NCBI GenBank assembly: GCA_945892985.1
Contig: CAMDDU010000005.1
Span: 83,254-147,253 of the forward strand
Reading direction: 5' to 3'
Source of the DNA: Bordetella parapertussis
GTDB taxonomy: Bacteria > Pseudomonadota > Gammaproteobacteria > Burkholderiales > SG8-39
Length of the DNA: 64,000 bases
Positions 1-64,000 of the stretch are shown one piece after another; the first letter of the stretch is position 1; every line of letters begins with the position of its first letter. Below the pieces are notes generated by a model. The model was not told the DNA's origin and searched no databases. It saw only the letters and a program-made list of their open reading frames with translations. The translations under genes and the position numbers were made by a program.

Positions 1-377
1 ATGCCATGCTGCTGTTCTTGATCATATTCACCTGGACGCCACCGCACTTCTGGGCGCTCGCGCTGTACCGCACCGAGGAATACGCCAAGGCCGGCCTGCC
101 GATGCTGCCGGTGACGCATGGCGAAAAATTCACCCGCCTGCAGGTGCTGCTCTACACCATCATCATGGTCGCCTCCACCCTGCTGCCCTTTGTCTATCGC
201 ATGAGCGGCTGGATTTATCTCGTTTCGGCGGTGGTGCTCGGCCTGGTGTTCATGTGGTACGCCGTGCGTATTTTTATCAGCTACAGTGATGCGCTGGCGC
301 GCACCACCTTTCGCTATTCCATCCTCTACCTCTCGCTGCTGTTTGCGGCGCTGCTGGTCGATCACTACTTTGCCTGA
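1..377 (+). CDS. ctaB: Protoheme IX farnesyltransferase (heme O synthase), C-terminal part; the 5' end is outside the window
   Basis: The frame of ORF 6..377 is open to the window edge. The product has UbiA-family C-terminal TM helices with [10 protein letters not shown] and [10 protein letters not shown] motifs typical of CyoE/CtaB. An SCO1 gene follows, as in oxidase-assembly loci. Confidence 0.85.
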
Positions 378-393
378 AGCGCAAAGCAAACCG

Positions 394-987
394 ATGCGCG
401 TTCGGCTCGCCCTCGCCCTCGCCCTGGTCACAATGACCGCACTGCTGTGCGCCTGCGCCCCTTCGGGCCAAAAATTTAACAGCACCGATATCACCGGTGC
501 CGAATATGGCAAGGATTTCAAGCTCACCGACCACAGCGGCAAGGTCCGCACCCTAGCCGACTTCAAGGGTAGGGCGGTCGTGATGTTTTTCGGCTACACG
601 CGTTGCCCCGATGTTTGTCCGACCACCATGGTCGAGATGAAACATGTCATAGAATATCTGGGCGAAGAGGGCAAGCGCGTACAGGTCTTGTTCGTCACCA
701 TTGATCCGGAGCGCGACAAGCCCGAATTGCTGGCCCAATATGTGCCGGCCTTTGACCCGGGTTTTCTTGGTCTGTACGGCGATCTTGAAACAACGCAAAA
801 AACCGCCAAGGACTTCAAGGTATTTTTCCAAAAAGTGCCGGGCAAGACAGCCGACAGCTACACCATGGACCATACCGCGGGCAGCTATGTGTTCGATCCG
901 CTGGGCCGCTTGCGCTTGTTCGTGCGCCATGGTGGCGATACCGGCCCGCTGGTGGCCGACCTCAAGGCTTTGCTCTCCGGAAAATAG
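394..987 (+). CDS. SCO1/SenC family copper chaperone (thioredoxin fold), lipoprotein-type signal
   Basis: The ATG at 394 gives MRVRLALALALVTMTALLCAC (lipobox). The CxxxC motif FFGYTRCPDVCPTT and the downstream DHT(A)G histidine are present. The upstream part of ORF 286.. overlaps ctaB and was trimmed. Confidence 0.85.
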   Translation: MRVRLALALALVTMTALLCACAPSGQKFNSTDITGAEYGKDFKLTDHSGKVRTLADFKGRAVVMFFGYTRCPDVCPTTMVEMKHVIEYLGEEGKRVQVLFVTIDPERDKPELLAQYVPAFDPGFLGLYGDLETTQKTAKDFKVFFQKVPGKTADSYTMDHTAGSYVFDPLGRLRLFVRHGGDTGPLVADLKALLSGK

Positions 988-1028
988 ACCTGGCCGGGCC
1001 CGGGTGGGCCGCTAGTGGCGCCAGGCCC

Positions 1029-1214
1029 TTAGCGCAAATCAGGGTCGCGCAAGGGCGGCCGATCGGGTTGATTGTCGCGATGATTGTCCCGAGAACCTGT
1101 GCGCCCGTCGCGCCATTCTTTTTCCAACTGAGAACTCAGGTGAAGAAAAATAATAACGATAAGACCGAGGCTGAAACACAGCAGTGTGATCAACCAAAAA
1201 TTCCACGAAGACAT
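1029..1214 (-). CDS. Hypothetical small membrane protein (61 aa, one TM helix, charged Arg/Asp-rich tail)
   Basis: ATG-initiated ORF in an A/T-rich intergenic patch. The N-terminus WNFWLITLLCFSLGLIVIIFL is hydrophobic. The RBS is weak and I recognise no family. Confidence 0.3.
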   Translation of the reverse strand: MSSWNFWLITLLCFSLGLIVIIFLHLSSQLEKEWRDGRTGSRDNHRDNQPDRPPLRDPDLR

Positions 1215-1357
1215 GTCTTAGTCGCCTGTTTGAAGTGCACAGGGCCAGACTATCTTATAAATAAATCATCGCGAATACATGGATACCGGTAAAGCGGCTA
1301 ATGTCTCGGTCATTGCGCGGGCGTTTCAGTTTCAACACGCACCGCGCACTTGCCCTC

Positions 1358-2008
1358 TTACAGGTCGGCGATGCCGACGAGTATGGCGTACTTGGTCAGT
1401 TCGGCGACATTGTGCAGCTCGAGTTTGCGCATGATGTTGCGGCGATGCACGTCGACGGTGCTCGAGGCGATGTGCAGCAATTTGCCGATTTGCGGCGAAC
1501 TTTTCCCTTGTGCCAGAAGCTGCAATACGGCGGTCTCGCGACGGGCGAGGCGCCTTGATTCAATCGGCGTCGTTGCACCGCCGGGGCCAAGGCCGTTGGA
1601 GTCGACCAGCAATGTCGCCGACTCGGGGCACAGGTAAGTCTTGCCCTTTGCGGCGCTGTTGATCGCATAGACCAACTGGTCGCCGGCCGCCGACTTGACA
1701 ACATAGGCCATGGCGCCCGCCCCCATCATTTCGATGATGAACTGTTTGTAGTTGGAGGCCGACAGCGCGACGACCTTTATTTGCGGATGCTTGGCCCTCA
1801 GGGCGCGCATCGCCTCAATGCCGTTCACCCCGGGCATGCTGACGTCCATGGTGACCACATCGGGCCTGAGTAGCGCGACGGTCTCTACGATCTTGCTGCC
1901 ATCGCCGAGTTCGCCGACCACCTCGATGCCTTCTTCCAGTTCCAGCATCACGCGCAGCGCCTGGCGGAACATGGTGTGATCGTCGACCAGTAATGTGCGG
2001 ATGCTCAT
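1358..2008 (-). CDS. NarL/FixJ (LuxR-type HTH) family response regulator
   Basis: Receiver motifs LLVDDH, DVVTMDVSMPG and KVVALS are present, with a C-terminal LuxR HTH (RETAVLQLLAQGKSSPQIGKLLHIASSTVDVHRRNIMRKL). Its ATG overlaps the kinase stop (ATGA at 2005-2008). Confidence 0.9.
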   Translation of the reverse strand: MSIRTLLVDDHTMFRQALRVMLELEEGIEVVGELGDGSKIVETVALLRPDVVTMDVSMPGVNGIEAMRALRAKHPQIKVVALSASNYKQFIIEMMGAGAMAYVVKSAAGDQLVYAINSAAKGKTYLCPESATLLVDSNGLGPGGATTPIESRRLARRETAVLQLLAQGKSSPQIGKLLHIASSTVDVHRRNIMRKLELHNVAELTKYAILVGIADL

Positions 2009-5000
2009 CGCTTGCCTCCCTTTTTCATTTTCGCGCTTGCCGCCACTGCGGCGGGCGGCAGCATTGGCACGGTCAGGGTGACCGAGGTGCCCTCGCCCGG
2101 CTTGCTGCGCAATGCCACTTCGCCGCCAAGAAAGCCTATGCGTTCGCGCACACTAAGCAGCCCGTAACCGGACACGCCGCTGACCGGTTGGACGGCACCG
2201 GGTTCAAATCCGATGCCGGCATCGCTCACCGTGACGAAAAGGGTGTCGTTTGCGCCGCGAGCCGTGGTGACGCTGGCCGAAGTAACATCGGCGTGCTTGG
2301 CAACATTGATGAGCAATTCGCGCACGGCACGGAACAGCGTGGTGCTGACGGCGTGCTCGAGCGGCTTGGGTGTGCCATCGTCCTTGGTGTGCACTTCAAG
2401 CTTGTACACATGACGCATCTCATCGGCAATCCAGTCGAGGGCTGCTACCAGCCCGAGTTTGTAGAGCAGCGGCGGGTTTAGCTTGAAGGCCATGGCGCGC
2501 AGCTTGCGGTTGGCCTGATCGATAGCCGCGAGGCAACTTTGCATGGCTTCGTGCACTGTGTCGGGCATCTCGAGCTTGGAGACGCCCTTGGCCTTGAGGC
2601 TGATCACGGCCATGAGTTGCCCCAGATCGTCGTGCAAGTCCTGCGCCAGCGCACGACGCTCGTTCTCCTCGGCCATCGCCAGCGCCGCGGAGAGGGCGTG
2701 CAACTTGTCGTTCTGCTCGTGCGAATCGGTGAGGTCGTGGCGTGCGGCGTCGGCCGCCGCCGTGGCCAGACGCAGGTCGCTGATGTCCGTGTAGCTCACA
2801 ATGACGCCGCAGACCAGGTTGTTGTCGTTCTTGTAGGGAAGCAGCCGGCGTATGTAGCGGCGGCCGTTTGTGGTCTGAAATTCGCTCTGCGAAATTGTTC
2901 TTTTTGCGAGCACGGCTTTGGCGGCTTCGAGCAGGTTGCCGCCCACCCGCGCGATGCTGAAGTCGCTGATCGAGCGACCGATGTCACCGGCGAGGAACTT
3001 GAACTGTGCCGACGTAGCCGGCGTGAACCACTTGATGCGGAAAGTCGGGTCGAGGCAGATGGTCGCGACATCGCTGCTGTTGAGCAGGTTGGACAGGTCG
3101 CTGTTTGAGCTCTCGAGCTCACCCACCTTGATTACGAGTTGCTGGTTGACCGTGGCCAGTTCCTCGTTGAGCGATTGCAATTCCTCCTTGGAGCTTTCCA
3201 GCTCTTCGTTGAGCGAACGGAACTCTTCGTTGACCGAGACCACCTCTTCGTTGGCAATTTTCAGATCGGCATTGGCCGTCTCCCAGTTCTCAATGCTGCT
3301 TTGCAGGTCGTCGCGGGTCGTCCGCAGCTCTTCCTCGAGGTGGCGCACCAGCGTGCGCTCGGTTTTGTTGCCAGGTTGCATCAGGGTCGGTTGCGTGTCG
3401 TGACGGAACACCACCAGGAAGACCCGTCCGAATTCGCCGTCTGCGATGGGTGTCACCGTGATCTGCACCGGCATGAGGTCGTCGCCGCGTTTCATGCGGC
3501 CTTCTGTGACGCTGATGCTCAAGCCGCCGCCCGCCGCCTCTTGCAGTGCGGTGCGCAAACGCGCGCGCAGGCCCTCGCGGACCAGGGCCAGCAGGTCATT
3601 CGTTGGTGCGCCACGCGGATGTAGAACAAAATCGTCGGTCGGGCCGCAGAAGTACAACACCTGGTGGTGCTCGTTGACCAGCATCGATGCCGGCGTGAAG
3701 CGGTCGAGGATCAGTTTCTGTGCGATGCTCGCCGCCCGGGTGACCGGCGGCGGGATTGGCAACGGGGTGAGGGCGGCGCGCGAGAGGGTGTCTCCGGCGT
3801 TTGCCGGCAAGCGCAGCGCATCGACCCGCGTCACGCCCACGCGCTGGTAAAGATGCCATTTTTTCGAGACCGGTTTCAACAGATCGTCGCGGCCTCCGTT
3901 TGATTCGGCGGTACCCAGAAAGAGATACGCGTCTTTTAGCAGCGCGAAGTGAAAGATATTGAGCACGCGTTTCTGCACCTCGGGCTCAAGGTAGATCAGG
4001 ACATTACGGCAGGAGATCAGGTCTGCACGGCCGAAAGGCGGATCGGAAAAAAGGTTTTGCACGCCGAAAATGACCGCCGTGCGCAATTGCTGCGATACGG
4101 TGAAGTGCTGGCGGTCGGTGTCCTCGATAAAATAGCGGCGTAGCAAGGCGACCGGCATGCGGCTGGCGATGCCGGCCGGGTAGCGTCCTTGACGGCCGAT
4201 TTCAAGGCCTTCATTGTTGGTGTCGGTGGCGAAGATATGCACCGGGCAGGCCTTGCGCGCCCGGCGCAGTCGCTCGAGTACCAGGATGGCCATGGTGTAG
4301 GCCTCTTCGCCGGTGGAGCAGCCGGGCACCCAGATGCGTATCGGTTCGCCCTGCCGCTTGGCGGCCACCAAGGGGCCGATCACCTCGGCGTTGAGTGCTT
4401 TCCAAGCCTCCGGATCGCGGAAGAAATCAGTCACCCCGATCAGCAGGTCGTGAAACAGCGCGTCGATCTCGGCGCTGTCTTTTTTGAGCAGCGCCACGTA
4501 ATCGGACTGGCCCAGTACGCCGCGCAGGCCCATGCGCCGCCGGATGCGCCGCAGCAGCGTGGCACGCTTGTAGCTCTGAAAGTCATAGCCGCAGCGGGTG
4601 TTGATGATGTCGAGCAGGCTTCTTGTCGCCTGTTCGTCGCCCTTATCGACGGACGCATTGGCGGTGATCGCGACATAAGGGTGGCTGGCGTAGGTGCAAA
4701 GAATTTTTGGCATTCTCTCTACCGGCAGCACATAGTTGACAAGGCCGGTGGCGATGGCGCTGCATGGCATGCCCTCGACTTGTGCGGTCGAGGGCTCCTG
4801 CGCCAAAACGACGCCACCGTTCGCGGCGATGGTTTTCAGGCCCAGCGCGCCATCAGTGCCGGTCCCCGAAAGCACGATGCCAATAGCCCGCGCAGCGCAG
4901 TCCTTGCCGAGCGAATTAAAAAAAAAGTCGATCGGTAGATGGGGCTTTTTTGTCTGGTTGCGCGGCGTCAGTCGCAGGCGGCCGCCCGTTACCGCCAGCT

Positions 5001-5358
5001 CCTTGTTGGACGGTGCGGTGTAGACATGGTTTGCCAGAAGCAGCGTGCCGTTGCGCGCTTCGCTCACGGGCATGGTGGTGAATTTTGCGAACAGTTCCGC
5101 GGCGAGGCTGGCATGGGTCGGATCGAGATGCTGGACGATGACGAAGGCAATGCCGCTCTCGGCGGGCATGCTCTTTAGGAATGCGCGTATTGCCTCGAAG
5201 CCGCCGGCCGAGGCGCCGATGCCGGCGATGCAGGGTTTATGTGTGGAGCCTGGCTTTGTGGCGTGCTTCGCCGCCGCGGATAGACGGGCCCTTTTTTGCG
5301 GGGCCGGCTTCTTGTCTTTGGGCCGACGCTTTGCAACGGCTTTTGCAGGCAAATCCAA
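2005..5358 (-). CDS. Multidomain sensor: CheB-type methylesterase + CheR-type methyltransferase + PAS + coiled coil + PAS + HisKA_3/HATPase histidine kinase
   Basis: 1117-aa ORF. CheB motifs: GASAGG, VIVQHLDP, SGTGTDG. CheR motifs: DFFRD, IWVPGCSTGEEAYTMAI, CRNVLIYL. LNEEL-rich coiled coil. H-box LAQDLHDDLGQ and G-box GYGL...GGE. The start is non-ATG (TTG at 5358 or 5352, after GAGGAG). Confidence 0.9.
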   Translation of the reverse strand: MDLPAKAVAKRRPKDKKPAPQKRARLSAAAKHATKPGSTHKPCIAGIGASAGGFEAIRAFLKSMPAESGIAFVIVQHLDPTHASLAAELFAKFTTMPVSEARNGTLLLANHVYTAPSNKELAVTGGRLRLTPRNQTKKPHLPIDFFFNSLGKDCAARAIGIVLSGTGTDGALGLKTIAANGGVVLAQEPSTAQVEGMPCSAIATGLVNYVLPVERMPKILCTYASHPYVAITANASVDKGDEQATRSLLDIINTRCGYDFQSYKRATLLRRIRRRMGLRGVLGQSDYVALLKKDSAEIDALFHDLLIGVTDFFRDPEAWKALNAEVIGPLVAAKRQGEPIRIWVPGCSTGEEAYTMAILVLERLRRARKACPVHIFATDTNNEGLEIGRQGRYPAGIASRMPVALLRRYFIEDTDRQHFTVSQQLRTAVIFGVQNLFSDPPFGRADLISCRNVLIYLEPEVQKRVLNIFHFALLKDAYLFLGTAESNGGRDDLLKPVSKKWHLYQRVGVTRVDALRLPANAGDTLSRAALTPLPIPPPVTRAASIAQKLILDRFTPASMLVNEHHQVLYFCGPTDDFVLHPRGAPTNDLLALVREGLRARLRTALQEAAGGGLSISVTEGRMKRGDDLMPVQITVTPIADGEFGRVFLVVFRHDTQPTLMQPGNKTERTLVRHLEEELRTTRDDLQSSIENWETANADLKIANEEVVSVNEEFRSLNEELESSKEELQSLNEELATVNQQLVIKVGELESSNSDLSNLLNSSDVATICLDPTFRIKWFTPATSAQFKFLAGDIGRSISDFSIARVGGNLLEAAKAVLAKRTISQSEFQTTNGRRYIRRLLPYKNDNNLVCGVIVSYTDISDLRLATAAADAARHDLTDSHEQNDKLHALSAALAMAEENERRALAQDLHDDLGQLMAVISLKAKGVSKLEMPDTVHEAMQSCLAAIDQANRKLRAMAFKLNPPLLYKLGLVAALDWIADEMRHVYKLEVHTKDDGTPKPLEHAVSTTLFRAVRELLINVAKHADVTSASVTTARGANDTLFVTVSDAGIGFEPGAVQPVSGVSGYGLLSVRERIGFLGGEVALRSKPGEGTSVTLTVPMLPPAAVAASAKMKKGGKR

Positions 5359-5492
5359 CTCCTCGGAGGCTAGGTAGGGATTCGAAAATGCATATTGCGT
5401 TCACCAATCCTCGAACTGGCTTGACTTTGGTCTGCGTTGAATCGTAGCGATGCATCTTTTTGTTGTTGATGCGCTAACGGAAATTATTAACT

Positions 5493-5518
5493 ATTGTAAA
5501 CGATTGTATCTAATTGTT
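5493..5518. promoter_or_regulatory. Three ATTGT(A/T) boxes spaced exactly 10 bp apart in the A/T-rich region upstream of the CheBR-kinase operon (TACAAT on the transcribed strand)
   Basis: attgta at 5493-5498, attgta at 5503-5508 and attgtt at 5513-5518, read directly from the sequence. The function is inferred only. Confidence 0.25.
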
Positions 5519-5637
5519 AAGGTACTTTTTTTTAAAGTAATTTCTGATTATGTGATGAAAGGTTTTGCCGCCATTAAGAAATCCAGAAATCCGAAATTGG
5601 AATAAACAGGCGCTTAAGCGCGCGGGGCAGTGCCTGC

Positions 5638-5650
5638 GGGGGGGGGGGGG
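5638..5650. repeat. Homopolymeric G13 (C13 on the minus strand) tract
   Basis: Counted directly: ...tgcctgc + 13 g + cgatgcc. It lies in the intergenic region between the alkB stop (5762) and the kinase start (5358). Confidence 0.95.
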
Positions 5651-5761
5651 CGATGCCCGGCTTCTTGTTGTGGTGCCCGAGCTTGGTGCTCAAGCCCGGT
5701 GCCACAGCTTGCTACCCTTGTTACCAAAGGGCAAAGCACACCTTCGCAAATAGCGCAGCGC

Positions 5762-6430
5762 TCACAACGCCTTGCGAAAGGTCAGGTTGATGCGCTGGCG
5801 GCCAAGCAACGGGTGTTCTCCGTCTGCGAGTGGCGAGACGCCGTGAAAGGCGAGGCGCGCCGGCCCGCCCCACACCACCACATCGCCGTGCGTAAGCTGG
5901 CAGCGTTGCAGTCGGTCGCGGCGCTGCAGGCCGCCAAACAAAAACACCGCCGGCAGGCCCAGCGACACCGACACGATGGGCTGGGTGAAGTCGCGTTCGT
6001 CCTTGTCCTGGTGCGGCGCCATGCGCGCGCCCGGCGCGTAGCTGTTGATGAGGCAGGCGTCGGGCGTAAAGCGGGCAAAGCCCGCCCGTGCTGCTGCGCG
6101 CGCGGCCAGCGCCGTGAAGGCCGCCGGCATGGCCGGCCACGGCCGGCCTGTTTGCGGATCGATGGCATCGTAGCGATAGCCGCGGCGGTCGCTGATCCAG
6201 CCGGTGTCGCCGCAGTTGCTCATGGCCACCGACATGCGAAAGCCGCCGCGTGTGAGCATCTGCCGCAGTGGCGCTTGCATGATGATGGTGTGCAAAGCAG
6301 CCATCAGTGCGGCATCCTCATCGCCGACGAAGCGGCGCAGTAGCAGCGCCCCTTCCGCCAGCGTTTCGTGTTCGGTCTTGGCTTCGGCCTCTTCGCCGAA
6401 CAAGTCGGCGGTCTCGCCGTGTGCGCTCAT
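5762..6430 (-). CDS. alkB: Alpha-ketoglutarate/Fe(II)-dependent DNA dioxygenase AlkB
   Basis: The ATG at 6430 gives MSAHGETADLFGE. AlkB-like motifs: INSYAPGARMAPHQDKDE (HxD), VSVSLGLPAVFLFGG, HGVSPL, RINLTFR. The longer ORF to 6682 overlaps ogt and was trimmed. Confidence 0.85.
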   Translation of the reverse strand: MSAHGETADLFGEEAEAKTEHETLAEGALLLRRFVGDEDAALMAALHTIIMQAPLRQMLTRGGFRMSVAMSNCGDTGWISDRRGYRYDAIDPQTGRPWPAMPAAFTALAARAAARAGFARFTPDACLINSYAPGARMAPHQDKDERDFTQPIVSVSLGLPAVFLFGGLQRRDRLQRCQLTHGDVVVWGGPARLAFHGVSPLADGEHPLLGRQRINLTFRKAL

Positions 6431-6996
6431 GGGCCCGATCCGCAGTCTGACCCGCCGCCCGACTCGCGCGCCAGCAGTGCGCGTTTGCGCGCCACGCCCC
6501 AGCGATAGCCCGAGAGCGAGCCGTCGTGGCGCAGCACGCGATGGCAGGGTATGGCGACGGCCAGCACATTGGCGGCGCAGGCGCCGGCCACCGCGCGCAC
6601 TGATTTTGGCGCGCCGATGCGTTCGGCCAGTTCGGTGTAGCTGAGCGTGCTGCCGGCCGGGATGTCGCGCAGCGCCCGCCACACGCGTTGCTGGAAGGCC
6701 GTGCCACGCACGTCCAGCGGCAGCTCAAGGCCGATGGCCGGCTGCTCCACCATCCCCACCACCGCGGCCACCCATTGCTCAAAGGCCGCGTCGCCGCCTT
6801 TGAATTCGGCCTTGGGAAAGCGATCTTGCAGCGCGCGCGCCAGCGTGTCCGGGTCATCGCCGATGGCGATGGCGCATACGCCCTTGTCCGTGGCCGCAAC
6901 CAGGATGGCGCCAAGGGTGCATTCGCCGACCGCAAAGCGCATGGTCGCGCCCGCGCCGCCGGCGGGGCTTGTCAGGGTCGAGTTTGCGCGCTTCAT
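6427..6996 (-). CDS. ogt: Methylated-DNA--protein-cysteine methyltransferase (Ogt type, no Ada regulatory domain)
   Basis: Active site IPCHRV is present, with YTELAERIGAPKSVRAVAGACAAN. Start is the ATG at 6996. The stop overlaps the alkB start by 4 nt. Confidence 0.85.
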   Translation of the reverse strand: MKRANSTLTSPAGGAGATMRFAVGECTLGAILVAATDKGVCAIAIGDDPDTLARALQDRFPKAEFKGGDAAFEQWVAAVVGMVEQPAIGLELPLDVRGTAFQQRVWRALRDIPAGSTLSYTELAERIGAPKSVRAVAGACAANVLAVAIPCHRVLRHDGSLSGYRWGVARKRALLARESGGGSDCGSGP

Positions 6997-7301
6997 TGTC
7001 GCTTTATCCACGGGAGTAATGGGACTGTCCTTTCGGTCGGGGATCAGGCTATCAATGCGACCGATTTTGCGCAATTATGCGCCAGCAGGCACTCCGGCTC
7101 TTGCGCTTGAATTCGCGCCGACGCGAAGCCCGTTTTTGCCCTGACGGGGGCGCAGTGCCATCTGCAAACCCGCGCCAGACGGGCGTTTCCAGATGTACCC
7201 CGGGTGGAAGATGGCGGTGAAAATGGCCTCATCTATGGAGCCGGGCGCGCTAAGGGCAGTCTGATCTGATAGGAGGTGGGGTTCGTCAGCCCGTTTGCCG
7301 A

Positions 7302-7329
7302 TTCTGCGAACACCTTTCTGCGAACACCT
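7302..7329. repeat. Perfect 14-bp tandem duplication (ttctgcgaacacct x2)
   Basis: Read directly. It lies in the 412-bp gap between the rhomboid stop and the ogt start. Confidence 0.9.
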
Positions 7330-7408
7330 GATAGCAAGCCCTGCAGCAAAGCTGTAAATAGGCCGTGAAGAAAGACGCGACTTGAACCGTGGTTTTGCGC
7401 GCGAGGGC

Positions 7409-7984
7409 TTAGCGTCGCCGGCGCCAGAACTTGATGAAGAGGTAGCCCCCGGCGAGCCCGCCCAGATGGGCGAAGTGCGCCACGCCCGCCTGCGTGCCGG
7501 TGACGCCCAGAAACAATTCGAGCCCGCCGTACAGCGCCACAAAAACCGGCGCGCGCATCGGGATGGGCGGAATGAGCGGCATAATCATGCGGTTCGGATA
7601 GAGCATGGCAAAGGCGATGAGCAGGCCGAATATGCCGCCCGATGCGCCCACCGTCGGCGAGCCCGAGCCGAACAGAAAGGACACCGCCAGTTGCGCGATG
7701 GCGGCCGAGATCACGCAGATAAGGTAGTAATTGAGAAAACGCCTGGAACCCCAGACACGCTCGATGTCGCTGCCGAACATGTAGAGGCCGAACATGTTGA
7801 ACGCGAGGTGCGACAGGCCGCTGTGTAAAAAACCGTAGGTCAGCACCTGCCAGGGTTTGAAGTCGCTCCCCAGCGGCCACAAGGCCAGTTCGTTGAGCGG
7901 CAGCGGCATGCCCATGCCGGCGGCAAAAAACACCAGGACGTTGGTGAGGAGTAGCGCCTGGGTGACAGGGGGCAGGCCGAACAT
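7409..7984 (-). CDS. Rhomboid family intramembrane serine protease
   Basis: Six TM segments. Motifs present: HSGLSHLAFNM, the catalytic GASGG, and the downstream HLGG histidine. Confidence 0.85.
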   Translation of the reverse strand: MFGLPPVTQALLLTNVLVFFAAGMGMPLPLNELALWPLGSDFKPWQVLTYGFLHSGLSHLAFNMFGLYMFGSDIERVWGSRRFLNYYLICVISAAIAQLAVSFLFGSGSPTVGASGGIFGLLIAFAMLYPNRMIMPLIPPIPMRAPVFVALYGGLELFLGVTGTQAGVAHFAHLGGLAGGYLFIKFWRRRR

Positions 7985-8211
7985 GGGTGCGCTCTTGGAA
8001 TGAATGAGAATGGGCAGGGTAGCAGCGTTTTCGGTGGCGGCGTGCGCCCGCTGGTGTGATTCGGTGTGATTCCCAGCCTGAGAAACACCTGTTGGCGGTT
8101 ACCTCTGTTGTTAAACCTGTTACTTTAGGCCTCAACTGTAGACTTCAGGCGGCCATCATTACGCTGCCATCACCACACGCACCACGCATCGCCGCCAAGA
8201 GGAAACGCACT

Positions 8212-9873
8212 TTGAACCAGAGCAGCAACAGGGAATTGTCCGCCCCCCGCCTTGCCGGCCTTGCCGATATCGCCTTTGAGAACAGCTTCGTGCGCGCGCT
8301 TCCCGCCGACCCGGATATGAGCACGCGCCCGCGCCAGGTGCGTGAGGTCAGCTACAGCCGCGTCGAGCCGACACCGGTGCGCGCGCCGCAGATACTGGCT
8401 TGGTCCGCCGCCGTGGGTGACATGCTGGGCATCGCCCGTCCGGATTCGTTCAGTGGCCTTGAGGCCCAGGTGCTGGGCGGCAACCGCGTGTTGCCGGGCA
8501 TGCGGCCTTATGCCGCGCGCTACGGCGGCCACCAGTTCGGGCATTGGGCCGGGCAGCTGGGCGACGGGCGCGCCATCACGCTGGCCGAGCTTGTCGCACC
8601 CGATGCCCAACGCTACGAATTGCAGCTCAAGGGCGCGGGGCTGACGCCGTATTCGCGCACCGCCGACGGCCGTGCCGTGCTGCGCTCCTCGGTGCGCGAA
8701 TATATGTGCAGCGAAGCCATGCATCACCTTGGCGTGCCGACCACGCGCGCGCTCAGTCTGGCCGCCACCGGCGAAATGGTGGTGCGCGATATGTTTTATG
8801 ACGGTAACGCGCAGCCCGAACCGGGCGCCGTGGTTTGCCGCGTCGCGCCGTCGTTTGTGCGTTTCGGCAATTTTGAGATTCTTGCCGCACATGAGGAGCT
8901 GCCGCTGCTCAAGCGCCTGGCCGACTACATCATCAGCACGCACTTCCCGGCGCTGGTGCCCGCAGGTGGGGCGCCCTCGCCCGCGGTTTATGCGCGCTGG
9001 TTCGAGGAGATCTGCCGGCGCACCGCGGTGATGGTCTGCGGCTGGATGCGCGTGGGTTTTGTGCATGGCGTGATGAACACCGACAATATGTCGATACTGG
9101 GGCTGACCGTGGACTACGGCCCCTACGGCTGGCTGGAGGGCTACGATCTGGGCTGGACGCCCAATACCACCGACGGCGAGGGCCGGCGCTATTGCTACGG
9201 CAACCAGCCCAATATCGCGCAATGGAATCTGGTGCGGCTCGCCAACGCCTTGCTGCCGCTCATCAACGACACGGCCGCGCTGGAGCAAGGCCTGGCGGTG
9301 TTCGCCGATACCTTTGTCGCCGAGTCGGACCGCATGCTCAGCGCCAAGCTGGGGCTGGGCCCGCTCAACAGCGAGGGTGACGAGGCCTTGCTCGCCGACC
9401 TGTTCGCCCTGTTGCAGCAGGCCGAAACCGACATGACGCTGTTTTTTCGCAATCTTGCGCGCGTGCCCGTGGCCGATGCGCAAGATGACGCCCTGATGAG
9501 TCCGCTGCGCGATGCTTTCTACGTTCCCGATGTGCTCGCGCCCGGTGCGCCGCACCGCGAACGCCTGATTGCCTGGCTGCGCCGCTACGCGGCGCGCGTG
9601 CGTCTGGAAGAGGCGGGTGGCAGCGCGCCGGCCCCAGGCATTGCGCGCATTGCACGCATGAACGCGGCCAATCCGAAGTATGTGTTGCGTAACTATCTGG
9701 CACAGACGGCGATCGACGCGCTGGCTGCCGGCGATGCGTCGGTGCTCGAGCGCCTGATGCGCGCATTGCAGCGTCCCTACGACGAGCAACCCGAGTATGC
9801 GGACCTGGCCGCGCGCCGCCCCGAGTGGGCGCGGCACAAGGCCGGTTGCTCTGCGCTGTCCTGCAGCTCCTGA
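8212..9873 (+). CDS. selO: Protein adenylyltransferase SelO (YdiU/UPF0061)
   Basis: Motifs YGGHQFGHWAGQLGDGRAI, LQLKGAG.TPYSR, and MNTDNMSILGLT.DYGP(Y)GW. The start is chosen as the TTG at 8212, 9 nt after AAGAGGA. The GTG at 8056 would add a non-homologous leader, and there is no in-frame ATG before the conserved N-terminus. Confidence 0.85.
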   Translation: MNQSSNRELSAPRLAGLADIAFENSFVRALPADPDMSTRPRQVREVSYSRVEPTPVRAPQILAWSAAVGDMLGIARPDSFSGLEAQVLGGNRVLPGMRPYAARYGGHQFGHWAGQLGDGRAITLAELVAPDAQRYELQLKGAGLTPYSRTADGRAVLRSSVREYMCSEAMHHLGVPTTRALSLAATGEMVVRDMFYDGNAQPEPGAVVCRVAPSFVRFGNFEILAAHEELPLLKRLADYIISTHFPALVPAGGAPSPAVYARWFEEICRRTAVMVCGWMRVGFVHGVMNTDNMSILGLTVDYGPYGWLEGYDLGWTPNTTDGEGRRYCYGNQPNIAQWNLVRLANALLPLINDTAALEQGLAVFADTFVAESDRMLSAKLGLGPLNSEGDEALLADLFALLQQAETDMTLFFRNLARVPVADAQDDALMSPLRDAFYVPDVLAPGAPHRERLIAWLRRYAARVRLEEAGGSAPAPGIARIARMNAANPKYVLRNYLAQTAIDALAAGDASVLERLMRALQRPYDEQPEYADLAARRPEWARHKAGCSALSCSS

Positions 9874-9886
9874 GCACGCTCTTCAT

Positions 9887-9981
9887 GTCATTGCGAGGAG
9901 GCGAAGCCAACGCGGCAATCTTGTGGTGTTACGACGGAAGTCACAAGGGCGATGAGATTGCTTCGCTGCGCTCGCAATGAC
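9887..9981. repeat. REP/MITE-like palindromic element, family A (terminal inverted repeats GTCATTGCGAG...CTCGCAATGAC)
   Basis: 95-bp element in the convergent selO/PhyH intergenic region. A second copy lies at 12156..12259 with the same 11-bp termini and the shared internal gcgatgagattgc. Confidence 0.8.
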
Positions 9982-9989
9982 AGGGTAAT

Positions 9990-10025
9990 GGCTGGAAACC
10001 CCCTTGCAGGGCGCGCTTCGGCCGG
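9990..10025. repeat. Degenerate copy of palindromic element family B (GGCTGGAAACC...GGGCGCG...)
   Basis: It shares ggctggaaacc and gggcgcg with the copies at 13086 and 60240, but the 3' arm has decayed. Confidence 0.4.
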
Positions 10026-10108
10026 TAGGTCGAAGTCGTTCGACGGGCGCCCAGAATTCTCGGCGAAACCCCCGTCTCATCATCAGTCGGTCTTTTTCAG
10101 CCTATTGC

Positions 10109-10132
10109 CTTCGTCTTCGTCTTCGTCTTCGT
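10109..10132. repeat. Hexanucleotide microsatellite (cttcgt)x4 abutting the stop codon of the PhyH-like gene
   Basis: Read directly. On the coding strand it is TAA followed by (ACGAAG)x4. Confidence 0.9.
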
Positions 10133-10963
10133 TTAGGCGGCGTAGCTGTGCGCCTGCGGAATCAACTCCGCGCGCGCGGCGTTCCAGCGCTGTATCGCTT
10201 TGGCGTGGACGACCAGCGCGTCCGGGTCGTAATCGGCCAAGGGCCGCGGGTCGATGTCGAAGTGGCCATGCCGATCGGTGCCGCGCGCCAGCGAGGCGGT
10301 CAGCCTGACCTTGCTCGAACAACTGCAACGTGTGGGGATGTAGCTGATGCCAAGGCCTATGCGCCTGTCGTCTGAGCGGTTAGGCATGGAGTTGTGGAAC
10401 AAATAAGTGTGGTGCAGCGAAAATTCGCCCGGCGCTAGCAGCAGCAATTCAATCGGCGCATCCGCGGGCACCTCCAGGCTCTGACCGGTGGCGAACATGT
10501 TGGCGCCGTCTTTTTTCTGGCCGTGCGGCACCTGGCCGCGCAGTTGGCTGCCGGGCAGCACCTGCACGCAGCCGCTCGCCGTGCTGCTGGGCGAGAGCGC
10601 GACCCAGGCGGTGACATGTTCGGCCGGCGACAGGCCGAAGTAAGTCGCATCCTGGTGCCAGCTGATGAAGGCATCGGTCTGCGGCTCTTTCATCCACAGC
10701 GTCAGGTGATAGACCAGGATGTCCGGGCCTATCAGGTCCTCGACGGCATCGAGTATGCGCGGGTGATGCACCACTTCATCGGCCCACTTCAGGTAAAGAT
10801 GCATCTTCCGTTGCCGGTCGGGCGCGAGTCCGTGACCGCGCTCGCCCTCTTCGAGGTGGGCGCGATAGCCGCGTGCCGCCGCGGTGTCAAAGGCGCGCAG
10901 GGGGCTGACATAACCCTTGTCCTGGTAATGGCGTACTTGTTCTGCTGTCAGGAGCTTGTTCAT
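10133..10963 (-). CDS. Phytanoyl-CoA dioxygenase (PhyH) family Fe(II)/2-oxoglutarate oxygenase
   Basis: The ATG at 10963 gives MNKLLTAEQVRHYQDKGYV. The HxD motif is WHQDATY, with a later HH(T) histidine and the R of the 2OG site. It lies 19 bp downstream of a TctC gene on the same strand. Confidence 0.75.
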   Translation of the reverse strand: MNKLLTAEQVRHYQDKGYVSPLRAFDTAAARGYRAHLEEGERGHGLAPDRQRKMHLYLKWADEVVHHPRILDAVEDLIGPDILVYHLTLWMKEPQTDAFISWHQDATYFGLSPAEHVTAWVALSPSSTASGCVQVLPGSQLRGQVPHGQKKDGANMFATGQSLEVPADAPIELLLLAPGEFSLHHTYLFHNSMPNRSDDRRIGLGISYIPTRCSCSSKVRLTASLARGTDRHGHFDIDPRPLADYDPDALVVHAKAIQRWNAARAELIPQAHSYAA

Positions 10964-10982
10964 GGCGGCCGTCCCGAACGTT

Positions 10983-11981
10983 TCAGTTGCTGGTGGCACC
11001 CGTGGTGCGCACCGCGTCCGACCAGGTCTTGCGCTCGCGCGCGAGCAGGGCTTCCCCGGCCTCGGTCGACAGCTTCACCACGATGGTCGAGCGCCTGTCC
11101 ATTTCTTCGGCGTAGGCGGGCGTGGCAATGGCGGCGGCAAACGCGGCGCGCAGCCTGGCCAGCGCTGCGGGTGGCATTGCCGCCGGCGCGACAATGCCGA
11201 ACCAGGTCGGCGCATCGAGCATGGGAAAGCCCGCTTCGACCAGCGTCGGCACGTCGGGCAGTTGCGCCAGGCGTGTCGCGGTACTGACCGCGAGGGCGCG
11301 CAGCTTGCCGCTTTGGATCAGCGGCAGCGTGGTCGAGGAGGCGATGAAGGAAAAGCCGATGCGTCCGGACAGTAAGTCGGTCATTTGCGGATTGGCGCCC
11401 TGGTAGGGCACATGCAGCATTTTTACTTTGGCGGCGGAGGCCATCACTTCGGCGGTGAGGTGCGACAGTGAGCCCACGCCGTTGGAGCCATAGGACACCG
11501 CGCCCGGCTTGCCGCGCGCGAACTCGATGAACTCCTTCATGTTCTTTGCCGGTATGGCGTCCGGGTTGGTGACCAGCACATTGGGCAGGCTGCCCATGAT
11601 GCCGACAAAGCGAAAGTCGGCCTCCGGGTCGTAGTTGAGCTTGCCGTACAAGGGTTTGTTGATGGCGAGGATGGCCTGGCCGGCGACGAGCAGGGTGTAG
11701 CCGTCGGCCGGGCTGCGTGCGACAAACTCGGCGGCGATGTTGCCGCCGGCGCCAGGCTTGTTCTCGACCACCACCGGCTGGCCAAGCTGCGCCGCCAGTG
11801 CGGTGGCGTTGATGCGCGTCATCACATCGGCCGGGCCGCCGGCGGCAAAGGGCACCACCACGCGCAGCGGCTTGTCCGGGTAGCTTTGCGCCCAGCTTGC
11901 GGCCGTGGTGAGGCAAAGCGCGACGGCGAGCGCGAGGACTTGCAGGCGGGCAGGCGTGATGCTGGTGTGAAAACGCGGCAT
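10983..11981 (-). CDS. Bug family (TctC-like) tripartite tricarboxylate transporter substrate-binding protein
   Basis: A signal peptide is followed by the family signature YPDKPLRVVVPFAAGGPADVMTR and VVVENKPGAGGNIAAE. Confidence 0.9.
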   Translation of the reverse strand: MPRFHTSITPARLQVLALAVALCLTTAASWAQSYPDKPLRVVVPFAAGGPADVMTRINATALAAQLGQPVVVENKPGAGGNIAAEFVARSPADGYTLLVAGQAILAINKPLYGKLNYDPEADFRFVGIMGSLPNVLVTNPDAIPAKNMKEFIEFARGKPGAVSYGSNGVGSLSHLTAEVMASAAKVKMLHVPYQGANPQMTDLLSGRIGFSFIASSTTLPLIQSGKLRALAVSTATRLAQLPDVPTLVEAGFPMLDAPTWFGIVAPAAMPPAALARLRAAFAAAIATPAYAEEMDRRSTIVVKLSTEAGEALLARERKTWSDAVRTTGATSN

Positions 11982-12155
11982 GGCAGAACTCCTGAAGCGT
12001 TGCCCCTACAGGAAGGGGTGACGATGCCTTCGATGATATAGGAGTTTGCGCCCGTCCTTCAACAGGTGTACGCCGCAGTATCGCAGTTGACACGGTACTG
12101 GGCCGCCCCTAGAGTGGATTTAGCGTACTGAGGCCTCTTTTGGGGATAAGGTGGT

Positions 12156-12259
12156 GTCATTGCGAGCGTAGCGAAGCAATCGCGTCGCTCTTGCGATGTG
12201 CCGGACAATGCGATGAGATTGCGACGAGATTGCGTCGTCGCTGCGCTCCTCGCAATGAC
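12156..12259. repeat. REP/MITE-like palindromic element, family A, second copy
   Basis: GTCATTGCGAGcgtagcgaagcaatc ... gattgcgtcgtcgctgcgctcCTCGCAATGAC, in the divergent TctC/SDR promoter region. Confidence 0.8.
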
Positions 12260-12309
12260 CGGCATTTTTTTAATTTTAAAATCGTTTTTGATTCGCGGAA
12301 GTGCAAAAC

Positions 12310-13074
12310 ATGGGTGTTGGCAGCGACCTCTCCAATCGTGTGGTGGTGATCACCGGCGCCGCCGGTGACATCGGCTTTGCCATGGCGCGGCGCTTTGCCC
12401 GCACTGGCGCGCGTCTCGCGCTGCTCGAGCGCGACGCCGCCGCGCTACAGGCGCGCTGCGAGGGCGCGCTGGGCGACGCATTGCCGCTTGTCATCGCCTG
12501 CGATATGGCCGATGCCGCCGCACTGCGAGCCGCGGTGCAGCGCATTGCCGCCCATTACGGCGCCATTCATGTCTTGGTGAACAACGCCGCCGCCGTGACA
12601 CCGAAAAACAGCGTCGCCGATTTGCCGCTGGCCGACTGGCAGCAGGCGTTTGCCGTGAACCTCACCGGCGCTTTTTTGATGACGCAGGCGGTGATCCCGC
12701 ATATGCGCGCCGCCGGTGGCGGCGTGGTGCTCAACATCGCCTCGCAACTGGGCCATGTCGCTGCGCCCGGGCAGGCGGCCTATAGCGCAAGCAAGGCGGC
12801 GTTGCTGTCGCTGACGCGCTCCATCGCCGTAGATCACGCCGCCGAGGGCATACGCGCGGTGAGCCTGTCACCCGGCGCGGTGATGACCAGCCGCCTGACT
12901 GCGCGCTACGGCAGCGAGGCGGCTGTCAACAGCGCACTCGCCGGCCGCCATCCGCTGGGGCGGATAGGCACGGCCGATGAAATCGCCGCCGCCGCGCTAT
13001 TCCTCATCAGCGACGGCGCGGCTTTTGTCTCGGGCGCCGACTTGCTGGTGGACGGCGGCTACACCGCCGTTTAG
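12310..13074 (+). CDS. SDR family oxidoreductase
   Basis: TGAAGDIG, NNAA and YSASK motifs are present. The ATG at 12310 is preferred over the GTG at 12301 because GGAAG lies 10 nt upstream. Confidence 0.85.
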   Translation: MGVGSDLSNRVVVITGAAGDIGFAMARRFARTGARLALLERDAAALQARCEGALGDALPLVIACDMADAAALRAAVQRIAAHYGAIHVLVNNAAAVTPKNSVADLPLADWQQAFAVNLTGAFLMTQAVIPHMRAAGGGVVLNIASQLGHVAAPGQAAYSASKAALLSLTRSIAVDHAAEGIRAVSLSPGAVMTSRLTARYGSEAAVNSALAGRHPLGRIGTADEIAAAALFLISDGAAFVSGADLLVDGGYTAV

Positions 13075-13085
13075 GCGCGGCAGAT

Positions 13086-13119
13086 GGCTGAAAACCCGCG
13101 CCCATGGCCGGTTTCCAGC
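13086..13119. repeat. Palindromic element family B (GGCTGAAAACCCGCGCC-N-GGCCGGTTTCCAGC), hairpin-forming
   Basis: It lies in the convergent SDR/IclR intergenic region and is a near-exact reverse complement of the copy at 60240..60274. Confidence 0.75.
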
Positions 13120-13142
13120 TTATTCGTCACCCACCGGATCGG

Positions 13143-13994
13143 CTAAAAATCGACGGCTGCGAGCGCCTGCGTTATCGCGGCTGCAGCCGCGGTGGTGGCG
13201 GTGATCATCCCGGGAAGTTTTTTGGCGGTGATGCGAAAGCGCGGCACGGCGATGGCGATGCAGTGCTGCACCTCTGCGCGCAAGCTGATCGGCGCGGCCA
13301 CACCCCAGACGCCCTCGTCGCGCTCCTCGTCGGTGAGGGCGTAGCCGTCGCGCCGGATGCGCTCGAGCGCTTTGAGCATGGCCGCGCGCGTGGCCAGCGT
13401 TTTTGGGGTGTAGCGCTGCGGTTTGAGCAATTTCATCAGCGGCGTGCGCTCCGGCTCGGGCGCGAAGGCGAGCAGCAGTTTTGCGCTGCCGGTCGCCGGC
13501 CAGGGCAGCAACTGGCTGCGCGTGTAGCTGATGGCCACGCGGTGGCGGCTCTCGATGCGGTCGAGCGTGATCATTTCATGACCGACGCGCTGGTTGAGCA
13601 CCACCAGTTCGCCGTAGCGTTCGGAGAGCGACGCGAGGTGCGGCGCGGCGATGCGGATGACCGAGGTGTTGGAACGGGCCACGCGGGCGAGCGCAAACAC
13701 GCGTGGGCCGAGCCGGTAGCCACCGCCACCGCGCCCATCCTCGATGATCAGCGCATAGCCGCGCAGGCTGGAGACATAGCGGTAGATGGTGCTGCGCGGC
13801 ATGGAGAAGTGCGCGGCAATGTCGTTGACCGTCCAGACCGGTTGCTCTTCGCTGAACAGCAGCAGGATGTCGATGGCGCGGTCGGCTGTCGCGTTGGCCG
13901 ATCCGGCTGCGCTGCGCCCCGCGGTTTTTGGCCGCTTCTCAATCAATGGAGTTCTCGGGCATTCTGCAGCATTCTCAAACGATGGGATTCTCAA
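13143..13994 (-). CDS. IclR family transcriptional regulator
   Basis: N-terminal wHTH: DRAIDILLLFSEEQPVWTVNDIAAHFSMPRSTIYRYVSSL. A C-terminal IclR effector domain is present. There is no in-frame ATG near the 5' end, so the start is the TTG at 13994 or an internal TTG. Confidence 0.85.
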   Translation of the reverse strand: MRIPSFENAAECPRTPLIEKRPKTAGRSAAGSANATADRAIDILLLFSEEQPVWTVNDIAAHFSMPRSTIYRYVSSLRGYALIIEDGRGGGGYRLGPRVFALARVARSNTSVIRIAAPHLASLSERYGELVVLNQRVGHEMITLDRIESRHRVAISYTRSQLLPWPATGSAKLLLAFAPEPERTPLMKLLKPQRYTPKTLATRAAMLKALERIRRDGYALTDEERDEGVWGVAAPISLRAEVQHCIAIAVPRFRITAKKLPGMITATTAAAAAITQALAAVDF

Positions 13995-14120
13995 TTAATG
14001 AATTGATATTCTCATTATACTGCACAACAATTTCGCATCCTGGCGATGTGCGCAACGGTGTGCGCAACGATGTGTGCAAAAATGATGTGGGTAATAACGT
14101 GGGCAACAATAACGTGCGCG
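13991..14120. promoter_or_regulatory. Divergent IclR/VOC control region: palindrome TCAATT-N4-AATTGA, ATTCTCA boxes and about six degenerate direct repeats GTG(C/G)GCAA(C)
   Basis: Palindrome at 13991-14006. The repeats gatgtgcgcaacg gtgtgcgcaacg atgtgtgcaaaaatg atgtgggtaataac gtgggcaacaataac gtgcgcgcg span 14045-14120. An operator function is inferred only. Confidence 0.3.
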
Positions 14121-14209
14121 CGAGAGTTTCCCCCGCGTCCTGCTTCAACCCCACTCGAATAGCGGCCACGTCCGGACACAGGCTGCAAGGCCAACAAGGA
14201 GGAACAGGC

Positions 14210-14746
14210 ATGGCGAAACTTCCCGATGCACAACTGTCGCATATCGGCCTGCGGGTGGGTAACCTGCCGCTGATGATCGCGTTCTACGAGCGCGCGCTGG
14301 GATTGGTGCTGACCGACAAGGGCTCGCTGGGCGGCCGCGACCTCGCCTTTTTGTCGCGCAACCCGGAAGAGCATCACCAGGTGGTGATGGTTCATGACCC
14401 GGCGAGCACGGAGCCGCTGTCAAGCGCGCAGCAAATCTCCTTCAAGCTCAAAACGCTGGAGGACTTGCGCACGTTTTACACCGAACTGCAGGCGCAAAAA
14501 ATAAGCGGCCTTGATGCGCGCGACCACGGCAACAGTTGGAGCCTTTATTTTTTCGATCCCGAAGGCAACAAGATCGAGCTCTACCTGCCCACGCCCTGGC
14601 ATGTCAGCCAGCCCTGGCGCGCAGCGCTGGACCTTGCCATGCCGGCCGATGCGATTCTGGCGCAGACGGCGCAACGCATGAAAGAAAACCCGACCAGCCG
14701 TCCGGTGGCCGAATGGACCGCGGCGATGCGCGAGCGGCTCGCCTGA
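14210..14746 (+). CDS. VOC (glyoxalase/bleomycin-resistance/extradiol dioxygenase) family protein, single module
   Basis: The ATG at 14210 follows AAGGAGGA. LSHIGLRVGNL, the HH...V and SLYFFDPEGNKIEL are typical VOC beta-alpha-beta-beta-beta motifs. The upstream part of ORF 13928.. is the intergenic repeat region. Confidence 0.75.
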   Translation: MAKLPDAQLSHIGLRVGNLPLMIAFYERALGLVLTDKGSLGGRDLAFLSRNPEEHHQVVMVHDPASTEPLSSAQQISFKLKTLEDLRTFYTELQAQKISGLDARDHGNSWSLYFFDPEGNKIELYLPTPWHVSQPWRAALDLAMPADAILAQTAQRMKENPTSRPVAEWTAAMRERLA

Positions 14747-14874
14747 TTCGCCCCGGGCTCAGACTGCCTTACGCTGGCGCCTGACTGCTAGCACAGCCAA
14801 ACATCTGAACAGACCCGCCGCGGCAGGCCGCGGCGCAAACCCATAACAAGTAACAAGCCAAGAGGAGGAGCATC

Positions 14875-15801
14875 ATGTCCACACCCGCCACGCCCGTCAC
14901 ATCAGCGACATCTGCCACACCCAACACAGCCGAACACCGCTCGATCTGGACGCACATGATGAAGCTGCCGTTTCGTCAGGACTGGATTATGGCGGGGGGC
15001 ATCAACACCCGTTACGCGCAGGCCGGTTCGTCCGACAAGCCGGCGTTGCTGATGCTGCACGGCACGGCCGGCAGCTGGGAGGGGTTTTCCGCCAACCTCG
15101 CCGCGCACGCGCCGCATTTCAATTGCTTTGCCATCGATATGATAGGCAGCGGTTTTTCCGACAAACCGGATCGCGACTACGAGATCGCCGACTATGTGCG
15201 GCACGCCAAGGACTTTCTTGATGCGGTGGGGGTCAAGCGCAGCTCCATCATGGGCTGCTCGCTCGGCGCATGGGTGGCGGCGCGCTTTGCGCTGACGCAC
15301 CCGGGCGCCACCGACAAGCTGATCCTGCTGTCGGCGGCCGGCGTGTTCGCCAATGCCTCCAACATGAACCGCATTCGCAACGCGCGCTCCAAGGCGGTCA
15401 GCGAACCGAGCTGGGAAAATATCAAACCGATATTCGACCACCTGCTGCAAAAGCCCGAGGCGCGCATCCCCGACATCATCGCGGTGCGCCAGGCGGTGTA
15501 CCGCGAGCCGGGCATGGCGCGTGCGATGGAACACATCCTGTGCCTGCAGGACCCGGACATCCGTCCGCGCAACCTGATCAGCGAGGCGGAGTGGAAAAAA
15601 ATAAGCGCGCCGACGCTGGCCATCGGTTCGCTCGCCGACAAGGACGAATATCTGGAGACCGCGCGTCTGGTGTCCAAGCTGATCCCGAACGCGCGCTATG
15701 TCGAAATGGACGGCGTTGGACACTGGCCGCAGTTCGAGGATCCGGACGTGTTCAATAAAATCAGCGTCGAATTTTTGCGCGCACTCGCACCCTCGCTGTG
15801 A
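14875..15801 (+). CDS. Alpha/beta hydrolase, meta-cleavage-product (C-C bond) hydrolase-like (MhpC/BphD type)
   Basis: A strong RBS (GAGGAGGAG) precedes the start. Motifs: LLMLHG, nucleophile elbow GCSLG, C-terminal GHWPQFE. The N-terminus is low-complexity and Thr/Pro/Ser/Ala-rich. Confidence 0.8.
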   Translation: MSTPATPVTSATSATPNTAEHRSIWTHMMKLPFRQDWIMAGGINTRYAQAGSSDKPALLMLHGTAGSWEGFSANLAAHAPHFNCFAIDMIGSGFSDKPDRDYEIADYVRHAKDFLDAVGVKRSSIMGCSLGAWVAARFALTHPGATDKLILLSAAGVFANASNMNRIRNARSKAVSEPSWENIKPIFDHLLQKPEARIPDIIAVRQAVYREPGMARAMEHILCLQDPDIRPRNLISEAEWKKISAPTLAIGSLADKDEYLETARLVSKLIPNARYVEMDGVGHWPQFEDPDVFNKISVEFLRALAPSL

Positions 15802-15846
15802 GTGGCGTGGGGACGCGGTCTTAAAAACAGTTCAAGGAGGAGTGCC

Positions 15847-16821
15847 ATGAAATTATTTCGTCTCGCCGCAGTTGCGGCCGCGGTGTTCGTGCTGTGCAGT
15901 CTGCAGGCGCTGGCGCAGTCCTATCCGGCCAGGCCGGTGAAGATTGTCGTGACTTTCGCGGCCGGTGGGTCGGCCGACATATTCGCGCGCTCCATGGCGC
16001 CTTTCCTGTCGGCGGAGCTGGGGCAGCCGGTCATCGTCGAGAACAAGCCGGGCGCGGGCAACATCATCGCCGCCGAGTACGTCGCGCGCAGCCCGGCCGA
16101 TGGTTATACGCTGCTGCTGGCGCCCGACCCGGTGCTGGCGACCAACCCGCTGCTGTATTCCAAGCTCCCCTATGACGCGGTCAAGGACTTCGCGCCGGTG
16201 AGCATGCTGGTGCGCTTTGGCCTGGGCATTGTTATCAGCAGCGCGGTGCCGGCCAATTCATTGCAGGAACTGGTCGCCTATGCCAAGGCCAATCCGGGCA
16301 AGCTCAACTACGGCTCCTTCGGGCCGGGCACCGCGCCGCACCTGGTGATGGAATTGTTCAACAGCGTCGCCGGTGTGAACATCGTGCACGTGCCCTACAA
16401 GGGCGTTGCGCCGGTGCTGATCGATCTCATCGCCGGTGTGGTGCAGGCCTCCTCGATGAGCCCTGGCCCGGCGACGCCAGGGGTGAAAAGCGGCCGCCTG
16501 CGCATGCTGGCCGTTGACGGCAGCAAGCGCTCGACGCTGATGCCCGATGTGCCCACTTACGCCGAATCGGGATTTCCGGCGATGCGGGCGCCGGCCTGGT
16601 GGGGCATTGTCGCGCCGGCGGCGACGCCGCGCGCGGTGATCGACAGGTTGCAACGCGATATCGCCAGGGTGCTGAAGAACCCGGCCTTCTATGAAGCCAA
16701 TGCCGTGCGCCAGGGCTATGAGCCTGTGGGGGGCACGCCCGAGGAGTTCGCTGCGGCGATACGCGACACCACCGCCTTGTGGGCGCCGATCATCAAGGGC
16801 GCCAACATCAGGCTCGATTAA
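15847..16821 (+). CDS. Bug family (TctC-like) substrate-binding protein
   Basis: The ATG at 15847 follows AAGGAGGA. A signal peptide is followed by YPARPVKIVVTFAAGGSADIFAR and VIVENKPGAG. Confidence 0.9.
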   Translation: MKLFRLAAVAAAVFVLCSLQALAQSYPARPVKIVVTFAAGGSADIFARSMAPFLSAELGQPVIVENKPGAGNIIAAEYVARSPADGYTLLLAPDPVLATNPLLYSKLPYDAVKDFAPVSMLVRFGLGIVISSAVPANSLQELVAYAKANPGKLNYGSFGPGTAPHLVMELFNSVAGVNIVHVPYKGVAPVLIDLIAGVVQASSMSPGPATPGVKSGRLRMLAVDGSKRSTLMPDVPTYAESGFPAMRAPAWWGIVAPAATPRAVIDRLQRDIARVLKNPAFYEANAVRQGYEPVGGTPEEFAAAIRDTTALWAPIIKGANIRLD

Positions 16822-16833
16822 GAAAGATTCGCA

Positions 16834-18492
16834 GTGGAGAAAATCGCGGTGGAGCAAATCGTAGTGGAGCAGGCCGCGGTGGCGCAAACGCAGGTGGTGG
16901 TGGTGGGGGCGGGGCCCTGCGGTGTGACCATCGCCAATTACCTGGGCATGTATGGCATACGGACGCTGCTGGTGGACCGCAGCCGCGACATACTCGATTA
17001 CCCGCGCGCCGTCGGTGCCGATGACGAAACCATACGCGCCTGGCAGGCGGTGGGCCTGGCCGAACAGACGCTGGCCGACATGATCTGCAACGTGCCGGCG
17101 CGCTATCACAACTCATTGGGGCGCTGCTTTGCCGAGGTACGCCCCAGCGCGCAGCCCTTTGGCTGGCCGCGGCGCAATATTTTCATGCAGCCGCTGACCG
17201 AGGCGGCGCTGCGCCAGGGCCTGGTGCGCTATCCGAACGTCAGCACGCTGCTCGGCTGGGAGCTCGAAACGCTGGAGCAGGACGCGGACGGCGTGAATGT
17301 CCGCCTCAAGTCGGACGGCGGTGAGGAGCGCAAGCTGCGCTGCGATTACCTTGTCGGCGCCGATGGCGGGCGCAGCACGGTGCGCGGCCTGCTCGGCGTG
17401 GAGCTCACCGGCAAGACGCTGCCCTCCAAATGGCTGGTGGTGGATGTCAAAGATGACACGCTTTACGCGCCCTTCTCCGGCGTGTACTGCCACCCCAAGG
17501 GCGTGCACATGTGCATCGATTTGCCCTATGGCTACCGGCGTTTTGAGTTTGTGTTGCAACCCGGGGACACCGAGGAGTCGATACAGGCACCCGAGCACAT
17601 CGCCGGGCTGATGCGCCCGCATTATGCCCAGGGCCAGGCGCTGCCGACCATCAAGCGCGCCCGCGTCTACACCCACCACGCGCGTATCGCCGCGCGCTTC
17701 CAGGTCGGGCGCGCCTTTCTCGCCGGCGACGCCGCGCATTTGCAGCCGCCGTTTTTCGGCCAGGGTATGAACTCGGGCATACGCGACGCCAGCAACATCG
17801 CCTGGAAGCTGTCGGCGGTGATCAAGGGCCGCGCGGCGCCGAAAATTCTCGCCACCTATGACACCGAGCGGCGCGACCACGCGCTGGCGATGGTGAAGAT
17901 TGCCACCTGGTTGGGCGATTTTTATCGCCCGCGTAACCGCTTTACCGAAATGTGCCGCGATGTTTTTTTTGATTGCATCCAGCGCCTGCCCAGCGTGCGC
18001 GATTATTTTTTGCAATTGCGCTTCAAGCCGATGCCGCGCTACACCGCGGGCATTGTCCTGCACGGGCAGGGTGGCAGCGGGGCGGCGATTGCCAAAGCCT
18101 CGCCGGTAGGGCGCATGTTCATGCAGCCGCGTGTCGAAACAGCCGAGGGTCGCGCGCTCAAGCTCGATGACGCCATCGGCCCCTGGTTTGCGCTCGTTGG
18201 CATCAACATCGATCCTGCGGCACATCTGAACCCGGAGGAGAAGGCATTCTGGAAGCGCCTCGGGGCGCGGCTGGTGCAGGTGAACAAGTCGCGCCGGGGC
18301 ACGCACGGCGTGGCGCCCACCGATCCGGACACACTGGTGCTCGATGATGTCGATGGCGCGTTTCGCGACTGGCTGTCGGCCGGCCCGTCGCAAGAGCTGA
18401 TTGTGCTGCGCCCCGACCGCTACGTTGCGGCGGTGTGCAGCCGTGACGGTTTGGGTGGCGTGACCCGGGCGCTGCGCGCACTGCTCGACTGA
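16834..18492 (+). CDS. FAD-dependent aromatic-ring monooxygenase, MhpA-like (3-(3-hydroxyphenyl)propionate hydroxylase family)
   Basis: Motifs: VVVVGAGPCGVTIANYL, DGGRSTVR, and GRAFLAGDAAHLQPPFFGQGMNSGIRDA. The start is ambiguous within four 15-nt GTG-initiated repeats (16834-16893). Confidence 0.85.
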   Translation: MEKIAVEQIVVEQAAVAQTQVVVVGAGPCGVTIANYLGMYGIRTLLVDRSRDILDYPRAVGADDETIRAWQAVGLAEQTLADMICNVPARYHNSLGRCFAEVRPSAQPFGWPRRNIFMQPLTEAALRQGLVRYPNVSTLLGWELETLEQDADGVNVRLKSDGGEERKLRCDYLVGADGGRSTVRGLLGVELTGKTLPSKWLVVDVKDDTLYAPFSGVYCHPKGVHMCIDLPYGYRRFEFVLQPGDTEESIQAPEHIAGLMRPHYAQGQALPTIKRARVYTHHARIAARFQVGRAFLAGDAAHLQPPFFGQGMNSGIRDASNIAWKLSAVIKGRAAPKILATYDTERRDHALAMVKIATWLGDFYRPRNRFTEMCRDVFFDCIQRLPSVRDYFLQLRFKPMPRYTAGIVLHGQGGSGAAIAKASPVGRMFMQPRVETAEGRALKLDDAIGPWFALVGINIDPAAHLNPEEKAFWKRLGARLVQVNKSRRGTHGVAPTDPDTLVLDDVDGAFRDWLSAGPSQELIVLRPDRYVAAVCSRDGLGGVTRALRALLD

Positions 18493-18635
18493 AGAGACCG
18501 AAGAATCTGCACAGACTGAAGGGCTGGTCGTCGCGCGCCGGCCATGGTGATTAGATTGCTTAAGCGCTTACACGGTTACACTGGGTCACTGCCGCCAAGC
18601 GCGCGGCTAAGCCCCCTTGCCCTGTCCCGTCCACC

Positions 18636-19136
18636 ATGAACACACTGCTGCCGATCGCCGCCCGCGTTGCCGACGTTCTTAAAGCGCGGCAACAAACCCT
18701 TGTCGTCGCCGAAGCCTCGTGCGGCGGGCTGATCTCGGCGGCCTTGCTGGCGGTGCCGGGCGCGTCGGCCTACTTCCTCGGTGGTGTGGTGGTCTATACG
18801 GCCAAGGCACGCATCGCGCTGCTGCAGATTCCACCCGAGGCCATGCAGGGCCTGCGCGCTTCGACCGAAGCCTATGCACGGCTGCTGGCGGGCACCGCAC
18901 GGGCGCGCTTTGGTGCCGATTGGGCGCTGGCCGAATCGGGCGCGGCCGGGCCTGCCGGCAACCGCTATGGTGACGCGGCGGGACATGTGTGCATTGCCGT
19001 CGCCGGTGCGCTTGAGGCGGCGGTGACGGTGGAGACAGGCCGCAACGAGCGCGCCGAAAACATGCGCGCGTTTGCCGCGCTGGCGCTGGAGCAGTTGTTG
19101 TCGGCGCTGCAAAAAGCGCCGCCTGCGAGCGCCTGA
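18636..19136 (+). CDS. CinA C-terminal domain / PncC-like nicotinamide-nucleotide amidohydrolase family protein
   Basis: VVAEASCGGLISAALLAVPGAS, then GGVVVY, then ESGAAGP are the CinA_C signature order. Confidence 0.75.
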   Translation: MNTLLPIAARVADVLKARQQTLVVAEASCGGLISAALLAVPGASAYFLGGVVVYTAKARIALLQIPPEAMQGLRASTEAYARLLAGTARARFGADWALAESGAAGPAGNRYGDAAGHVCIAVAGALEAAVTVETGRNERAENMRAFAALALEQLLSALQKAPPASA

Positions 19137-19174
19137 TTTATAAACTTTCATACGTGAAAACCGGCTTCAGACGG

Positions 19175-19729
19175 ATGTTTCAGGACGATAAAGGTGACGG
19201 AACTGTCACCACTAAGGCTGTCCGCGCTGGACTTGTCACGGCGCGGCCTTGCGATGCCGGCTTCAGCTTGATCGAATTGATGGTGGTGGTAGGCATCATC
19301 GCCATACTCGCGCTGATGATGATTCCCGGCTATCAGGACAAGCTGATCCGGGACCAGATTGTCGAGGCCATGCCGCTGGCCGACATTGCCAAGTTGCCGG
19401 TGGCGCTGAGCAGGACCCTTGCGCAGGTTTTTCCCGCCGACAACACCGAGGCGGGCTTGCCCGTGGCTGACAAGATCGTCAATAACTTCATCAGCGCGGT
19501 GAGCGTGCAGGCGGGGGCGGTTCATATCACTTTTGGTAACCGCGCCAACGGCAATATCCGCGGCAAGGTCCTGAGCTTGCGTCCGGCCACGGTGGAGGAC
19601 GCGCCCATCGTGCCGGTCACCTGGGTGTGCGGCTATGCCGCGCCGCCGGCGAAAATGACCGTCAAGGGTGAGAACAAGACCACTATAGCGGCCAATTTCC
19701 TGCCCTTCATTTGCCGCGCTCCCGGATGA
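19175..19729 (+). CDS. Type IV pilin (prepilin-type N-terminal cleavage/methylation domain)
   Basis: G|FSLIELMVVVGIIAILALMMIPGY with Glu at +5. A C-terminal Cys pair (WVCGY...FICR) fits a disulfide loop. The only in-frame starts are the ATG at 19175 and the GTG at 19154, giving a 29- or 36-aa leader. Confidence 0.8.
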   Translation: MFQDDKGDGTVTTKAVRAGLVTARPCDAGFSLIELMVVVGIIAILALMMIPGYQDKLIRDQIVEAMPLADIAKLPVALSRTLAQVFPADNTEAGLPVADKIVNNFISAVSVQAGAVHITFGNRANGNIRGKVLSLRPATVEDAPIVPVTWVCGYAAPPAKMTVKGENKTTIAANFLPFICRAPG

Positions 19730-19749
19730 ATAAGCCGGGAGAAGCAAAC

Positions 19750-19777
19750 AAAAAAGGCGGCCTAGGCCGCCTTTTTA
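19750..19777. terminator. Bidirectional rho-independent terminator between the pilin gene (+) and rpoH (-)
   Basis: aaaaaaGGCGGCCtaGGCCGCCttttta: a perfect 7-bp GC stem flanked by an A-run and a T-run. Confidence 0.75.
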
Positions 19778-19844
19778 TGTGCGCCCGGCACGGGCGCACT
19801 CTTGGTGCGCATGCTGCACGCGAACCTTTGCCGGCACGGCCGAA

Positions 19845-20702
<858 letters not shown>

Positions 20703-20831
20703 TTTGGCATCTCCTTCGGGTGCAGGTGTGACGGCCGGACTTGCCAGAGCCGTAGAATCCCCCTGTGATCCTCCACGCTCATTTTAGCACTCTGGAGATT
20801 GGAGTGCTAATTGGGGGATTGGTTCCCGTGT

Positions 20832-21740
20832 TTAGCGCGGTTCAATCTGCCATAAGTGCTTACTTACTGATAAATAAGCTCCGGCCCAGCCGAGGCCAGC
20901 CGAAAAAGCCAGGAAATGCAAGGCGGCTTGCCAGTCCAAGGCCTGAAGGCGGAAATTGGAGTCGTAGGTGGCGGCAAACCGGGCAATTTCAAGATTCATC
21001 AGCCCGCCGGCCAGCGCCAGTATGACCAGCGCGATGACACCGCCCAAGCCGCCTTGCAAGATGCCCAGGTAAAAAAATGGCCGTCGGATAAAGGCATTGG
21101 TGGCCCCGATCAGCTTGGACACCTCGATTTCGTCGCGCAGGGTCAGGATTTGCAGCCGGATGGTGTTGAAGGTAACGGCGATCAGGCCCACTGCTAGCAA
21201 GGCGGTGAGTACGAACACGGCGATACGCACCAGGCCGAGCAGTGCGTCCAGCCGGCGGATGAAGGCCGAATCGAGTTGCACGTGGGCCACTTTGGGTAGT
21301 TTTGCCAGGTCGCGACTGAGGAGCTCGGCGGTGGTGGTATCGCTGCCGGCCAGTTCGATGACAAAGGCATCGGGGAGAGGATTGCTTTGCAGGGTGCCCA
21401 GGATGTCGCCCATGCCCTCGTTTTTTTTCAGCTCGGCCAGGGCTTGGTCGCGCGGCACAAAGCGGTGTTTTTTGGCCGCCGGGGACGCCTTGATGGCGCT
21501 GACGACTTGGGCGATGTCCGTCGCCGCGGCGTTGGCGGACATGAACACGCTCATTTCGGGCGCGGTAGCGAGCAGGCCGGCGACGCGCTGCATGTTGAGC
21601 AGCAGCACGTAGGCACCCAGGGGCAGCGCCAGCGCCACGCCGATGACCAGCACATTAAGCGCCGAGGACAGCGGGGCCTGCTTGAGTCGCGCCCGGGTGG
21701 TGCGAAAGCTTTGCACATGCTGATGAAACCAGGCTTTCAT
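20832..21740 (-). CDS. ftsX: Cell division ABC transporter permease FtsX
   Basis: Four TM segments and a periplasmic loop. ATGA overlap with ftsE. Conserved ftsYEX order. Confidence 0.9.
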   Translation of the reverse strand: MKAWFHQHVQSFRTTRARLKQAPLSSALNVLVIGVALALPLGAYVLLLNMQRVAGLLATAPEMSVFMSANAAATDIAQVVSAIKASPAAKKHRFVPRDQALAELKKNEGMGDILGTLQSNPLPDAFVIELAGSDTTTAELLSRDLAKLPKVAHVQLDSAFIRRLDALLGLVRIAVFVLTALLAVGLIAVTFNTIRLQILTLRDEIEVSKLIGATNAFIRRPFFYLGILQGGLGGVIALVILALAGGLMNLEIARFAATYDSNFRLQALDWQAALHFLAFSAGLGWAGAYLSVSKHLWQIEPR

Positions 21741-22489
21741 GCGCCCGCCTCAAGCCCAAGCCTGCCGTGGTCAAGTTGCAGTACGCGTGCGCCGTCGGCC
21801 TGGTGACGTGCGCTGAGCTTGCTGTCGTGTGTGGCGATGAGCACGGTGACGCCGACATCGTGGAAAGATTTGAACATTGCCATGATGTCGGCGGCGTAGT
21901 CGGCATCGAGGTTGGCGGTGGGCTCGTCGGCGAGCAGGATGCCGGGCCGGTTGACGATGGCGCGGGCGATGCAAAGCCGTTGTTGTTCGCCACCCGAGAG
22001 CGTGACCGGGTTGGCTTTTTCGCGCGCCAGCAGCCCGACCTTGTCGAGCGCCGCGCGGGCGCGTCTGGCCGCCTCGGCTGGCGAGCTGCCCGATAACTGC
22101 AGCGGCAGCAGCACGTTCTCCAGCGCGTTCCGGTCGTGTAGCAGCTTCTGGTCCTGGAAGATCAGGCCGAGGTTGCGCCGCAGGTAGGGGATGGCGGTGC
22201 GCTTCATCGCGCTGACATTCTGGCCGTTGATCAGTACCGCGCCGGCGGAGGCGCGTTCTATCGCCGGCACCAGCTTGAGCAGCGTGCTTTTCCCGGCGCC
22301 CGAGTGGCCGGAAATGAACACCAGTTCACCCGGGGCGATGTCAAAGCTGATCGAGGTCAGCGCTTCGTAACCGCCGGGGTAGCGTTTGCTGACATTGCGG
22401 AAGCTGATCGCCGGCGTGACCGCGGGCGTCGCGTTTTGCGTCCCCGGGTGCTTGGCGGGTGACGGCGATGCGCGAATGAATTCAGCCAT
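21737..22489 (-). CDS. ftsE: Cell division ATP-binding protein FtsE
   Basis: Walker A GHSGAGKST, signature LSGGEQQR, Walker B ILLADEPT. An N-terminal extension of about 27 aa precedes the usual start. Confidence 0.9.
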   Translation of the reverse strand: MAEFIRASPSPAKHPGTQNATPAVTPAISFRNVSKRYPGGYEALTSISFDIAPGELVFISGHSGAGKSTLLKLVPAIERASAGAVLINGQNVSAMKRTAIPYLRRNLGLIFQDQKLLHDRNALENVLLPLQLSGSSPAEAARRARAALDKVGLLAREKANPVTLSGGEQQRLCIARAIVNRPGILLADEPTANLDADYAADIMAMFKSFHDVGVTVLIATHDSKLSARHQADGARVLQLDHGRLGLEAGA

Positions 22490-22500
22490 GCCGGGGCGCT

Positions 22501-23523
22501 TTAGTCGAGCAGTGCGGCGACAAAATCGGCGGCGACGAAGGGCCGCAGGTCATCCAGACCCTCGCCGACGCCGATGAAGCGCAGCGGGATGGCTTGCTGC
22601 TTGAGGTTTTTGGAGCGCGTCAGCGCGATGGCGGCGAGGACGCCGCCCTTGGCGGTGCCGTCGAGTTTGGTGACGATCAGGCCGGTGAGCCCCAGTGCCT
22701 CGTCGAAGGCCTTGACCTGGGCGATGGCGTTCTGGCCGGTGTTACCGTCGATGACCAGCCAGATCTCGTGCGGCGCGCCCGGTTCGGCCTTGGCGATGAC
22801 ACGCTTGACCTTTTTTAGCTCTTCCATCAGGTGGACCTGGGTCGGCAGCCGGCCTGCGGTGTCGGCAAGCACGATGTCACTGCCGCGCGCGCGGCCGGCG
22901 CTGATGGCGTCGAACATCACCGCGCTGGCGTCGCCGCCCTGCTGCGAGATGACCGCGACACCGTTGCGCTCGCCCCAGGCGGCAAGCTGTTCGCGCGCGG
23001 CCGCGCGGAAGGTGTCGCCGGCGGCGAGCAGCAGTTTGTAACCGGCCTGCTGGTAATGCTGCGCGAGTTTGCCGATGGACGTGGTTTTGCCGGCGCCGTT
23101 GACGCCGACCATCATCACCACCCAGGGGCGCGTTGTGCTCGGTTGCGCGGTTTGCTCCAGCGGCGCGAGCAGCGCGAGCAATTCTTCGGCCAGAACCCGC
23201 TTGAGTTGCGCCGCCTCGGACAAGCCCTCCTTGCGTGCGCGCACGCGCATGCGCCCGAGCAGGAATTGCGTCGCCTCGACGCCGGCGTCGGCGGAGAGCA
23301 GCACGGCTTCGAGCTCGTCGTAAAGCGCGTCGTCGATCTTGCCCAGACCGAACAAGCCGCCAAGCTGGCTGCCGGTGCGGCGCAGGCCGCCCTTGAGGCG
23401 CGCCAGCCAACCCGTGCGTGCGGGTTCCGCGTCCGCGCCTGTGGTGGTGGCGGTGGTGGCGACGGCCTCAGGCGTGGCCTCGGGAAGGGATTTTTTCTTG
23501 AGAAAGCTCAACATAGTCTGCAC
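22501..23523 (-). CDS. ftsY: Signal recognition particle receptor FtsY
   Basis: NG domain motifs: GVNGAGKTT, DTAGR, TKLDGTAKGG. The start is the GTG at 23523 or the ATG at 23514. Confidence 0.9.
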   Translation of the reverse strand: MQTMLSFLKKKSLPEATPEAVATTATTTGADAEPARTGWLARLKGGLRRTGSQLGGLFGLGKIDDALYDELEAVLLSADAGVEATQFLLGRMRVRARKEGLSEAAQLKRVLAEELLALLAPLEQTAQPSTTRPWVVMMVGVNGAGKTTSIGKLAQHYQQAGYKLLLAAGDTFRAAAREQLAAWGERNGVAVISQQGGDASAVMFDAISAGRARGSDIVLADTAGRLPTQVHLMEELKKVKRVIAKAEPGAPHEIWLVIDGNTGQNAIAQVKAFDEALGLTGLIVTKLDGTAKGGVLAAIALTRSKNLKQQAIPLRFIGVGEGLDDLRPFVAADFVAALLD

Positions 23524-23641
23524 CGCGGCGCGGGACGGTAAAATACACGGTCAATACTGCGGTAATTCTAGCAGAGGACACTAGGCCATCCTGGCAAGAA
23601 ACAGCAGGCGAAACGCGGCGCGCAACATCGCGCCGAACACA

Positions 23642-24219
23642 ATGCCAAACGCAAGACGAAAGCAGGGGGGCAACAGCGTACGCATCATCGGCGGGGTGTG
23701 GCGCAGTCGCGTGCTGCGCTTTCCGGATGCGACCGGCTTGCGCCCCAGTCCCGATCGCGTGCGCGAAACCTTGTTTAACTGGCTAGGGCAGGATTTGACC
23801 GGGCTCGCCTGCCTTGATCTGTTTGCCGGCAGCGGGGCGCTCGGATTTGAGGCCGCATCGCGCGGCGCGCGCAGCGTGGTGATGACCGAGGACGACCGCG
23901 CCGCCGCCGCCGCGTTGCGCGCCAATGCCATTTTGCTCGATGCCAAAAGCTGGCGACTGGTCGCAGGTGATGCGCTAGAATTCCTGCGTTTGCACCGTGC
24001 GGGGCACCCCGGTGCTTTGTTTGACGTGGTGTTCCTTGATCCGCCGTTTGGCACGGACCTGCTTGCGCGGGTGATGCCCTTGCTGCCGCAGGTATTGGCG
24101 CCGGGGGCACGCGTCTATGTCGAGAGCGATGAAGCTTTGAAGGTGCCGGAGGGTTGGGAACTGCTCAAGCAGGGCAAGGCCGGCGTCGTGCACTATCACC
24201 TTATGCAGAGAGTCCAATC

Positions 24220-24223
<4 letters not shown>
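23642..24223 (+). CDS. rsmD: 16S rRNA (guanine966-N2)-methyltransferase RsmD
   Basis: [40 protein letters not shown] and DPPF motifs. It is divergent from ftsY, as in E. coli. Confidence 0.85.
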
Positions 24224-24989
<766 letters not shown>

Positions 24990-25113
24990 ATTCCCCGCTT
25001 TTATTTGTCTAAAGCCGCTTCAGCCGCGGCTTTCCAGTCAATTTGCATGACGAAATTGTCACGCCCTTGATACCCTTGCGTGTATTGCCGGCGTGGTGAC
25101 GGGGGTCGCCGCG

Positions 25114-25944
25114 CTATTTCTGGCAGGACGGGCAATAAAAAGTCGAGCGCTGCCCCATGCGTTTTACCCTGATCGTGGTGGCGCAAACCCGGCAGGGCAG
25201 GCCGTCGCGGCCGTAGACAAAATACGCCTGCTGGAAGTAACCCGATGAGCCGTCGGCGTGGACGAAATCGCGCAGGCTGCTTCCGCCGGCCTTGAGCGCT
25301 TTTTCCAGGGTCTCGCGCACGGTGTCGACCAGGCGTGCGCAACGCGCCAGACTGACGCGCCCGGCGCGTGTCGCCGGGTTGATGCGGGCGTGGAACAGGC
25401 TTTCGTTGGCGTAAATGTTGCCAACGCCAACGACCATTTTGTGGTCCATCAGCGCCAGCTTGACCGCCGCGCTGCGGCCGTGCATCGCCGCATGCAGAAA
25501 TTTCGCGTTGAACTGTTCTTCCAGTGGTTCGACGCCGAGCCCGGCAATCAGCGGGTGTGCGGTGACGTCCCCGCTCTCCCACAGCACCGCGCCAAAGCGC
25601 CGCGGATCGTGCAGGCGCAACAACTTGTCGCCAAATTCGAGGTCAAAGTGATCGTGTTTCCTCACCGGAGTGCCCCTTGGCAGGATGCGAAGACTGCCCG
25701 ACATGCCCAGATGCAATATCAGCCAGCCGGATTGGCCGGTCTTGGCCTGAACGCAGTCGAGCAGCAGGTACTTGCCGCGCCGGGAAATGCCGCGCACGGT
25801 GCTGCCGCTGAGCTTGCGCTCAATGCCTTGCGGCACCGGCCAGCGCATGCGCCGGTCGCGCACGATGACGCCGGTGATGGTCTGCTTGAGCAGGTGGGGC
25901 GCGATACCGCGGCGGGTTATTTCTACTTCGGGAAGTTCTGGCAT
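25114..25944 (-). CDS. mutM: Formamidopyrimidine-DNA glycosylase
   Basis: N-terminal MPELPEVE, with a C-terminal zinc finger CRVCATTI...STFYCPSCQ. Start is the ATG at 25944. Confidence 0.95.
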   Translation of the reverse strand: MPELPEVEITRRGIAPHLLKQTITGVIVRDRRMRWPVPQGIERKLSGSTVRGISRRGKYLLLDCVQAKTGQSGWLILHLGMSGSLRILPRGTPVRKHDHFDLEFGDKLLRLHDPRRFGAVLWESGDVTAHPLIAGLGVEPLEEQFNAKFLHAAMHGRSAAVKLALMDHKMVVGVGNIYANESLFHARINPATRAGRVSLARCARLVDTVRETLEKALKAGGSSLRDFVHADGSSGYFQQAYFVYGRDGLPCRVCATTIRVKRMGQRSTFYCPSCQK

Positions 25945-26113
25945 GGCTTTGCGACTGGCACGAAACGCGGGTAGCGCAATATACAAGGTCGGGAGGCCGC
26001 CGGCCTTGCTGCGGTGCCGGCAGTTGAAAATAATAGCGCCACGGCTCGTGTTGCGGCCCTATTCCCGCCAGCCTGCTAAACTGGCTCATCCTGCACAAAT
26101 TCCCCGAGCACCC

Positions 26114-27928
26114 ATGCCTTCTTTTGCCGCAGTCCCCCGCCTTTCACCTGCCGCCCCGACTTCGTCGGCCTGGCGCCGGCTGGCGCTGGTGCTCGCTTGT
26201 ACGCTGCTCGCCGCTTGCGCGCAAAAGCCGCTCGCGCAGGCGCAAGCGGGCGACCAGGAGGACGATGAAGAGGATGAGCAAAATGTAAGCGCCCAGGCGC
26301 AGGCCCCGGCGGCAAAGTTGCCGCTCTCGGCTTTGCCCAACATGGAACTCAACGGCGGCATGTTGTACGAATTCTTGCTTGCCGAGGTCGCGCTGCAGCG
26401 CGGGAATGTCGGACTTGCTGCGCAGGCTTATGTCGATCTGGCGAAAAAAACCCGCGATCCGCGCGTGGCCAAACGCGCCACTGAAATCGCGCTCTACGCG
26501 CGCATGTCGGGCATCGCCACCGAATCTGCGCGCATCTGGCTCGAAACCGAGCCGCAGTCGGCGCAGGCCTTGCAGACGCTCACCGGTTTGCTCGTCAGCA
26601 CCAATCGCCTGAACGAGGCGCAGCCCTATCTGAAATCCCTGCTGGTCTCCGGGGGGCGCAGTCCGGCCGACGGTTTTTTGCAGCTTAACCGCCTGCTTGG
26701 CAGCAACCCGGACAAGGCCGCGACCCTGCGCACGATTCAAGGCCTGGCGACGGCGTTCCCGGACCTGCCCGAGGCGAAGTTTGCCATCGCGCAGGCGGCG
26801 CTTGCCGCCGGTCAGGACCCGCTCGCGTTGGTGCAGGTCCGCGAAGCGGCCTCGATGCGGCCCGACTGGGAGCTTGCGGCGCTGTTCGAGGCGCGGCTGT
26901 TGCAAAAAACTTCGGTGAGTGCCGCGCGCGAACGCCTTGCAGCGTACCTGAAGCGCAACCCCAAGGCGCGCGAAGCGCGCATGAGCTATGCGCGCGCACT
27001 TGTCGCCGAGCAAAAGCTGCCGGAGGCGCACGCCGAGTTCCAGCGCCTGCTGACCGAATTTCCGGACAATCCGGATGTGGTCTACGCGGTCGGCCTGCTG
27101 GCTTTCCAGTTGAACGACTACCCGGCGGCGCGCCAGAGCCTCGAGCGCCTGCTGACGATGAATTTCCGCGATCGCAACACGCTGCGCTTGTATCTGGGGC
27201 AGATTGCCGAGGAAGAGAAAAAGCTTCCCGATGCGCTGCGCTGGTACGGCGAGGTGACGCGTGGCGAGCAGTATCTCAACGCGCAGTTGCGCTATGCCCA
27301 GGTGCTGGCCAAGCAGGGTAACCTGGAGGGCGCACGCTCCCACCTGCGCCAGATCGGTGCGGCCAATGCGCAACAAAAAGGCCAACTGGTGCTGGCCGAG
27401 GCGGCGCTGCTGCGCGATGCCAAACGCGAGCGCGAGGCGTTTGACCTGGTTGCCGGCGCACTCGGCGAGCAGCCGGACAACCCTGATCTGCTGTACGACT
27501 ATGCCATGCTGGCGGAAAAAATAGATCGCATCGATGCGATGGAAACGTCGCTACGAAAACTGATTGTCCTGCGTCCTGATCATGCCCATGCCTACAATGC
27601 GCTGGGCTATTCCTTGGCCGATCGCAATCAGCGCCTGCCCGAAGCCAAGCAGTTGATTGAAAAAGGCCTGTCTCTGGCGCCCAATGATGCGTTCATTCTC
27701 GACAGCATGGGCTGGGTGTTCTACCGCATGGGCGACAACAAGACGGCGATAGAGTATCTGCGGCGCGCTTTTGCCATGCGGCCGGACGCTGAGATTGCGG
27801 CGCACCTGGGTGAAGTGCTGTGGGCCAATGGTGAGCGGGCCGAGGCGGAAAAAATCTGGAGCGACGCGATGCGGCAGTATCCGGGCAATGAAGTCATAGC
27901 CAGCACCATCAAACGCCTCAAACTCTGA
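26114..27928 (+). CDS. Tetratricopeptide-repeat lipoprotein (conserved partner upstream of lolB)
   Basis: The ATG at 26114 gives a signal peptide with lipobox LLAAC, an acidic linker (DQEDDEEDEQ), then many TPR-like helices. The 5' part of ORF 25772.. overlaps mutM on the other strand and was trimmed. Confidence 0.8.
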   Translation: MPSFAAVPRLSPAAPTSSAWRRLALVLACTLLAACAQKPLAQAQAGDQEDDEEDEQNVSAQAQAPAAKLPLSALPNMELNGGMLYEFLLAEVALQRGNVGLAAQAYVDLAKKTRDPRVAKRATEIALYARMSGIATESARIWLETEPQSAQALQTLTGLLVSTNRLNEAQPYLKSLLVSGGRSPADGFLQLNRLLGSNPDKAATLRTIQGLATAFPDLPEAKFAIAQAALAAGQDPLALVQVREAASMRPDWELAALFEARLLQKTSVSAARERLAAYLKRNPKAREARMSYARALVAEQKLPEAHAEFQRLLTEFPDNPDVVYAVGLLAFQLNDYPAARQSLERLLTMNFRDRNTLRLYLGQIAEEEKKLPDALRWYGEVTRGEQYLNAQLRYAQVLAKQGNLEGARSHLRQIGAANAQQKGQLVLAEAALLRDAKREREAFDLVAGALGEQPDNPDLLYDYAMLAEKIDRIDAMETSLRKLIVLRPDHAHAYNALGYSLADRNQRLPEAKQLIEKGLSLAPNDAFILDSMGWVFYRMGDNKTAIEYLRRAFAMRPDAEIAAHLGEVLWANGERAEAEKIWSDAMRQYPGNEVIASTIKRLKL

Positions 27929-27938
27929 GCGCCCTGCC

Positions 27939-28481
27939 ATGCGCGTTGCGTTGTTGTTGTTTGCCACGCTGCTCGGCGCGTGCGCGCAGATGCCCGGCCA
28001 ACCGGTAGCCATCGAGGCCAAAGGCGATTTTGAGCTCACCGGCCGCGTGGCTATCAAGAACGCCGGTGAGGGCGCCAGCGGCGCAATCACCTGGCGGCAT
28101 GCCGTCGGGGCCGATGACGTGTTCATCACTTCCCCCATCGGTCAGGGTATCGCACGCATCACCCGTGCCGGAGAGCAGGTAAAACTGGTTACGGCCGATG
28201 GCCAATCGTTTGAGGCGGCTGATGCCGAGATACTTACGGAGCGGGCGCTAGGCTGGCGTTTGCCGCTGAAGGGGCTTCCCGACTGGGTGCAGGCGCGTCC
28301 TGTTGCGGGTGAGGAGGCTGAAACCATCCGTGACGCCGCCGGCCAGCCGAGCGAAATCCGCCAGTCGGGTTGGCGCATCGAGTACCTTGCCTGGCGCGAT
28401 GCACTGCCCTCGCGCCTGACGTTTTTTCGCGACAAGCTGGAAATACGATTGATCGTGGACCGCTGGGTTTTGCCGCCATGA
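27939..28481 (+). CDS. lolB: Outer-membrane lipoprotein insertase LolB
   Basis: Lipobox LLGAC. Size and position immediately upstream of ispE fit, as does the W.L.YL.W motif pattern. Confidence 0.8.
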   Translation: MRVALLLFATLLGACAQMPGQPVAIEAKGDFELTGRVAIKNAGEGASGAITWRHAVGADDVFITSPIGQGIARITRAGEQVKLVTADGQSFEAADAEILTERALGWRLPLKGLPDWVQARPVAGEEAETIRDAAGQPSEIRQSGWRIEYLAWRDALPSRLTFFRDKLEIRLIVDRWVLPP

Positions 28482-29389
28482 GCGAAGATCTGGACGCGCT
28501 ATGGGCGCGGGTGTGGCCGGCGCCGGCGAAATTGAACCTTTTTTTACATGTGGTCGGGCGCCGCGATGACGGCTATCACCTGCTGCAGTCCGCCTTTCGT
28601 CTTGTCGATCTCGTGGATAGTTTGCGCTTCGTCCGGCGGCACGATGACAGGATTGCGATGGCGGTCGCGCTCGAGGGCGTGCCTGAGGCGAGCGACCTGT
28701 GCGTGCGCGCCGCCCGTTTGTTGCAGACTGCGGCTGCTGCGCGTGGCAGCGACGTATGCGGCGTTACCATTCATCTGGACAAGCGCATTCCCATGGGGGG
28801 TGGGCTTGGCGGCGGCAGTTCGGACGCCGCGACCGTGCTGATGGCCCTGAACCGGCTGTGGCGTCTGGGTATGAGCGCCGCGCAATTGCAGGCGCTCGGG
28901 CTCGGGCTTGGCGCGGATGTGCCGTTCTTTTTGTCAGGCGGCAACGCCTTTGCCGAGGGGGTTGGGGAAGTACTTACTCCGCTTACCTTGCCGCCGGCGT
29001 GGTACCTCATCCTGGTGCCGCCAGTGCAGGTGCCGACGGCCACGGTTTTTACCGCGTCAGAATTGACACGAAATACAAAAAGCGTCAAAATATCAAGCTT
29101 TTCCGGCGTATCGTCAGGCGTTTCTTCCCGCGCGGCTGGAGGCAGATTGGGTGTCGATTTCGGCCACAATGACTTGCAGTCCGTGGTGTATGCGAAATAT
29201 GCCGAGGTGGCCCGCTGCCTGGATTGGCTGGCGCGGCATGGTTCGGCGCGTATGAGTGGTTCGGGCGCCTGTGTGTTTGCGCAGTTCGACACGCGCGGTG
29301 AGGCCGACGCGGTGAGCGCGAAGCTCCCGGCGGATATGCGCGGCATGGTGGTAGAAGGATTGCAGCGGCATCCTGTGGATGCCGGTTAG
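28478..29389 (+). CDS. ispE: 4-diphosphocytidyl-2-C-methyl-D-erythritol kinase
   Basis: PAPAKLNLFLHVVGRRDDGYH, the GHMP motif IPMGGGLGGGSSDAA, and MSGSGACVF. ATGA overlap with lolB. Confidence 0.9.
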   Translation: MSEDLDALWARVWPAPAKLNLFLHVVGRRDDGYHLLQSAFRLVDLVDSLRFVRRHDDRIAMAVALEGVPEASDLCVRAARLLQTAAAARGSDVCGVTIHLDKRIPMGGGLGGGSSDAATVLMALNRLWRLGMSAAQLQALGLGLGADVPFFLSGGNAFAEGVGEVLTPLTLPPAWYLILVPPVQVPTATVFTASELTRNTKSVKISSFSGVSSGVSSRAAGGRLGVDFGHNDLQSVVYAKYAEVARCLDWLARHGSARMSGSGACVFAQFDTRGEADAVSAKLPADMRGMVVEGLQRHPVDAG

Positions 29390-29424
29390 TTTCAGTTTCA
29401 TGCGGTTGCGGCACAGGTTACGGA

Positions 29425-29498
29425 TGGGGAGTCGCCAAGCTGGTTAAGGCACCGGATTTTGATTCCGGCATGCGAAGGTTCGAATCCTTCCTCCCCAG
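29425..29498 (+). tRNA. tRNA-Gln (anticodon TTG)
   Basis: It folds by eye. Acceptor TGGGGAG/CTCCCCA, anticodon stem CCGGA/TCCGG with loop TTTTGAT (TTG), T-arm GAAGG-TTCGAAT-CCTTC, discriminator G. CCA is not exactly encoded. Confidence 0.9.
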
Positions 29499-29687
29499 CC
29501 CATTCGTTTTGTGTTGTTCGTGACCAGGCTTGCCAGTGACGGGCGGCACGATGCCCAGTACAGAGGTCAAGATGAAAAAGCGTAGCTGCCACGGTTGTTG
29601 CAAACGCGGCGGCTGGTTTTTGTGATTATCAAACGACAGGGAGCGGCCAACCGTCATGCGCATAACGCGTGGCGGAATGGCGAGGCA

Positions 29688-30638
29688 ATGGCCTACGACA
29701 GCCTGATGGTATTCACGGGGAACGCCAACCCCAAGCTGGCTCAGGAGGTGGTTAAACGCCTCAATATTCCGCTTGGGCAGGCGACGGTCGGCAAATTCTC
29801 CGATGGCGAAGTGATGGTCGAGTTGCGCGAGAACGTGCGCGGACACGACTGCTTCGTGCTGCAACCCACTTGTGCCCCGACCAACGACAACCTGATGGAG
29901 GTGTTGGTCATGGTGGACGCGTTGCGTCGCGCATCGGCCGGCCGCATTACTGCGGCGATTCCCTATTTTGGTTATGCGCGACAGGACCGGCGCCCGCGTT
30001 CGGCGCGCGTTGCAATCAGCGCCAAGGTTGTCGCCAATATGATTCAGGCGGTCGGTGTCGACCGCGTGCTGACCATGGATTTGCATGCCGACCAGATACA
30101 GGGATTTTTTGATGTCCCGGTAGACAATATTTACGCCACGCCCATCCTGCTTGGTGACGTGTGGAAGCATAATTACGAGAACCTGATCGTGGTGTCGCCT
30201 GATGTGGGCGGTGTTGTGCGCGCGCGGGCCCTGGCCAAGCGCCTCGAATCGGATCTGGCGATCATCGACAAGCGGCGCCCCAAGGCCAATGTGTCCGAAG
30301 TGATGAATATTATCGGGGACGTCGACGGCCGCACCTGCGTCATCATGGACGACATGGTGGACACGGCCGGCACGCTGACCAAGGCGGCCGAGGCGCTCAA
30401 GGCGCAGGGCGCGATTCGCGTGCTCGCCTATTGCACGCACCCCGTGCTGTCGGGCGGGGCGGTGGCGCGCATCGAGGATTCGGCGCTCGATGAGTTGGTT
30501 GTGACCAACAGCATTCCGCTGAGCCCCGAGGCGGCGGCGAGCAAGAAGATACGCGTGCTGTCGGTGGCCGGCCTGCTGGCTGAAACAATTTTGCGTATCA
30601 GCAACGAAGATTCGGTGTCGTCGTTGTTCATGGAATAA
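29688..30638 (+). CDS. prs: Ribose-phosphate pyrophosphokinase
   Basis: [12 protein letters not shown] start, [21 protein letters not shown], and the PRPP loop [11 protein letters not shown]. Confidence 0.95.
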
Positions 30639-30770
30639 GAAATTCTTTCCGGCTGCGTTACGAAGCGGCCGGAAGGTGATGGTGGTTTCAGCGTTTTTCC
30701 GCATTTTGCGGCGGGACGTTTTTTAACGGCGGTGCCTGGTCGCGGGCCAGCCATATTCAGGAGTAATGTC

Positions 30771-31457
30771 ATGCAAATCGAAGTTATCGCGCGCAAGCGC
30801 ACGGCGCAAGGGACGGGTGCGAGCCGCCGTCTGCGCACCTCGGGTTTTGTTCCCGGTGTGATTTATGGCGGCAAGGATGAGCCCGTCGCCATCGAAGTCG
30901 AGCACGAGAAGGTCTGGCACCAGTTGCGCAAGGAGGCTTTCCACGCCTCCATCCTCAGCCTTGACATCGATGGCAAAAAGCAGCAGGTTCTGCTGCGCGC
31001 GGTCAACATGCACCCCTTCCGGGCGCAGGTGCAACACCTGGATTTCCAGCGCGTTGTGGCGGACCAGAAGATTCACATGAAGGTGCCACTGCACTTCACC
31101 AGCGCTGACGAGTCGCCCGCGGTAAAGCTCTCTTCGGCCTTGATCAGCCATATCATGAACGAGGTCGACATCCGCTGCCTGCCCGCCGACCTGCCCGAAT
31201 TCGTTCTGGTCGACTTGTCGCAGATCACCGTCGGCCATTCCATCCATGCGCGCGACCTCGTGATGCCCAAGGGCGTCGAGATAGTGCTCAAGGGCAAGGA
31301 AAATCCGGCGGTTGTCACCGCGCAAGTGCCGCGCGTTGTCGAGGAGGTTGCTGACAGCACGGCACCCTCCGCAGCTGACGTGCCCGCCAGCAAGCAGGCC
31401 GAGCCTGCCAAGGGCGATGCGGCGAAGAAGGATGAGAAAAAGGGCGACAAGAAGTAA
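30771..31457 (+). CDS. rplY: 50S ribosomal protein L25 / general stress protein Ctc form
   Basis: RKRTAQGTGASRRLR..G.VPGVIYGG, with a long C-terminal domain and a Lys/Asp-rich tail. Confidence 0.9.
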   Translation: MQIEVIARKRTAQGTGASRRLRTSGFVPGVIYGGKDEPVAIEVEHEKVWHQLRKEAFHASILSLDIDGKKQQVLLRAVNMHPFRAQVQHLDFQRVVADQKIHMKVPLHFTSADESPAVKLSSALISHIMNEVDIRCLPADLPEFVLVDLSQITVGHSIHARDLVMPKGVEIVLKGKENPAVVTAQVPRVVEEVADSTAPSAADVPASKQAEPAKGDAAKKDEKKGDKK

Positions 31458-31477
31458 TCCCGTTCCCTTGCCACGGC

Positions 31478-31505
31478 AAAAAGGGCGGGCTATCCGCCCT
31501 TTTTG
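31478..31505 (+). terminator. Rho-independent terminator/attenuator after rplY
   Basis: aaaaaGGGCGGgctatCCGCCCtttttg. Confidence 0.6.
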
Positions 31506-31526
31506 CTATCTGTTACCCAGGCCATC

Positions 31527-32180
31527 ATGTCCAATCCCATCAGGCTCATCGTCGGTCTAGGCAATCCGGGGCGCGAGCACGAGCGCGACCGGCACAATGC
31601 CGGTTTCTGGCTGCTTGACCGCCTCGCCGGCTTGCACCGCGTGGAGCTGAAAAAAGAGTCAAAGTTTCAGGCAAAGGTCGCGCGTTTTGCCACGCCCGGG
31701 GGCGATGCCTGGCTGTTGCAGCCGCAAACCTACATGAACCTGTCCGGTGCCGCCGTGTCCGCGCTGGCCGCTTTTTACAAGATCACGCCCGACCAGGTGC
31801 TGGTCGCGCACGATGAGCTCGATTTGCCCGCCGGCGGCGTCAAGCTCAAGCTGGGCGGCGGTCATGCCGGTCATAATGGCTTGCGCGATATTGCGGCGCG
31901 GTTTTCCACACCTGAGTTCTGGCGCTTGCGTATCGGGATCGGCCATCCGCGCGATAGCGCGCGTTCTGAACAGGACGTGGCGGATTTTGTGCTGCAGCCG
32001 CCGCGCAAGGAAGAGCAGGCCTTGATCGATGACGTGATGGAGCGCAGCCTTGCGATCATGGACTTGATGTTTGCCGGGGAAGTTGAGCAGGCCATGCACA
32101 AGCTGCACAGTAAGCCCAAGGCACCCAAGCCGCCCAAGCCGATGCCTCCGGTGCCACCGAAGCAGCCAATCGACGAATAG
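31527..32180 (+). CDS. pth: Peptidyl-tRNA hydrolase with a Pro/Lys-rich C-terminal tail
   Basis: LIVGLGNPG..Y..TRHNAG-type N-terminus (RLIVGLGNPGREHERDRHNAGFW), HDELDL, GHNGLRDI. Confidence 0.9.
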   Translation: MSNPIRLIVGLGNPGREHERDRHNAGFWLLDRLAGLHRVELKKESKFQAKVARFATPGGDAWLLQPQTYMNLSGAAVSALAAFYKITPDQVLVAHDELDLPAGGVKLKLGGGHAGHNGLRDIAARFSTPEFWRLRIGIGHPRDSARSEQDVADFVLQPPRKEEQALIDDVMERSLAIMDLMFAGEVEQAMHKLHSKPKAPKPPKPMPPVPPKQPIDE

Positions 32181-32287
32181 ACGAATAGACGAATAGAGCA
32201 ACAGAAGCATTAGAAAAATGCAGCGGACGGGTGGAATCATTCCTCCGTTTTCATGTTCAGAACCAGCTCAGCAAAAGGTTTTAAGCC

Positions 32288-33382
32288 ATGTCTCTCAAGT
32301 GCGGAATCGTCGGTCTCCCCAATGTGGGTAAATCCACTTTGTTCAACGCCCTGACCAAGGCCGGCATTGCGGCGGAGAACTATCCGTTCTGCACTATCGA
32401 ACCCAACGTCGGCATTGTCGAGGTGCCCGATGCGCGACTGGGGCAACTTGCCGCGCTGGTAAAGCCGGAGAGGACGCTGCCGGCGGTGGTGGAGTTTGTC
32501 GATATCGCCGGCCTGGTTGCGGGCGCATCCAAGGGTGAGGGGCTGGGCAACAAATTCCTCGCCAATATCCGCGAAACCGATGCCATCGCCCACGTCGTGC
32601 GCTGCTTCGAAGACGCCAACGTGGTCCATGTTGCCGGCAAGGTGGATCCGATATCGGATATCGAGACGATCAATACCGAGCTCGCGCTGGCCGACCTGGC
32701 CATGGTCGAGAAGGCGCTGGCCAAAAACATCAAGCTGTCCAAGAGCGGCACCGACAAGGAAGCGGTGCGGCAGGTGGCGGTGCTGGAAAAGCTGGTGGCG
32801 GTGCTGGACCAAGGCAAGCCGGTACGCACCCTGGACCTGTCCAAGGACGAACTCGAGATGGTGAAGCCGATGTTCCTACTCACCATGAAACCGACCATGT
32901 ATGTGGCCAACGTCAGTGAGCATGGATTCGCCGACAACCCGCTGCTTGCAAAGGTCGAGGATTACGCCAAAAAGGAAGGCGCACCGGTGGTGGCCATCAG
33001 CGCGGCGATCGAATCGCAAATCTCCGACTTGTCCGACGAGGACAAGAAAATGTTCCTTGATGACATGGGCATGCAAGAGCCCGGCCTGAACCGCGTCATA
33101 CGCGTCGGCTATAAGCTCCTTGGCTTGCAGACCTATTTCACTGCCGGTGTTAAGGAGGTGCGCGCCTGGACCATCCACGCCGGCGATACCGCGCCCCAGG
33201 CGGCCGGCGTCATACACACCGATTTTGAGCACGGTTTCATCCGCGCCGAAGTGATCGGATTTGACGATTTCATCGCGGGCAAGGGCGAGCAGGGCGCCAA
33301 AGAGGCAGGCAAGATGAAGCGCGAAGGCAAGGAGTACATCGTCAAGGATGGCGATGTCATGCACTTTTTGTTTAACGTCTGA
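32288..33382 (+). CDS. ychF: Redox-regulated ATPase YchF
   Basis: [34 protein letters not shown], and the C-terminal TGS-like domain ending in FLFNV. Confidence 0.95.
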
Positions 33383-33807
33383 GCAAAATTCCGGACTTCA
33401 CAGGCATCGTCTGGAAGCCACTGGAAACATAACTACACGTAAATAAGCCAGTTATTGTTCCATAGGGCCCCGCGCTCTGTCCTGCAATCAGTGGTCCCCG
33501 CAGCTTTTTCCGGGCATTGCCACCACGCATTCGACGGATTGGCTCAAGGGGTCCATGCGGCCGGCACCACGACAGTTTGAGTTGCAGACTCTTTGGCTCC
33601 TTTGATGTGCGGACCGGGCGCAGCTGGCCGTTGTTGCATTCAGTGCCGGGAGGGTCCAGCGTGAAGCGGATGATCGCGTCGCCAACGGTTGCGCAGAAGC
33701 CGTCCGCGTCCTTCTCGATTGTTGATGATCTCTATGTCGGCAGCTTAGACAAGAACCAACTCGGGCCGCCGGGAATAGCGCAGTACGAGACCGCGGGAAA
33801 GATATTG

Positions 33808-34296
33808 TCAGGCCTTCACGCTGCTCAAGCGCAGCATGAGCGTCATCGGATGCGTCGACGAGGGCTGAAACCCGTAGTGTTCGTAAAACTGCTTGGCCTT
33901 CTCGTGAAGGGCATGCACGAGAAGGGCTCTTACGCCCGCGTTCTGCGATACGGCCACCGCGCGATTGACCGCGTCCTGCAGCAAGGCGGCGCCCAAGTGC
34001 AATCCCTGCGCCCCGCGATCGACCGCAAGCCGGGCGAGAACCATGACAGGAACCGGATCAGGCATGTTGCGTCGCACGCCGCTCGTTGCGAGGTGGTGCG
34101 AAACGGCGCCGGCCGCCATGGCGTAGTAACCGTGGACGCGGCCGCCCTCGTCGATGACGACGAAGGTGCGGCTTGCACCACTTGACTGGTTGGACAATGC
34201 CCGACGCTTAAACCATTCATCGAGCACGACCTCGCCGCACTCGAAGTCATCCAGTCGATGTGAAGCCACCAAGGGCTCCGGCAGATCGAGTTGCAA
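33808..34296 (-). CDS. GNAT-family acetyltransferase toxin (TacT/AtaT/KacT type)
   Basis: H....FECGE..LDEWFKRRAL N-terminal signature, RLAVDRGAQGLHLGAALL acetyl-CoA loop, and FYEHYGF. TTG start 2 nt after the antitoxin stop. Confidence 0.8.
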   Translation of the reverse strand: MQLDLPEPLVASHRLDDFECGEVVLDEWFKRRALSNQSSGASRTFVVIDEGGRVHGYYAMAAGAVSHHLATSGVRRNMPDPVPVMVLARLAVDRGAQGLHLGAALLQDAVNRAVAVSQNAGVRALLVHALHEKAKQFYEHYGFQPSSTHPMTLMLRLSSVKA

Positions 34297-34298
34297 GC

Positions 34299-34577
34299 TC
34301 AGGCCTTCGCGGACTTTCTGCCCCAGGGGGCCTTGACCGCCATGAGGCGCTCAAGCCCCGGATTGCGCGCGGGCGGCGCGTCGAGCAGCTTGGTGAACTG
34401 CCGGAACTTCTCGGCATCCAATTTGAAAAATACCTGATCGAGTAATACCGACTGAGCCTTGTCGCAGGCGGCTTCGAGCATGAAGTCGGAGCGGTTCTTG
34501 CCGAGCAGCTGCGCAGCCTGATCGATCAGCTCCCGCTGCTCGGGACGTGCCCGCAGGTTGATGGCGGCATCGCGCAT
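34299..34577 (-). CDS. DUF1778 (TacA-type, RHH) antitoxin
   Basis: The ATG at 34577 follows AGGAGA. INLRARPEQRELIDQAAQLLGKNRSDFMLEAA is the DUF1778 signature. The longer ORF to 34664 was trimmed. Confidence 0.8.
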   Translation of the reverse strand: MRDAAINLRARPEQRELIDQAAQLLGKNRSDFMLEAACDKAQSVLLDQVFFKLDAEKFRQFTKLLDAPPARNPGLERLMAVKAPWGRKSAKA

Positions 34578-34873
34578 GGGTTTCTCCTGGTTCGTACACA
34601 CAACAGATATACGCATCTTACGGTGACGTATAGCAGTTGTCAACACACTACGGGTCACGGACAAAAGCGTCGTCCCAAAGCGCGATTGCCCGGCATGGTG
34701 GGGTAGATGTTGAACTGATGGTTAATCACCGCACAGTTGCGCAACCGACGCTCTTCATAAACCGAAAGGCCATCCTTCTGCAGGATGGCCCGGACTATTC
34801 CGGGTTGAAATGCGTGACCCATACTGGCGCGAAGAAGCTAGGGTTTGTCGAGTCCATGGGCAACGCTTATGCC

Positions 34874-35308
34874 TCATATAAACTTGTTGTTCTGACTACG
34901 CGCAGGGCTAGTGAAATCACCTATCAGCAGGCCAGGACAATCTGGTTTTAAACGGCTTATGCAGCCGCGGACACTGTGCCCCTGCCGGCACAAGTCTGAG
35001 CCGGTTTTAAGACGCTCCGGCAGCGGCGGGCAAGGAAGCGCCGCCTCATTGACCGGGCCTGGGGCGAAGTCAAAGCCGGCAAAGTCTCCGTCGGCGAGCC
35101 GCCCGAGGTCAACGAGCCAGGGTACCCTCATGAAAGCGAGTTTTTCCAGCACCCTTGGTATTTCGCCGGCTCCAGGGATGCGGAAATCAAGGAGCAAGCG
35201 CCCGAGCCCGGGCCTTGCGTTGCTTGCCAAACCCGACGGCTTATAATCGACCGGGTAATACCCCATGAAGCCGGGTTTAAACTTTGGGAAAAATGAGATT
35301 CGAAGCAC
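34874..35308 (-). CDS. Hypothetical protein (144 aa), no family recognised
   Basis: Longest ORF in the lower-GC islet. No motif was recognised and the start is uncertain. Confidence 0.3.
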   Translation of the reverse strand: MLRISFFPKFKPGFMGYYPVDYKPSGLASNARPGLGRLLLDFRIPGAGEIPRVLEKLAFMRVPWLVDLGRLADGDFAGFDFAPGPVNEAALPCPPLPERLKTGSDLCRQGHSVRGCISRLKPDCPGLLIGDFTSPARSQNNKFI

Positions 35309-35366
35309 CTAAAGCATGTATCTACATCGCCCTCCATTCATTCTTTCTGTGTCTGCCTGAATTGCT

Positions 35367-35795
35367 ATGGTGATGAGACTACGCCGGATTTCAGGCCTGT
35401 GCCTGGCGGTTTTTGCTGCGGCTGTGAGCGTTGCGTGCATATCGGTGCCCCAATCGAGTGAGCAATGGCTCTCCGGTCGTCATATCGGTACGGTGATCGA
35501 TGCGGTCTCCGGCAAACCTGTCGCGGGTGCGCGGGTTCGTCTGAGCAACTTTCCGGAGCAGGGTGCGACGACCGATGTCGCCGGAAGATTTGCGCTCGGC
35601 CCCGTCATTGACAGCCGCGGCAGGACGCGTAATTTTTTCACCAGCGTGGATGCTGCAGCCTGCGTCGATCGTGTCGAGGTCGCCGGCGCAGGTTACACGC
35701 CGGTGACGCTGGATAAGGGCGACAATAAAAAATTCAAGGCCGCATGCCAGAATGCGGTGTTCGAGTATCAGGTGTTCCTGAATCCCGTGAAATAA
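35367..35795 (+). CDS. Small lipoprotein with a carboxypeptidase-regulatory-like (CarboxypepD_reg) beta-sandwich domain
   Basis: Signal peptide with AVSVAC. GTVIDAVSGKPVAGARVRL...TTDVAGRFAL is the typical CarboxypepD_reg pattern. Confidence 0.55.
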   Translation: MVMRLRRISGLCLAVFAAAVSVACISVPQSSEQWLSGRHIGTVIDAVSGKPVAGARVRLSNFPEQGATTDVAGRFALGPVIDSRGRTRNFFTSVDAAACVDRVEVAGAGYTPVTLDKGDNKKFKAACQNAVFEYQVFLNPVK

Positions 35796-35825
35796 AAAAG
35801 CGGATCAACCCGCAGGAGGAAAAAA

Positions 35826-36806
35826 ATGAACCAGTCATCCCCTAGCCGCCGACGTGTGCTGATCGCAGGTGCTTGCGCCGCCGCGCTCGCGCCGTTTTCA
35901 CTGCGCGCCCAGGAATATCCGACCAAGGTCATCCGTATCGTCAACGGCTTTGCCGCAGGCGGCAGTTCCGACATTGTTGCGCGGCTGATCGCGCAAAAAC
36001 TGTCCGAATCGCTCAAGCAGCAGGTGATTGTTGAAACGCGCACGGGCGCGGGAGGCATGATCGCCAATGAATACGTGGCGAAGGCGGCGCCCGATGGCTA
36101 CACGATGATCGTGATTACCGGCGGTTACCCGGCGCAGTCGGCCATGCTCAAAAAACTGCCCTACGACCCGGTGCGGGACTTTGCCATGATTTCGCCGCTC
36201 ACTTTTTATCCTTTTGTCGTCAGCGTCACACCCGCTTCGCCGTTCAAGTCCATCGAGGAGCTGATCGCCTACGCCAAGGCCAATCCCGGAAAGCTCAATT
36301 ACGCCACTGCCGGGATCGGCACGCTACACCACCTTTCCACCGAATTATTCAATGTGATGGCCGGCGTTGAAATGACGCATGTCCCGTTCAAGGGGGGAAC
36401 CACGGCGGTGACCGAATTGATGGCGGGCCGTGTCGATGTCATGTTCGAGACGATGACGCTGACGGTTACGCAGGTTCAGGCCGGCAAGCTGCGCCCGCTT
36501 GCGGTTACTTCCGCCGCACGCGTGGCGGCGCTGCCGGGTGTGCCGGCGCTCGCCGATATACTGCCCGGTTACGAGGTCAGTTCCTTCCTCGGCCTGGCGA
36601 CGACTGCGGGCACCCCACCGGCGATTGTCGACAGGCTTAACCGCGAAGTGCGGCTTGCCCTCGACCAGCCTGATATCCGCAAGAGACTTCAGGATCTGGG
36701 CGGGGAGGCGCGGGCCAGCAGTTCGGAGGAGATGCGCCAGTACATCGAACGGGAAATCAGCAAGTGGAAGCGCGTCGTGGATGCGCGAAAAATAGAACAG
36801 CAGTAG
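35826..36806 (+). CDS. Bug family (TctC-like) substrate-binding protein (third copy)
   Basis: RBS GGAGGA. A Tat/Sec-like signal is followed by YPTKVIRIVNGFAAGGSSDIVAR and VIVETRTGAGG. Confidence 0.9.
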   Translation: MNQSSPSRRRVLIAGACAAALAPFSLRAQEYPTKVIRIVNGFAAGGSSDIVARLIAQKLSESLKQQVIVETRTGAGGMIANEYVAKAAPDGYTMIVITGGYPAQSAMLKKLPYDPVRDFAMISPLTFYPFVVSVTPASPFKSIEELIAYAKANPGKLNYATAGIGTLHHLSTELFNVMAGVEMTHVPFKGGTTAVTELMAGRVDVMFETMTLTVTQVQAGKLRPLAVTSAARVAALPGVPALADILPGYEVSSFLGLATTAGTPPAIVDRLNREVRLALDQPDIRKRLQDLGGEARASSSEEMRQYIEREISKWKRVVDARKIEQQ

Positions 36807-36821
36807 CCCCGCCGGTAAGCG

Positions 36822-38729
36822 CTATTTTTTTGCTTCGAGCGCTTCCCAGCGTTGCAGGGCGGCCAGCAGTTTTTCTTCCAGTTCGGCGAAACGTGCCTGC
36901 AGCGGCTTGACCTCACCGGGATGGTCGCGGTACAGGGTGGTGTCGGCGAGGCGTGTCGTTATGTCCTGCTGCTCCGATTCCATTGCCTGCATTTTTTCCG
37001 GCAACTCCGCGAGTTCGCGGTTCTCCTTGTAGCTCAGGCGTGATTTGGGGGCTGCCGGAGTAGGTCGCTTTTCAGATTTTTTTTCGACCGGCTCGGCCGC
37101 CGTCTCCGATTTGCCCGCATTCTTGGCGCGCTGCCAGTCGGTATAGCCGCCGGCGTATTCTTTCCATTGGCCGTCGCCCTCACTGACGATGGTCTGTGTG
37201 ACGACGTTGTCGAGAAAGACCCGGTCGTGGCTGACCAGAAATAGCGTGCCGGTGTAGTCCTGCAGCAAATCCTCGAGCAACTCAAGGGTTTCGATATCCA
37301 GGTCATTGGTCGGTTCATCGAGAACCAGCACGTTGGCCGAGCGCGTGAACAGGCGCGCCAGCAGCAGGCGGTTGCGTTCCCCGCCCGAAAGTGCCTTGAC
37401 CGGAGCCTTGGCGCGCGCCGGTGGAAACAGGAAATCGCCCAGATAGCTGATGACGTGCTTGCGCACCCCGTCGACTTCAACAAAGTCGGAGCCGGGGCTG
37501 ATGGTGTCGGCGAGGGTTGCCTCCTCGTCGAGAGTTTCGCGGAACTGGTCGAAGTAGGCAATGCTGAGCTTGGTGCCCAGCTTGATCTGGCCGGCATCGG
37601 CCTCGATTTCGCCCAGGATCAGCCTGAGCAGCGTGGTCTTGCCGCTGCCGTTGGGGCCTATCAGTCCGACCTTGTCGCCGCGCAGGATGCGGCAGGAAAA
37701 ATCGTCTATCACGCGATTGTCGCCGCGCATTTGGTCCTTGTATGACTTGCTGACGTTCTCCAGTTCGGCCACCAGCTTTCCCGAACGCTCGCCTTCGCCG
37801 AGGGCAAGCTGTACTTTGCCGACGCGCTCGCGCCGCGCGGCACGTTCCAGGCGCAATGCTTCGAGCCGGCGCACCCGGCCTTCGTTGCGGGTGCGCCGCG
37901 CCTTGATGCCCTCGCGTATCCACGCCTCCTCTTGCGCCAGCACCTTGTCGAATTTGCGGCTGTGCACCGCTTCGGTTTCCAGTGCCGCGGCCTTTTGTGC
38001 CTGGTAGGCGCTGAAATTGCCCGGATACGACGATAGGTGGCCGCGGTCGAGTTCAATGATCTGGTTGGCGATGCGGTCAAGAAAACGCCGGTCGTGGGTG
38101 ACGAACAATACGCTGCCGGAAAATGACAACAGGGTTTCCTCCAGCCACTCGATGGCGGAGAAATCGAGGTGGTTGGTCGGCTCGTCGAGTATCAACATGT
38201 CCGGCTCCATGACAAGTGCACGGGCCAGTGCGACACGCTTTTTCAGTCCGCCGGACAGCTCCGATACGAGGCGGTCCGCGTCCAGTTGCAAGCGCGTCAG
38301 CGTGGTGTCGACCTTGTGCTGCAAGGTCCATCCGTCGCTCGCGTCCAGCGCCTCCTGCGCATGATGCAAGCGTTCGAGTGCGGCCGGATCGTCGTGTGCT
38401 TCGGCAAGCGCATGGGTGGCGGCGTGGTAGTCGATCAGCAGACGGTTGCCGTCCCCGAGTCCCTCGGCGACCGCCTCAAAAATACTCTGCCCCGGCGAGA
38501 CAGCCGGTTCCTGGCTGACGCTTGCCAGTTTCAGGCTGGGTGCGCGCCAGACTTTGCCGTCGTCGGCTGTCGATTCGCCGGCGATGATTTTTAGCAGGCT
38601 GGATTTTCCGGTGCCGTTACGGCCGATGAGGCCTATGCGTTGGCCCGGCTCAATGATGAGGTCGGCGTGATCGAGCAGCGGTACGTGGCCGTAGGCGAGG
38701 GAAAGCTGGGAGAGCTGGATGAGGGGCAT
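36822..38729 (-). CDS. uup: ABC-F family ATPase (Uup type: two ABC cassettes plus a C-terminal coiled-coil domain)
   Basis: Two Walker A motifs (GRNGTGKSS, GPNGSGKTT), two LSGG signatures, an inter-domain linker, and a C-terminal charged coiled coil. No TM domain. Confidence 0.85.
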   Translation of the reverse strand: MPLIQLSQLSLAYGHVPLLDHADLIIEPGQRIGLIGRNGTGKSSLLKIIAGESTADDGKVWRAPSLKLASVSQEPAVSPGQSIFEAVAEGLGDGNRLLIDYHAATHALAEAHDDPAALERLHHAQEALDASDGWTLQHKVDTTLTRLQLDADRLVSELSGGLKKRVALARALVMEPDMLILDEPTNHLDFSAIEWLEETLLSFSGSVLFVTHDRRFLDRIANQIIELDRGHLSSYPGNFSAYQAQKAAALETEAVHSRKFDKVLAQEEAWIREGIKARRTRNEGRVRRLEALRLERAARRERVGKVQLALGEGERSGKLVAELENVSKSYKDQMRGDNRVIDDFSCRILRGDKVGLIGPNGSGKTTLLRLILGEIEADAGQIKLGTKLSIAYFDQFRETLDEEATLADTISPGSDFVEVDGVRKHVISYLGDFLFPPARAKAPVKALSGGERNRLLLARLFTRSANVLVLDEPTNDLDIETLELLEDLLQDYTGTLFLVSHDRVFLDNVVTQTIVSEGDGQWKEYAGGYTDWQRAKNAGKSETAAEPVEKKSEKRPTPAAPKSRLSYKENRELAELPEKMQAMESEQQDITTRLADTTLYRDHPGEVKPLQARFAELEEKLLAALQRWEALEAKK

Positions 38730-38837
38730 TGGGAACAGGCGGAATAAAACGTCAGATGGGAACGGGGCGGATTTTTCCGACCGGCTCTGGATATTGGAAG
38801 GGCATGATGCATCCCGTCCGGGTGGTTGTGACGCCGG

Positions 38838-39953
38838 CTAATAATGCCCGGCGTTGGTCAGCAGTTCGGTAAGCAGCCGCCATTCTTCAACGGAACGAAC
38901 CGGCAGCGATACGAGCTGCGGCTGCTCATGCCAGGCTTGCATCGGTCCGACTGATGCCTTGTGTTTGTCCATAAAGCGCTGTGCATAATGCAGCCAGTCC
39001 GCATTGTAGCCCCCTTGCGAGGCATGCACGAGCAGCAGGCTGTTGCAGGTGGCGCAATCGAGACCCATTTGTGCCGCCCGGTAGCTGAAATCCACATCAT
39101 AGAGATGCCAGCCGTCGAACGTGGCTTCGTCAAAACCGACATGTAGGGCAGTTTCGCGGCGCATTGCGAGAAAAACGCCGTCAAGCGCCTGCAATCCGGC
39201 GCTTTCGGGCTCGTTGACCCCAAACAGCGTGGTAATCCGCCTCAATTGGTCTCCGGGCATGGCGACCTGCCCGCATAAATGTGGATATCCGGCGAAATGC
39301 CACGCCGCGCCAAGGAGTTTTCGCGATCCGGCGACGCCGACGATATCGTGTCTTTCCAGCGCATCGAGCAGGCGCGCGGCAAAGTCGGCATTGACGATTC
39401 GTGCATCATCATGGGCGAGTATGACGATTTCACCGCATGCGGCGCGCAGGCCGCGGTTGTAGCCCGAGGCAAGCGCACTGGCATCGTGAATGCCGATGAT
39501 TTCGTGTTCAAGGCCGGCGAGTAGTTGTTGGTACATGGCCTTGGTTTCGGCGAACCGGGTCGCGTTGGCGCTGCATATGATGACCGAGAGGGTTTTACGT
39601 TTGGAGTCTGGCAGGGTCATGTTGCCGGCTTGCCTGCCAGCGGCAAGGTCGATGCGTGCGCGACAAAGGGCATGGTGGACGCTAGCCTGCAGGCTGAGTG
39701 GATACGCGGGCTTGAGCCGGATGCAGTCAGCGAAGGCCTTGGCGGCAGAGACATAATCGTTCTGCTCTTCGAGGCTGCAGCCGAGCAGGTAGTGCAGCGG
39801 GGGCAGGTCTGGTTCGGCGTCGATGGCTTGTCGCGCGAGGCGTATCGCGGTGGGGAAATCGCCCTTACTCGACGCCGCCACAGCGCGTTGATAGAGCGCA
39901 TCTACGGTAACGCCGCCCGCCTGGCGCAAGCGTTCGAAAAGACCCTTCAACAC
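38838..39953 (-). CDS. TPR-repeat + GT-A-like glycosyltransferase (paralog 2)
   Basis: It aligns over its whole length with the upstream paralog (LSVIICS, HEIIGIHDA, GYNRG, HDD, FDGWHLYDVDFS, HASQG). The start is set at the GTG at 39953 (or the TTG at 39950), where homology begins. It overlaps the paralog-1 stop within GTGTTGA. The ORF extension to 40115 was rejected. Confidence 0.7.
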   Translation of the reverse strand: MLKGLFERLRQAGGVTVDALYQRAVAASSKGDFPTAIRLARQAIDAEPDLPPLHYLLGCSLEEQNDYVSAAKAFADCIRLKPAYPLSLQASVHHALCRARIDLAAGRQAGNMTLPDSKRKTLSVIICSANATRFAETKAMYQQLLAGLEHEIIGIHDASALASGYNRGLRAACGEIVILAHDDARIVNADFAARLLDALERHDIVGVAGSRKLLGAAWHFAGYPHLCGQVAMPGDQLRRITTLFGVNEPESAGLQALDGVFLAMRRETALHVGFDEATFDGWHLYDVDFSYRAAQMGLDCATCNSLLLVHASQGGYNADWLHYAQRFMDKHKASVGPMQAWHEQPQLVSLPVRSVEEWRLLTELLTNAGHY

Positions 39954-41089
39954 GGCGGGTGGCCGGCGAGGATCAGGTGCTTGGTGATGGACAGCCACTC
40001 CTCTGTTGACGGCATGGTGATTGCGGGCGGCGCGAGTTGTGCAAACCCGACCGGCCCTGTGAAGGTCAGATGGCGCTCGTGCTTGTTTAGAAAACGGTCG
40101 CGGTAGAAACCCCACTTTTCATCGAATTTTCCGCGCGAGGCGTGCGTCATCACCTGGTCGTTGGCTATGGCGCAACGGTAGCCTTTCAGGTGCGCGGAAA
40201 AGCTGAAGTCGATGTCGTAGAGGTGCCAGCCGTCGAAGGTCTTTTCGTCGAAGGGCAGTTGTAGCGCGAGTTCTCGTCGCACTGCGAGAAAAAAGCCGTC
40301 CATGACCTGCACGCTTTCGGCGGCCAGGCCATAAGTGCCGAAAAAATTGGCGACCGTGCCGGCCCCGTCATCGGCAGGAACGCCGACCTGCCCGCGCAGG
40401 TTCGGCCAGCCGCAGCCAAACCAGGTCGCACCCGAAAGATGGGTCGCGCCGACGGCGCCGATGAGGTCGTGCTGATCCAGGCTGGCAACCAGGCGTGCGG
40501 CGAAGTCCGGCGTGAGGATATCCACGTCATCATGCGAGAAAATAAGAATATCGCCCTTGCTGCGCGCGACGCCGCGGTTGTAGCCCTCGCAAAGCGAGCG
40601 CGCGTCGTGGATGCCGATAATCTCGTGCGGTACCCGTTCCAGCAGGCGCATATACAGCGCGGATGCCTGTTGAAAACGTCCCTCGTCAATGCTGCAAATA
40701 ATCACCGAGAGTAGCGGGGGCTTTTCAGGGAGGGCGGGTGGCGGGAAAAAAACGGATTCGCCGCGGCCCAGCCTCAGCCTTGAGTGGGCCACCGCCAGGA
40801 ATACCTGGCAATGCAGGGCCAGTGGATACGGGGGCGTGCGGACCAGGGCGTCGGTGAGCGCTGACACGGCGGCCGCATCGCTATTTTTTTTGAGCAGGCA
40901 GCGCCCGAGCCGGTAATGGGGTTCGGGCATTGCGGGCGATAGTGCGATCGCCGCGTGAAGCTGCGCCATGGCGCCATCCAGGTCGCCTTGTGCCGACAAG
41001 GCCGACGCCTGCGCGAGATGCGCCAGTGCACGCGTCTCCCGCGACGCGCGTCCGCTTAGAAGTGATTTGAATTGCTCAAGAACGCGCAT
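39947..41089 (-). CDS. TPR-repeat + GT-A-like glycosyltransferase (paralog 1)
   Basis: The ATG start is followed by about 110 aa of TPR-like helices, then LLSVIICS, HEIIGIHDA, GYNRG, SHDD and FDGWHLYDIDFS. Confidence 0.7.
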   Translation of the reverse strand: MRVLEQFKSLLSGRASRETRALAHLAQASALSAQGDLDGAMAQLHAAIALSPAMPEPHYRLGRCLLKKNSDAAAVSALTDALVRTPPYPLALHCQVFLAVAHSRLRLGRGESVFFPPPALPEKPPLLSVIICSIDEGRFQQASALYMRLLERVPHEIIGIHDARSLCEGYNRGVARSKGDILIFSHDDVDILTPDFAARLVASLDQHDLIGAVGATHLSGATWFGCGWPNLRGQVGVPADDGAGTVANFFGTYGLAAESVQVMDGFFLAVRRELALQLPFDEKTFDGWHLYDIDFSFSAHLKGYRCAIANDQVMTHASRGKFDEKWGFYRDRFLNKHERHLTFTGPVGFAQLAPPAITMPSTEEWLSITKHLILAGHPPC

Positions 41090-41107
41090 CGGGTGAGGGT
41101 CTGCTTG

Positions 41108-42331
41108 CTAAGGTTTTTTGGCTCGCCCCAGCAGTCGGCGCAGCGCATTCACGGGGCCGGCGCCCGGTTCGGGCTGTTGCGCTGGCAGGCGTTGTGCGGG
41201 GGCGGCAAGCGGTGGCGCGCCCCAGGTTTTTTTTTCGGCGCGCAGCACATTAAGCTCGTGCTGCATTCTCATCAGCGCCTGTTCGGCCGAAATCACCTTG
41301 CTCATCCCCAGCATGACATCCTGCGCGAGTGACGATCCGCTGACTTCGAACAGCGGCAGGGTGAACAGCTGTGATTCGGTGGCGGCCCCCACCAGTGCGC
41401 TTTCGGTGCCGCCGTAGCGGTGCAGGCAGTCCATGGCGAACAGGAAAAACGCCGGCGCTTGCGGGGAGGCGATGGCGCATTGCAACGCGTGTTCCGCCAG
41501 GCGCAGGTCGCGGCTTGGTGCGGCCGGTTGCCAGGAAAACAGCGGATCGCCCTCGAGTGGCGCGCCGGCAACCGCATCGGCCGGCGCGCCATCAGCGAAA
41601 TGGCGCAGTACGCGATAGTACTCGTGGGCGAGGCGCGCGCCCATGGGCATGGAGGCGCGGGAAAGGTTGCCGCCGCCGGTGTTAACCCTGTACTCCACCA
41701 GCCGCTCGTGCGAGAGGCGCAGTTCGTACTTGCCAAGCAGTCGCACCCAGTAGTCGTAGTCTTGCAACTGCAGCATAAGCGGGTCGAACTCGCCGATATC
41801 GTGTACGGCATCGGTCCTTAAAAGCGGCGTGGCGGCGCAGAGGCAGTTTCCGTTTTTGAACAGCCAGGCGAGCCATTGTTTCCTGTCAAAGTTTGCACCA
41901 CCGATGTCCTTGGTGAGCGATCCGTGGGCTGAATCGGCCATGCGTGTGCCATCAGAATCGATCAGCCAGGGTATGCCGAACAGGGCGGCGACTTCCGGGT
42001 GCGACTCCATGTAGCCGAGCTGCCTTTCGAGTTTTTCGGGCAACCACAGATCATCTGACGCACACAAGGCGATGTACTTGCCGCGTGCGCGGCGCATGGC
42101 GGCGTTCAGATTGACGCTTGGACCCGAACGCAGGGGTTGGCGCACCGCGTTAATACGTGGATCCTCATAGGAGCGAATGACCTCGAAGGTAAGGTCCGAA
42201 GAGCAATCGTCGTTGATAAGCAGCTCAAAGTCCCCGAAGCTCTGGGCGAGAATGCTTTCGATCGCAAATCCGACATAAGCGGCGTGGTTGTAGGCCGGCA
42301 TACATACGCTAACAAGCGGGGTGTGGCTCAT
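41108..42331 (-). CDS. Family 2 glycosyltransferase with a C-terminal extension of about 150 aa
   Basis: VSVCMPAYNHAAYVGFAIESILAQSFGDFELLINDDCSSD, and a DxD at ASDD. Start is the ATG at 42331. Paralog of 47771..48889. Confidence 0.85.
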   Translation of the reverse strand: MSHTPLVSVCMPAYNHAAYVGFAIESILAQSFGDFELLINDDCSSDLTFEVIRSYEDPRINAVRQPLRSGPSVNLNAAMRRARGKYIALCASDDLWLPEKLERQLGYMESHPEVAALFGIPWLIDSDGTRMADSAHGSLTKDIGGANFDRKQWLAWLFKNGNCLCAATPLLRTDAVHDIGEFDPLMLQLQDYDYWVRLLGKYELRLSHERLVEYRVNTGGGNLSRASMPMGARLAHEYYRVLRHFADGAPADAVAGAPLEGDPLFSWQPAAPSRDLRLAEHALQCAIASPQAPAFFLFAMDCLHRYGGTESALVGAATESQLFTLPLFEVSGSSLAQDVMLGMSKVISAEQALMRMQHELNVLRAEKKTWGAPPLAAPAQRLPAQQPEPGAGPVNALRRLLGRAKKP

Positions 42332-42332
42332 A

Positions 42333-43427
42333 TCAGACCTTGGTCGCTCGAGCGACCGCCTGTGCGGTTCCGGCAATATCAAAGTCCCAGCCTATGGGCA
42401 GGCTCAACACCCGGTCGGCCAGCGCTTCTGCGCGCGGGAAGGCGCCGCGGCGAAAACCCATTGTGGCGTAGGCGCCTTGCAGGTGCGGTGGACACGGGTA
42501 ATGGATGAGCGTGGCGATTCCCGCCGCGGCGAGTGTTTTCTGCAGCTGGTCGCGTTCGGCGCTTTGCACCACGAACAAATGCCAGACCGGTTCGCCCGCT
42601 GGCGCGGGGGATGGCAGCACAAGCTTGGTTGATGCCAACGCTTCCAGGTACTGGCCGGCTTGCTGGCGGCGGCGTGCGTTGCCCGCATCCAGCCCGGGAA
42701 GCTTGACGCGCAGGCAGGCTGCCTGCATTTCATCAAGACGGGAATTGCCACCCTGTACCGGATGCACGTAGCGTTCCGTTGAGCCGTAGCTGCGCAGGGC
42801 CCGTATCCTGTCCGCCAGTGCCTTGTCGCCGGTTACAACTGCGCCGCCATCGCCCAGCGCCCCGAGGTTCTTGGCCGGGTAAAAACTGAACGCCGCGGCG
42901 TGGCCCAGTGCGCCGGTGCGGCACCCCTTGAAGCGCGCGCCATGCGCCTGCGCGGCGTCCTCAAGTACGAACAGTCCTTGCTTTTGCGCCACGGCATTGA
43001 TCGCATCCATGTCGGCCGGCTCGCCGTAAAGGTGGACCGGTATGATCGCGCGCGTCCGGGGCGTGATTGCGGCTTCGATGCCCGACGGGTCGATGTTGAA
43101 GCCGGCGGGTATCGGCTCGACCGGGACAACGGTTGCCCCGCAGGCGGTAACCGCAAGCCAGGTAGCGATGAAGGTGTGGCTGGGCACGATGACCTCATCG
43201 CCTGGGCCGATGCCGGCGGCGCGCAGTGCGAGGACCAGCGCTTCAAGCCCGTTACCCACGCCAACACAGTGCCCGGCCCCGCAGTAGTTGGCAAACTCAT
43301 TCTCGAATGCCTCAAGCTCAGGGCCGAGAATGTAATGGGATGCCGCCCGCACGCGGGTCAGGGCGGCGTCGAGCTGTGTCCCTGCCTCGGCATTGATAGC
43401 CGCAAGGTCAAGAAACGGGATGTTCAC
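42333..43427 (-). CDS. DegT/DnrJ/EryC1/StrS family PLP-dependent sugar aminotransferase (FdtB/WecE-like)
   Basis: Motifs: LE.FE..FA.Y.G, LEDAAQAHGA, and SFYPAKNLGALGDGGAV (the PLP lysine). The GTG start at 43427 overlaps the FdtA stop (GTGA). Confidence 0.9.
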   Translation of the reverse strand: MNIPFLDLAAINAEAGTQLDAALTRVRAASHYILGPELEAFENEFANYCGAGHCVGVGNGLEALVLALRAAGIGPGDEVIVPSHTFIATWLAVTACGATVVPVEPIPAGFNIDPSGIEAAITPRTRAIIPVHLYGEPADMDAINAVAQKQGLFVLEDAAQAHGARFKGCRTGALGHAAAFSFYPAKNLGALGDGGAVVTGDKALADRIRALRSYGSTERYVHPVQGGNSRLDEMQAACLRVKLPGLDAGNARRRQQAGQYLEALASTKLVLPSPAPAGEPVWHLFVVQSAERDQLQKTLAAAGIATLIHYPCPPHLQGAYATMGFRRGAFPRAEALADRVLSLPIGWDFDIAGTAQAVARATKV

Positions 43428-43834
43428 CCCTTTCCCGCCGCCTCGGCAAACGCAGCATAGCTTCGGTAGTAGTCCGACTCGTCGTAAAACTCCGAAGCGA
43501 GCGCCATGCAAACCGCCCCGGATGAGAAATTGTCAATTTCGCGCCACACCATCGACGGAATATAGAGACCAAAATAAGAGCGATTCAGATGGATTTTATT
43601 TTTCGACGCGCCGTCGTCGATCAGTACGTCGAAGCTTCCCGACATCGCGATGAGCACTTGCTGCAGCTGCTTATGGGCGTGACCGGCTCGAGATGCGCCA
43701 CCGGGAACATCGTAGAGATAATAAACGCGCTTTATATCGAAGGGCACATGGCGTCCCGATTCGACAAAAGTGAGGTTGCCGCGCGCATCGGGTACGCGGG
43801 GCAACTCGATCAGGCGGCAATCCTGGATGCTCAT
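43424..43834 (-). CDS. FdtA/WxcM-like cupin: dTDP-4-keto-6-deoxyhexose 3,4-ketoisomerase
   Basis: 136 aa. RGNLTFVE, FDIKRVYYLYDVP.G..RG.HAHK and the size are typical of FdtA. Confidence 0.8.
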   Translation of the reverse strand: MSIQDCRLIELPRVPDARGNLTFVESGRHVPFDIKRVYYLYDVPGGASRAGHAHKQLQQVLIAMSGSFDVLIDDGASKNKIHLNRSYFGLYIPSMVWREIDNFSSGAVCMALASEFYDESDYYRSYAAFAEAAGKG

Positions 43835-43893
43835 AAGCAGTCCTGTGACGCCGCGGTATTCGGCGGTTCGATTCGGTTCGGGGCGAAGTACAT

Positions 43894-44622
43894 TCAGGCA
43901 GTCCTTGTTGCGACAACGCCGATATTGGCCAGCAATTCCTTTGGCAGTTGCGACCCTATCTCGTTCATTGCAGAGAGAAGCTCAGCCGAGTGCTCGAGCA
44001 TCATCGAGTTGGCGACAGGTTTGAGGAAAAAGCCAGTTGCTTCGGCCACCGCAAAGCCACCGGCTTTGAGGTCTGCTGCCAGTGTTTCATGTGAGTAAAC
44101 CCGCTGGTGTCCCACCAGTTTGTCGCGCGCCCCAAGCGAGTCCAGTTTTGGTTGCAGTTTCATCAGTACGGCCAGGCGGCGGTGCAAGGATTCCTTGTTG
44201 GGTACGACGACGATGAGCCGCCCGCCGGGGGCCAGCCACGTGCGTATGCGACGCAGCAGTGCAACCGGATCGTCCACGTGTTCGAGTATGTGCGAAGCGA
44301 CCACGGCGTCAAAGGGGGCGTCGGGGCTGAACTCTTCGAACAGGGCATGGATTGCGGTGAGGTCCGTGCCGAACTCGCGTTGCAGCGCCCCGTGCAATAT
44401 CTGAGAACCCTCCACTACCGTGAGACTGCGCCGCGCGCCAAGCATCATTCGCGTGATGATGCCCTCACCGAAACCGAGTTCGAGTACGCGGCTTGCGGGG
44501 CCCAGTGCCTGCAAAATCCAGTCCCCGCAGTAACGCTGGCAGAGGTCTTCTATGTGCTTGTCAGGAACCTTGGCGCTGGTGTGATATTCACGTGCAATGC
44601 GGTCCAGTTCCGACTTGCTCAT
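43894..44622 (-). CDS. Class I SAM-dependent methyltransferase (paralog B)
   Basis: VLELGFGEG (motif I), DAVVASHILEHV and GGRLIVVVPN. ATGA overlap with the upstream flavoprotein gene. Confidence 0.8.
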   Translation of the reverse strand: MSKSELDRIAREYHTSAKVPDKHIEDLCQRYCGDWILQALGPASRVLELGFGEGIITRMMLGARRSLTVVEGSQILHGALQREFGTDLTAIHALFEEFSPDAPFDAVVASHILEHVDDPVALLRRIRTWLAPGGRLIVVVPNKESLHRRLAVLMKLQPKLDSLGARDKLVGHQRVYSHETLAADLKAGGFAVAEATGFFLKPVANSMMLEHSAELLSAMNEIGSQLPKELLANIGVVATRTA

Positions 44623-46040
44623 GCGGTCGCTCCCAACTCGGCGGCAAGCTTCAGGCCTTGCACGATCTGGTCGTTCATCGCGCCGACATGGAAGCCTGCA
44701 GAGGGCCCGGCCAGGCGAATCGCCGGCAAATGCCGGTGCAGCCAGTCTTGTTGTTGCAGGAACGCACTGCGGTTCGCGTTGTTTGGGATCATCAAGGCAT
44801 TGGTCAGTATCTTTACCGCGCAGTATGCCACCGACCGGGGGGTGTCTATCAGGCCCAAGTCTGCCAGTTCGTGCAAAAGTGCCTGCTCCTGCTCTTCCGC
44901 ACTTGCGAGTCCGCGCCCGGCAAGTATCTCCGGGCTGAATTCAACGACCAGTCGGTGCTCATCCGCCTTGAGGTGGGCGCATCCCTCCTGGTCGGTGACA
45001 CGGTAGATCGCGCGCTTGGCTTCGGGAACAAAAACGGTGCCCAGGCCCGGTCGGATGTGGTCTTGTCCCACGGCGACAAAGCAAAGGCCTATGGTGGAGC
45101 GTGCGATTTCGGTCCCCGGCGTTGCCGGATCGGCAATGGCCAGAAGCGCGCCCGGATCCAGGGTCCATATGAATTCATTGGCGGAGACGGTATTGCCGTC
45201 CTCCAGTTCAAGCGTGGTCGGCGCTGTCCGACTGATTTTGGCTATGGCACTGCGAATGGTGCGAATGTATGGATGGGCCTCGATTTCATGCGCCAACGCG
45301 CGCACCAGCGCTCCGGCCGATCCTTCTGCCGGATAGTGGAAGCGGGTGTCTGGCAGCCGTTGGGGTGTCGCGCCAAATTGCGACAAAAGCGTTTCCGGGT
45401 AGTAAAGCGGCAGCCAGGCGGCCCGGTGATAGATCGCCAGAATGTCACTGCACGCAACGCCGAGTATTTTTCGGCACAAGGGCTCGAACAGGACTTCATG
45501 CAGCGTCCGGCCATGATTTGCGATTGAGACAGAGGCGAAATCCAACCCGGAAAACGCAGGATCAACCGATTTTCTGGAGGCATGCAGCAGATGCGGGCCT
45601 GCGGCACAGATGGCTTTGAGTTCCTGTCGGATGCGTTCGCATGTTTTCCCGTCGAATGAGGTGACGGACGCTGCATGGTTGGCGATTACCATGTCCGGCA
45701 TGGCACGGCCGTCTATGAATAAGGCCGGATCGGGTGCGATCACGGTGCGGACGCGTTGCTCCACGTAGTCGCGCACTATGCCGGTGAACCGTCCGCAGTC
45801 ATTACGTCGCGTCGGGTCATAGCCGCGAACGTCCGGCGAAGGCTCGCGGTTCGAGGCGCTGAACTCATACAAGACCATGCCCGGGTCGAAGCGGCGGGAG
45901 TCGAGTTTCAGTCCGGCGAAGTGCCCCCCCCACTGGGCGGCGGGGTTGACCAGGGCGACCTGTCGGCCTGTTGTGGCGATGGACTGTGCAGCCACCATTG
46001 CGGCAAGATTATTTCCAGCGATGATGACGGCACCCGGCAT
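44619..46040 (-). CDS. NAD(P)/FAD-binding oxidoreductase-like protein (amine-oxidase / UDP-galactopyranose-mutase superfamily) with a degenerate dinucleotide motif
   Basis: The N-terminal beta-alpha-beta VIIAGNNLAAMVAA is followed by WGGH. The overall length and C-terminal pattern resemble the flavin amine-oxidase fold. Start is the ATG at 46040. Confidence 0.6.
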   Translation of the reverse strand: MPGAVIIAGNNLAAMVAAQSIATTGRQVALVNPAAQWGGHFAGLKLDSRRFDPGMVLYEFSASNREPSPDVRGYDPTRRNDCGRFTGIVRDYVEQRVRTVIAPDPALFIDGRAMPDMVIANHAASVTSFDGKTCERIRQELKAICAAGPHLLHASRKSVDPAFSGLDFASVSIANHGRTLHEVLFEPLCRKILGVACSDILAIYHRAAWLPLYYPETLLSQFGATPQRLPDTRFHYPAEGSAGALVRALAHEIEAHPYIRTIRSAIAKISRTAPTTLELEDGNTVSANEFIWTLDPGALLAIADPATPGTEIARSTIGLCFVAVGQDHIRPGLGTVFVPEAKRAIYRVTDQEGCAHLKADEHRLVVEFSPEILAGRGLASAEEQEQALLHELADLGLIDTPRSVAYCAVKILTNALMIPNNANRSAFLQQQDWLHRHLPAIRLAGPSAGFHVGAMNDQIVQGLKLAAELGATA

Positions 46041-46041
46041 T

Positions 46042-46779
46042 TCAGTCGCTTCTGCGCGCAATTGCGTAAAGCTCGGACCCGGCGTCGGGTAGGTGGCGAC
46101 CTAGCTTGTAGAGCCCGTCCAGCATGGCATCGGTCAGCAGCCCTTGTTCGCGCAGTATCGCCATTTGGGCGTGGGTGAAGGGTTTGATGAAAAAACTGCC
46201 GCTTTCGAGAACGTCGAAACCCGCGGCCTTTAGGCGGGTTTCAAGGGTGTCACGGTCGTAGGTTGCGGCCTGTTGCATGCGCTGCTGCGTTGCTGATTTT
46301 TCGAACACGTCCTTGATCAAACCCATTTCCAGCGCCAGCAAGCGGTGGAAGGAGCGCGCGTTGGGGACGTAGACATGCAGTCTGGTGCCGCGGTTGCAAA
46401 GGGTCCGAGCCGCGGTGAGCAGGGCCGCTGGATCGGGCACTTCGTGGAGCAGGCTGCTAAGCACAACGCAGTCGAAATCATGGTTGGCGAGGTTGGGGGC
46501 GAGCTGTTCCAAGGTGCCTCGTAGTACGCGTATCGCGGCATTGGCTCCCGCCGCCGACAAGGCCATGGCGTGAAAATGCTCGGCGGGTTCGATGACATGC
46601 ATGGATTCAAAGCCGGCGTAATGAAGGAATAGCGCCTCCGCCCCGCAGCCGACCTCGAGCACCCGCATGCCACCGTGGTTTGCGAGGGACTCAAGCAGGT
46701 GGCGCCGGCGGTAGGCGGCCTGGATGTTCTCGAAAGGCAACTCCCCGTAATCCAGCTGATAACGGTCAAGGTCACGCAC
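46042..46779 (-). CDS. Class I SAM-dependent methyltransferase (paralog A)
   Basis: VLEVGCGAE, DCVVLSSLLHEV and GTRLHVYVPN. The GTG start at 46779 overlaps the upstream stop (GTGCGTGA). The ORF extension to 47202 was rejected. Confidence 0.75.
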   Translation of the reverse strand: MRDLDRYQLDYGELPFENIQAAYRRRHLLESLANHGGMRVLEVGCGAEALFLHYAGFESMHVIEPAEHFHAMALSAAGANAAIRVLRGTLEQLAPNLANHDFDCVVLSSLLHEVPDPAALLTAARTLCNRGTRLHVYVPNARSFHRLLALEMGLIKDVFEKSATQQRMQQAATYDRDTLETRLKAAGFDVLESGSFFIKPFTHAQMAILREQGLLTDAMLDGLYKLGRHLPDAGSELYAIARRSD

Positions 46780-47764
46780 GGTCTGGCAGGTCCTTGGTAA
46801 GAATGAGTTTGAGCGATTCGTGAAACCCCAGGCTGCGCTTGAAGCGAATAAGGCCGTAATTGGGCTCACCCGCTTCGGTTGCGATGCCGGTATCGAGTAT
46901 GGTGATACCCCCGGACTGGCAGTGTTCGTAAATAGCCGAGGCGAGCAGCACAACAGGCGAATAATCCTGCACCCCTTCGATATCGCCCCAGTAAAAAACA
47001 GACATGATTTTTTCGCTGACGCCGATGCAGATCGCCGCGGCGACGAGCTCTTGGTTGCGCCATGCGCCGAAAAACCGCATTCGCTCACCGAAGGTATCAA
47101 CCATGGACATGATGGAAGGGAAATCCATGGTGACCGGATAGCCCTTGCGCAAGCGGTTGTCGGCAATGATGCGGTAGGCTTGTTCGTAACGGGATGCGTC
47201 AAGGTGCGATGTTGTGAAGCCTTCGCGAACGCATTTGTTCAGGCGTTTGCGGTTACCGTAATCCATGCGACCGGACAGGGGCACGGCGCTGACATCAATG
47301 TCGTAATTGATTTCCTGGCCGAAAATGCCAAATCCGCGCCGGTAAAAAACATTGAAACAGTTGGCGAACAGCGATGGGTCGTGGCTTGCCGGGGGCATCA
47401 CGATTTGCAGGCGTGAGGCCTGCATTTGTGCCATTTCGTTTTCGACGGCACAGGCGAAGAGTTCGATCTGTTCCAGCGACAGAGCGGACACTGTGCTGAT
47501 GCCGCCGAAGGTGCCGCGCGCCGGGCTGCGGTAATAGCCCTCGCCGGTGGCGGTGAAATGCATGCAGGCGATGACCGCGCTGCTTTTGCGCTCGATCAAC
47601 TGGAAGTAGTGCGCATCCTGCCCGGCATGCAGGCGGAAAAATTCTACGCTGTTGAAAATATGCATCGGTGCCGCCGGCGCAAATGCGTTCACCAGAAGGG
47701 CGTATTTCTCGTCCAACTCAATGCGGCGCCCGGTGTTTTGCGATGATAGCGGTAGCGTGGACAT
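46772..47764 (-). CDS. FemAB-like / Acetyltransf_6 (GNAT-fold) family protein
   Basis: 330 aa. A central NRKRLNKCVREGF and a C-terminal ...ILDTG......G...FKRSLGF match the FemAB/BioF2-like pattern of duplicated GNAT folds. Confidence 0.6.
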   Translation of the reverse strand: MSTLPLSSQNTGRRIELDEKYALLVNAFAPAAPMHIFNSVEFFRLHAGQDAHYFQLIERKSSAVIACMHFTATGEGYYRSPARGTFGGISTVSALSLEQIELFACAVENEMAQMQASRLQIVMPPASHDPSLFANCFNVFYRRGFGIFGQEINYDIDVSAVPLSGRMDYGNRKRLNKCVREGFTTSHLDASRYEQAYRIIADNRLRKGYPVTMDFPSIMSMVDTFGERMRFFGAWRNQELVAAAICIGVSEKIMSVFYWGDIEGVQDYSPVVLLASAIYEHCQSGGITILDTGIATEAGEPNYGLIRFKRSLGFHESLKLILTKDLPDRA

Positions 47765-47770
47765 CGGGGC

Positions 47771-48889
47771 CTATCCGCCTTTTATCCATGACAGCCAATC
47801 GGGTTTGGCGGGCTTCACCGTTGCGGCGTGTCCGTCCGGCAGTTGCGCTTTCAGTGCCGAGATGACTTTTTCCTGCTCACGGAGTATGTGCGCGTACTTT
47901 GCCCGGTAAAGGTCGAGTTCCGCCGACAGGCGGGTGACGTCTTTGGCTGTGATCGCATTCGGTTCGCCCCGGCATTCGGCCGGCGTGCTCTCATAGAGCA
48001 TCTCCAGCCCGAAGCGCCGCACCTGCAGGCCGATTTCCTGGCCTGATGTCGATTCGGCATTAACGGCAATCTGGCCAAGTTGCGCGGCGCGCGGCAGGCG
48101 GCCCAGTTCCTGGCTGGCGAATTCTGGTGCAAAAATATCCCGAAACAAGGCCTCATCATAGTGAAGATAGTGCCGCAGAATGCGTTCGGTTTCCCAGGCA
48201 GTGCGCGAAAGTGCCGCAGGCTTTGGGGCGCTGGCGTTGCCGCTGCCTTCGATAATGCGAAACAGCATCAGCATTTCAGGAAGAATGTGGATGTCGTAGC
48301 GGCCCAGCAGGCGCATCCACAGATCAAGGTCGTGCACCTGCGCCAGGCGCTCGTCGTAAAGACCGAGTTCATCATGGCAGCGCCGCCTTAGCAGTGCGGC
48401 CGGGTGGCATAAGCAGTTTCCGGTGAAAAAGAATTTGCGCAACCATTGGGCGCGCGTATGGTTTTCTGACTTGAAAACCCCGCTGTAGAAATTATTGCGC
48501 CCGGAAACGGGCTGGCCGGCGTCGTCGATGAAGGCCGGCAGACCGAAGACTGCGCCGACCTGCGGGTTGTTTTCGAGGTAGTCGACCTGGATTGCAGTTT
48601 TGTCCGGCAGGTAGCAGTCGTCCGAGTTGAGTACCGCGACGTACTCCCCGGTGGAGCGCCGGATGGCGTCGTTCATCGCAGCGCTGACACCACTGTTTTT
48701 CCCCAGGCGTTTGAAACGAATGCGTTCATCGCGGATGGAGGCCACCACGTCGGCCGTTCCATCCGTAGAGCAGTCGTCGGTTATGCAGACCTCAAGATCG
48801 CCGTAGCTCTGGGCCAGCACGCTCTCCACGGCTTCGCGCACGAAACGCTCGTGGTTGTAAGCCGGGATGATGACGCTGACCTTGGGCAT
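47771..48889 (-). CDS. Family 2 glycosyltransferase with a C-terminal extension ending in a coiled coil
   Basis: VSVIIPAYNHERFVREAVESVLAQSYGDLEVCITDDCSTD, and a DxD at NSDD. Start is the ATG at 48889. Confidence 0.85.
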   Translation of the reverse strand: MPKVSVIIPAYNHERFVREAVESVLAQSYGDLEVCITDDCSTDGTADVVASIRDERIRFKRLGKNSGVSAAMNDAIRRSTGEYVAVLNSDDCYLPDKTAIQVDYLENNPQVGAVFGLPAFIDDAGQPVSGRNNFYSGVFKSENHTRAQWLRKFFFTGNCLCHPAALLRRRCHDELGLYDERLAQVHDLDLWMRLLGRYDIHILPEMLMLFRIIEGSGNASAPKPAALSRTAWETERILRHYLHYDEALFRDIFAPEFASQELGRLPRAAQLGQIAVNAESTSGQEIGLQVRRFGLEMLYESTPAECRGEPNAITAKDVTRLSAELDLYRAKYAHILREQEKVISALKAQLPDGHAATVKPAKPDWLSWIKGG

Positions 48890-48932
48890 GGGGCCTTGCC
48901 TCACGTTGCGGGGTTCTCCGGGTTTGCCGGGT

Positions 48933-50423
48933 TTAACGGTCTATGCCGCCGATGCACAGGTATTTTATGACAAGAAAATCTTCGATACCGTACTTCGAAC
49001 CCTCGCGCCCTATGCCAGATTCCTTGACGCCGCCAAAGGGGGCGACCTCGGTCGAGATCAGTCCGGTGTTTATGCCGACGATGCCGTACTCGAGCGCCTC
49101 GGCGACGCGCCAGATGCGGCCGATGTCGCGGCCGTAAAAATACGACGCCAGCCCGAACTCAGTGTCATTGGCCATCTGTATCGCCTCCGCCTCGGTGTTG
49201 AAGCGAAATAGCGGTGCCACGGGGCCGAACGTTTCTTCGCGCGTGACTTTCATTCCGGTGTTCACCCCGGAGAGCACAGTCGGTTCGAAGAACAGACCGC
49301 CCAGCGCGTGGGGTTTCCCGCCGGCCAGAACCCGGGCACCCTTGGCGACGGCATCACTGATGTGTTCCTGGACCTTGGCCACGGCCTTGGCGTCGATCAG
49401 CGGACCGGTGGTAACGCCCTCATCCATGCCGTTGCCGACCTTGAGTGTTTTAACCTTTGCGGCGAGCTTTTCGGCGAAGGCGTCGTAGACCTTGTCCTGA
49501 ACGAGTATTCGGTTGGCGCAAACGCAGGTTTGGCCGTTGTTGCGGAACTTGGAAATGATCGCGCCCTCAACCGCGGCATCGAGGTCGGCGTCATCGAACA
49601 CGATGAAGGGCGCGTTGCCACCGAGCTCCATCGAGGTTTTTTTCACCGTTGCGGCGCACTGCTCCATCAGCTTTTTGCCGATTTCAGTGGATCCGGTAAA
49701 TGTCAGCTTTCGTACGATGGGGTTGGAGGTCATCTCCCCGCCGATGGCCGCGGCGGCGCCGGTGACCACCGACAGCACGCCCTTGGGAACGCCGGCGCGC
49801 TCTGCGAGCTCGGCCATGGCCAGCGCCGAATAAGGCGTCGCCGTCGCCGGCTTGACCACCATGGTGCAGCCGGCGGCGAGGGCCGGGCCGGCCTTGCGTG
49901 TGATCATGGCGGCAGGAAAATTCCAGGGCGTGATCGCGGCACACACGCCGATCGGTTCCTTGAGCACGACAATGCGCTTGTCTGCCTGGTGCTGCGGGAT
50001 GGTGTCGCCGTATATGCGCTTGCCCTCCTCGGCGAACCATTCGATGAACGAAGCGGCATAGGCGATTTCACCGCGCGACTCGGAGAGCGGTTTGCCCTGT
50101 TCGGCGGTCATCAGCTTTGCCAGGTCTTCCTGGTGCAGCATCATCAGTTCGAACCATTTGCGCAGGATGGTGCTGCGCTCCTTTGCCGTTTTGGCGCGCC
50201 AGCCGGGAAATGCGGCGTTGGCCGCGGCGATGGCGCGGCGTGTTTCATCAGTTCCCATGTTGGGGATGCTGCCAAGAATTTCGCCGTTGGCGGGGTTGCT
50301 GACGGTGACGGTCTTGCCACTGTCGGCATCGGACCATTTTCCGTCGATGTAGCACTGCTGACGGAACAGATGGGGGTCTTTGAGGCCGAGCGCGGCGACG
50401 CCGGTGATTTTGGGTGAGTTCAT
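48933..50423 (-). CDS. gabD: NAD(P)-dependent succinate-semialdehyde dehydrogenase
   Basis: ALDH motifs ITPWNFP, ELGGNAP and the catalytic GQTCVCANR. The overall pattern is GabD-like. Confidence 0.85.
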   Translation of the reverse strand: MNSPKITGVAALGLKDPHLFRQQCYIDGKWSDADSGKTVTVSNPANGEILGSIPNMGTDETRRAIAAANAAFPGWRAKTAKERSTILRKWFELMMLHQEDLAKLMTAEQGKPLSESRGEIAYAASFIEWFAEEGKRIYGDTIPQHQADKRIVVLKEPIGVCAAITPWNFPAAMITRKAGPALAAGCTMVVKPATATPYSALAMAELAERAGVPKGVLSVVTGAAAAIGGEMTSNPIVRKLTFTGSTEIGKKLMEQCAATVKKTSMELGGNAPFIVFDDADLDAAVEGAIISKFRNNGQTCVCANRILVQDKVYDAFAEKLAAKVKTLKVGNGMDEGVTTGPLIDAKAVAKVQEHISDAVAKGARVLAGGKPHALGGLFFEPTVLSGVNTGMKVTREETFGPVAPLFRFNTEAEAIQMANDTEFGLASYFYGRDIGRIWRVAEALEYGIVGINTGLISTEVAPFGGVKESGIGREGSKYGIEDFLVIKYLCIGGIDR

Positions 50424-50551
50424 GATGCCTCCGTGGGATGCGCCGCCCGGGCGGGGAGCGAATATCGCAGCAGTTTAATTCAGCCCGAACCCGAGTGACA
50501 GATTGATTCGCCAGTCCGGTTTGCGTAAGTTGGTCTTGCCTTCGAATGGGG

Positions 50552-51850
50552 TCAACCCATTTGCGAGGGGATCCAGGTCGCAATCCAGGGGAAAAGGCAA
50601 AGCAGTACGAGCCGCACGCAGTCGGCGGTGACAAAGGGCATGATGCCCCGCACTATTGTCTTCATTGGTATGCCGCACGCGCCTTGCAGCACGAAGAGAT
50701 TCATGCCGACGGGCGGCGTGATCATGCCGATCTCGGCTACCGTGACGACCATGACGCCGAACCAGATCGGGTCGAAGCCCAGCGTTTTTATCAGCGGGAA
50801 TACTGCGGAGATGGTCAGCAAAATCATCGAAATGCTGTCGAGGAAGCAGCCCAGTACGATGTAAAAGAGCATCAAAATCAGCATCACCACCCAGCGGTTG
50901 AAGCCCTGACCCTGCACCCAGTCGACCGTCGCCTGCGTGAATCCTGTCGCTTCGACGAAGAAATTGAAAATATTCGCGCCGATCAGGATCATGAAGATCA
51001 TGGCCGATGTCGTGGTGGTTTCGATCATGCATTGCTTGAGCATGACGCGATTGATCTGGCCGCCAGCCCATGCCAGCAACACGGCGCCGGCAGCGCCCAC
51101 CGCGGCAGCCTCGGTCGGTGTGAACCAGCCAAAGTACATGCCGCCCAGAACCAGCGCGAAAAGGGAGGCCACTTTCCAGACATCGCGCAGCGCCGTGAAT
51201 TTTTCCGTCCATGAAAGGCGCGGCCCCGCCGGCCCGGCTGCCGGGTTGCGCAGCGTGATCCAATAGACGGCGCCCCAGTAGAGCATGGTGCCAAGAATAC
51301 CCGGCAGGATGCCGGACAAAAACAGCTTGCCGATGGACTGCTCGGTCATCAGCGCGTAAATGACGAAGATGATGCTCGGCGGGATCATCACGCCCAATGT
51401 GCCGCCAGCGGCGATCGAGGCCGCGGCGAGGCTGTCGTCGTAATTCAGGCGTTTCATCTCCGGCAACGCGACCTTGCCCAATGTCGCCGCCGTGGCCAGC
51501 GACGATCCGCAAATGGCACCGAACAGGGCGCAGGCGCCCACGGTGGCAAGGGCGAGTCCGCCGCGCAGTTGCCCGACAAACGCCGCAACGCAGTTATAGA
51601 GGCTGCGCGACAGTCCCGCATGACCGGCGAACACCCCCATCATCACAAACAAGGGCACGACCGAAAGATCGTAGGGAAAAACCGTGTCAAACGGCGCTTT
51701 ACCCAGAATGAATGCAACGCTTTCCCAGCCATTGGTGAAGCCGAACCCGATTGCGCCGGTGACGCCCATGGCCACGGCAACCGGCACGCGCAAAAAAATA
51801 AGGCCCATGCAGACGACAAAGCCGATGAGCCCGAGTGTGGGTCCTTGCAT
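50552..51850 (-). CDS. TRAP transporter large permease subunit (DctM family)
   Basis: 432 aa and polytopic. Typical DctM N-terminus and size. It follows the DctQ gene after 9 nt. Confidence 0.9.
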   Translation of the reverse strand: MQGPTLGLIGFVVCMGLIFLRVPVAVAMGVTGAIGFGFTNGWESVAFILGKAPFDTVFPYDLSVVPLFVMMGVFAGHAGLSRSLYNCVAAFVGQLRGGLALATVGACALFGAICGSSLATAATLGKVALPEMKRLNYDDSLAAASIAAGGTLGVMIPPSIIFVIYALMTEQSIGKLFLSGILPGILGTMLYWGAVYWITLRNPAAGPAGPRLSWTEKFTALRDVWKVASLFALVLGGMYFGWFTPTEAAAVGAAGAVLLAWAGGQINRVMLKQCMIETTTTSAMIFMILIGANIFNFFVEATGFTQATVDWVQGQGFNRWVVMLILMLFYIVLGCFLDSISMILLTISAVFPLIKTLGFDPIWFGVMVVTVAEIGMITPPVGMNLFVLQGACGIPMKTIVRGIMPFVTADCVRLVLLCLFPWIATWIPSQMG

Positions 51851-51859
51851 CAGGGTGTC

Positions 51860-52393
51860 CTAAACTTGCGCCGACTGTCCGCTTTCGGCGGATCCGGTGC
51901 CAAACAGGCCGAAGCGGGCGTAACGCAGCATTTGCAGGAGGCTCGCAACGAGACCCAGCACGAAGCCGATCATCAGCGGGATCCAGTTCCAGATAAAAGG
52001 AATGCCTATGGTTTGCGAAGCATCCCCGCTTTCCAGTTGCTGCTGCGCGCGAGACAGGCAATACCAGCTGAGGGCGATCATGAATGCGGTTGCGGCAAAG
52101 GCGCCGGCCGCCTTCACGAGTGCCAAAGGGCGCTCGGGCAGCAGGTCGGTGACAAACTCCACCGCGACGTTGGCTTCGCGTGTGAACGCGAACGGGATCG
52201 ACAGGAAAACAAAGCCCATGACAAAGAGTTGAGTCAGGTCAACCAGTCCCGGCACCGACCAGCCGATGGACCGGCGTGTCAGCACGTCGAGTACGGTCAC
52301 CAGTGTCGCGCAGGCAAGAAGGGAGAGCCCGCACCACGCCGAAAAGCGCGTGACCTCTTCCGACCACGCGCACAGGCGGTCAAGCAGTTTCAT
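51860..52393 (-). CDS. TRAP transporter small permease subunit (DctQ family)
   Basis: 177 aa with four TM helices, located between the DctP and DctM genes. Confidence 0.8.
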   Translation of the reverse strand: MKLLDRLCAWSEEVTRFSAWCGLSLLACATLVTVLDVLTRRSIGWSVPGLVDLTQLFVMGFVFLSIPFAFTREANVAVEFVTDLLPERPLALVKAAGAFAATAFMIALSWYCLSRAQQQLESGDASQTIGIPFIWNWIPLMIGFVLGLVASLLQMLRYARFGLFGTGSAESGQSAQV

Positions 52394-52406
52394 GCTTTAT
52401 CCCGAG

Positions 52407-52447
52407 CATCTAGCACCTAGCATCTAGCATCTAGCCCCTAGCCCTAG
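52407..52447. repeat. Heptanucleotide tandem repeat (C[AC][TC]CTAG) x6 in the DctP-DctQ intergenic spacer
   Basis: catctag cacctag catctag catctag cccctag ccctag, read directly. Confidence 0.9.
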
Positions 52448-52455
52448 CCGCAAGG

Positions 52456-53532
52456 TCAGGCTTTTTTCGGCGCGAACTTGGCCGCGGCGCGCTGCATCTC
52501 GATATAGATATCGCGCGCGTTTTTGACGCCCTGGCCTTCGGTTTCGATCATGACCTTGTTGTAGGTCGGGATCAGCGCGTCAGCCCAGCGTTTGCGCTCG
52601 GCCTCGCTGAGGGTGATGATGGTGTTGTTACGGGCGATGGCCGCAGCCTTGCCAGCGGCGTCCCATTTGTCCCACCAGCCCTGCATGCGCGAGGCGAGGT
52701 ACTCGCCCGAAACATCGTCGATGATCTTTTTCACCTCGACCGGGAGGGAGTTGAACTTTTTCTCGTTCATGCCGAACCAGAATGCCGCGGTGTAAAAGCT
52801 CGCAACGGTATGGAACTTGGCGACTTCGTCGATCTTGAACGAGCGCACCGGATCCCAGGGGAAGCAGGCGCCATCAATGACACCCTTCTGGAGTTGCTCG
52901 TAGGCCGCTCCCGGGGGCATCCCCACCGGCACCGCGCCCAGTTGCGTTAGCATCGCAGAAGCGGTCGCGCTTGGCGTGCGCAGGCGCAGTCCGACCAAGT
53001 CTTCCATTTTTTCGACTTTCTTGTCCCGCGTGTGGATGTGCCCGGCATTGTGGGTAAGCAGGCACAGCACCTTGATGCCTTTGTATTCTTCCTTGAGATA
53101 TTTTGGATACAGGGACATCAGTGTGCGTGATCCCTGTCCTGCGCCCTCTATCAAGAAGGGCATTTCTACGATGATGCTGCGCGGCAGGCGCCCGCGTGGA
53201 TTGCCTGACAGTCCGAAGGCGATGTCGACGATGCCGTTTTGCACCTGGTCAAGCTGGTTTTCCGCTTTGCCAAGTGGGCTGGCGGCCGCGAATATCTTGA
53301 AGGTGACCCGCCCGTTGGTGCGCTTTTCGATGTCCTTGGACCAGGGTTCGATAAAGTCCGTTTGCACGGCGTGCAGCGCCGGGACGTAGTGGCTGATCTT
53401 GAGTTCGATCGGCGCCTGCGCGCGCAGGATGGAGGGGAAGCCGGCGATGGCGGCAGTGGCGGCGGCGGCCGTGCCGGCCTTGATGAATTTTCTGCGGTTG
53501 AGTTTCTGTTTGGCGTTCGCGTCAAAAGTCAT
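52456..53532 (-). CDS. TRAP transporter substrate-binding protein (DctP family) with a twin-arginine signal
   Basis: The ATG at 53532 lies 9 nt after AGGAGG, and the TTG at 53550 lies inside that RBS. NRRKFIKAG Tat motif. DctP-like body. Confidence 0.9.
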   Translation of the reverse strand: MTFDANAKQKLNRRKFIKAGTAAAATAAIAGFPSILRAQAPIELKISHYVPALHAVQTDFIEPWSKDIEKRTNGRVTFKIFAAASPLGKAENQLDQVQNGIVDIAFGLSGNPRGRLPRSIIVEMPFLIEGAGQGSRTLMSLYPKYLKEEYKGIKVLCLLTHNAGHIHTRDKKVEKMEDLVGLRLRTPSATASAMLTQLGAVPVGMPPGAAYEQLQKGVIDGACFPWDPVRSFKIDEVAKFHTVASFYTAAFWFGMNEKKFNSLPVEVKKIIDDVSGEYLASRMQGWWDKWDAAGKAAAIARNNTIITLSEAERKRWADALIPTYNKVMIETEGQGVKNARDIYIEMQRAAAKFAPKKA

Positions 53533-53611
53533 TTCAGTGTTCCTCCTCAAGTCGGTTGATTCGCCCAGTATATGGGAAGCGCGGCGCGGCGGTGAATCCG
53601 CGCCCAGTCTG

Positions 53612-55642
53612 TTATTTCAGTATGCCGTGCAAGTCGCTGAAGTCGTCGGTCCAGAGCCGGATGTCGGCTTGTGCTTCAAGTGGTTTGACGTTGGCTTTGA
53701 GCTCCGCTTCGTTGAAGGCGCCGGGGGCGCGCGCGAGCAACAGCCAGTCGGAGCTGAATACGCCGATCTCATAGTTATCCGCCGCGTAGACCTGACGAAC
53801 CTCCAGCGAAAGCGCGGTGGCGGCTTTGGCGACCACCGGCAGCAGGTCGAGGTAGCGGTTCGACACGTGGATGGCGAGCAAGCCGCCGGGCTTGAGGTGG
53901 CGCATATAGGCGCGGAACGCCTCGACCGTGAGCAGGTGCACCGGAATCGAGTCGCTCGAGAACGCGTCCACGGCCAGCACGTTGAATTGCTGCGGCGCTT
54001 CGCGCTCGAGCACCAGGCGCGCATCGCCCAGCGCGACTTCGATCGTCGCCTTGCTGTCGGAAAGAAAGCTAAATTGCTTGCGCGCCAGATCCACCACCTG
54101 CGGATTGATCTCGTAAAAGCGCATGACATCGCCGCTGCGGCCGTAGACCGCGAGCGTACCGGCGCCAAGCCCGACGACGCCGATGCGGCGCGCCTCTTCG
54201 GTCGACTTGATCGCCAGTGCGACACCCGACAACGGACCGTAGTAGGTGGTCGGCCAGTTGCGGCGCGAGGCATCGAGGAACTGGCTGCCATGCTGGATCG
54301 TGCCGTGCTTGAGTTCGCGCACCGCGACTTCGCCGCTGCCCGAGTCCTCAAACTTGAGCACGGCGTAGAAGTTGCGCACCGAGGAAGGGCGGGTGTCCGC
54401 AAATGCGCCATAGCCCCACGCAAGTGTGCCGCAGAAGGCGGCGACAAGGGCTGCCGCCAGCGCTTGCGCCGGCAGGGCGAAGCGCCGGTGCAAGATGCTG
54501 CCGCGGTCGCGGTACAGCGCGGCGAAGGCGAGGGCTGCCAGCGCCGCGAGCCCGATGGGCAGTTCATACAAATCGTTGAACAAGTGCGGGGCGACAAGGC
54601 CGACAAACAGCCCGCCGAGCGCGCCGCCCAGCGCGAGTTGCAGGTAAAAGGAGGTGAGGTATTGCGGATGCGGCTTGGCGCGCGCGAGTTCGCCGTGGCA
54701 GACCATGCAGGCGCAAAACAGCGTGACCGCGTACAGCGGCACCATCACGATGATCTTCGGGTGTAGATGGCCGGGTGTGAGCGTGTAGCACACACCGCCC
54801 AGTCCGGCGATCAGCAGCGGGAAGTAGAAGTCACGCCGGTACCAGCGGGGCGCCTCGAAGCAGACGATAAAGCTGGCAAGGTAGAGCAGCAGTGGCAGCA
54901 CCCACAGGAAGGGGATGGGGGCGATATTGAGCGACAGGTGGCTGGTGAAGGCGAGCAGCAGGGCGGAGGCGCAAGCGGCGAGGGCGGCCCACCAGAGCTT
55001 GATGCCGATGGTGGGTGCGGGCTCCGTCGCAACGGACGGTTCACCCGGCCCGGCTGCGACCAGTCCACTGTTGGTTTTCCAGGCCAGCGTGCTGCACAGC
55101 AGGGCGAACAGGGTGAAGCCCGAAGACCAGGCCAGCGCCTGCCAATGTGCCGACAGCAGCGGCTCGACCAGCAGCGGGTAGCTCAACAGCGCGAGCAGCG
55201 AACCAAAGTTGGAAAGCGCGAACAGTCGGTAGGGATAGGCGCCGATGTGGGTGCGCGCATACCAGGCCTGCACCAGCGGTCCGGTGGTTGACAGGACGAA
55301 GTAGGGCAGGCCGACGCTGGTGGCAAGCAGGCCGAGGATGCGCAATGTCGGGTCATCGCCGCCGGTGGGCTTCCATGAAACATCCGGTGAGATCGGCAAA
55401 ACCAGCAGACAAATGCCCAGCAAAATGCAGTGCACGAGGCGTTGGCGCGCGGGCTGGCGTATGCCCATCAGGGCATGTGAATAGACATAACCGCACAGCA
55501 GCAGCACCTGGAAAAACAGCATGCAGGTGGTCCACACCGCGGCTGAACCGCCGAACCACGGCAGGATGAGCTTCGCAATGAGGGGCTGCACCTGGAACAA
55601 CAGGAAGGCGCTGACGAAAATCGTTGTGGCGTAAAGGATCAT
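53612..55642 (-). CDS. Fused polytopic membrane domain + spermidine-synthase-like (class I MTase fold) protein
   Basis: About 11-12 N-terminal TM helices are followed by VVGLGAGTLA, FYEINP, and VLAVDAFSSDSIPVHL, the spermidine synthase signature order. Confidence 0.8.
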   Translation of the reverse strand: MILYATTIFVSAFLLFQVQPLIAKLILPWFGGSAAVWTTCMLFFQVLLLCGYVYSHALMGIRQPARQRLVHCILLGICLLVLPISPDVSWKPTGGDDPTLRILGLLATSVGLPYFVLSTTGPLVQAWYARTHIGAYPYRLFALSNFGSLLALLSYPLLVEPLLSAHWQALAWSSGFTLFALLCSTLAWKTNSGLVAAGPGEPSVATEPAPTIGIKLWWAALAACASALLLAFTSHLSLNIAPIPFLWVLPLLLYLASFIVCFEAPRWYRRDFYFPLLIAGLGGVCYTLTPGHLHPKIIVMVPLYAVTLFCACMVCHGELARAKPHPQYLTSFYLQLALGGALGGLFVGLVAPHLFNDLYELPIGLAALAALAFAALYRDRGSILHRRFALPAQALAAALVAAFCGTLAWGYGAFADTRPSSVRNFYAVLKFEDSGSGEVAVRELKHGTIQHGSQFLDASRRNWPTTYYGPLSGVALAIKSTEEARRIGVVGLGAGTLAVYGRSGDVMRFYEINPQVVDLARKQFSFLSDSKATIEVALGDARLVLEREAPQQFNVLAVDAFSSDSIPVHLLTVEAFRAYMRHLKPGGLLAIHVSNRYLDLLPVVAKAATALSLEVRQVYAADNYEIGVFSSDWLLLARAPGAFNEAELKANVKPLEAQADIRLWTDDFSDLHGILK

Positions 55643-55794
55643 GGACTGCAGAAGGCAAGCAACGGAAAATTTCCGGGCTGCCGTTCACTCCGGGTTGGGG
55701 GTTGTTCAGAAGATGGCGGGAAAAACGATGCCCTCGGGCGCTAAGGTCTGCCCGGCGTGCACCTGGTTTCCGGCCGGTGAATTTGCGGTGGCTG

Positions 55795-56709
55795 TCACGG
55801 TTTGGGTTTCAAGGTTACCAGCAGCACACCCGATAACACCAGCACCGAGCCGAAAATCTGCGTGCCATTGAGCGCTTCTCCGAGGACGGCCCAATCAACC
55901 GCCATGGTGGTCAGCGGGCCGATCGCGCCTATCACGGCAAACTGCGTGGCACCGATGCGCTTGAGCGCTTCGCCGATCATGAACACGGGCAGCACGGTGT
56001 GGAACAGCGCCAGCACCACCAGCAAGCCGTAGGCCGCCATCGGCAGCACCAGCGCATCAAGCGGGCGCAGCACGAGGAACTGCAGGATGCCGGCGATGCT
56101 CGATACCGTCATGGCATAGGCGGTGAAGCGGATCGAGCCGATGCGCTTTATCACCTCGGTGCCGGCCACCAGATAGATGGCGTAGGCAAAGGCGCTGCCC
56201 AAAACCAGCAGCCCGCCCAGCTGCAGATTTGAGCCCGCGACGTGGCCGGCCGATAAAAAAACCAGCGCAATCCCGGCATAGGAAAGTGCGATGGCGCTGA
56301 TGTCCACGCCGCGTGCGCGCGCTTTCAGGAAAATCACCGACAACAGCAGCACCATAGTCGGGTAAAGGTAAAGCGTCAGCCGTTCCAGTGTGGCCGAAAT
56401 ATAAAGCAAGCCGAGAAAATCGAGGAAGCTGGAGAGGTAATAGCCGGTCAGGCCCAGTATCACAATCAGCCCGAGGTCGCCGCGTGACAGCGGCGTTGTC
56501 CCGTGCTTGCGTCCGGACCACGCTGCGATAACCAGGAAAAACGGCACCGAGAACAGCATGCGCAGCGCGAGCAGGGTCACCGCGTCGGCACGGTAGGCGT
56601 AGATCAGCTTGGTGGTGACGCCCTTGAGCGAAAACAGCGCGGCGCCCACTAATGCGAGGGCGATGCCGATGGCGCGATAGGAGACGCGGCTCAAGGGACG
56701 GCCCGGCAC
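55795..56709 (-). CDS. DMT superfamily (EamA-like) transporter
   Basis: Ten TM helices in two EamA repeats. The start is set at the GTG at 56709 (or the TTG at 56694), downstream of the preceding gene. The extension to 56904 was rejected. Confidence 0.8.
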   Translation of the reverse strand: MPGRPLSRVSYRAIGIALALVGAALFSLKGVTTKLIYAYRADAVTLLALRMLFSVPFFLVIAAWSGRKHGTTPLSRGDLGLIVILGLTGYYLSSFLDFLGLLYISATLERLTLYLYPTMVLLLSVIFLKARARGVDISAIALSYAGIALVFLSAGHVAGSNLQLGGLLVLGSAFAYAIYLVAGTEVIKRIGSIRFTAYAMTVSSIAGILQFLVLRPLDALVLPMAAYGLLVVLALFHTVLPVFMIGEALKRIGATQFAVIGAIGPLTTMAVDWAVLGEALNGTQIFGSVLVLSGVLLVTLKPKP

Positions 56710-56719
56710 TTGCCGCGCC

Positions 56720-58213
56720 TCATCGGCGTTTTCCGCCGCCAAGAATGGAACCGAGCACGCCGCGGATGATTTCACGGCCGATCTGCGAGCCGACCGCGCG
56801 CGCCGCGCTTTTTGCCACCGACTCGAGCAAGCCTTCGTGACGCGCACCGCGCGGTCCGGTGCTGCCGCCCAGCAGTTCGCCCAGTGAGCCGAAAATGCCG
56901 CCACCGGTGTCTGCGGCCGTGCCGCCCTGACGGGCGATGGCTTTTGCGCTCAGCTTCTCGTAGGCCGACTCACGATCGACGACCTGCTCATAGTGGCCGT
57001 AAAGAATCGAAGACTTGATAAGCGCATCGCGTTCCGCGTCGCTGGCCGGGCCGATGCGCGAACCGGGCGGCCGCACGAAGGCACGCTCCACGATGGTGGG
57101 GCGGCCTTTTTCATCGAGCAGGGAAATCAGCGCCTCACCCACCGACAATTCGGTGATGGCGGTCTCGACATTGAGTTTCGGGTTGGCGCGCATGGTTTCG
57201 GCCGCCGCCTTCACCGCTTTCTGGTCGCGTGGCGTAAAGGCGCGCAGCGCGTGCTGCACGCGGTTGCCCAGCTGGCCGAGCACGGTGTCCGGGATATCGA
57301 GCGGGTTTTGCGTCACAAAATACACACCCACCCCCTTGGAGCGGATCAGCCGCACGACCTGCTCTATCTTGTCGAGCAGGGACTTGGGCGCATCGTTAAA
57401 GAGCAGATGGGCCTCGTCAAAAAAGAACACCAATTTGGGTTTGTCGACATCACCAACCTCGGGCAGGTGCTCGAATAATTCGGACAGCATCCAGAGCAAA
57501 AAGGTCGAATACAGCTTGGGCGAATTCATCAGCTTGTCGGCGGCGAGGATGTTGACCACGCCGGCGCCCCGGCTGTCGGTCTGCATCAGGTCGGCGATGT
57601 CGAGCGAGGGCTCTGCGAGCAGCTTGTCGCCGCCCTGTTGCTCGATCTCGAGCAGGCCGCGCTGTATCGCGCCGACCGACGCGGCCGAGATATTGCCGTA
57701 GGCGGTGGTGAAATCCTTGGCGTTCTCGCCCACGTGCTGCAGCATCGCGCGCAGGTCCTTCAGGTCGAGCAGCAACAGACCCTTGTCGTCGGCGATCTTG
57801 AACACCAGGCTGAGCACACCTTGCTGGGTGTCGTTGAGATTGAGCACGCGACCGAGCAGCAGCGGGCCCATGCCCGACACCGTGGCGCGTACCGGGTGGC
57901 CCTTTTGCCCGAACACGTCCCAGAACACCGTCGGGCAGGCGGCGAAAGCGAAGCCCTCCAGGCCCAGCGCGTTGATGCGCTCCTGCAGTTTTGGCGTCAT
58001 CGCGCCCGCTTGCGAGAGGCCCGACAGGTCGCCTTTGACATCGGCCATGAACACCGGCACGCCGATGGCAGAGAAGCCCTGCGCCAGCGTCTGCAGGGTC
58101 ACCGTCTTGCCCGTTCCGGTGGCGCCGGCGATCAGCCCGTGGCGGTTGGCGAGGGCGGGCAGCAGTGCCAGTTCGGTGGCGCCTGACCTGGCGACGGCGA
58201 TGGGCGTGATCAT
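56720..58213 (-). CDS. DUF853 / HerA-like P-loop ATPase (YjgR family)
   Basis: Walker A GATGTGKT and Walker [12 protein letters not shown]. The size and the Gly-rich C-terminal tail are typical of YjgR. Confidence 0.85.
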
Positions 58214-58227
58214 GGGGAGGCGATCCT

Positions 58228-58253
58228 TGTCGTGAATCTCTGTCGTGAATCTC
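58228..58253. repeat. Perfect 13-bp tandem duplication (tgtcgtgaatctc x2) in the divergent DUF853/yebC promoter region
   Basis: Read directly. Confidence 0.9.
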
Positions 58254-58328
58254 GAATGATGCTGCGGTCCGGTGAGCCGGAATGGTAAAATTATAAGCTT
58301 TCCGAACCGTCACAGAGGCAGAGGCTTT

Positions 58329-59054
58329 ATGGCCGGGCACAGCAAGTGGGCGAATATCAAGCACAAGAAGGCGATTACCGATGCCAAGAAGGGTAAGGCC
58401 TTCACGCGGTTGATCAAGGAGGTCACCGTGGCCGCGCGCATGGGCGGGGGCGACCCGGCGATGAATCCGCGACTGCGCCTTGCCATGGACAAGGCGCGCG
58501 ATGTCAATATGCCCAAGGACAACATCGAGAGCGCGATCAAGCGCGGCACCGGCGCACTGGAGGGGGTCAACTACGAAGAGGTGCGCTATGAGGGGTACGG
58601 CGTTGCCGGTGCGGCGGTGATGGTCGACTGCCTCACCGACAACCGCGTGCGCACGGTGGCCGAAGTGCGCCATGCCTTCGCCAAGAACGGCGGCAACATG
58701 GGGACTGACGGCTCGGTCGCCTTCTTGTTCAAGCATTGCGGCCTGTTGGTGTTCGCACCGGGTGCGTGCGAAGACAAGGTGATGGAGGCGGCGCTCGATG
58801 CGGGCGCCGAGGATGTCATCGCCAACGACGACGGCTCGATCGAGGTGATCTGCCCGCCCAATGATTTTGCCGCGGTGAAAGAGGCGCTGGCCAAGGCCGG
58901 CCTCAAGCCCGAGCACGCCGAGGTGACGATGAAGGCCTCGGCCGAGGCCCAGCTTGCCGGTGATGACGGCGTGAAGATGCAAAAGTTGCTGGACGCACTC
59001 GAGGCGCTGGACGATGTGCAGGACGTCTACACAACGGCGGTGATCAACGACTGA
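58329..59054 (+). CDS. yebC: YebC/PmpR family DNA-binding transcriptional regulator
   Basis: [15 protein letters not shown]-terminus. Conserved position upstream of ruvC. Confidence 0.95.
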
Positions 59055-59059
59055 GCGGC

Positions 59060-59632
59060 GTGTTGGCGCGCGGCTATAATCAGCCCGTGTCCACCCCATT
59101 ACCCACCAGCCCGCTCACGATATTGGGCATCGACCCCGGATTGCGCATCACCGGATTTGGCGTGGTGGAAAAGACCGGCAGCAAACTGGCCTACGTGACC
59201 AGCGGTTGTATCAAATCCGCGGAGGGGGCGCTGGCCGACCGGCTCAAGGCGATACTCGAGGGCCTGCGCGAGGTGATTGCGACCCATCGCCCGCAGCATG
59301 TGGCGATAGAAAAAGTCTTTGTCAACGTCAATCCCCAGTCCACGCTGCTGCTCGGACAGGCACGCGGCACCGCCATTTGCGCCGCGGTGCTCGACAATCT
59401 TCTGGTGGCCGAATACACCGCGCTGCAGGTCAAGCAGGCGGTTGTGGGCAAGGGCCACGCCAACAAGGAGCAGGTTCAGGAAATGGTCAAAAGATTGCTG
59501 AAACTTTCAGGCTATCCCAGCCCCGATGCCGCCGACGCGCTCGCCTGCGCCATCTGCCACGCCCACGCCGGTCTGGGCATGGGCGGGTTTTCCACCGCCG
59601 GACTGCGCATGAAAAACGGGCGCCTCGTATGA
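59060..59632 (+). CDS. ruvC: Crossover junction endodeoxyribonuclease RuvC
   Basis: [22 protein letters not shown], and [13 protein letters not shown]. The start is the GTG at 59060 or the GTG at 59087. Confidence 0.9.
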
Positions 59633-60210
59633 TCGGCCGCATCACCGGTGTTCTGCTGGAAAAAAATCCGCCGCAGATCCTGGTCGAGGTCGCCGGCATC
59701 GGTTATGACGTCGAGGTGCCCATGAGCACCTTTTACAATCTGCCTGCCAGCGGCGAGAAGGTGGTGTTGTTCACCCATCTGGTGGTGCGCGAAGACGCGC
59801 ACCTGCTCTATGGCTTTGGCAGCGATGCCGAGCGCAAGGCCTTCCGCCAGATTCTCAAGATCAGCGGCATCGGCGCGCGCACCGCCTTATCCCTTCTTTC
59901 AGGTTTGTCCGTCGGTGAATTGGTGGAGGCGGTCGCCGCCCAGGAATCGGGCCGTCTGACCAAAATTCCCGGCATCGGCAAGAAGACCGCCGAGCGCCTG
60001 TTGCTCGAACTCAAGGATAAATTCGGCGCCGAACTGGTCGGTGGCGTCGCCATCAGCCGGCCGGCCGCCGCCGCGAGCGATGTGCTCAATGCGCTTATCG
60101 CGCTTGGCTACAGCGACAAGGAGGCGCAACTTGCGGTCAAGCACCTGCCCGAGGGGCTGTCGGTGTCCGACGGCATCCGCCAGGCGCTGAAGTCCCTTGC
60201 CAGAGGGTGA
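59629..60210 (+). CDS. ruvA: Holliday junction DNA helicase subunit RuvA
   Basis: MIGRITGVL...[10 protein letters not shown], HhH motifs [16 protein letters not shown] overlap with ruvC. Confidence 0.95.
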
Positions 60211-60239
60211 GGAAAAATGTTGGAATTAAACGGGCGATA

Positions 60240-60274
60240 GGCTGGAAACCGGCTTCTGGCGCGGGTTTTCAGCC
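60240..60274. repeat. Palindromic element family B (hairpin GGCTGGAAACCGG...CGGGTTTTCAGCC), 30 bp after the ruvA stop
   Basis: Reverse complement of the 13086..13119 copy apart from the loop. It could act as a terminator or mRNA-stabilising hairpin. Confidence 0.75.
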
Positions 60275-60320
60275 GGTCAATGGCGGCCGCACGCCCCAGG
60301 CCACTGCGTCGCGATGTGGC

Positions 60321-60362
60321 CGGGGTGGCATAAACCGGGTGGCATCAACCGGGTGGTATCAA
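60321..60362. repeat. 14-bp tandem repeat x3 (cggggtggcataaa ccgggtggcatcaa ccgggtggtatcaa) in the ruvA-ruvB spacer
   Basis: Read directly. Confidence 0.9.
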
Positions 60363-60577
60363 TTCAGGAGTCTGTGCTGATCACCAGCTTGGCCCGTAGT
60401 GTGTTGCTGTGCCTGTCCGGTTTCACCTTGTGTACCGGCCCAGCCTGCATCGGCCCAGCCGGCGCGCACAGTACTGGCGTTGCGCCAGTCTGAACAAGGG
60501 CAACAATATTCAGCCCGAGTGGGCGTGGCCGGTGGATCGCCCGCGTTTGTCTTGCTCGGGCATGGGATAATCCACGC

Positions 60578-61627
<1,050 letters not shown>

Positions 61628-61652
61628 GCCCAACGCCGGCGCGCCGCCGTTT

Positions 61653-62045
61653 TTGTGGCATACCCGCGTCTACTACCAGCATACCGATGCGGGTGGCATC
61701 GTGTTTCACGGCAACTATCTCAATTTCATGGAATGCGCACGCACCGAGTTGCTGCAGTCGCTGGGCTTTGATCTGGGCGAGATGGCGCGGCGGGACGGCG
61801 TGTTGTTCGTGGTGCATCGCGCGGCGCTGACGTATCATCGTCCCGGACTGCTCAACGACATGCTGTCGGTGTCGGCCCTTGTCACCCGCGCGGGGCGGGT
61901 GCGGCTGGAATTTTTGCAACAAGTAAAGCGCGACGAAACATTGCTGGCCGAGGGCGAATTGACACTCGCCTGTGTCAGTGCCGGCAGCCTCAAGCCGGTC
62001 GGCCTGCCCGCCGCAATCCGGCGCACGTTTGAAGGAAAGACATGA
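61653..62045 (+). CDS. ybgC: Tol-Pal-associated acyl-CoA thioesterase YbgC (hotdog fold)
   Basis: W..RVYYQHTDAGGIVFHGNYLNFME signature. There is no in-frame ATG. The TTG at 61653 is chosen, and the ORF is open back to 61575, overlapping the ruvB end. Confidence 0.8.
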   Translation: MWHTRVYYQHTDAGGIVFHGNYLNFMECARTELLQSLGFDLGEMARRDGVLFVVHRAALTYHRPGLLNDMLSVSALVTRAGRVRLEFLQQVKRDETLLAEGELTLACVSAGSLKPVGLPAAIRRTFEGKT

Positions 62046-62055
62046 GCACAAGCGT

Positions 62056-62739
62056 ATGAACGCAACCCACGATTTATCCATACTCACACTCATCTGGAAT
62101 GCCAGCGCCGTGGTGCAGTTCGTCATGGCCCTGCTGCTGGTGGTGTCCTTTTTGTCGTGGTATTACATTTTCCGCAAGCACTTCGCGATCCGCGCCGCGC
62201 GCATCGCGACGGAAAAATTCGAGCGCGACTTCTGGGGCGGTTCCGACCTTAACGCCTTGTACCAGAGCGCCGTGAACCATCGTCACAGCACCGGCAGCCT
62301 GGAGCGTATTTTTGAGGCCGGCTTTCGCGAATACCTCAAGCTCAAGGGCCAGCGCGCGCCCGATCCGGGGCTCATCGTCGATGGCGCACGCCGCGCCATG
62401 CGCGCCACCTACCAGCGCGAAATGGATCATCTCGAGTCGCATCTGGCGTTTCTCGCCTCGACCGGCTCGGTCAGTCCTTACGTCGGCCTGCTCGGCACGG
62501 TGTGGGGCATCATGCATTCCTTCCGCGGCCTCGCCAACGTCGGTCAGGCCACGCTGTCGGCGGTCGCGCCGGGCATTGCCGAGGCGCTGGTGGCCACGGC
62601 GATCGGCCTGTTCGCCGCCATTCCCGCGGTTGTCGCCTACAACCGCTACTCGCATGACATCGACCGGCTGGCCATACGCTTCGAGAGTTTCATGGAAGAG
62701 TTCTCCAACATCCTGCAGCGCCAGGCGCAGCCGAAATAG
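62056..62739 (+). CDS. tolQ: Tol-Pal system protein TolQ
   Basis: MotA/TolQ/ExbB motif GLLGTVWGIM..F and APGIAEALVATAIGL. Start is the ATG at 62056. Confidence 0.95.
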   Translation: MNATHDLSILTLIWNASAVVQFVMALLLVVSFLSWYYIFRKHFAIRAARIATEKFERDFWGGSDLNALYQSAVNHRHSTGSLERIFEAGFREYLKLKGQRAPDPGLIVDGARRAMRATYQREMDHLESHLAFLASTGSVSPYVGLLGTVWGIMHSFRGLANVGQATLSAVAPGIAEALVATAIGLFAAIPAVVAYNRYSHDIDRLAIRFESFMEEFSNILQRQAQPK

Positions 62740-62747
62740 GCCGGACC

Positions 62748-63179
62748 ATGCGTCAGCGCAAACTCATGAACCAGATCAATGTCGTGCCCTACATCGACGT
62801 GATGCTGGTGCTGCTGGTGATCTTCATGGTCACCGCGCCGCTGGCCAACCCCGGCGTGGTGGACCTGCCCAGCGTGGGCAAGTCGGCACAGCCGCCGGTG
62901 GCGCCGGTCGAGGTGATTATCAAGGCCGATCAGTCGCTGACGGTGCGCGATCGCGCCGCCAAGGCCGGGGCTGAGCGCGGGGTCAGCCAGGCCGAGTTGG
63001 TGTCGGCGCTCAAGGCCATCAAGGCGCGCAACCCGGACCAGGCGGTGGTGATCTCCGCCGACAAGGACGTGCGTTACGAGGCGGTGCTCAAGGTGATGGA
63101 CGAGTTGCAGCGCCAAAATTTCAAGGTCGGCCTGATGGTGAAACCGGCGGGCGCACCGGCGCCGGCGGCGGGTCGCTAG
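62748..63179 (+). CDS. tolR: Tol-Pal system protein TolR (ExbD/TolR family)
   Basis: INVVPYIDVMLVLLVIFMVTAP signature TM segment. Confidence 0.9.
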   Translation: MRQRKLMNQINVVPYIDVMLVLLVIFMVTAPLANPGVVDLPSVGKSAQPPVAPVEVIIKADQSLTVRDRAAKAGAERGVSQAELVSALKAIKARNPDQAVVISADKDVRYEAVLKVMDELQRQNFKVGLMVKPAGAPAPAAGR

Positions 63180-63937
63180 TGCAATTCACGCTGCGCCAGG
63201 ACCCGGGCCTCACCTGGTCGGCGGTGCTGGCCGTGCTGGTGCACCTGTTTTTTCTCTCCGTTCTGGTGTTTGGCGTGCGCTGGCAGACCAAACAGCCTGA
63301 CGCCATTGCCGTCGAGCTGTGGACACAGTTGCCGCCCATGGAACAGGCTGCGCCGGTACAAGTCGAGCCGGCGCCCGTACCCGCACCCGCACCCGCACTT
63401 AAGGTGGAACCTGCGCCCAAGCCCGAACCCGTTGCCAAAGCCGAGCCCAAGCCGGTGAAGCCGGACATCGCCGTCGAAAAGACACCGCCGAAAAAGCCGG
63501 AGCCGAAAAAAGTCGAGCTGAAAAAACTCGAGCCCAAAATAGACCAGCAAAAACTCATGCGCGAGCAGCTTGCGCGCGAGACCGAACAGGTCAGCCGCGA
63601 ACGTGAAAAACAGGAGATCACGCAGCAACTGGCGCGTGAGGCTGCGGCGGCGCAAGGCCGTGCTGTGGCCGATTATGTCGGGCGCATCCGCGGCAAGATC
63701 AGGGGTAACATCGTGCTGCCACCGGACATTCCCGCGGGCAATCCGGAGGCGATATTCGATGTGGTTCAACTGCCCACCGGCGAGGTCCTCAACGCGCGGC
63801 TGAGAAAATCTTCCGGCCACAAACCCTATGACGATGCGGTGGAGCGCGCGATACTCAAGGCGTCACCGCTGCCCAAACCCGAGCGCCCCGATCTTTTTCA
63901 GCGCAGCCTTGAACTTAAGTTCCGGCCGCTCGACTAA
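63179..63937 (+). CDS. tolA: Cell envelope integrity protein TolA
   Basis: N-terminal TM helix, a Pro/Ala/Lys/Glu-rich linker (PAPVPAPAPALKVEPAPKPEP...), and a TonB_C-like C-terminal domain. The GTG start overlaps the tolR stop by 1 nt. Confidence 0.85.
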   Translation: MQFTLRQDPGLTWSAVLAVLVHLFFLSVLVFGVRWQTKQPDAIAVELWTQLPPMEQAAPVQVEPAPVPAPAPALKVEPAPKPEPVAKAEPKPVKPDIAVEKTPPKKPEPKKVELKKLEPKIDQQKLMREQLARETEQVSREREKQEITQQLAREAAAAQGRAVADYVGRIRGKIRGNIVLPPDIPAGNPEAIFDVVQLPTGEVLNARLRKSSGHKPYDDAVERAILKASPLPKPERPDLFQRSLELKFRPLD

Positions 63938-64000
63938 GCGAGTGACGTATAATTGGTTTCGAAATAGCGAGTGTCCGCATGCGTGTTCCGGCGCGGGCAT

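What the first reader, a model, noticed from the sequence alone, without database searches (positions are those of the whole stretch)
38838..48889. Ten-gene, translationally coupled amino-sugar modification / glycosyltransferase operon with no export, polymerase or lipid-carrier genes: candidate soluble protein-targeting glycosylation system
SEEN: ten minus-strand ORFs run from 48889 down to 38838. The junctions are +6, -8, +1, -4, +59, -4, +1, +18 and -7 nt, with four start/stop overlaps (GTGCGTGA, ATGA, GTGA, GTGTTGA), so this is one expression unit. The order is GT2, FemAB/GNAT-like, SAM-MTase, flavoprotein-like, SAM-MTase, FdtA-type cupin, DegT-type aminotransferase, GT2, TPR+GT, TPR+GT. 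Some stretches (e.g. around 43.5-44.1 kb) look more A/T-rich than the flanking core genes. By eye, none of the ten products has a hydrophobic run long enough for a TM helix. ESTABLISHED: an FdtA-type 3,4-ketoisomerase plus a DegT/FdtB-type PLP aminotransferase make dTDP-3-amino-3,6-dideoxyhexose from dTDP-4-keto-6-deoxyglucose. O-antigen, capsule and S-layer loci that use this sugar also carry a polyprenyl-phosphate initiating transferase and Wzx/Wzy or Wzm/Wzt. An N-terminal TPR domain fused to a GT domain is the architecture of dedicated flagellin glycosyltransferases (Caulobacter FlmG, Burkholderia FlmQ). INFERENCE: the operon builds an N-acylated or aminoacylated, methylated 3-amino-dideoxyhexose-containing glycan (four GTs suggest more than one sugar). 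It then attaches that glycan to cytoplasmic protein substrate(s) rather than to LPS. I cannot match the combination of a FemAB-like enzyme, twin MTases and a flavoprotein around an FdtA/FdtB core to a described pathway. rmlA/rmlB and any flagellin gene are absent from the window.
Basis: partly seen in the sequence, partly recalled or inferred. Interest (0 to 1): 0.78.

Follow-up and report, generated by a model that had tools for sequence, protein, structure and literature searches.

The report
Filament-protein glycosylation operon, off-site
This ten-gene operon most likely makes an unusual amino sugar and attaches it inside the cell to a surface-filament protein (flagellin or type IV pilin); it is a new variant of the well-known "flagellin glycosylation island", sitting away from any flagellar gene.

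Summary
Ten minus-strand genes run from 48889 to 38838 with the stated junctions and domains, and none has a TM helix. The protein-targeting reading is supported by comparative genomics.

- **Sugar genes (G2-G7).** The order is FemX-like, MT, UGM-like flavoprotein fold, MT, FdtA, DegT. The same genes recur in the same order at 35-72% identity between flgL and fliC in Metapseudomonas furukawaii and Pseudomonas pseudonitroreducens-like contigs. That site is the canonical flagellin glycosylation island. The cassette also lies beside flagellin genes in several metagenome lineages.
- **PF13712 catalytic domain of G9/G10.** It is 44-48% identical to glycosyltransferases next to flagellin genes in Dechloromonas, Azonexus and Azovibrio.
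- **Closest TPR-bearing relatives of G9/G10.** They sit at the same chromosomal site as here. In three lineages they flank the major type IV pilin, never a flagellin.

The acceptor is therefore a filament subunit, and flagellin versus pilin is undecided. FlmG is only an analogue because it is GT-B and these enzymes are GT-A.

A chemical precedent exists. The C. difficile type B flagellin glycan carries Fuc3N capped with amino acids, and its locus holds FemAB-like and FdtB-like genes.

In other phyla the same cassette is coupled to GtrB-like or Wzm/Wzt genes, so an envelope glycan is not excluded (about 15%).

Verdict: a new variant of a known kind, of moderate interest.

The parts
47771..48889 (-). 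G1. Soluble GT2 glycosyltransferase (372 aa) with a C-terminal extension of about 170 aa that has no known domain.
   Evidence: Pfam Glycos_transf_2, E 7e-36. It is 34% identical to the N-terminal GT2 domain of the 1211-aa multi-GT2 protein immediately upstream of fliC in M. furukawaii. No TM helix. It is absent from the otherwise syntenic clusters L004 and L012.
46772..47764 (-). G2. FemX/FemAB-like (GNAT-fold) transferase. Proposed to aminoacylate the 3-amino group of the dTDP-sugar.
   Evidence: Pfam Acetyltransf_6, E 4e-4 and below the cut-off. NCBIfam FemAB family, E 1e-5, and FemX, E 4e-4. A family profile hits only FemX in the PDB, E 0.002, colinear over residues 164-286 against 169-290. 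It is 38-43% identical to the first gene of the Pseudomonas flagellin-island cassette.
46042..46779 (-). G3. Class I SAM-dependent methyltransferase.
   Evidence: Methyltransf_23, E 4e-15. It is 51-52% identical to the cassette methyltransferase in L095/L096. Its best PDB hit is 2p7h, an uncharacterised methyltransferase, not TylM1 or DesVI.
44619..46040 (-). G4. Protein of a rare family with a UDP-galactopyranose-mutase / protoporphyrinogen-oxidase-like two-domain flavoenzyme fold. The GxGxxG motif is replaced by a conserved GNNLA.
   Evidence: No Pfam hit. Only 78 clusters were found among 5.8 billion. The AF2 model has pLDDT 94 and pTM 0.92. Foldseek gives 4dsh UGM at TM 0.73 and E 1e-20, and also PPOX and amine oxidases.
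43894..44622 (-). G5. Second class I SAM-dependent methyltransferase.
   Evidence: Methyltransf_23, E 9e-22. It is 52% identical to the second cassette methyltransferase in L096. Its best PDB hit is 2p7h, E 2e-25.
43424..43834 (-). G6. FdtA-type dTDP-4-keto-6-deoxyhexose 3,4-ketoisomerase (cupin).
   Evidence: Pfam FdtA, E 8e-56. It is 62-72% identical to the FdtA of the Pseudomonas flagellin-island cassette.
42333..43427 (-). G7. DegT/FdtB-type PLP sugar aminotransferase.
   Evidence: Pfam DegT_DnrJ_EryC1, E 4e-110. It is 56-60% identical to the cassette aminotransferase in L095/L096.
41108..42331 (-). G8. Soluble GT2 glycosyltransferase (407 aa) with a C-terminal extension.
   Evidence: Pfam Glycos_transf_2, E 1e-28. 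It is 31% identical to the N-terminal GT2 domain of the M. furukawaii multi-GT2. It is conserved in the syntenic clusters L004, L007, L011 and L012.
39947..41089 (-). G9. N-terminal TPR domain of about 110 aa fused to a GT-A glycosyltransferase (PF13712). Candidate protein-directed glycosyltransferase.
   Evidence: Pfam hits are. The AF2 model has pLDDT 91, with helical repeats at residues 1-108 and a GT-A fold at residues 127-375. The best Foldseek hits are polypeptide GalNAc-transferases, E 5e-7, which is generic GT-A similarity. Its orthologue flanks a major pilin gene in L001. The catalytic domain is 44-48% identical to flagellin-adjacent glycosyltransferases.
38838..39953 (-). G10. Paralogue of G9 (39% identity). 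TPR plus PF13712 GT-A glycosyltransferase.
   Evidence: G10-like genes are the conserved single resident of the YebC/gabD-to-YchF site in related uncultured Burkholderiales. Its TPR region aligns with that of the pilin-island enzyme P0038.

Best explanation
The operon is a cytoplasmic O-glycosylation system of the 'flagellin glycosylation island' kind. It is relocated to a variable chromosomal site between a gabD-like gene and an ABC-F gene.

Proposed mechanism (steps 1-3 are inferred from family membership).
1. dTDP-4-keto-6-deoxyglucose comes from RmlA/RmlB encoded elsewhere. G6 (FdtA) isomerises it to the 3-keto sugar.
2. G7 (FdtB-type) aminates that to dTDP-3-amino-3,6-dideoxyhexose.
3. 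The invariant four-gene sub-block G2-G3-G4-G5 then decorates the sugar. The FemX-like G2 acylates the 3-amino group with an amino acid, probably from aminoacyl-tRNA. The two methyltransferases methylate the amino acid and/or the sugar. The UGM/amine-oxidase-fold G4 remodels it, either by ring contraction or by oxidation; which one is unknown.
4. The four soluble glycosyltransferases build and attach a short glycan. The two TPR-GT-A enzymes G9 and G10 use their TPR domains to pick the acceptor protein, and G1 and G8 extend the chain.

Acceptor. It is a secreted filament subunit modified before export. Flagellin (encoded elsewhere) and type IV pilin are about equally likely on present evidence. 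I put roughly 0.35 on each, both within the 0.72 given to this explanation.

What is shown: gene content, homology, and conserved context.
What is inferred: every enzymatic step and the acceptor.
For: 1. The six-gene cassette has the same order and 35-72% identity between flgL and fliC-flaG-fliD-fliS in Metapseudomonas furukawaii CP086379 and in P. pseudonitroreducens-like contigs.
2. The cassette lies within 10 kb of flagellin or flgL in 7 of 42 metagenome loci of 9 kb or more. In one of these, L153, rmlBACD is adjacent. In L135 the order is TPR-GT41-PF13712-GT2 (1548 aa), FdtA, DegT, Fem, MT, G4, MT, TPR-GT41, flagellin, FlaG, FliD, FliS.
3. PF13712 glycosyltransferases 44-48% identical to the G9 catalytic domain sit beside Pfam-verified flagellin and FliD in Dechloromonas denitrificans, D. 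hortensis, Azonexus caeni, Azovibrio restrictus and Accumulibacter.
4. Orthologues of G9 and G10 flank a canonical major pilin at the same gabD-YchF site in L001. TPR-PF13712 enzymes also sit in pilin-centred arrays of TPR glycosyltransferases in L029 and L091.
5. None of the ten proteins has a TM helix. The window has no initiating transferase, flippase, polymerase, Wzm/Wzt or GtrB-like gene.
6. Published precedents:
- TPR domains select flagellin for FlmG and Maf-1.
- A TPR-GT41 encoded next to pilA is required for PilA glycosylation in Synechococcus.
- The C. difficile type B flagellin glycan ends in Fuc3N capped with Ala, Gly and taurine, and its locus has FemAB-like and FdtB-like genes.
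- The P. aeruginosa PAO1 flagellin glycan carries N,N-dimethylthreonine.
7. Related genomes vary the island content at the same site (L004, L007, L011, L012 and L001, against the single glycosyltransferase in L009). The cluster also has lower GC3 than the core genes. Both fit a horizontally exchanged glycosylation island.
Against: - No flagellin gene lies within the 64-kb window or in the 10 kb beyond its left end.
- The only pilin gene is 19 kb away and atypical.
- None of about 28 close TPR-PF13712 loci has flagellin within 10 kb.
- It is unknown whether this lineage is flagellated.
- The same cassette is followed by a GtrB-like membrane GT2 in 8 low-GC loci and accompanied by Wzm/Wzt in 3. 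The sugar itself is therefore not protein-specific.
- PF13712 domains also occur in the lipooligosaccharide outer-core loci of Acinetobacter.
- G2's FemX similarity is weak (E 0.002). G4 lacks a canonical FAD-binding motif.
- No biochemical data exist for any member.
Confidence: 0.72

Rival explanations
1. The operon contributes a modified amino sugar and side-chain glycosyltransferases to a cell-envelope glycan such as O-antigen, LOS core, capsule or EPS. The lipid-carrier initiation, flipping or ABC export, and ligation genes would be encoded elsewhere in the genome.
For: - G1 and G8 resemble polysaccharide GT2 enzymes such as TuaG, WcaA and EpsE, all below the equivalog cut-offs. Such enzymes are peripheral and need no TM helix.
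- The same sugar cassette is followed by a GtrB-like polyprenyl-phosphate-type GT2 in 8 metagenome loci and accompanied by ABC-2/Wzm plus an ATPase in 3.
- PF13712 is annotated in Acinetobacter LOS outer-core loci.
- Some GT-only PF13712 genes sit next to a protein I judged WbsX-like by eye from its sequence, not checked against any library.
Against: - The window has no initiating transferase, flippase, polymerase, ligase or exporter.
- Two of the four glycosyltransferases carry TPR protein-interaction domains.
- Their orthologues flank a pilin gene, and their catalytic-domain relatives flank flagellins.
- The closest cassette-bearing genomes from named cultured species place it in flagellin islands.
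Confidence: 0.15
2. It is a soluble glycosylation system whose acceptor is neither flagellin nor pilin. The acceptor would be another protein (for example an adhesin, autotransporter or S-layer protein) or a small molecule or glycolipid.
For: - In most close relatives the TPR-PF13712 gene sits alone among housekeeping genes (YebC/RuvABC on one side, YchF/Pth on the other). No filament gene is nearby. A conserved, unlinked acceptor of unknown identity is therefore possible.
- Cytoplasmic glycosylation of adhesins before export is an established mode (HMW1C, TibC/Aah; from my own knowledge).
Against: - No candidate adhesin or S-layer gene is linked in any of about 170 loci examined.
- The only recurrent acceptor-type neighbours are flagellin and major pilin.
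Confidence: 0.1

Closest known systems
Pseudomonas flagellin glycosylation islands between flgL and fliC (P. aeruginosa PAK orfA-N; PAO1 PA1088-PA1091 with FgtA; the P. syringae fgt/viosamine island)
   Same: - Soluble GT2 glycosyltransferases, a DegT-type aminotransferase and methyltransferases, with no export or lipid-carrier genes.
- Glycosylation of flagellin in the cytoplasm.
- The exact cassette Fem-MT-G4-(MT)-FdtA-DegT occupies this site in M. furukawaii and in P. pseudonitroreducens-like contigs, at 35-72% identity to G2-G7.
- Amino acid plus N-methylation chemistry is documented for PAO1, which carries N,N-dimethylthreonine.
   Different: - The window cluster is not next to any flagellar gene.
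- The single 1211-1440-aa multi-GT2 protein (FgtA position) is replaced by two single-domain GT2s plus two TPR-PF13712 enzymes.
- The cassette-bearing Pseudomonas islands are themselves uncharacterised.
Clostridioides difficile RT027/023 type B flagellin modification locus (GT1-GT3, CDR20291_0244-0247)
   Same: - The locus has a FemAB-superfamily protein, an FdtB-like aminotransferase, GT2 enzymes and a methyltransferase activity.
- The product is a short O-glycan ending in Fuc3N, whose amino group carries an amino-acid-containing cap of Ala, Gly and taurine.
- This is the only characterised glycan that matches the chemistry predicted here.
   Different: - It is Gram-positive and adjacent to fliC.
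- It uses an ATP-grasp ligase and an ornithine-cyclodeaminase-like enzyme that are absent here.
- It lacks the FdtA, UGM-like G4, twin methyltransferases and TPR glycosyltransferases.
FlmG-class flagellin glycosyltransferases (Caulobacter, Brevundimonas)
   Same: - An N-terminal TPR domain is fused to a C-terminal glycosyltransferase domain.
- The TPR domain binds the acceptor.
- The enzyme is soluble and cytoplasmic.
   Different: - FlmG has a GT-B domain and transfers pseudaminic or legionaminic acid.
- G9/G10 have a GT-A (PF13712) domain and a much shorter TPR region.
- No sequence relationship was detected.
Cyanobacterial Ogt (TPR-GT41) acting on PilA (Synechococcus elongatus, Nostoc OgtA)
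   Same: A soluble TPR glycosyltransferase is encoded next to pilA, is required for pilin glycosylation, and is proposed to act in the cytoplasm. This is the same arrangement as the pilin-centred TPR-GT arrays in L001, L029 and L091, which contain relatives of G9/G10.
   Different: - It uses a GT41 (GT-B) catalytic domain and UDP-GlcNAc as donor, with no dedicated sugar cassette.
- In the window the pilin gene is 19 kb away.
FdtA/FdtB/FdtC (and QdtA/B/C) dTDP-3-acetamido-3,6-dideoxyhexose pathways of S-layer and O-antigen loci
   Same: An FdtA-type isomerase plus a DegT-type 3-aminotransferase act on dTDP-4-keto-6-deoxyglucose.
   Different: - No left-handed-beta-helix N-acetyltransferase (FdtC/QdtC) is present. 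Its place is taken by the FemX-like, MT, UGM-like, MT block.
- No polysaccharide assembly or export genes are present.

Membership tests
Flagellin glycosylation island (FGI) | Located within or next to the flagellar filament genes (fliC/flgL/fliD) | tested here: not met
   tblastn with three flagellins finds nothing in the 64-kb window. The flanks are gabD/TRAP and ABC-F/TctC genes. The 10 kb beyond the left end holds cytochrome oxidase genes.
Flagellin glycosylation island (FGI) | Soluble glycosyltransferases plus nucleotide-sugar modification genes, with no flippase, polymerase or initiating transferase | tested here: met
   Pfam and NCBIfam scans of all ten products. Hydropathy scan. tblastn for Wzm and GtrB.
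Flagellin glycosylation island (FGI) | Homology and synteny with gene sets that occupy bona fide FGI positions | tested here: met
   G2-G7 are colinear, at 35-72% identity, with the genes between flgL and fliC in L095, L096 and L097. L135 and L153 give the same result.
Flagellin glycosylation island (FGI) | Flagellin carries the glycan | not testable with these tools
   This needs mass spectrometry of flagellin from a carrier strain.
FlmG-class flagellin glycosyltransferase | N-terminal TPR domain | tested here: met
   TPR Pfam hits for G9 and G10. The AF2 model has helical repeats at residues 1-108.
FlmG-class flagellin glycosylation enzyme | C-terminal GT-B glycosyltransferase domain | tested here: not met
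   G9 and G10 carry PF13712/GT2 (GT-A). The AF2 model matches GT-A enzymes. FlmG is described as GT-B.
Maf (MAF_flag10/DUF115) flagellin glycosyltransferase | MAF_flag10 domain | tested here: not met
   None of the ten products has such a Pfam hit.
dTDP-3-amino-3,6-dideoxyhexose pathway (FdtA/FdtB type) | FdtA-type 3,4-ketoisomerase and DegT-type aminotransferase encoded together | tested here: met
   G6 is PF05523 at E 8e-56, and G7 is PF01041 at E 4e-110. Their start and stop codons overlap.
dTDP-3-amino-3,6-dideoxyhexose pathway (FdtA/FdtB type) | RmlA/RmlB supply of dTDP-4-keto-6-deoxyglucose | tested here: not met
   The window has no rmlABCD (tblastn). These genes are presumably elsewhere in the genome. 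rmlBACD is adjacent to the cassette in L153.
FemABX aminoacyl-tRNA-dependent transferases | Sequence or fold membership | tested here: inconclusive
   - G2 scores 21 bits against a cut-off of 22 for Acetyltransf_6.
- Its homologues in L095 pass the precomputed-hit threshold of E 1e-5.
- NCBIfam gives FemAB at E 1e-5 and FemX at E 4e-4, far below the equivalog cut-offs.
- The family profile hits FemX at E 0.002 and is colinear.
FemABX aminoacyl-tRNA-dependent transferases | Use of aminoacyl-tRNA as donor | not testable with these tools
   This needs an in-vitro assay.
UDP-galactopyranose mutase / PPOX-amine oxidase flavoenzymes | Two-domain FAD-dependent fold | tested here: met
   AF2 pLDDT is 94. 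Foldseek gives 4dsh at TM 0.73 and E 1e-20.
UDP-galactopyranose mutase / PPOX-amine oxidase flavoenzymes | Canonical GxGxxG dinucleotide-binding motif | tested here: not met
   The family consensus is GNNLAxMVAA, in which only the first Gly is invariant. No Pfam FAD or NAD family reaches threshold for G4.
O-antigen/capsule assembly locus (Wzx/Wzy- or ABC-dependent) | Polyprenyl-phosphate initiating transferase, flippase or ABC exporter, and polymerase in the locus | tested here: not met
   None was found among the ten products or their flanks.

The most novel reading that the evidence does not exclude
G9 and G10 define a new class of protein O-glycosyltransferase, a short TPR domain fused to a PF13712 GT-A domain. 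In this betaproteobacterial lineage the class would glycosylate the type IV pilin in the cytoplasm, before membrane insertion, using an aminoacylated and methylated 3-amino-3,6-dideoxyhexose made by a widely distributed but uncharacterised six-gene cassette. That would be a pilin glycosylation route in Proteobacteria independent of the periplasmic PilO/TfpO/PglL/TfpW oligosaccharyltransferases. It would also show that one sugar cassette is swapped between flagellin and pilin systems.
Probability: 0.3. Interest if true: 0.75.

Novelty: new variant of a known kind. Interest (0 to 1): 0.52.

Why it matters
Flagellin and pilin glycans shape motility, filament stability, phage and predator recognition, and innate immune detection.

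1. The six-gene cassette (FemX-like, two methyltransferases, UGM-fold protein, FdtA, FdtB) is conserved from contigs of 22% GC to 74% GC. It is present in culturable Pseudomonas-group strains, yet its product is unknown. Solving it would probably reveal a new amino-acid-bearing deoxyamino sugar. It might also reveal a tRNA-dependent sugar-aminoacylation step.
2. TPR-PF13712 enzymes would be a further family of acceptor-selecting cytoplasmic protein glycosyltransferases, beside FlmG, Maf and GT41. Such enzymes are useful for glycoengineering.
3. The pilin-centred TPR-GT arrays suggest that cytoplasmic pilin glycosylation is not confined to cyanobacteria.

Tried and rejected
- **FlmG membership.** Rejected. 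FlmG is GT-B and G9/G10 are GT-A.
- **FlmQ comparison.** The one open-access paper found gives no domain or sequence data, so this was not testable.
- **G3/G5 as TylM1/DesVI-type sugar N,N-dimethyltransferases.** Those enzymes do not appear among the PDB hits. The best hit is an uncharacterised methyltransferase, 2p7h.
- **PDB sequence search with G9.** It gave only TPR hits plus a weak GT-A hit of unknown function (2qgi, E 0.008).
- **Literature search for PF13712 / Glyco_tranf_2_5.** It gave only Acinetobacter OCL annotations.
- **Promoter and terminator scan.** Results were at chance level, so operon boundaries remain undefined.
- **Plasmid collection searches with G4 and G9.** G9 gave no match and G4 only one partial low-identity hit to a hypothetical protein.
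- **Walking the source contig 10 kb beyond the window's left end.** It holds cytochrome oxidase genes and no flagellar or pilus genes.
- **Variable genes next to single TPR-GT genes in relatives (clusters c26, c54, c86, c130-c142).** Read by eye from their sequences, with no library scan, they looked like transport and metabolic genes rather than glycan genes.
- **My crude ORF caller.** It sometimes picked antisense shadow ORFs in high-GC loci (for example 'c1' and 'c140'), and I disregarded these.
- **Flagellin detection in loci.** It was later verified by Pfam on representative hits and by precomputed Pfam labels.

Full report
**1. Observation**

The ORF list and the reverse-strand sequence confirm ten consecutive minus-strand genes from 48889 down to 38838. 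The junctions are exactly as stated (+6, -8, +1, -4, +59, -4, +1, +18, -7). The four start/stop overlaps GTGCGTGA, ATGA, GTGA and GTGTTGA are also present.

Pfam and NCBIfam confirm most of the domain calls:
- G1 and G8 are GT2.
- G3 and G5 are class I SAM methyltransferases.
- G6 is FdtA (E 8e-56).
- G7 is DegT (E 4e-110).
- G9 and G10 are TPR plus Glyco_tranf_2_5 (PF13712).

Two calls needed more work. G2 is only a sub-threshold GNAT/FemAB hit. A profile built from 32 homologues finds FemX, and essentially nothing else, in the PDB (E 0.002, colinear). G4 has no Pfam hit. Its AlphaFold model (pLDDT 94) matches UDP-galactopyranose mutases (TM 0.73), protoporphyrinogen oxidases and amine oxidases. 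The family replaces GxGxxG with a conserved GNNLA.

No product has a TM-like segment. The composition bias is mild: GC3 is 0.65-0.74 against 0.74-0.85 in flanking core genes.

The window has no rmlABCD, flagellin, Wzm or GtrB-like gene.

The operon boundaries are not established. A gabD-like gene ends 43 nt upstream and an ABC-F gene starts 108 nt downstream on the same strand. Promoter and terminator scans are at chance level.

**2. The sugar module is a flagellin-island cassette**

G4 belongs to a rare family, with 78 clusters in 5.8 billion. Two members come from cultured organisms.

In Metapseudomonas furukawaii CP086379 and in P. pseudonitroreducens-like contigs, the genes run in this order: Acetyltransf_6 (G2-like), MT (G3-like), G4-like, an optional second MT (G5-like), FdtA, DegT, and then a 1211-1440-aa multi-GT2 protein. 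They lie between flgK-flgL and fliC-flaG-fliD-fliS. This is the classical Pseudomonas flagellin glycosylation island site.

Identities to the window proteins are 38-43% (G2), 51-52% (G3), 35% (G4), 52% (G5), 62-72% (G6) and 56-60% (G7). G1 and G8 are 31-34% identical to the first GT2 domain of the large protein.

A profile scan of metagenome contigs returned 80 loci with GC from 22% to 74%:
- 46 loci keep a Fem-like gene next to G4.
- 58 keep a methyltransferase next to G4.
- 43 keep FdtA.
- Among the 42 loci of 9 kb or more, 24 carry the full cassette.
- Among those same 42, 7 have flagellin or flgL within the fetched flank.

In L153 the cassette sits between rmlBACD and a 1471-aa multi-GT2 followed by flagellin. 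In L135 the order is a 1548-aa TPR-GT41-PF13712-GT2 protein, FdtA, DegT, Fem, MT, G4, MT, a TPR-GT41, and then flagellin (phmmer hit). The next three genes fall in the same similarity clusters as the FlaG, FliD and FliS genes that follow fliC in L095.

The cassette is not exclusive to protein systems. In 8 low-GC loci it is followed directly by a GT2 with C-terminal TM helices (GtrB-like). In 3 loci it sits beside an ABC-2 permease and an ATPase. The cassette is therefore a portable sugar module, and the glycosyltransferases around it decide where the sugar goes.

**3. The glycosyltransferases**

G9 homologues are numerous in uncultured Betaproteobacteria and Burkholderiales. A scan of species-representative genomes gave 80 loci. 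Two groups emerge.

(a) PF13712 domains without the G9-type TPR region. These are either stand-alone proteins of about 270 aa or part of proteins of about 1200 aa. They are 44-48% identical to the G9 catalytic domain. They lie within about 3 kb of flagellin genes in Dechloromonas denitrificans, D. hortensis, Azonexus caeni, Azovibrio restrictus, Accumulibacter and others. Pfam confirms the order GT2-TPR, PF13712, TPR-GT41, Flagellin_N/C, FliD in L072. It also confirms PF13712-GT2 followed by flagellin in L061.

(b) The closer TPR-bearing relatives, 47-79% identical in the catalytic domain. They occupy the same chromosomal site as in the window, between the YebC/RuvABC/gabD side and the YchF/Pth/L25 side. 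A G10-like gene is often the only glycosylation gene there. Content at this site varies between relatives:
- The full cassette is present in L004, L007 and L012.
- Only FdtA, DegT and GT2 are present in L011.
- In L001/L002 a canonical, Ser/Thr-rich major type IV pilin gene lies between the G10-like and G9-like genes.

Two further lineages place TPR-PF13712 genes in pilin-centred arrays. L029 has pilA, five GT41 genes (four with TPR repeats), DegT, a TPR-PF13712 gene and a Methyltransf_24 gene. L091 has a MshEN-T2SSE ATPase, an HD-GYP protein, a TPR-PF13712 gene, a TPR-MT24 gene, a TPR-GT41 and a second large TPR protein, pilA and a membrane GT2.

None of about 28 group (b) loci has flagellin within 10 kb.

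The AF2 model of G9 (pLDDT 91) shows a helical TPR region of about 108 residues followed by a GT-A domain. Its best PDB matches are polypeptide GalNAc-transferases, but at generic GT-A level only.

**4. Mechanism**

Steps inferred from established family chemistry:
1. FdtA and an FdtB-type aminotransferase convert dTDP-4-keto-6-deoxyglucose to dTDP-3-amino-3,6-dideoxyhexose.
2. The usual N-acetyltransferase is missing. Its place is taken by the invariant block FemX-like, MT, UGM-fold, MT.
3. I infer aminoacylation of the 3-amino group by G2, then methylation by G3 and G5, then a remodelling step by G4.

Literature precedents for the chemistry:
- The C. difficile type B flagellin glycan is Fuc3N-Rha-Rha3OMe-GlcNAc-Ser, with the Fuc3N capped by Ala, Gly and taurine. 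Its locus holds a FemAB-like and an FdtB-like gene.
- P. aeruginosa PAO1 flagellin carries Rha-phospho-N,N-dimethylthreonine.
- FdtA/FdtB and GT41 genes have been catalogued in Geobacillus and enterobacterial flagellin islands.

Literature precedents for acceptor selection by TPR domains:
- FlmG and Maf-1 use TPR domains to select flagellin.
- A TPR-GT41 encoded beside pilA is needed for PilA glycosylation in Synechococcus and is thought to act in the cytoplasm.

**5. Which acceptor?**

The sugar cassette points to flagellin systems. The TPR glycosyltransferases, which should determine the acceptor, have orthologues that flank pilin rather than flagellin.

Cytoplasmic glycosylation is the norm for flagellin. 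For pilin it is known only in cyanobacteria. I cannot tell whether this organism is flagellated.

I therefore give about 0.72 to 'cytoplasmic glycosylation of a filament subunit', split roughly evenly between flagellin and pilin. I give 0.15 to an envelope glycan whose lipid-carrier steps are encoded elsewhere. I give 0.1 to another acceptor.

**6. Comparison and novelty**

The operon works like a flagellin glycosylation island and shares a homologous cassette with islands at the canonical position. It fails the positional criterion.

Its TPR glycosyltransferases are not FlmG members (GT-A, not GT-B) and not Maf members. It is best filed as a new variant of a known kind.

The points of real interest are:
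- the uncharacterised but very widespread cassette;
- the TPR-PF13712 enzyme class;
- the pilin-centred TPR-GT arrays.

Flagellin glycosylation islands are notoriously diverse, so a specialist would be interested rather than astonished. Interest is about 0.5.

Noticed in passing
window 19154-19729 (+): A type IV pilin gene (Pfam Pilin E 1.7e-11, N_methyl; cleavage motif G|FSLIELM; C-terminal disulfide loop). It lies next to rpoH and ftsXEY, 19 kb from the operon. It is a possible acceptor of the glycosylation system.
   Followed up: partly
L001 7265-11167; L029 849-15902; L091 5963-19340: These are pilin-centred arrays of soluble TPR glycosyltransferases (PF13712 and GT41) in uncultured Burkholderiales-like genomes. 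In L001 the major pilin lies between orthologues of G10 and G9. In L029 it heads a run of five GT41 genes (four with TPR repeats). They look like cytoplasmic-type pilin glycosylation islands, a type reported so far only for cyanobacterial Ogt.
   Followed up: partly
L105, L121, L123, L124, L134, L140, L142, L154 (GtrB-like GT2 after the cassette); L140, L149, L158 (ABC-2 permease plus ATPase): The same Fem-MT-G4-MT(-FdtA-DegT) cassette is coupled to membrane or lipid-carrier-type and ABC-exporter genes in low-GC metagenome lineages. The sugar is therefore probably also used on envelope glycans.
   Followed up: partly
window 33808-34664 (-): A TacA antitoxin (PF08681, E 2e-26) plus GNAT-toxin pair lies in the variable stretch between ychF and tctC. 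Related genomes carry HigB-like or YoeB/Phd modules near the same site.
   Followed up: partly
window 44619-46040 (-) and alignment A2: The G4 family has a UGM/PPOX-type fold, but a strictly conserved GNNLA replaces the GxGxxG dinucleotide-binding motif. Whether it still binds FAD is open.
   Followed up: partly
window 1358-5358 (-): A 1117-aa fusion protein (CheB methylesterase, CheR methyltransferase, PAS, HisKA_3, HATPase) is followed by a LuxR-type response regulator. This is an unusual sensory architecture, unrelated to the finding.
   Followed up: no
window 53612-55642 (-): A 676-aa polytopic membrane protein has no Pfam hit. It is conserved (cluster c67) at the same position upstream of gabD in relatives (L009, L011).
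   Followed up: no
L041, L044, L047, L049, L056, L058, L060, L071, L074 (Candidatus Nitrotoga): A conserved trio of PF13712-related genes (about 1320 aa, 711 aa and 254 aa) has no flagellin or pilin within 10 kb. Its context is unexplained.
   Followed up: no
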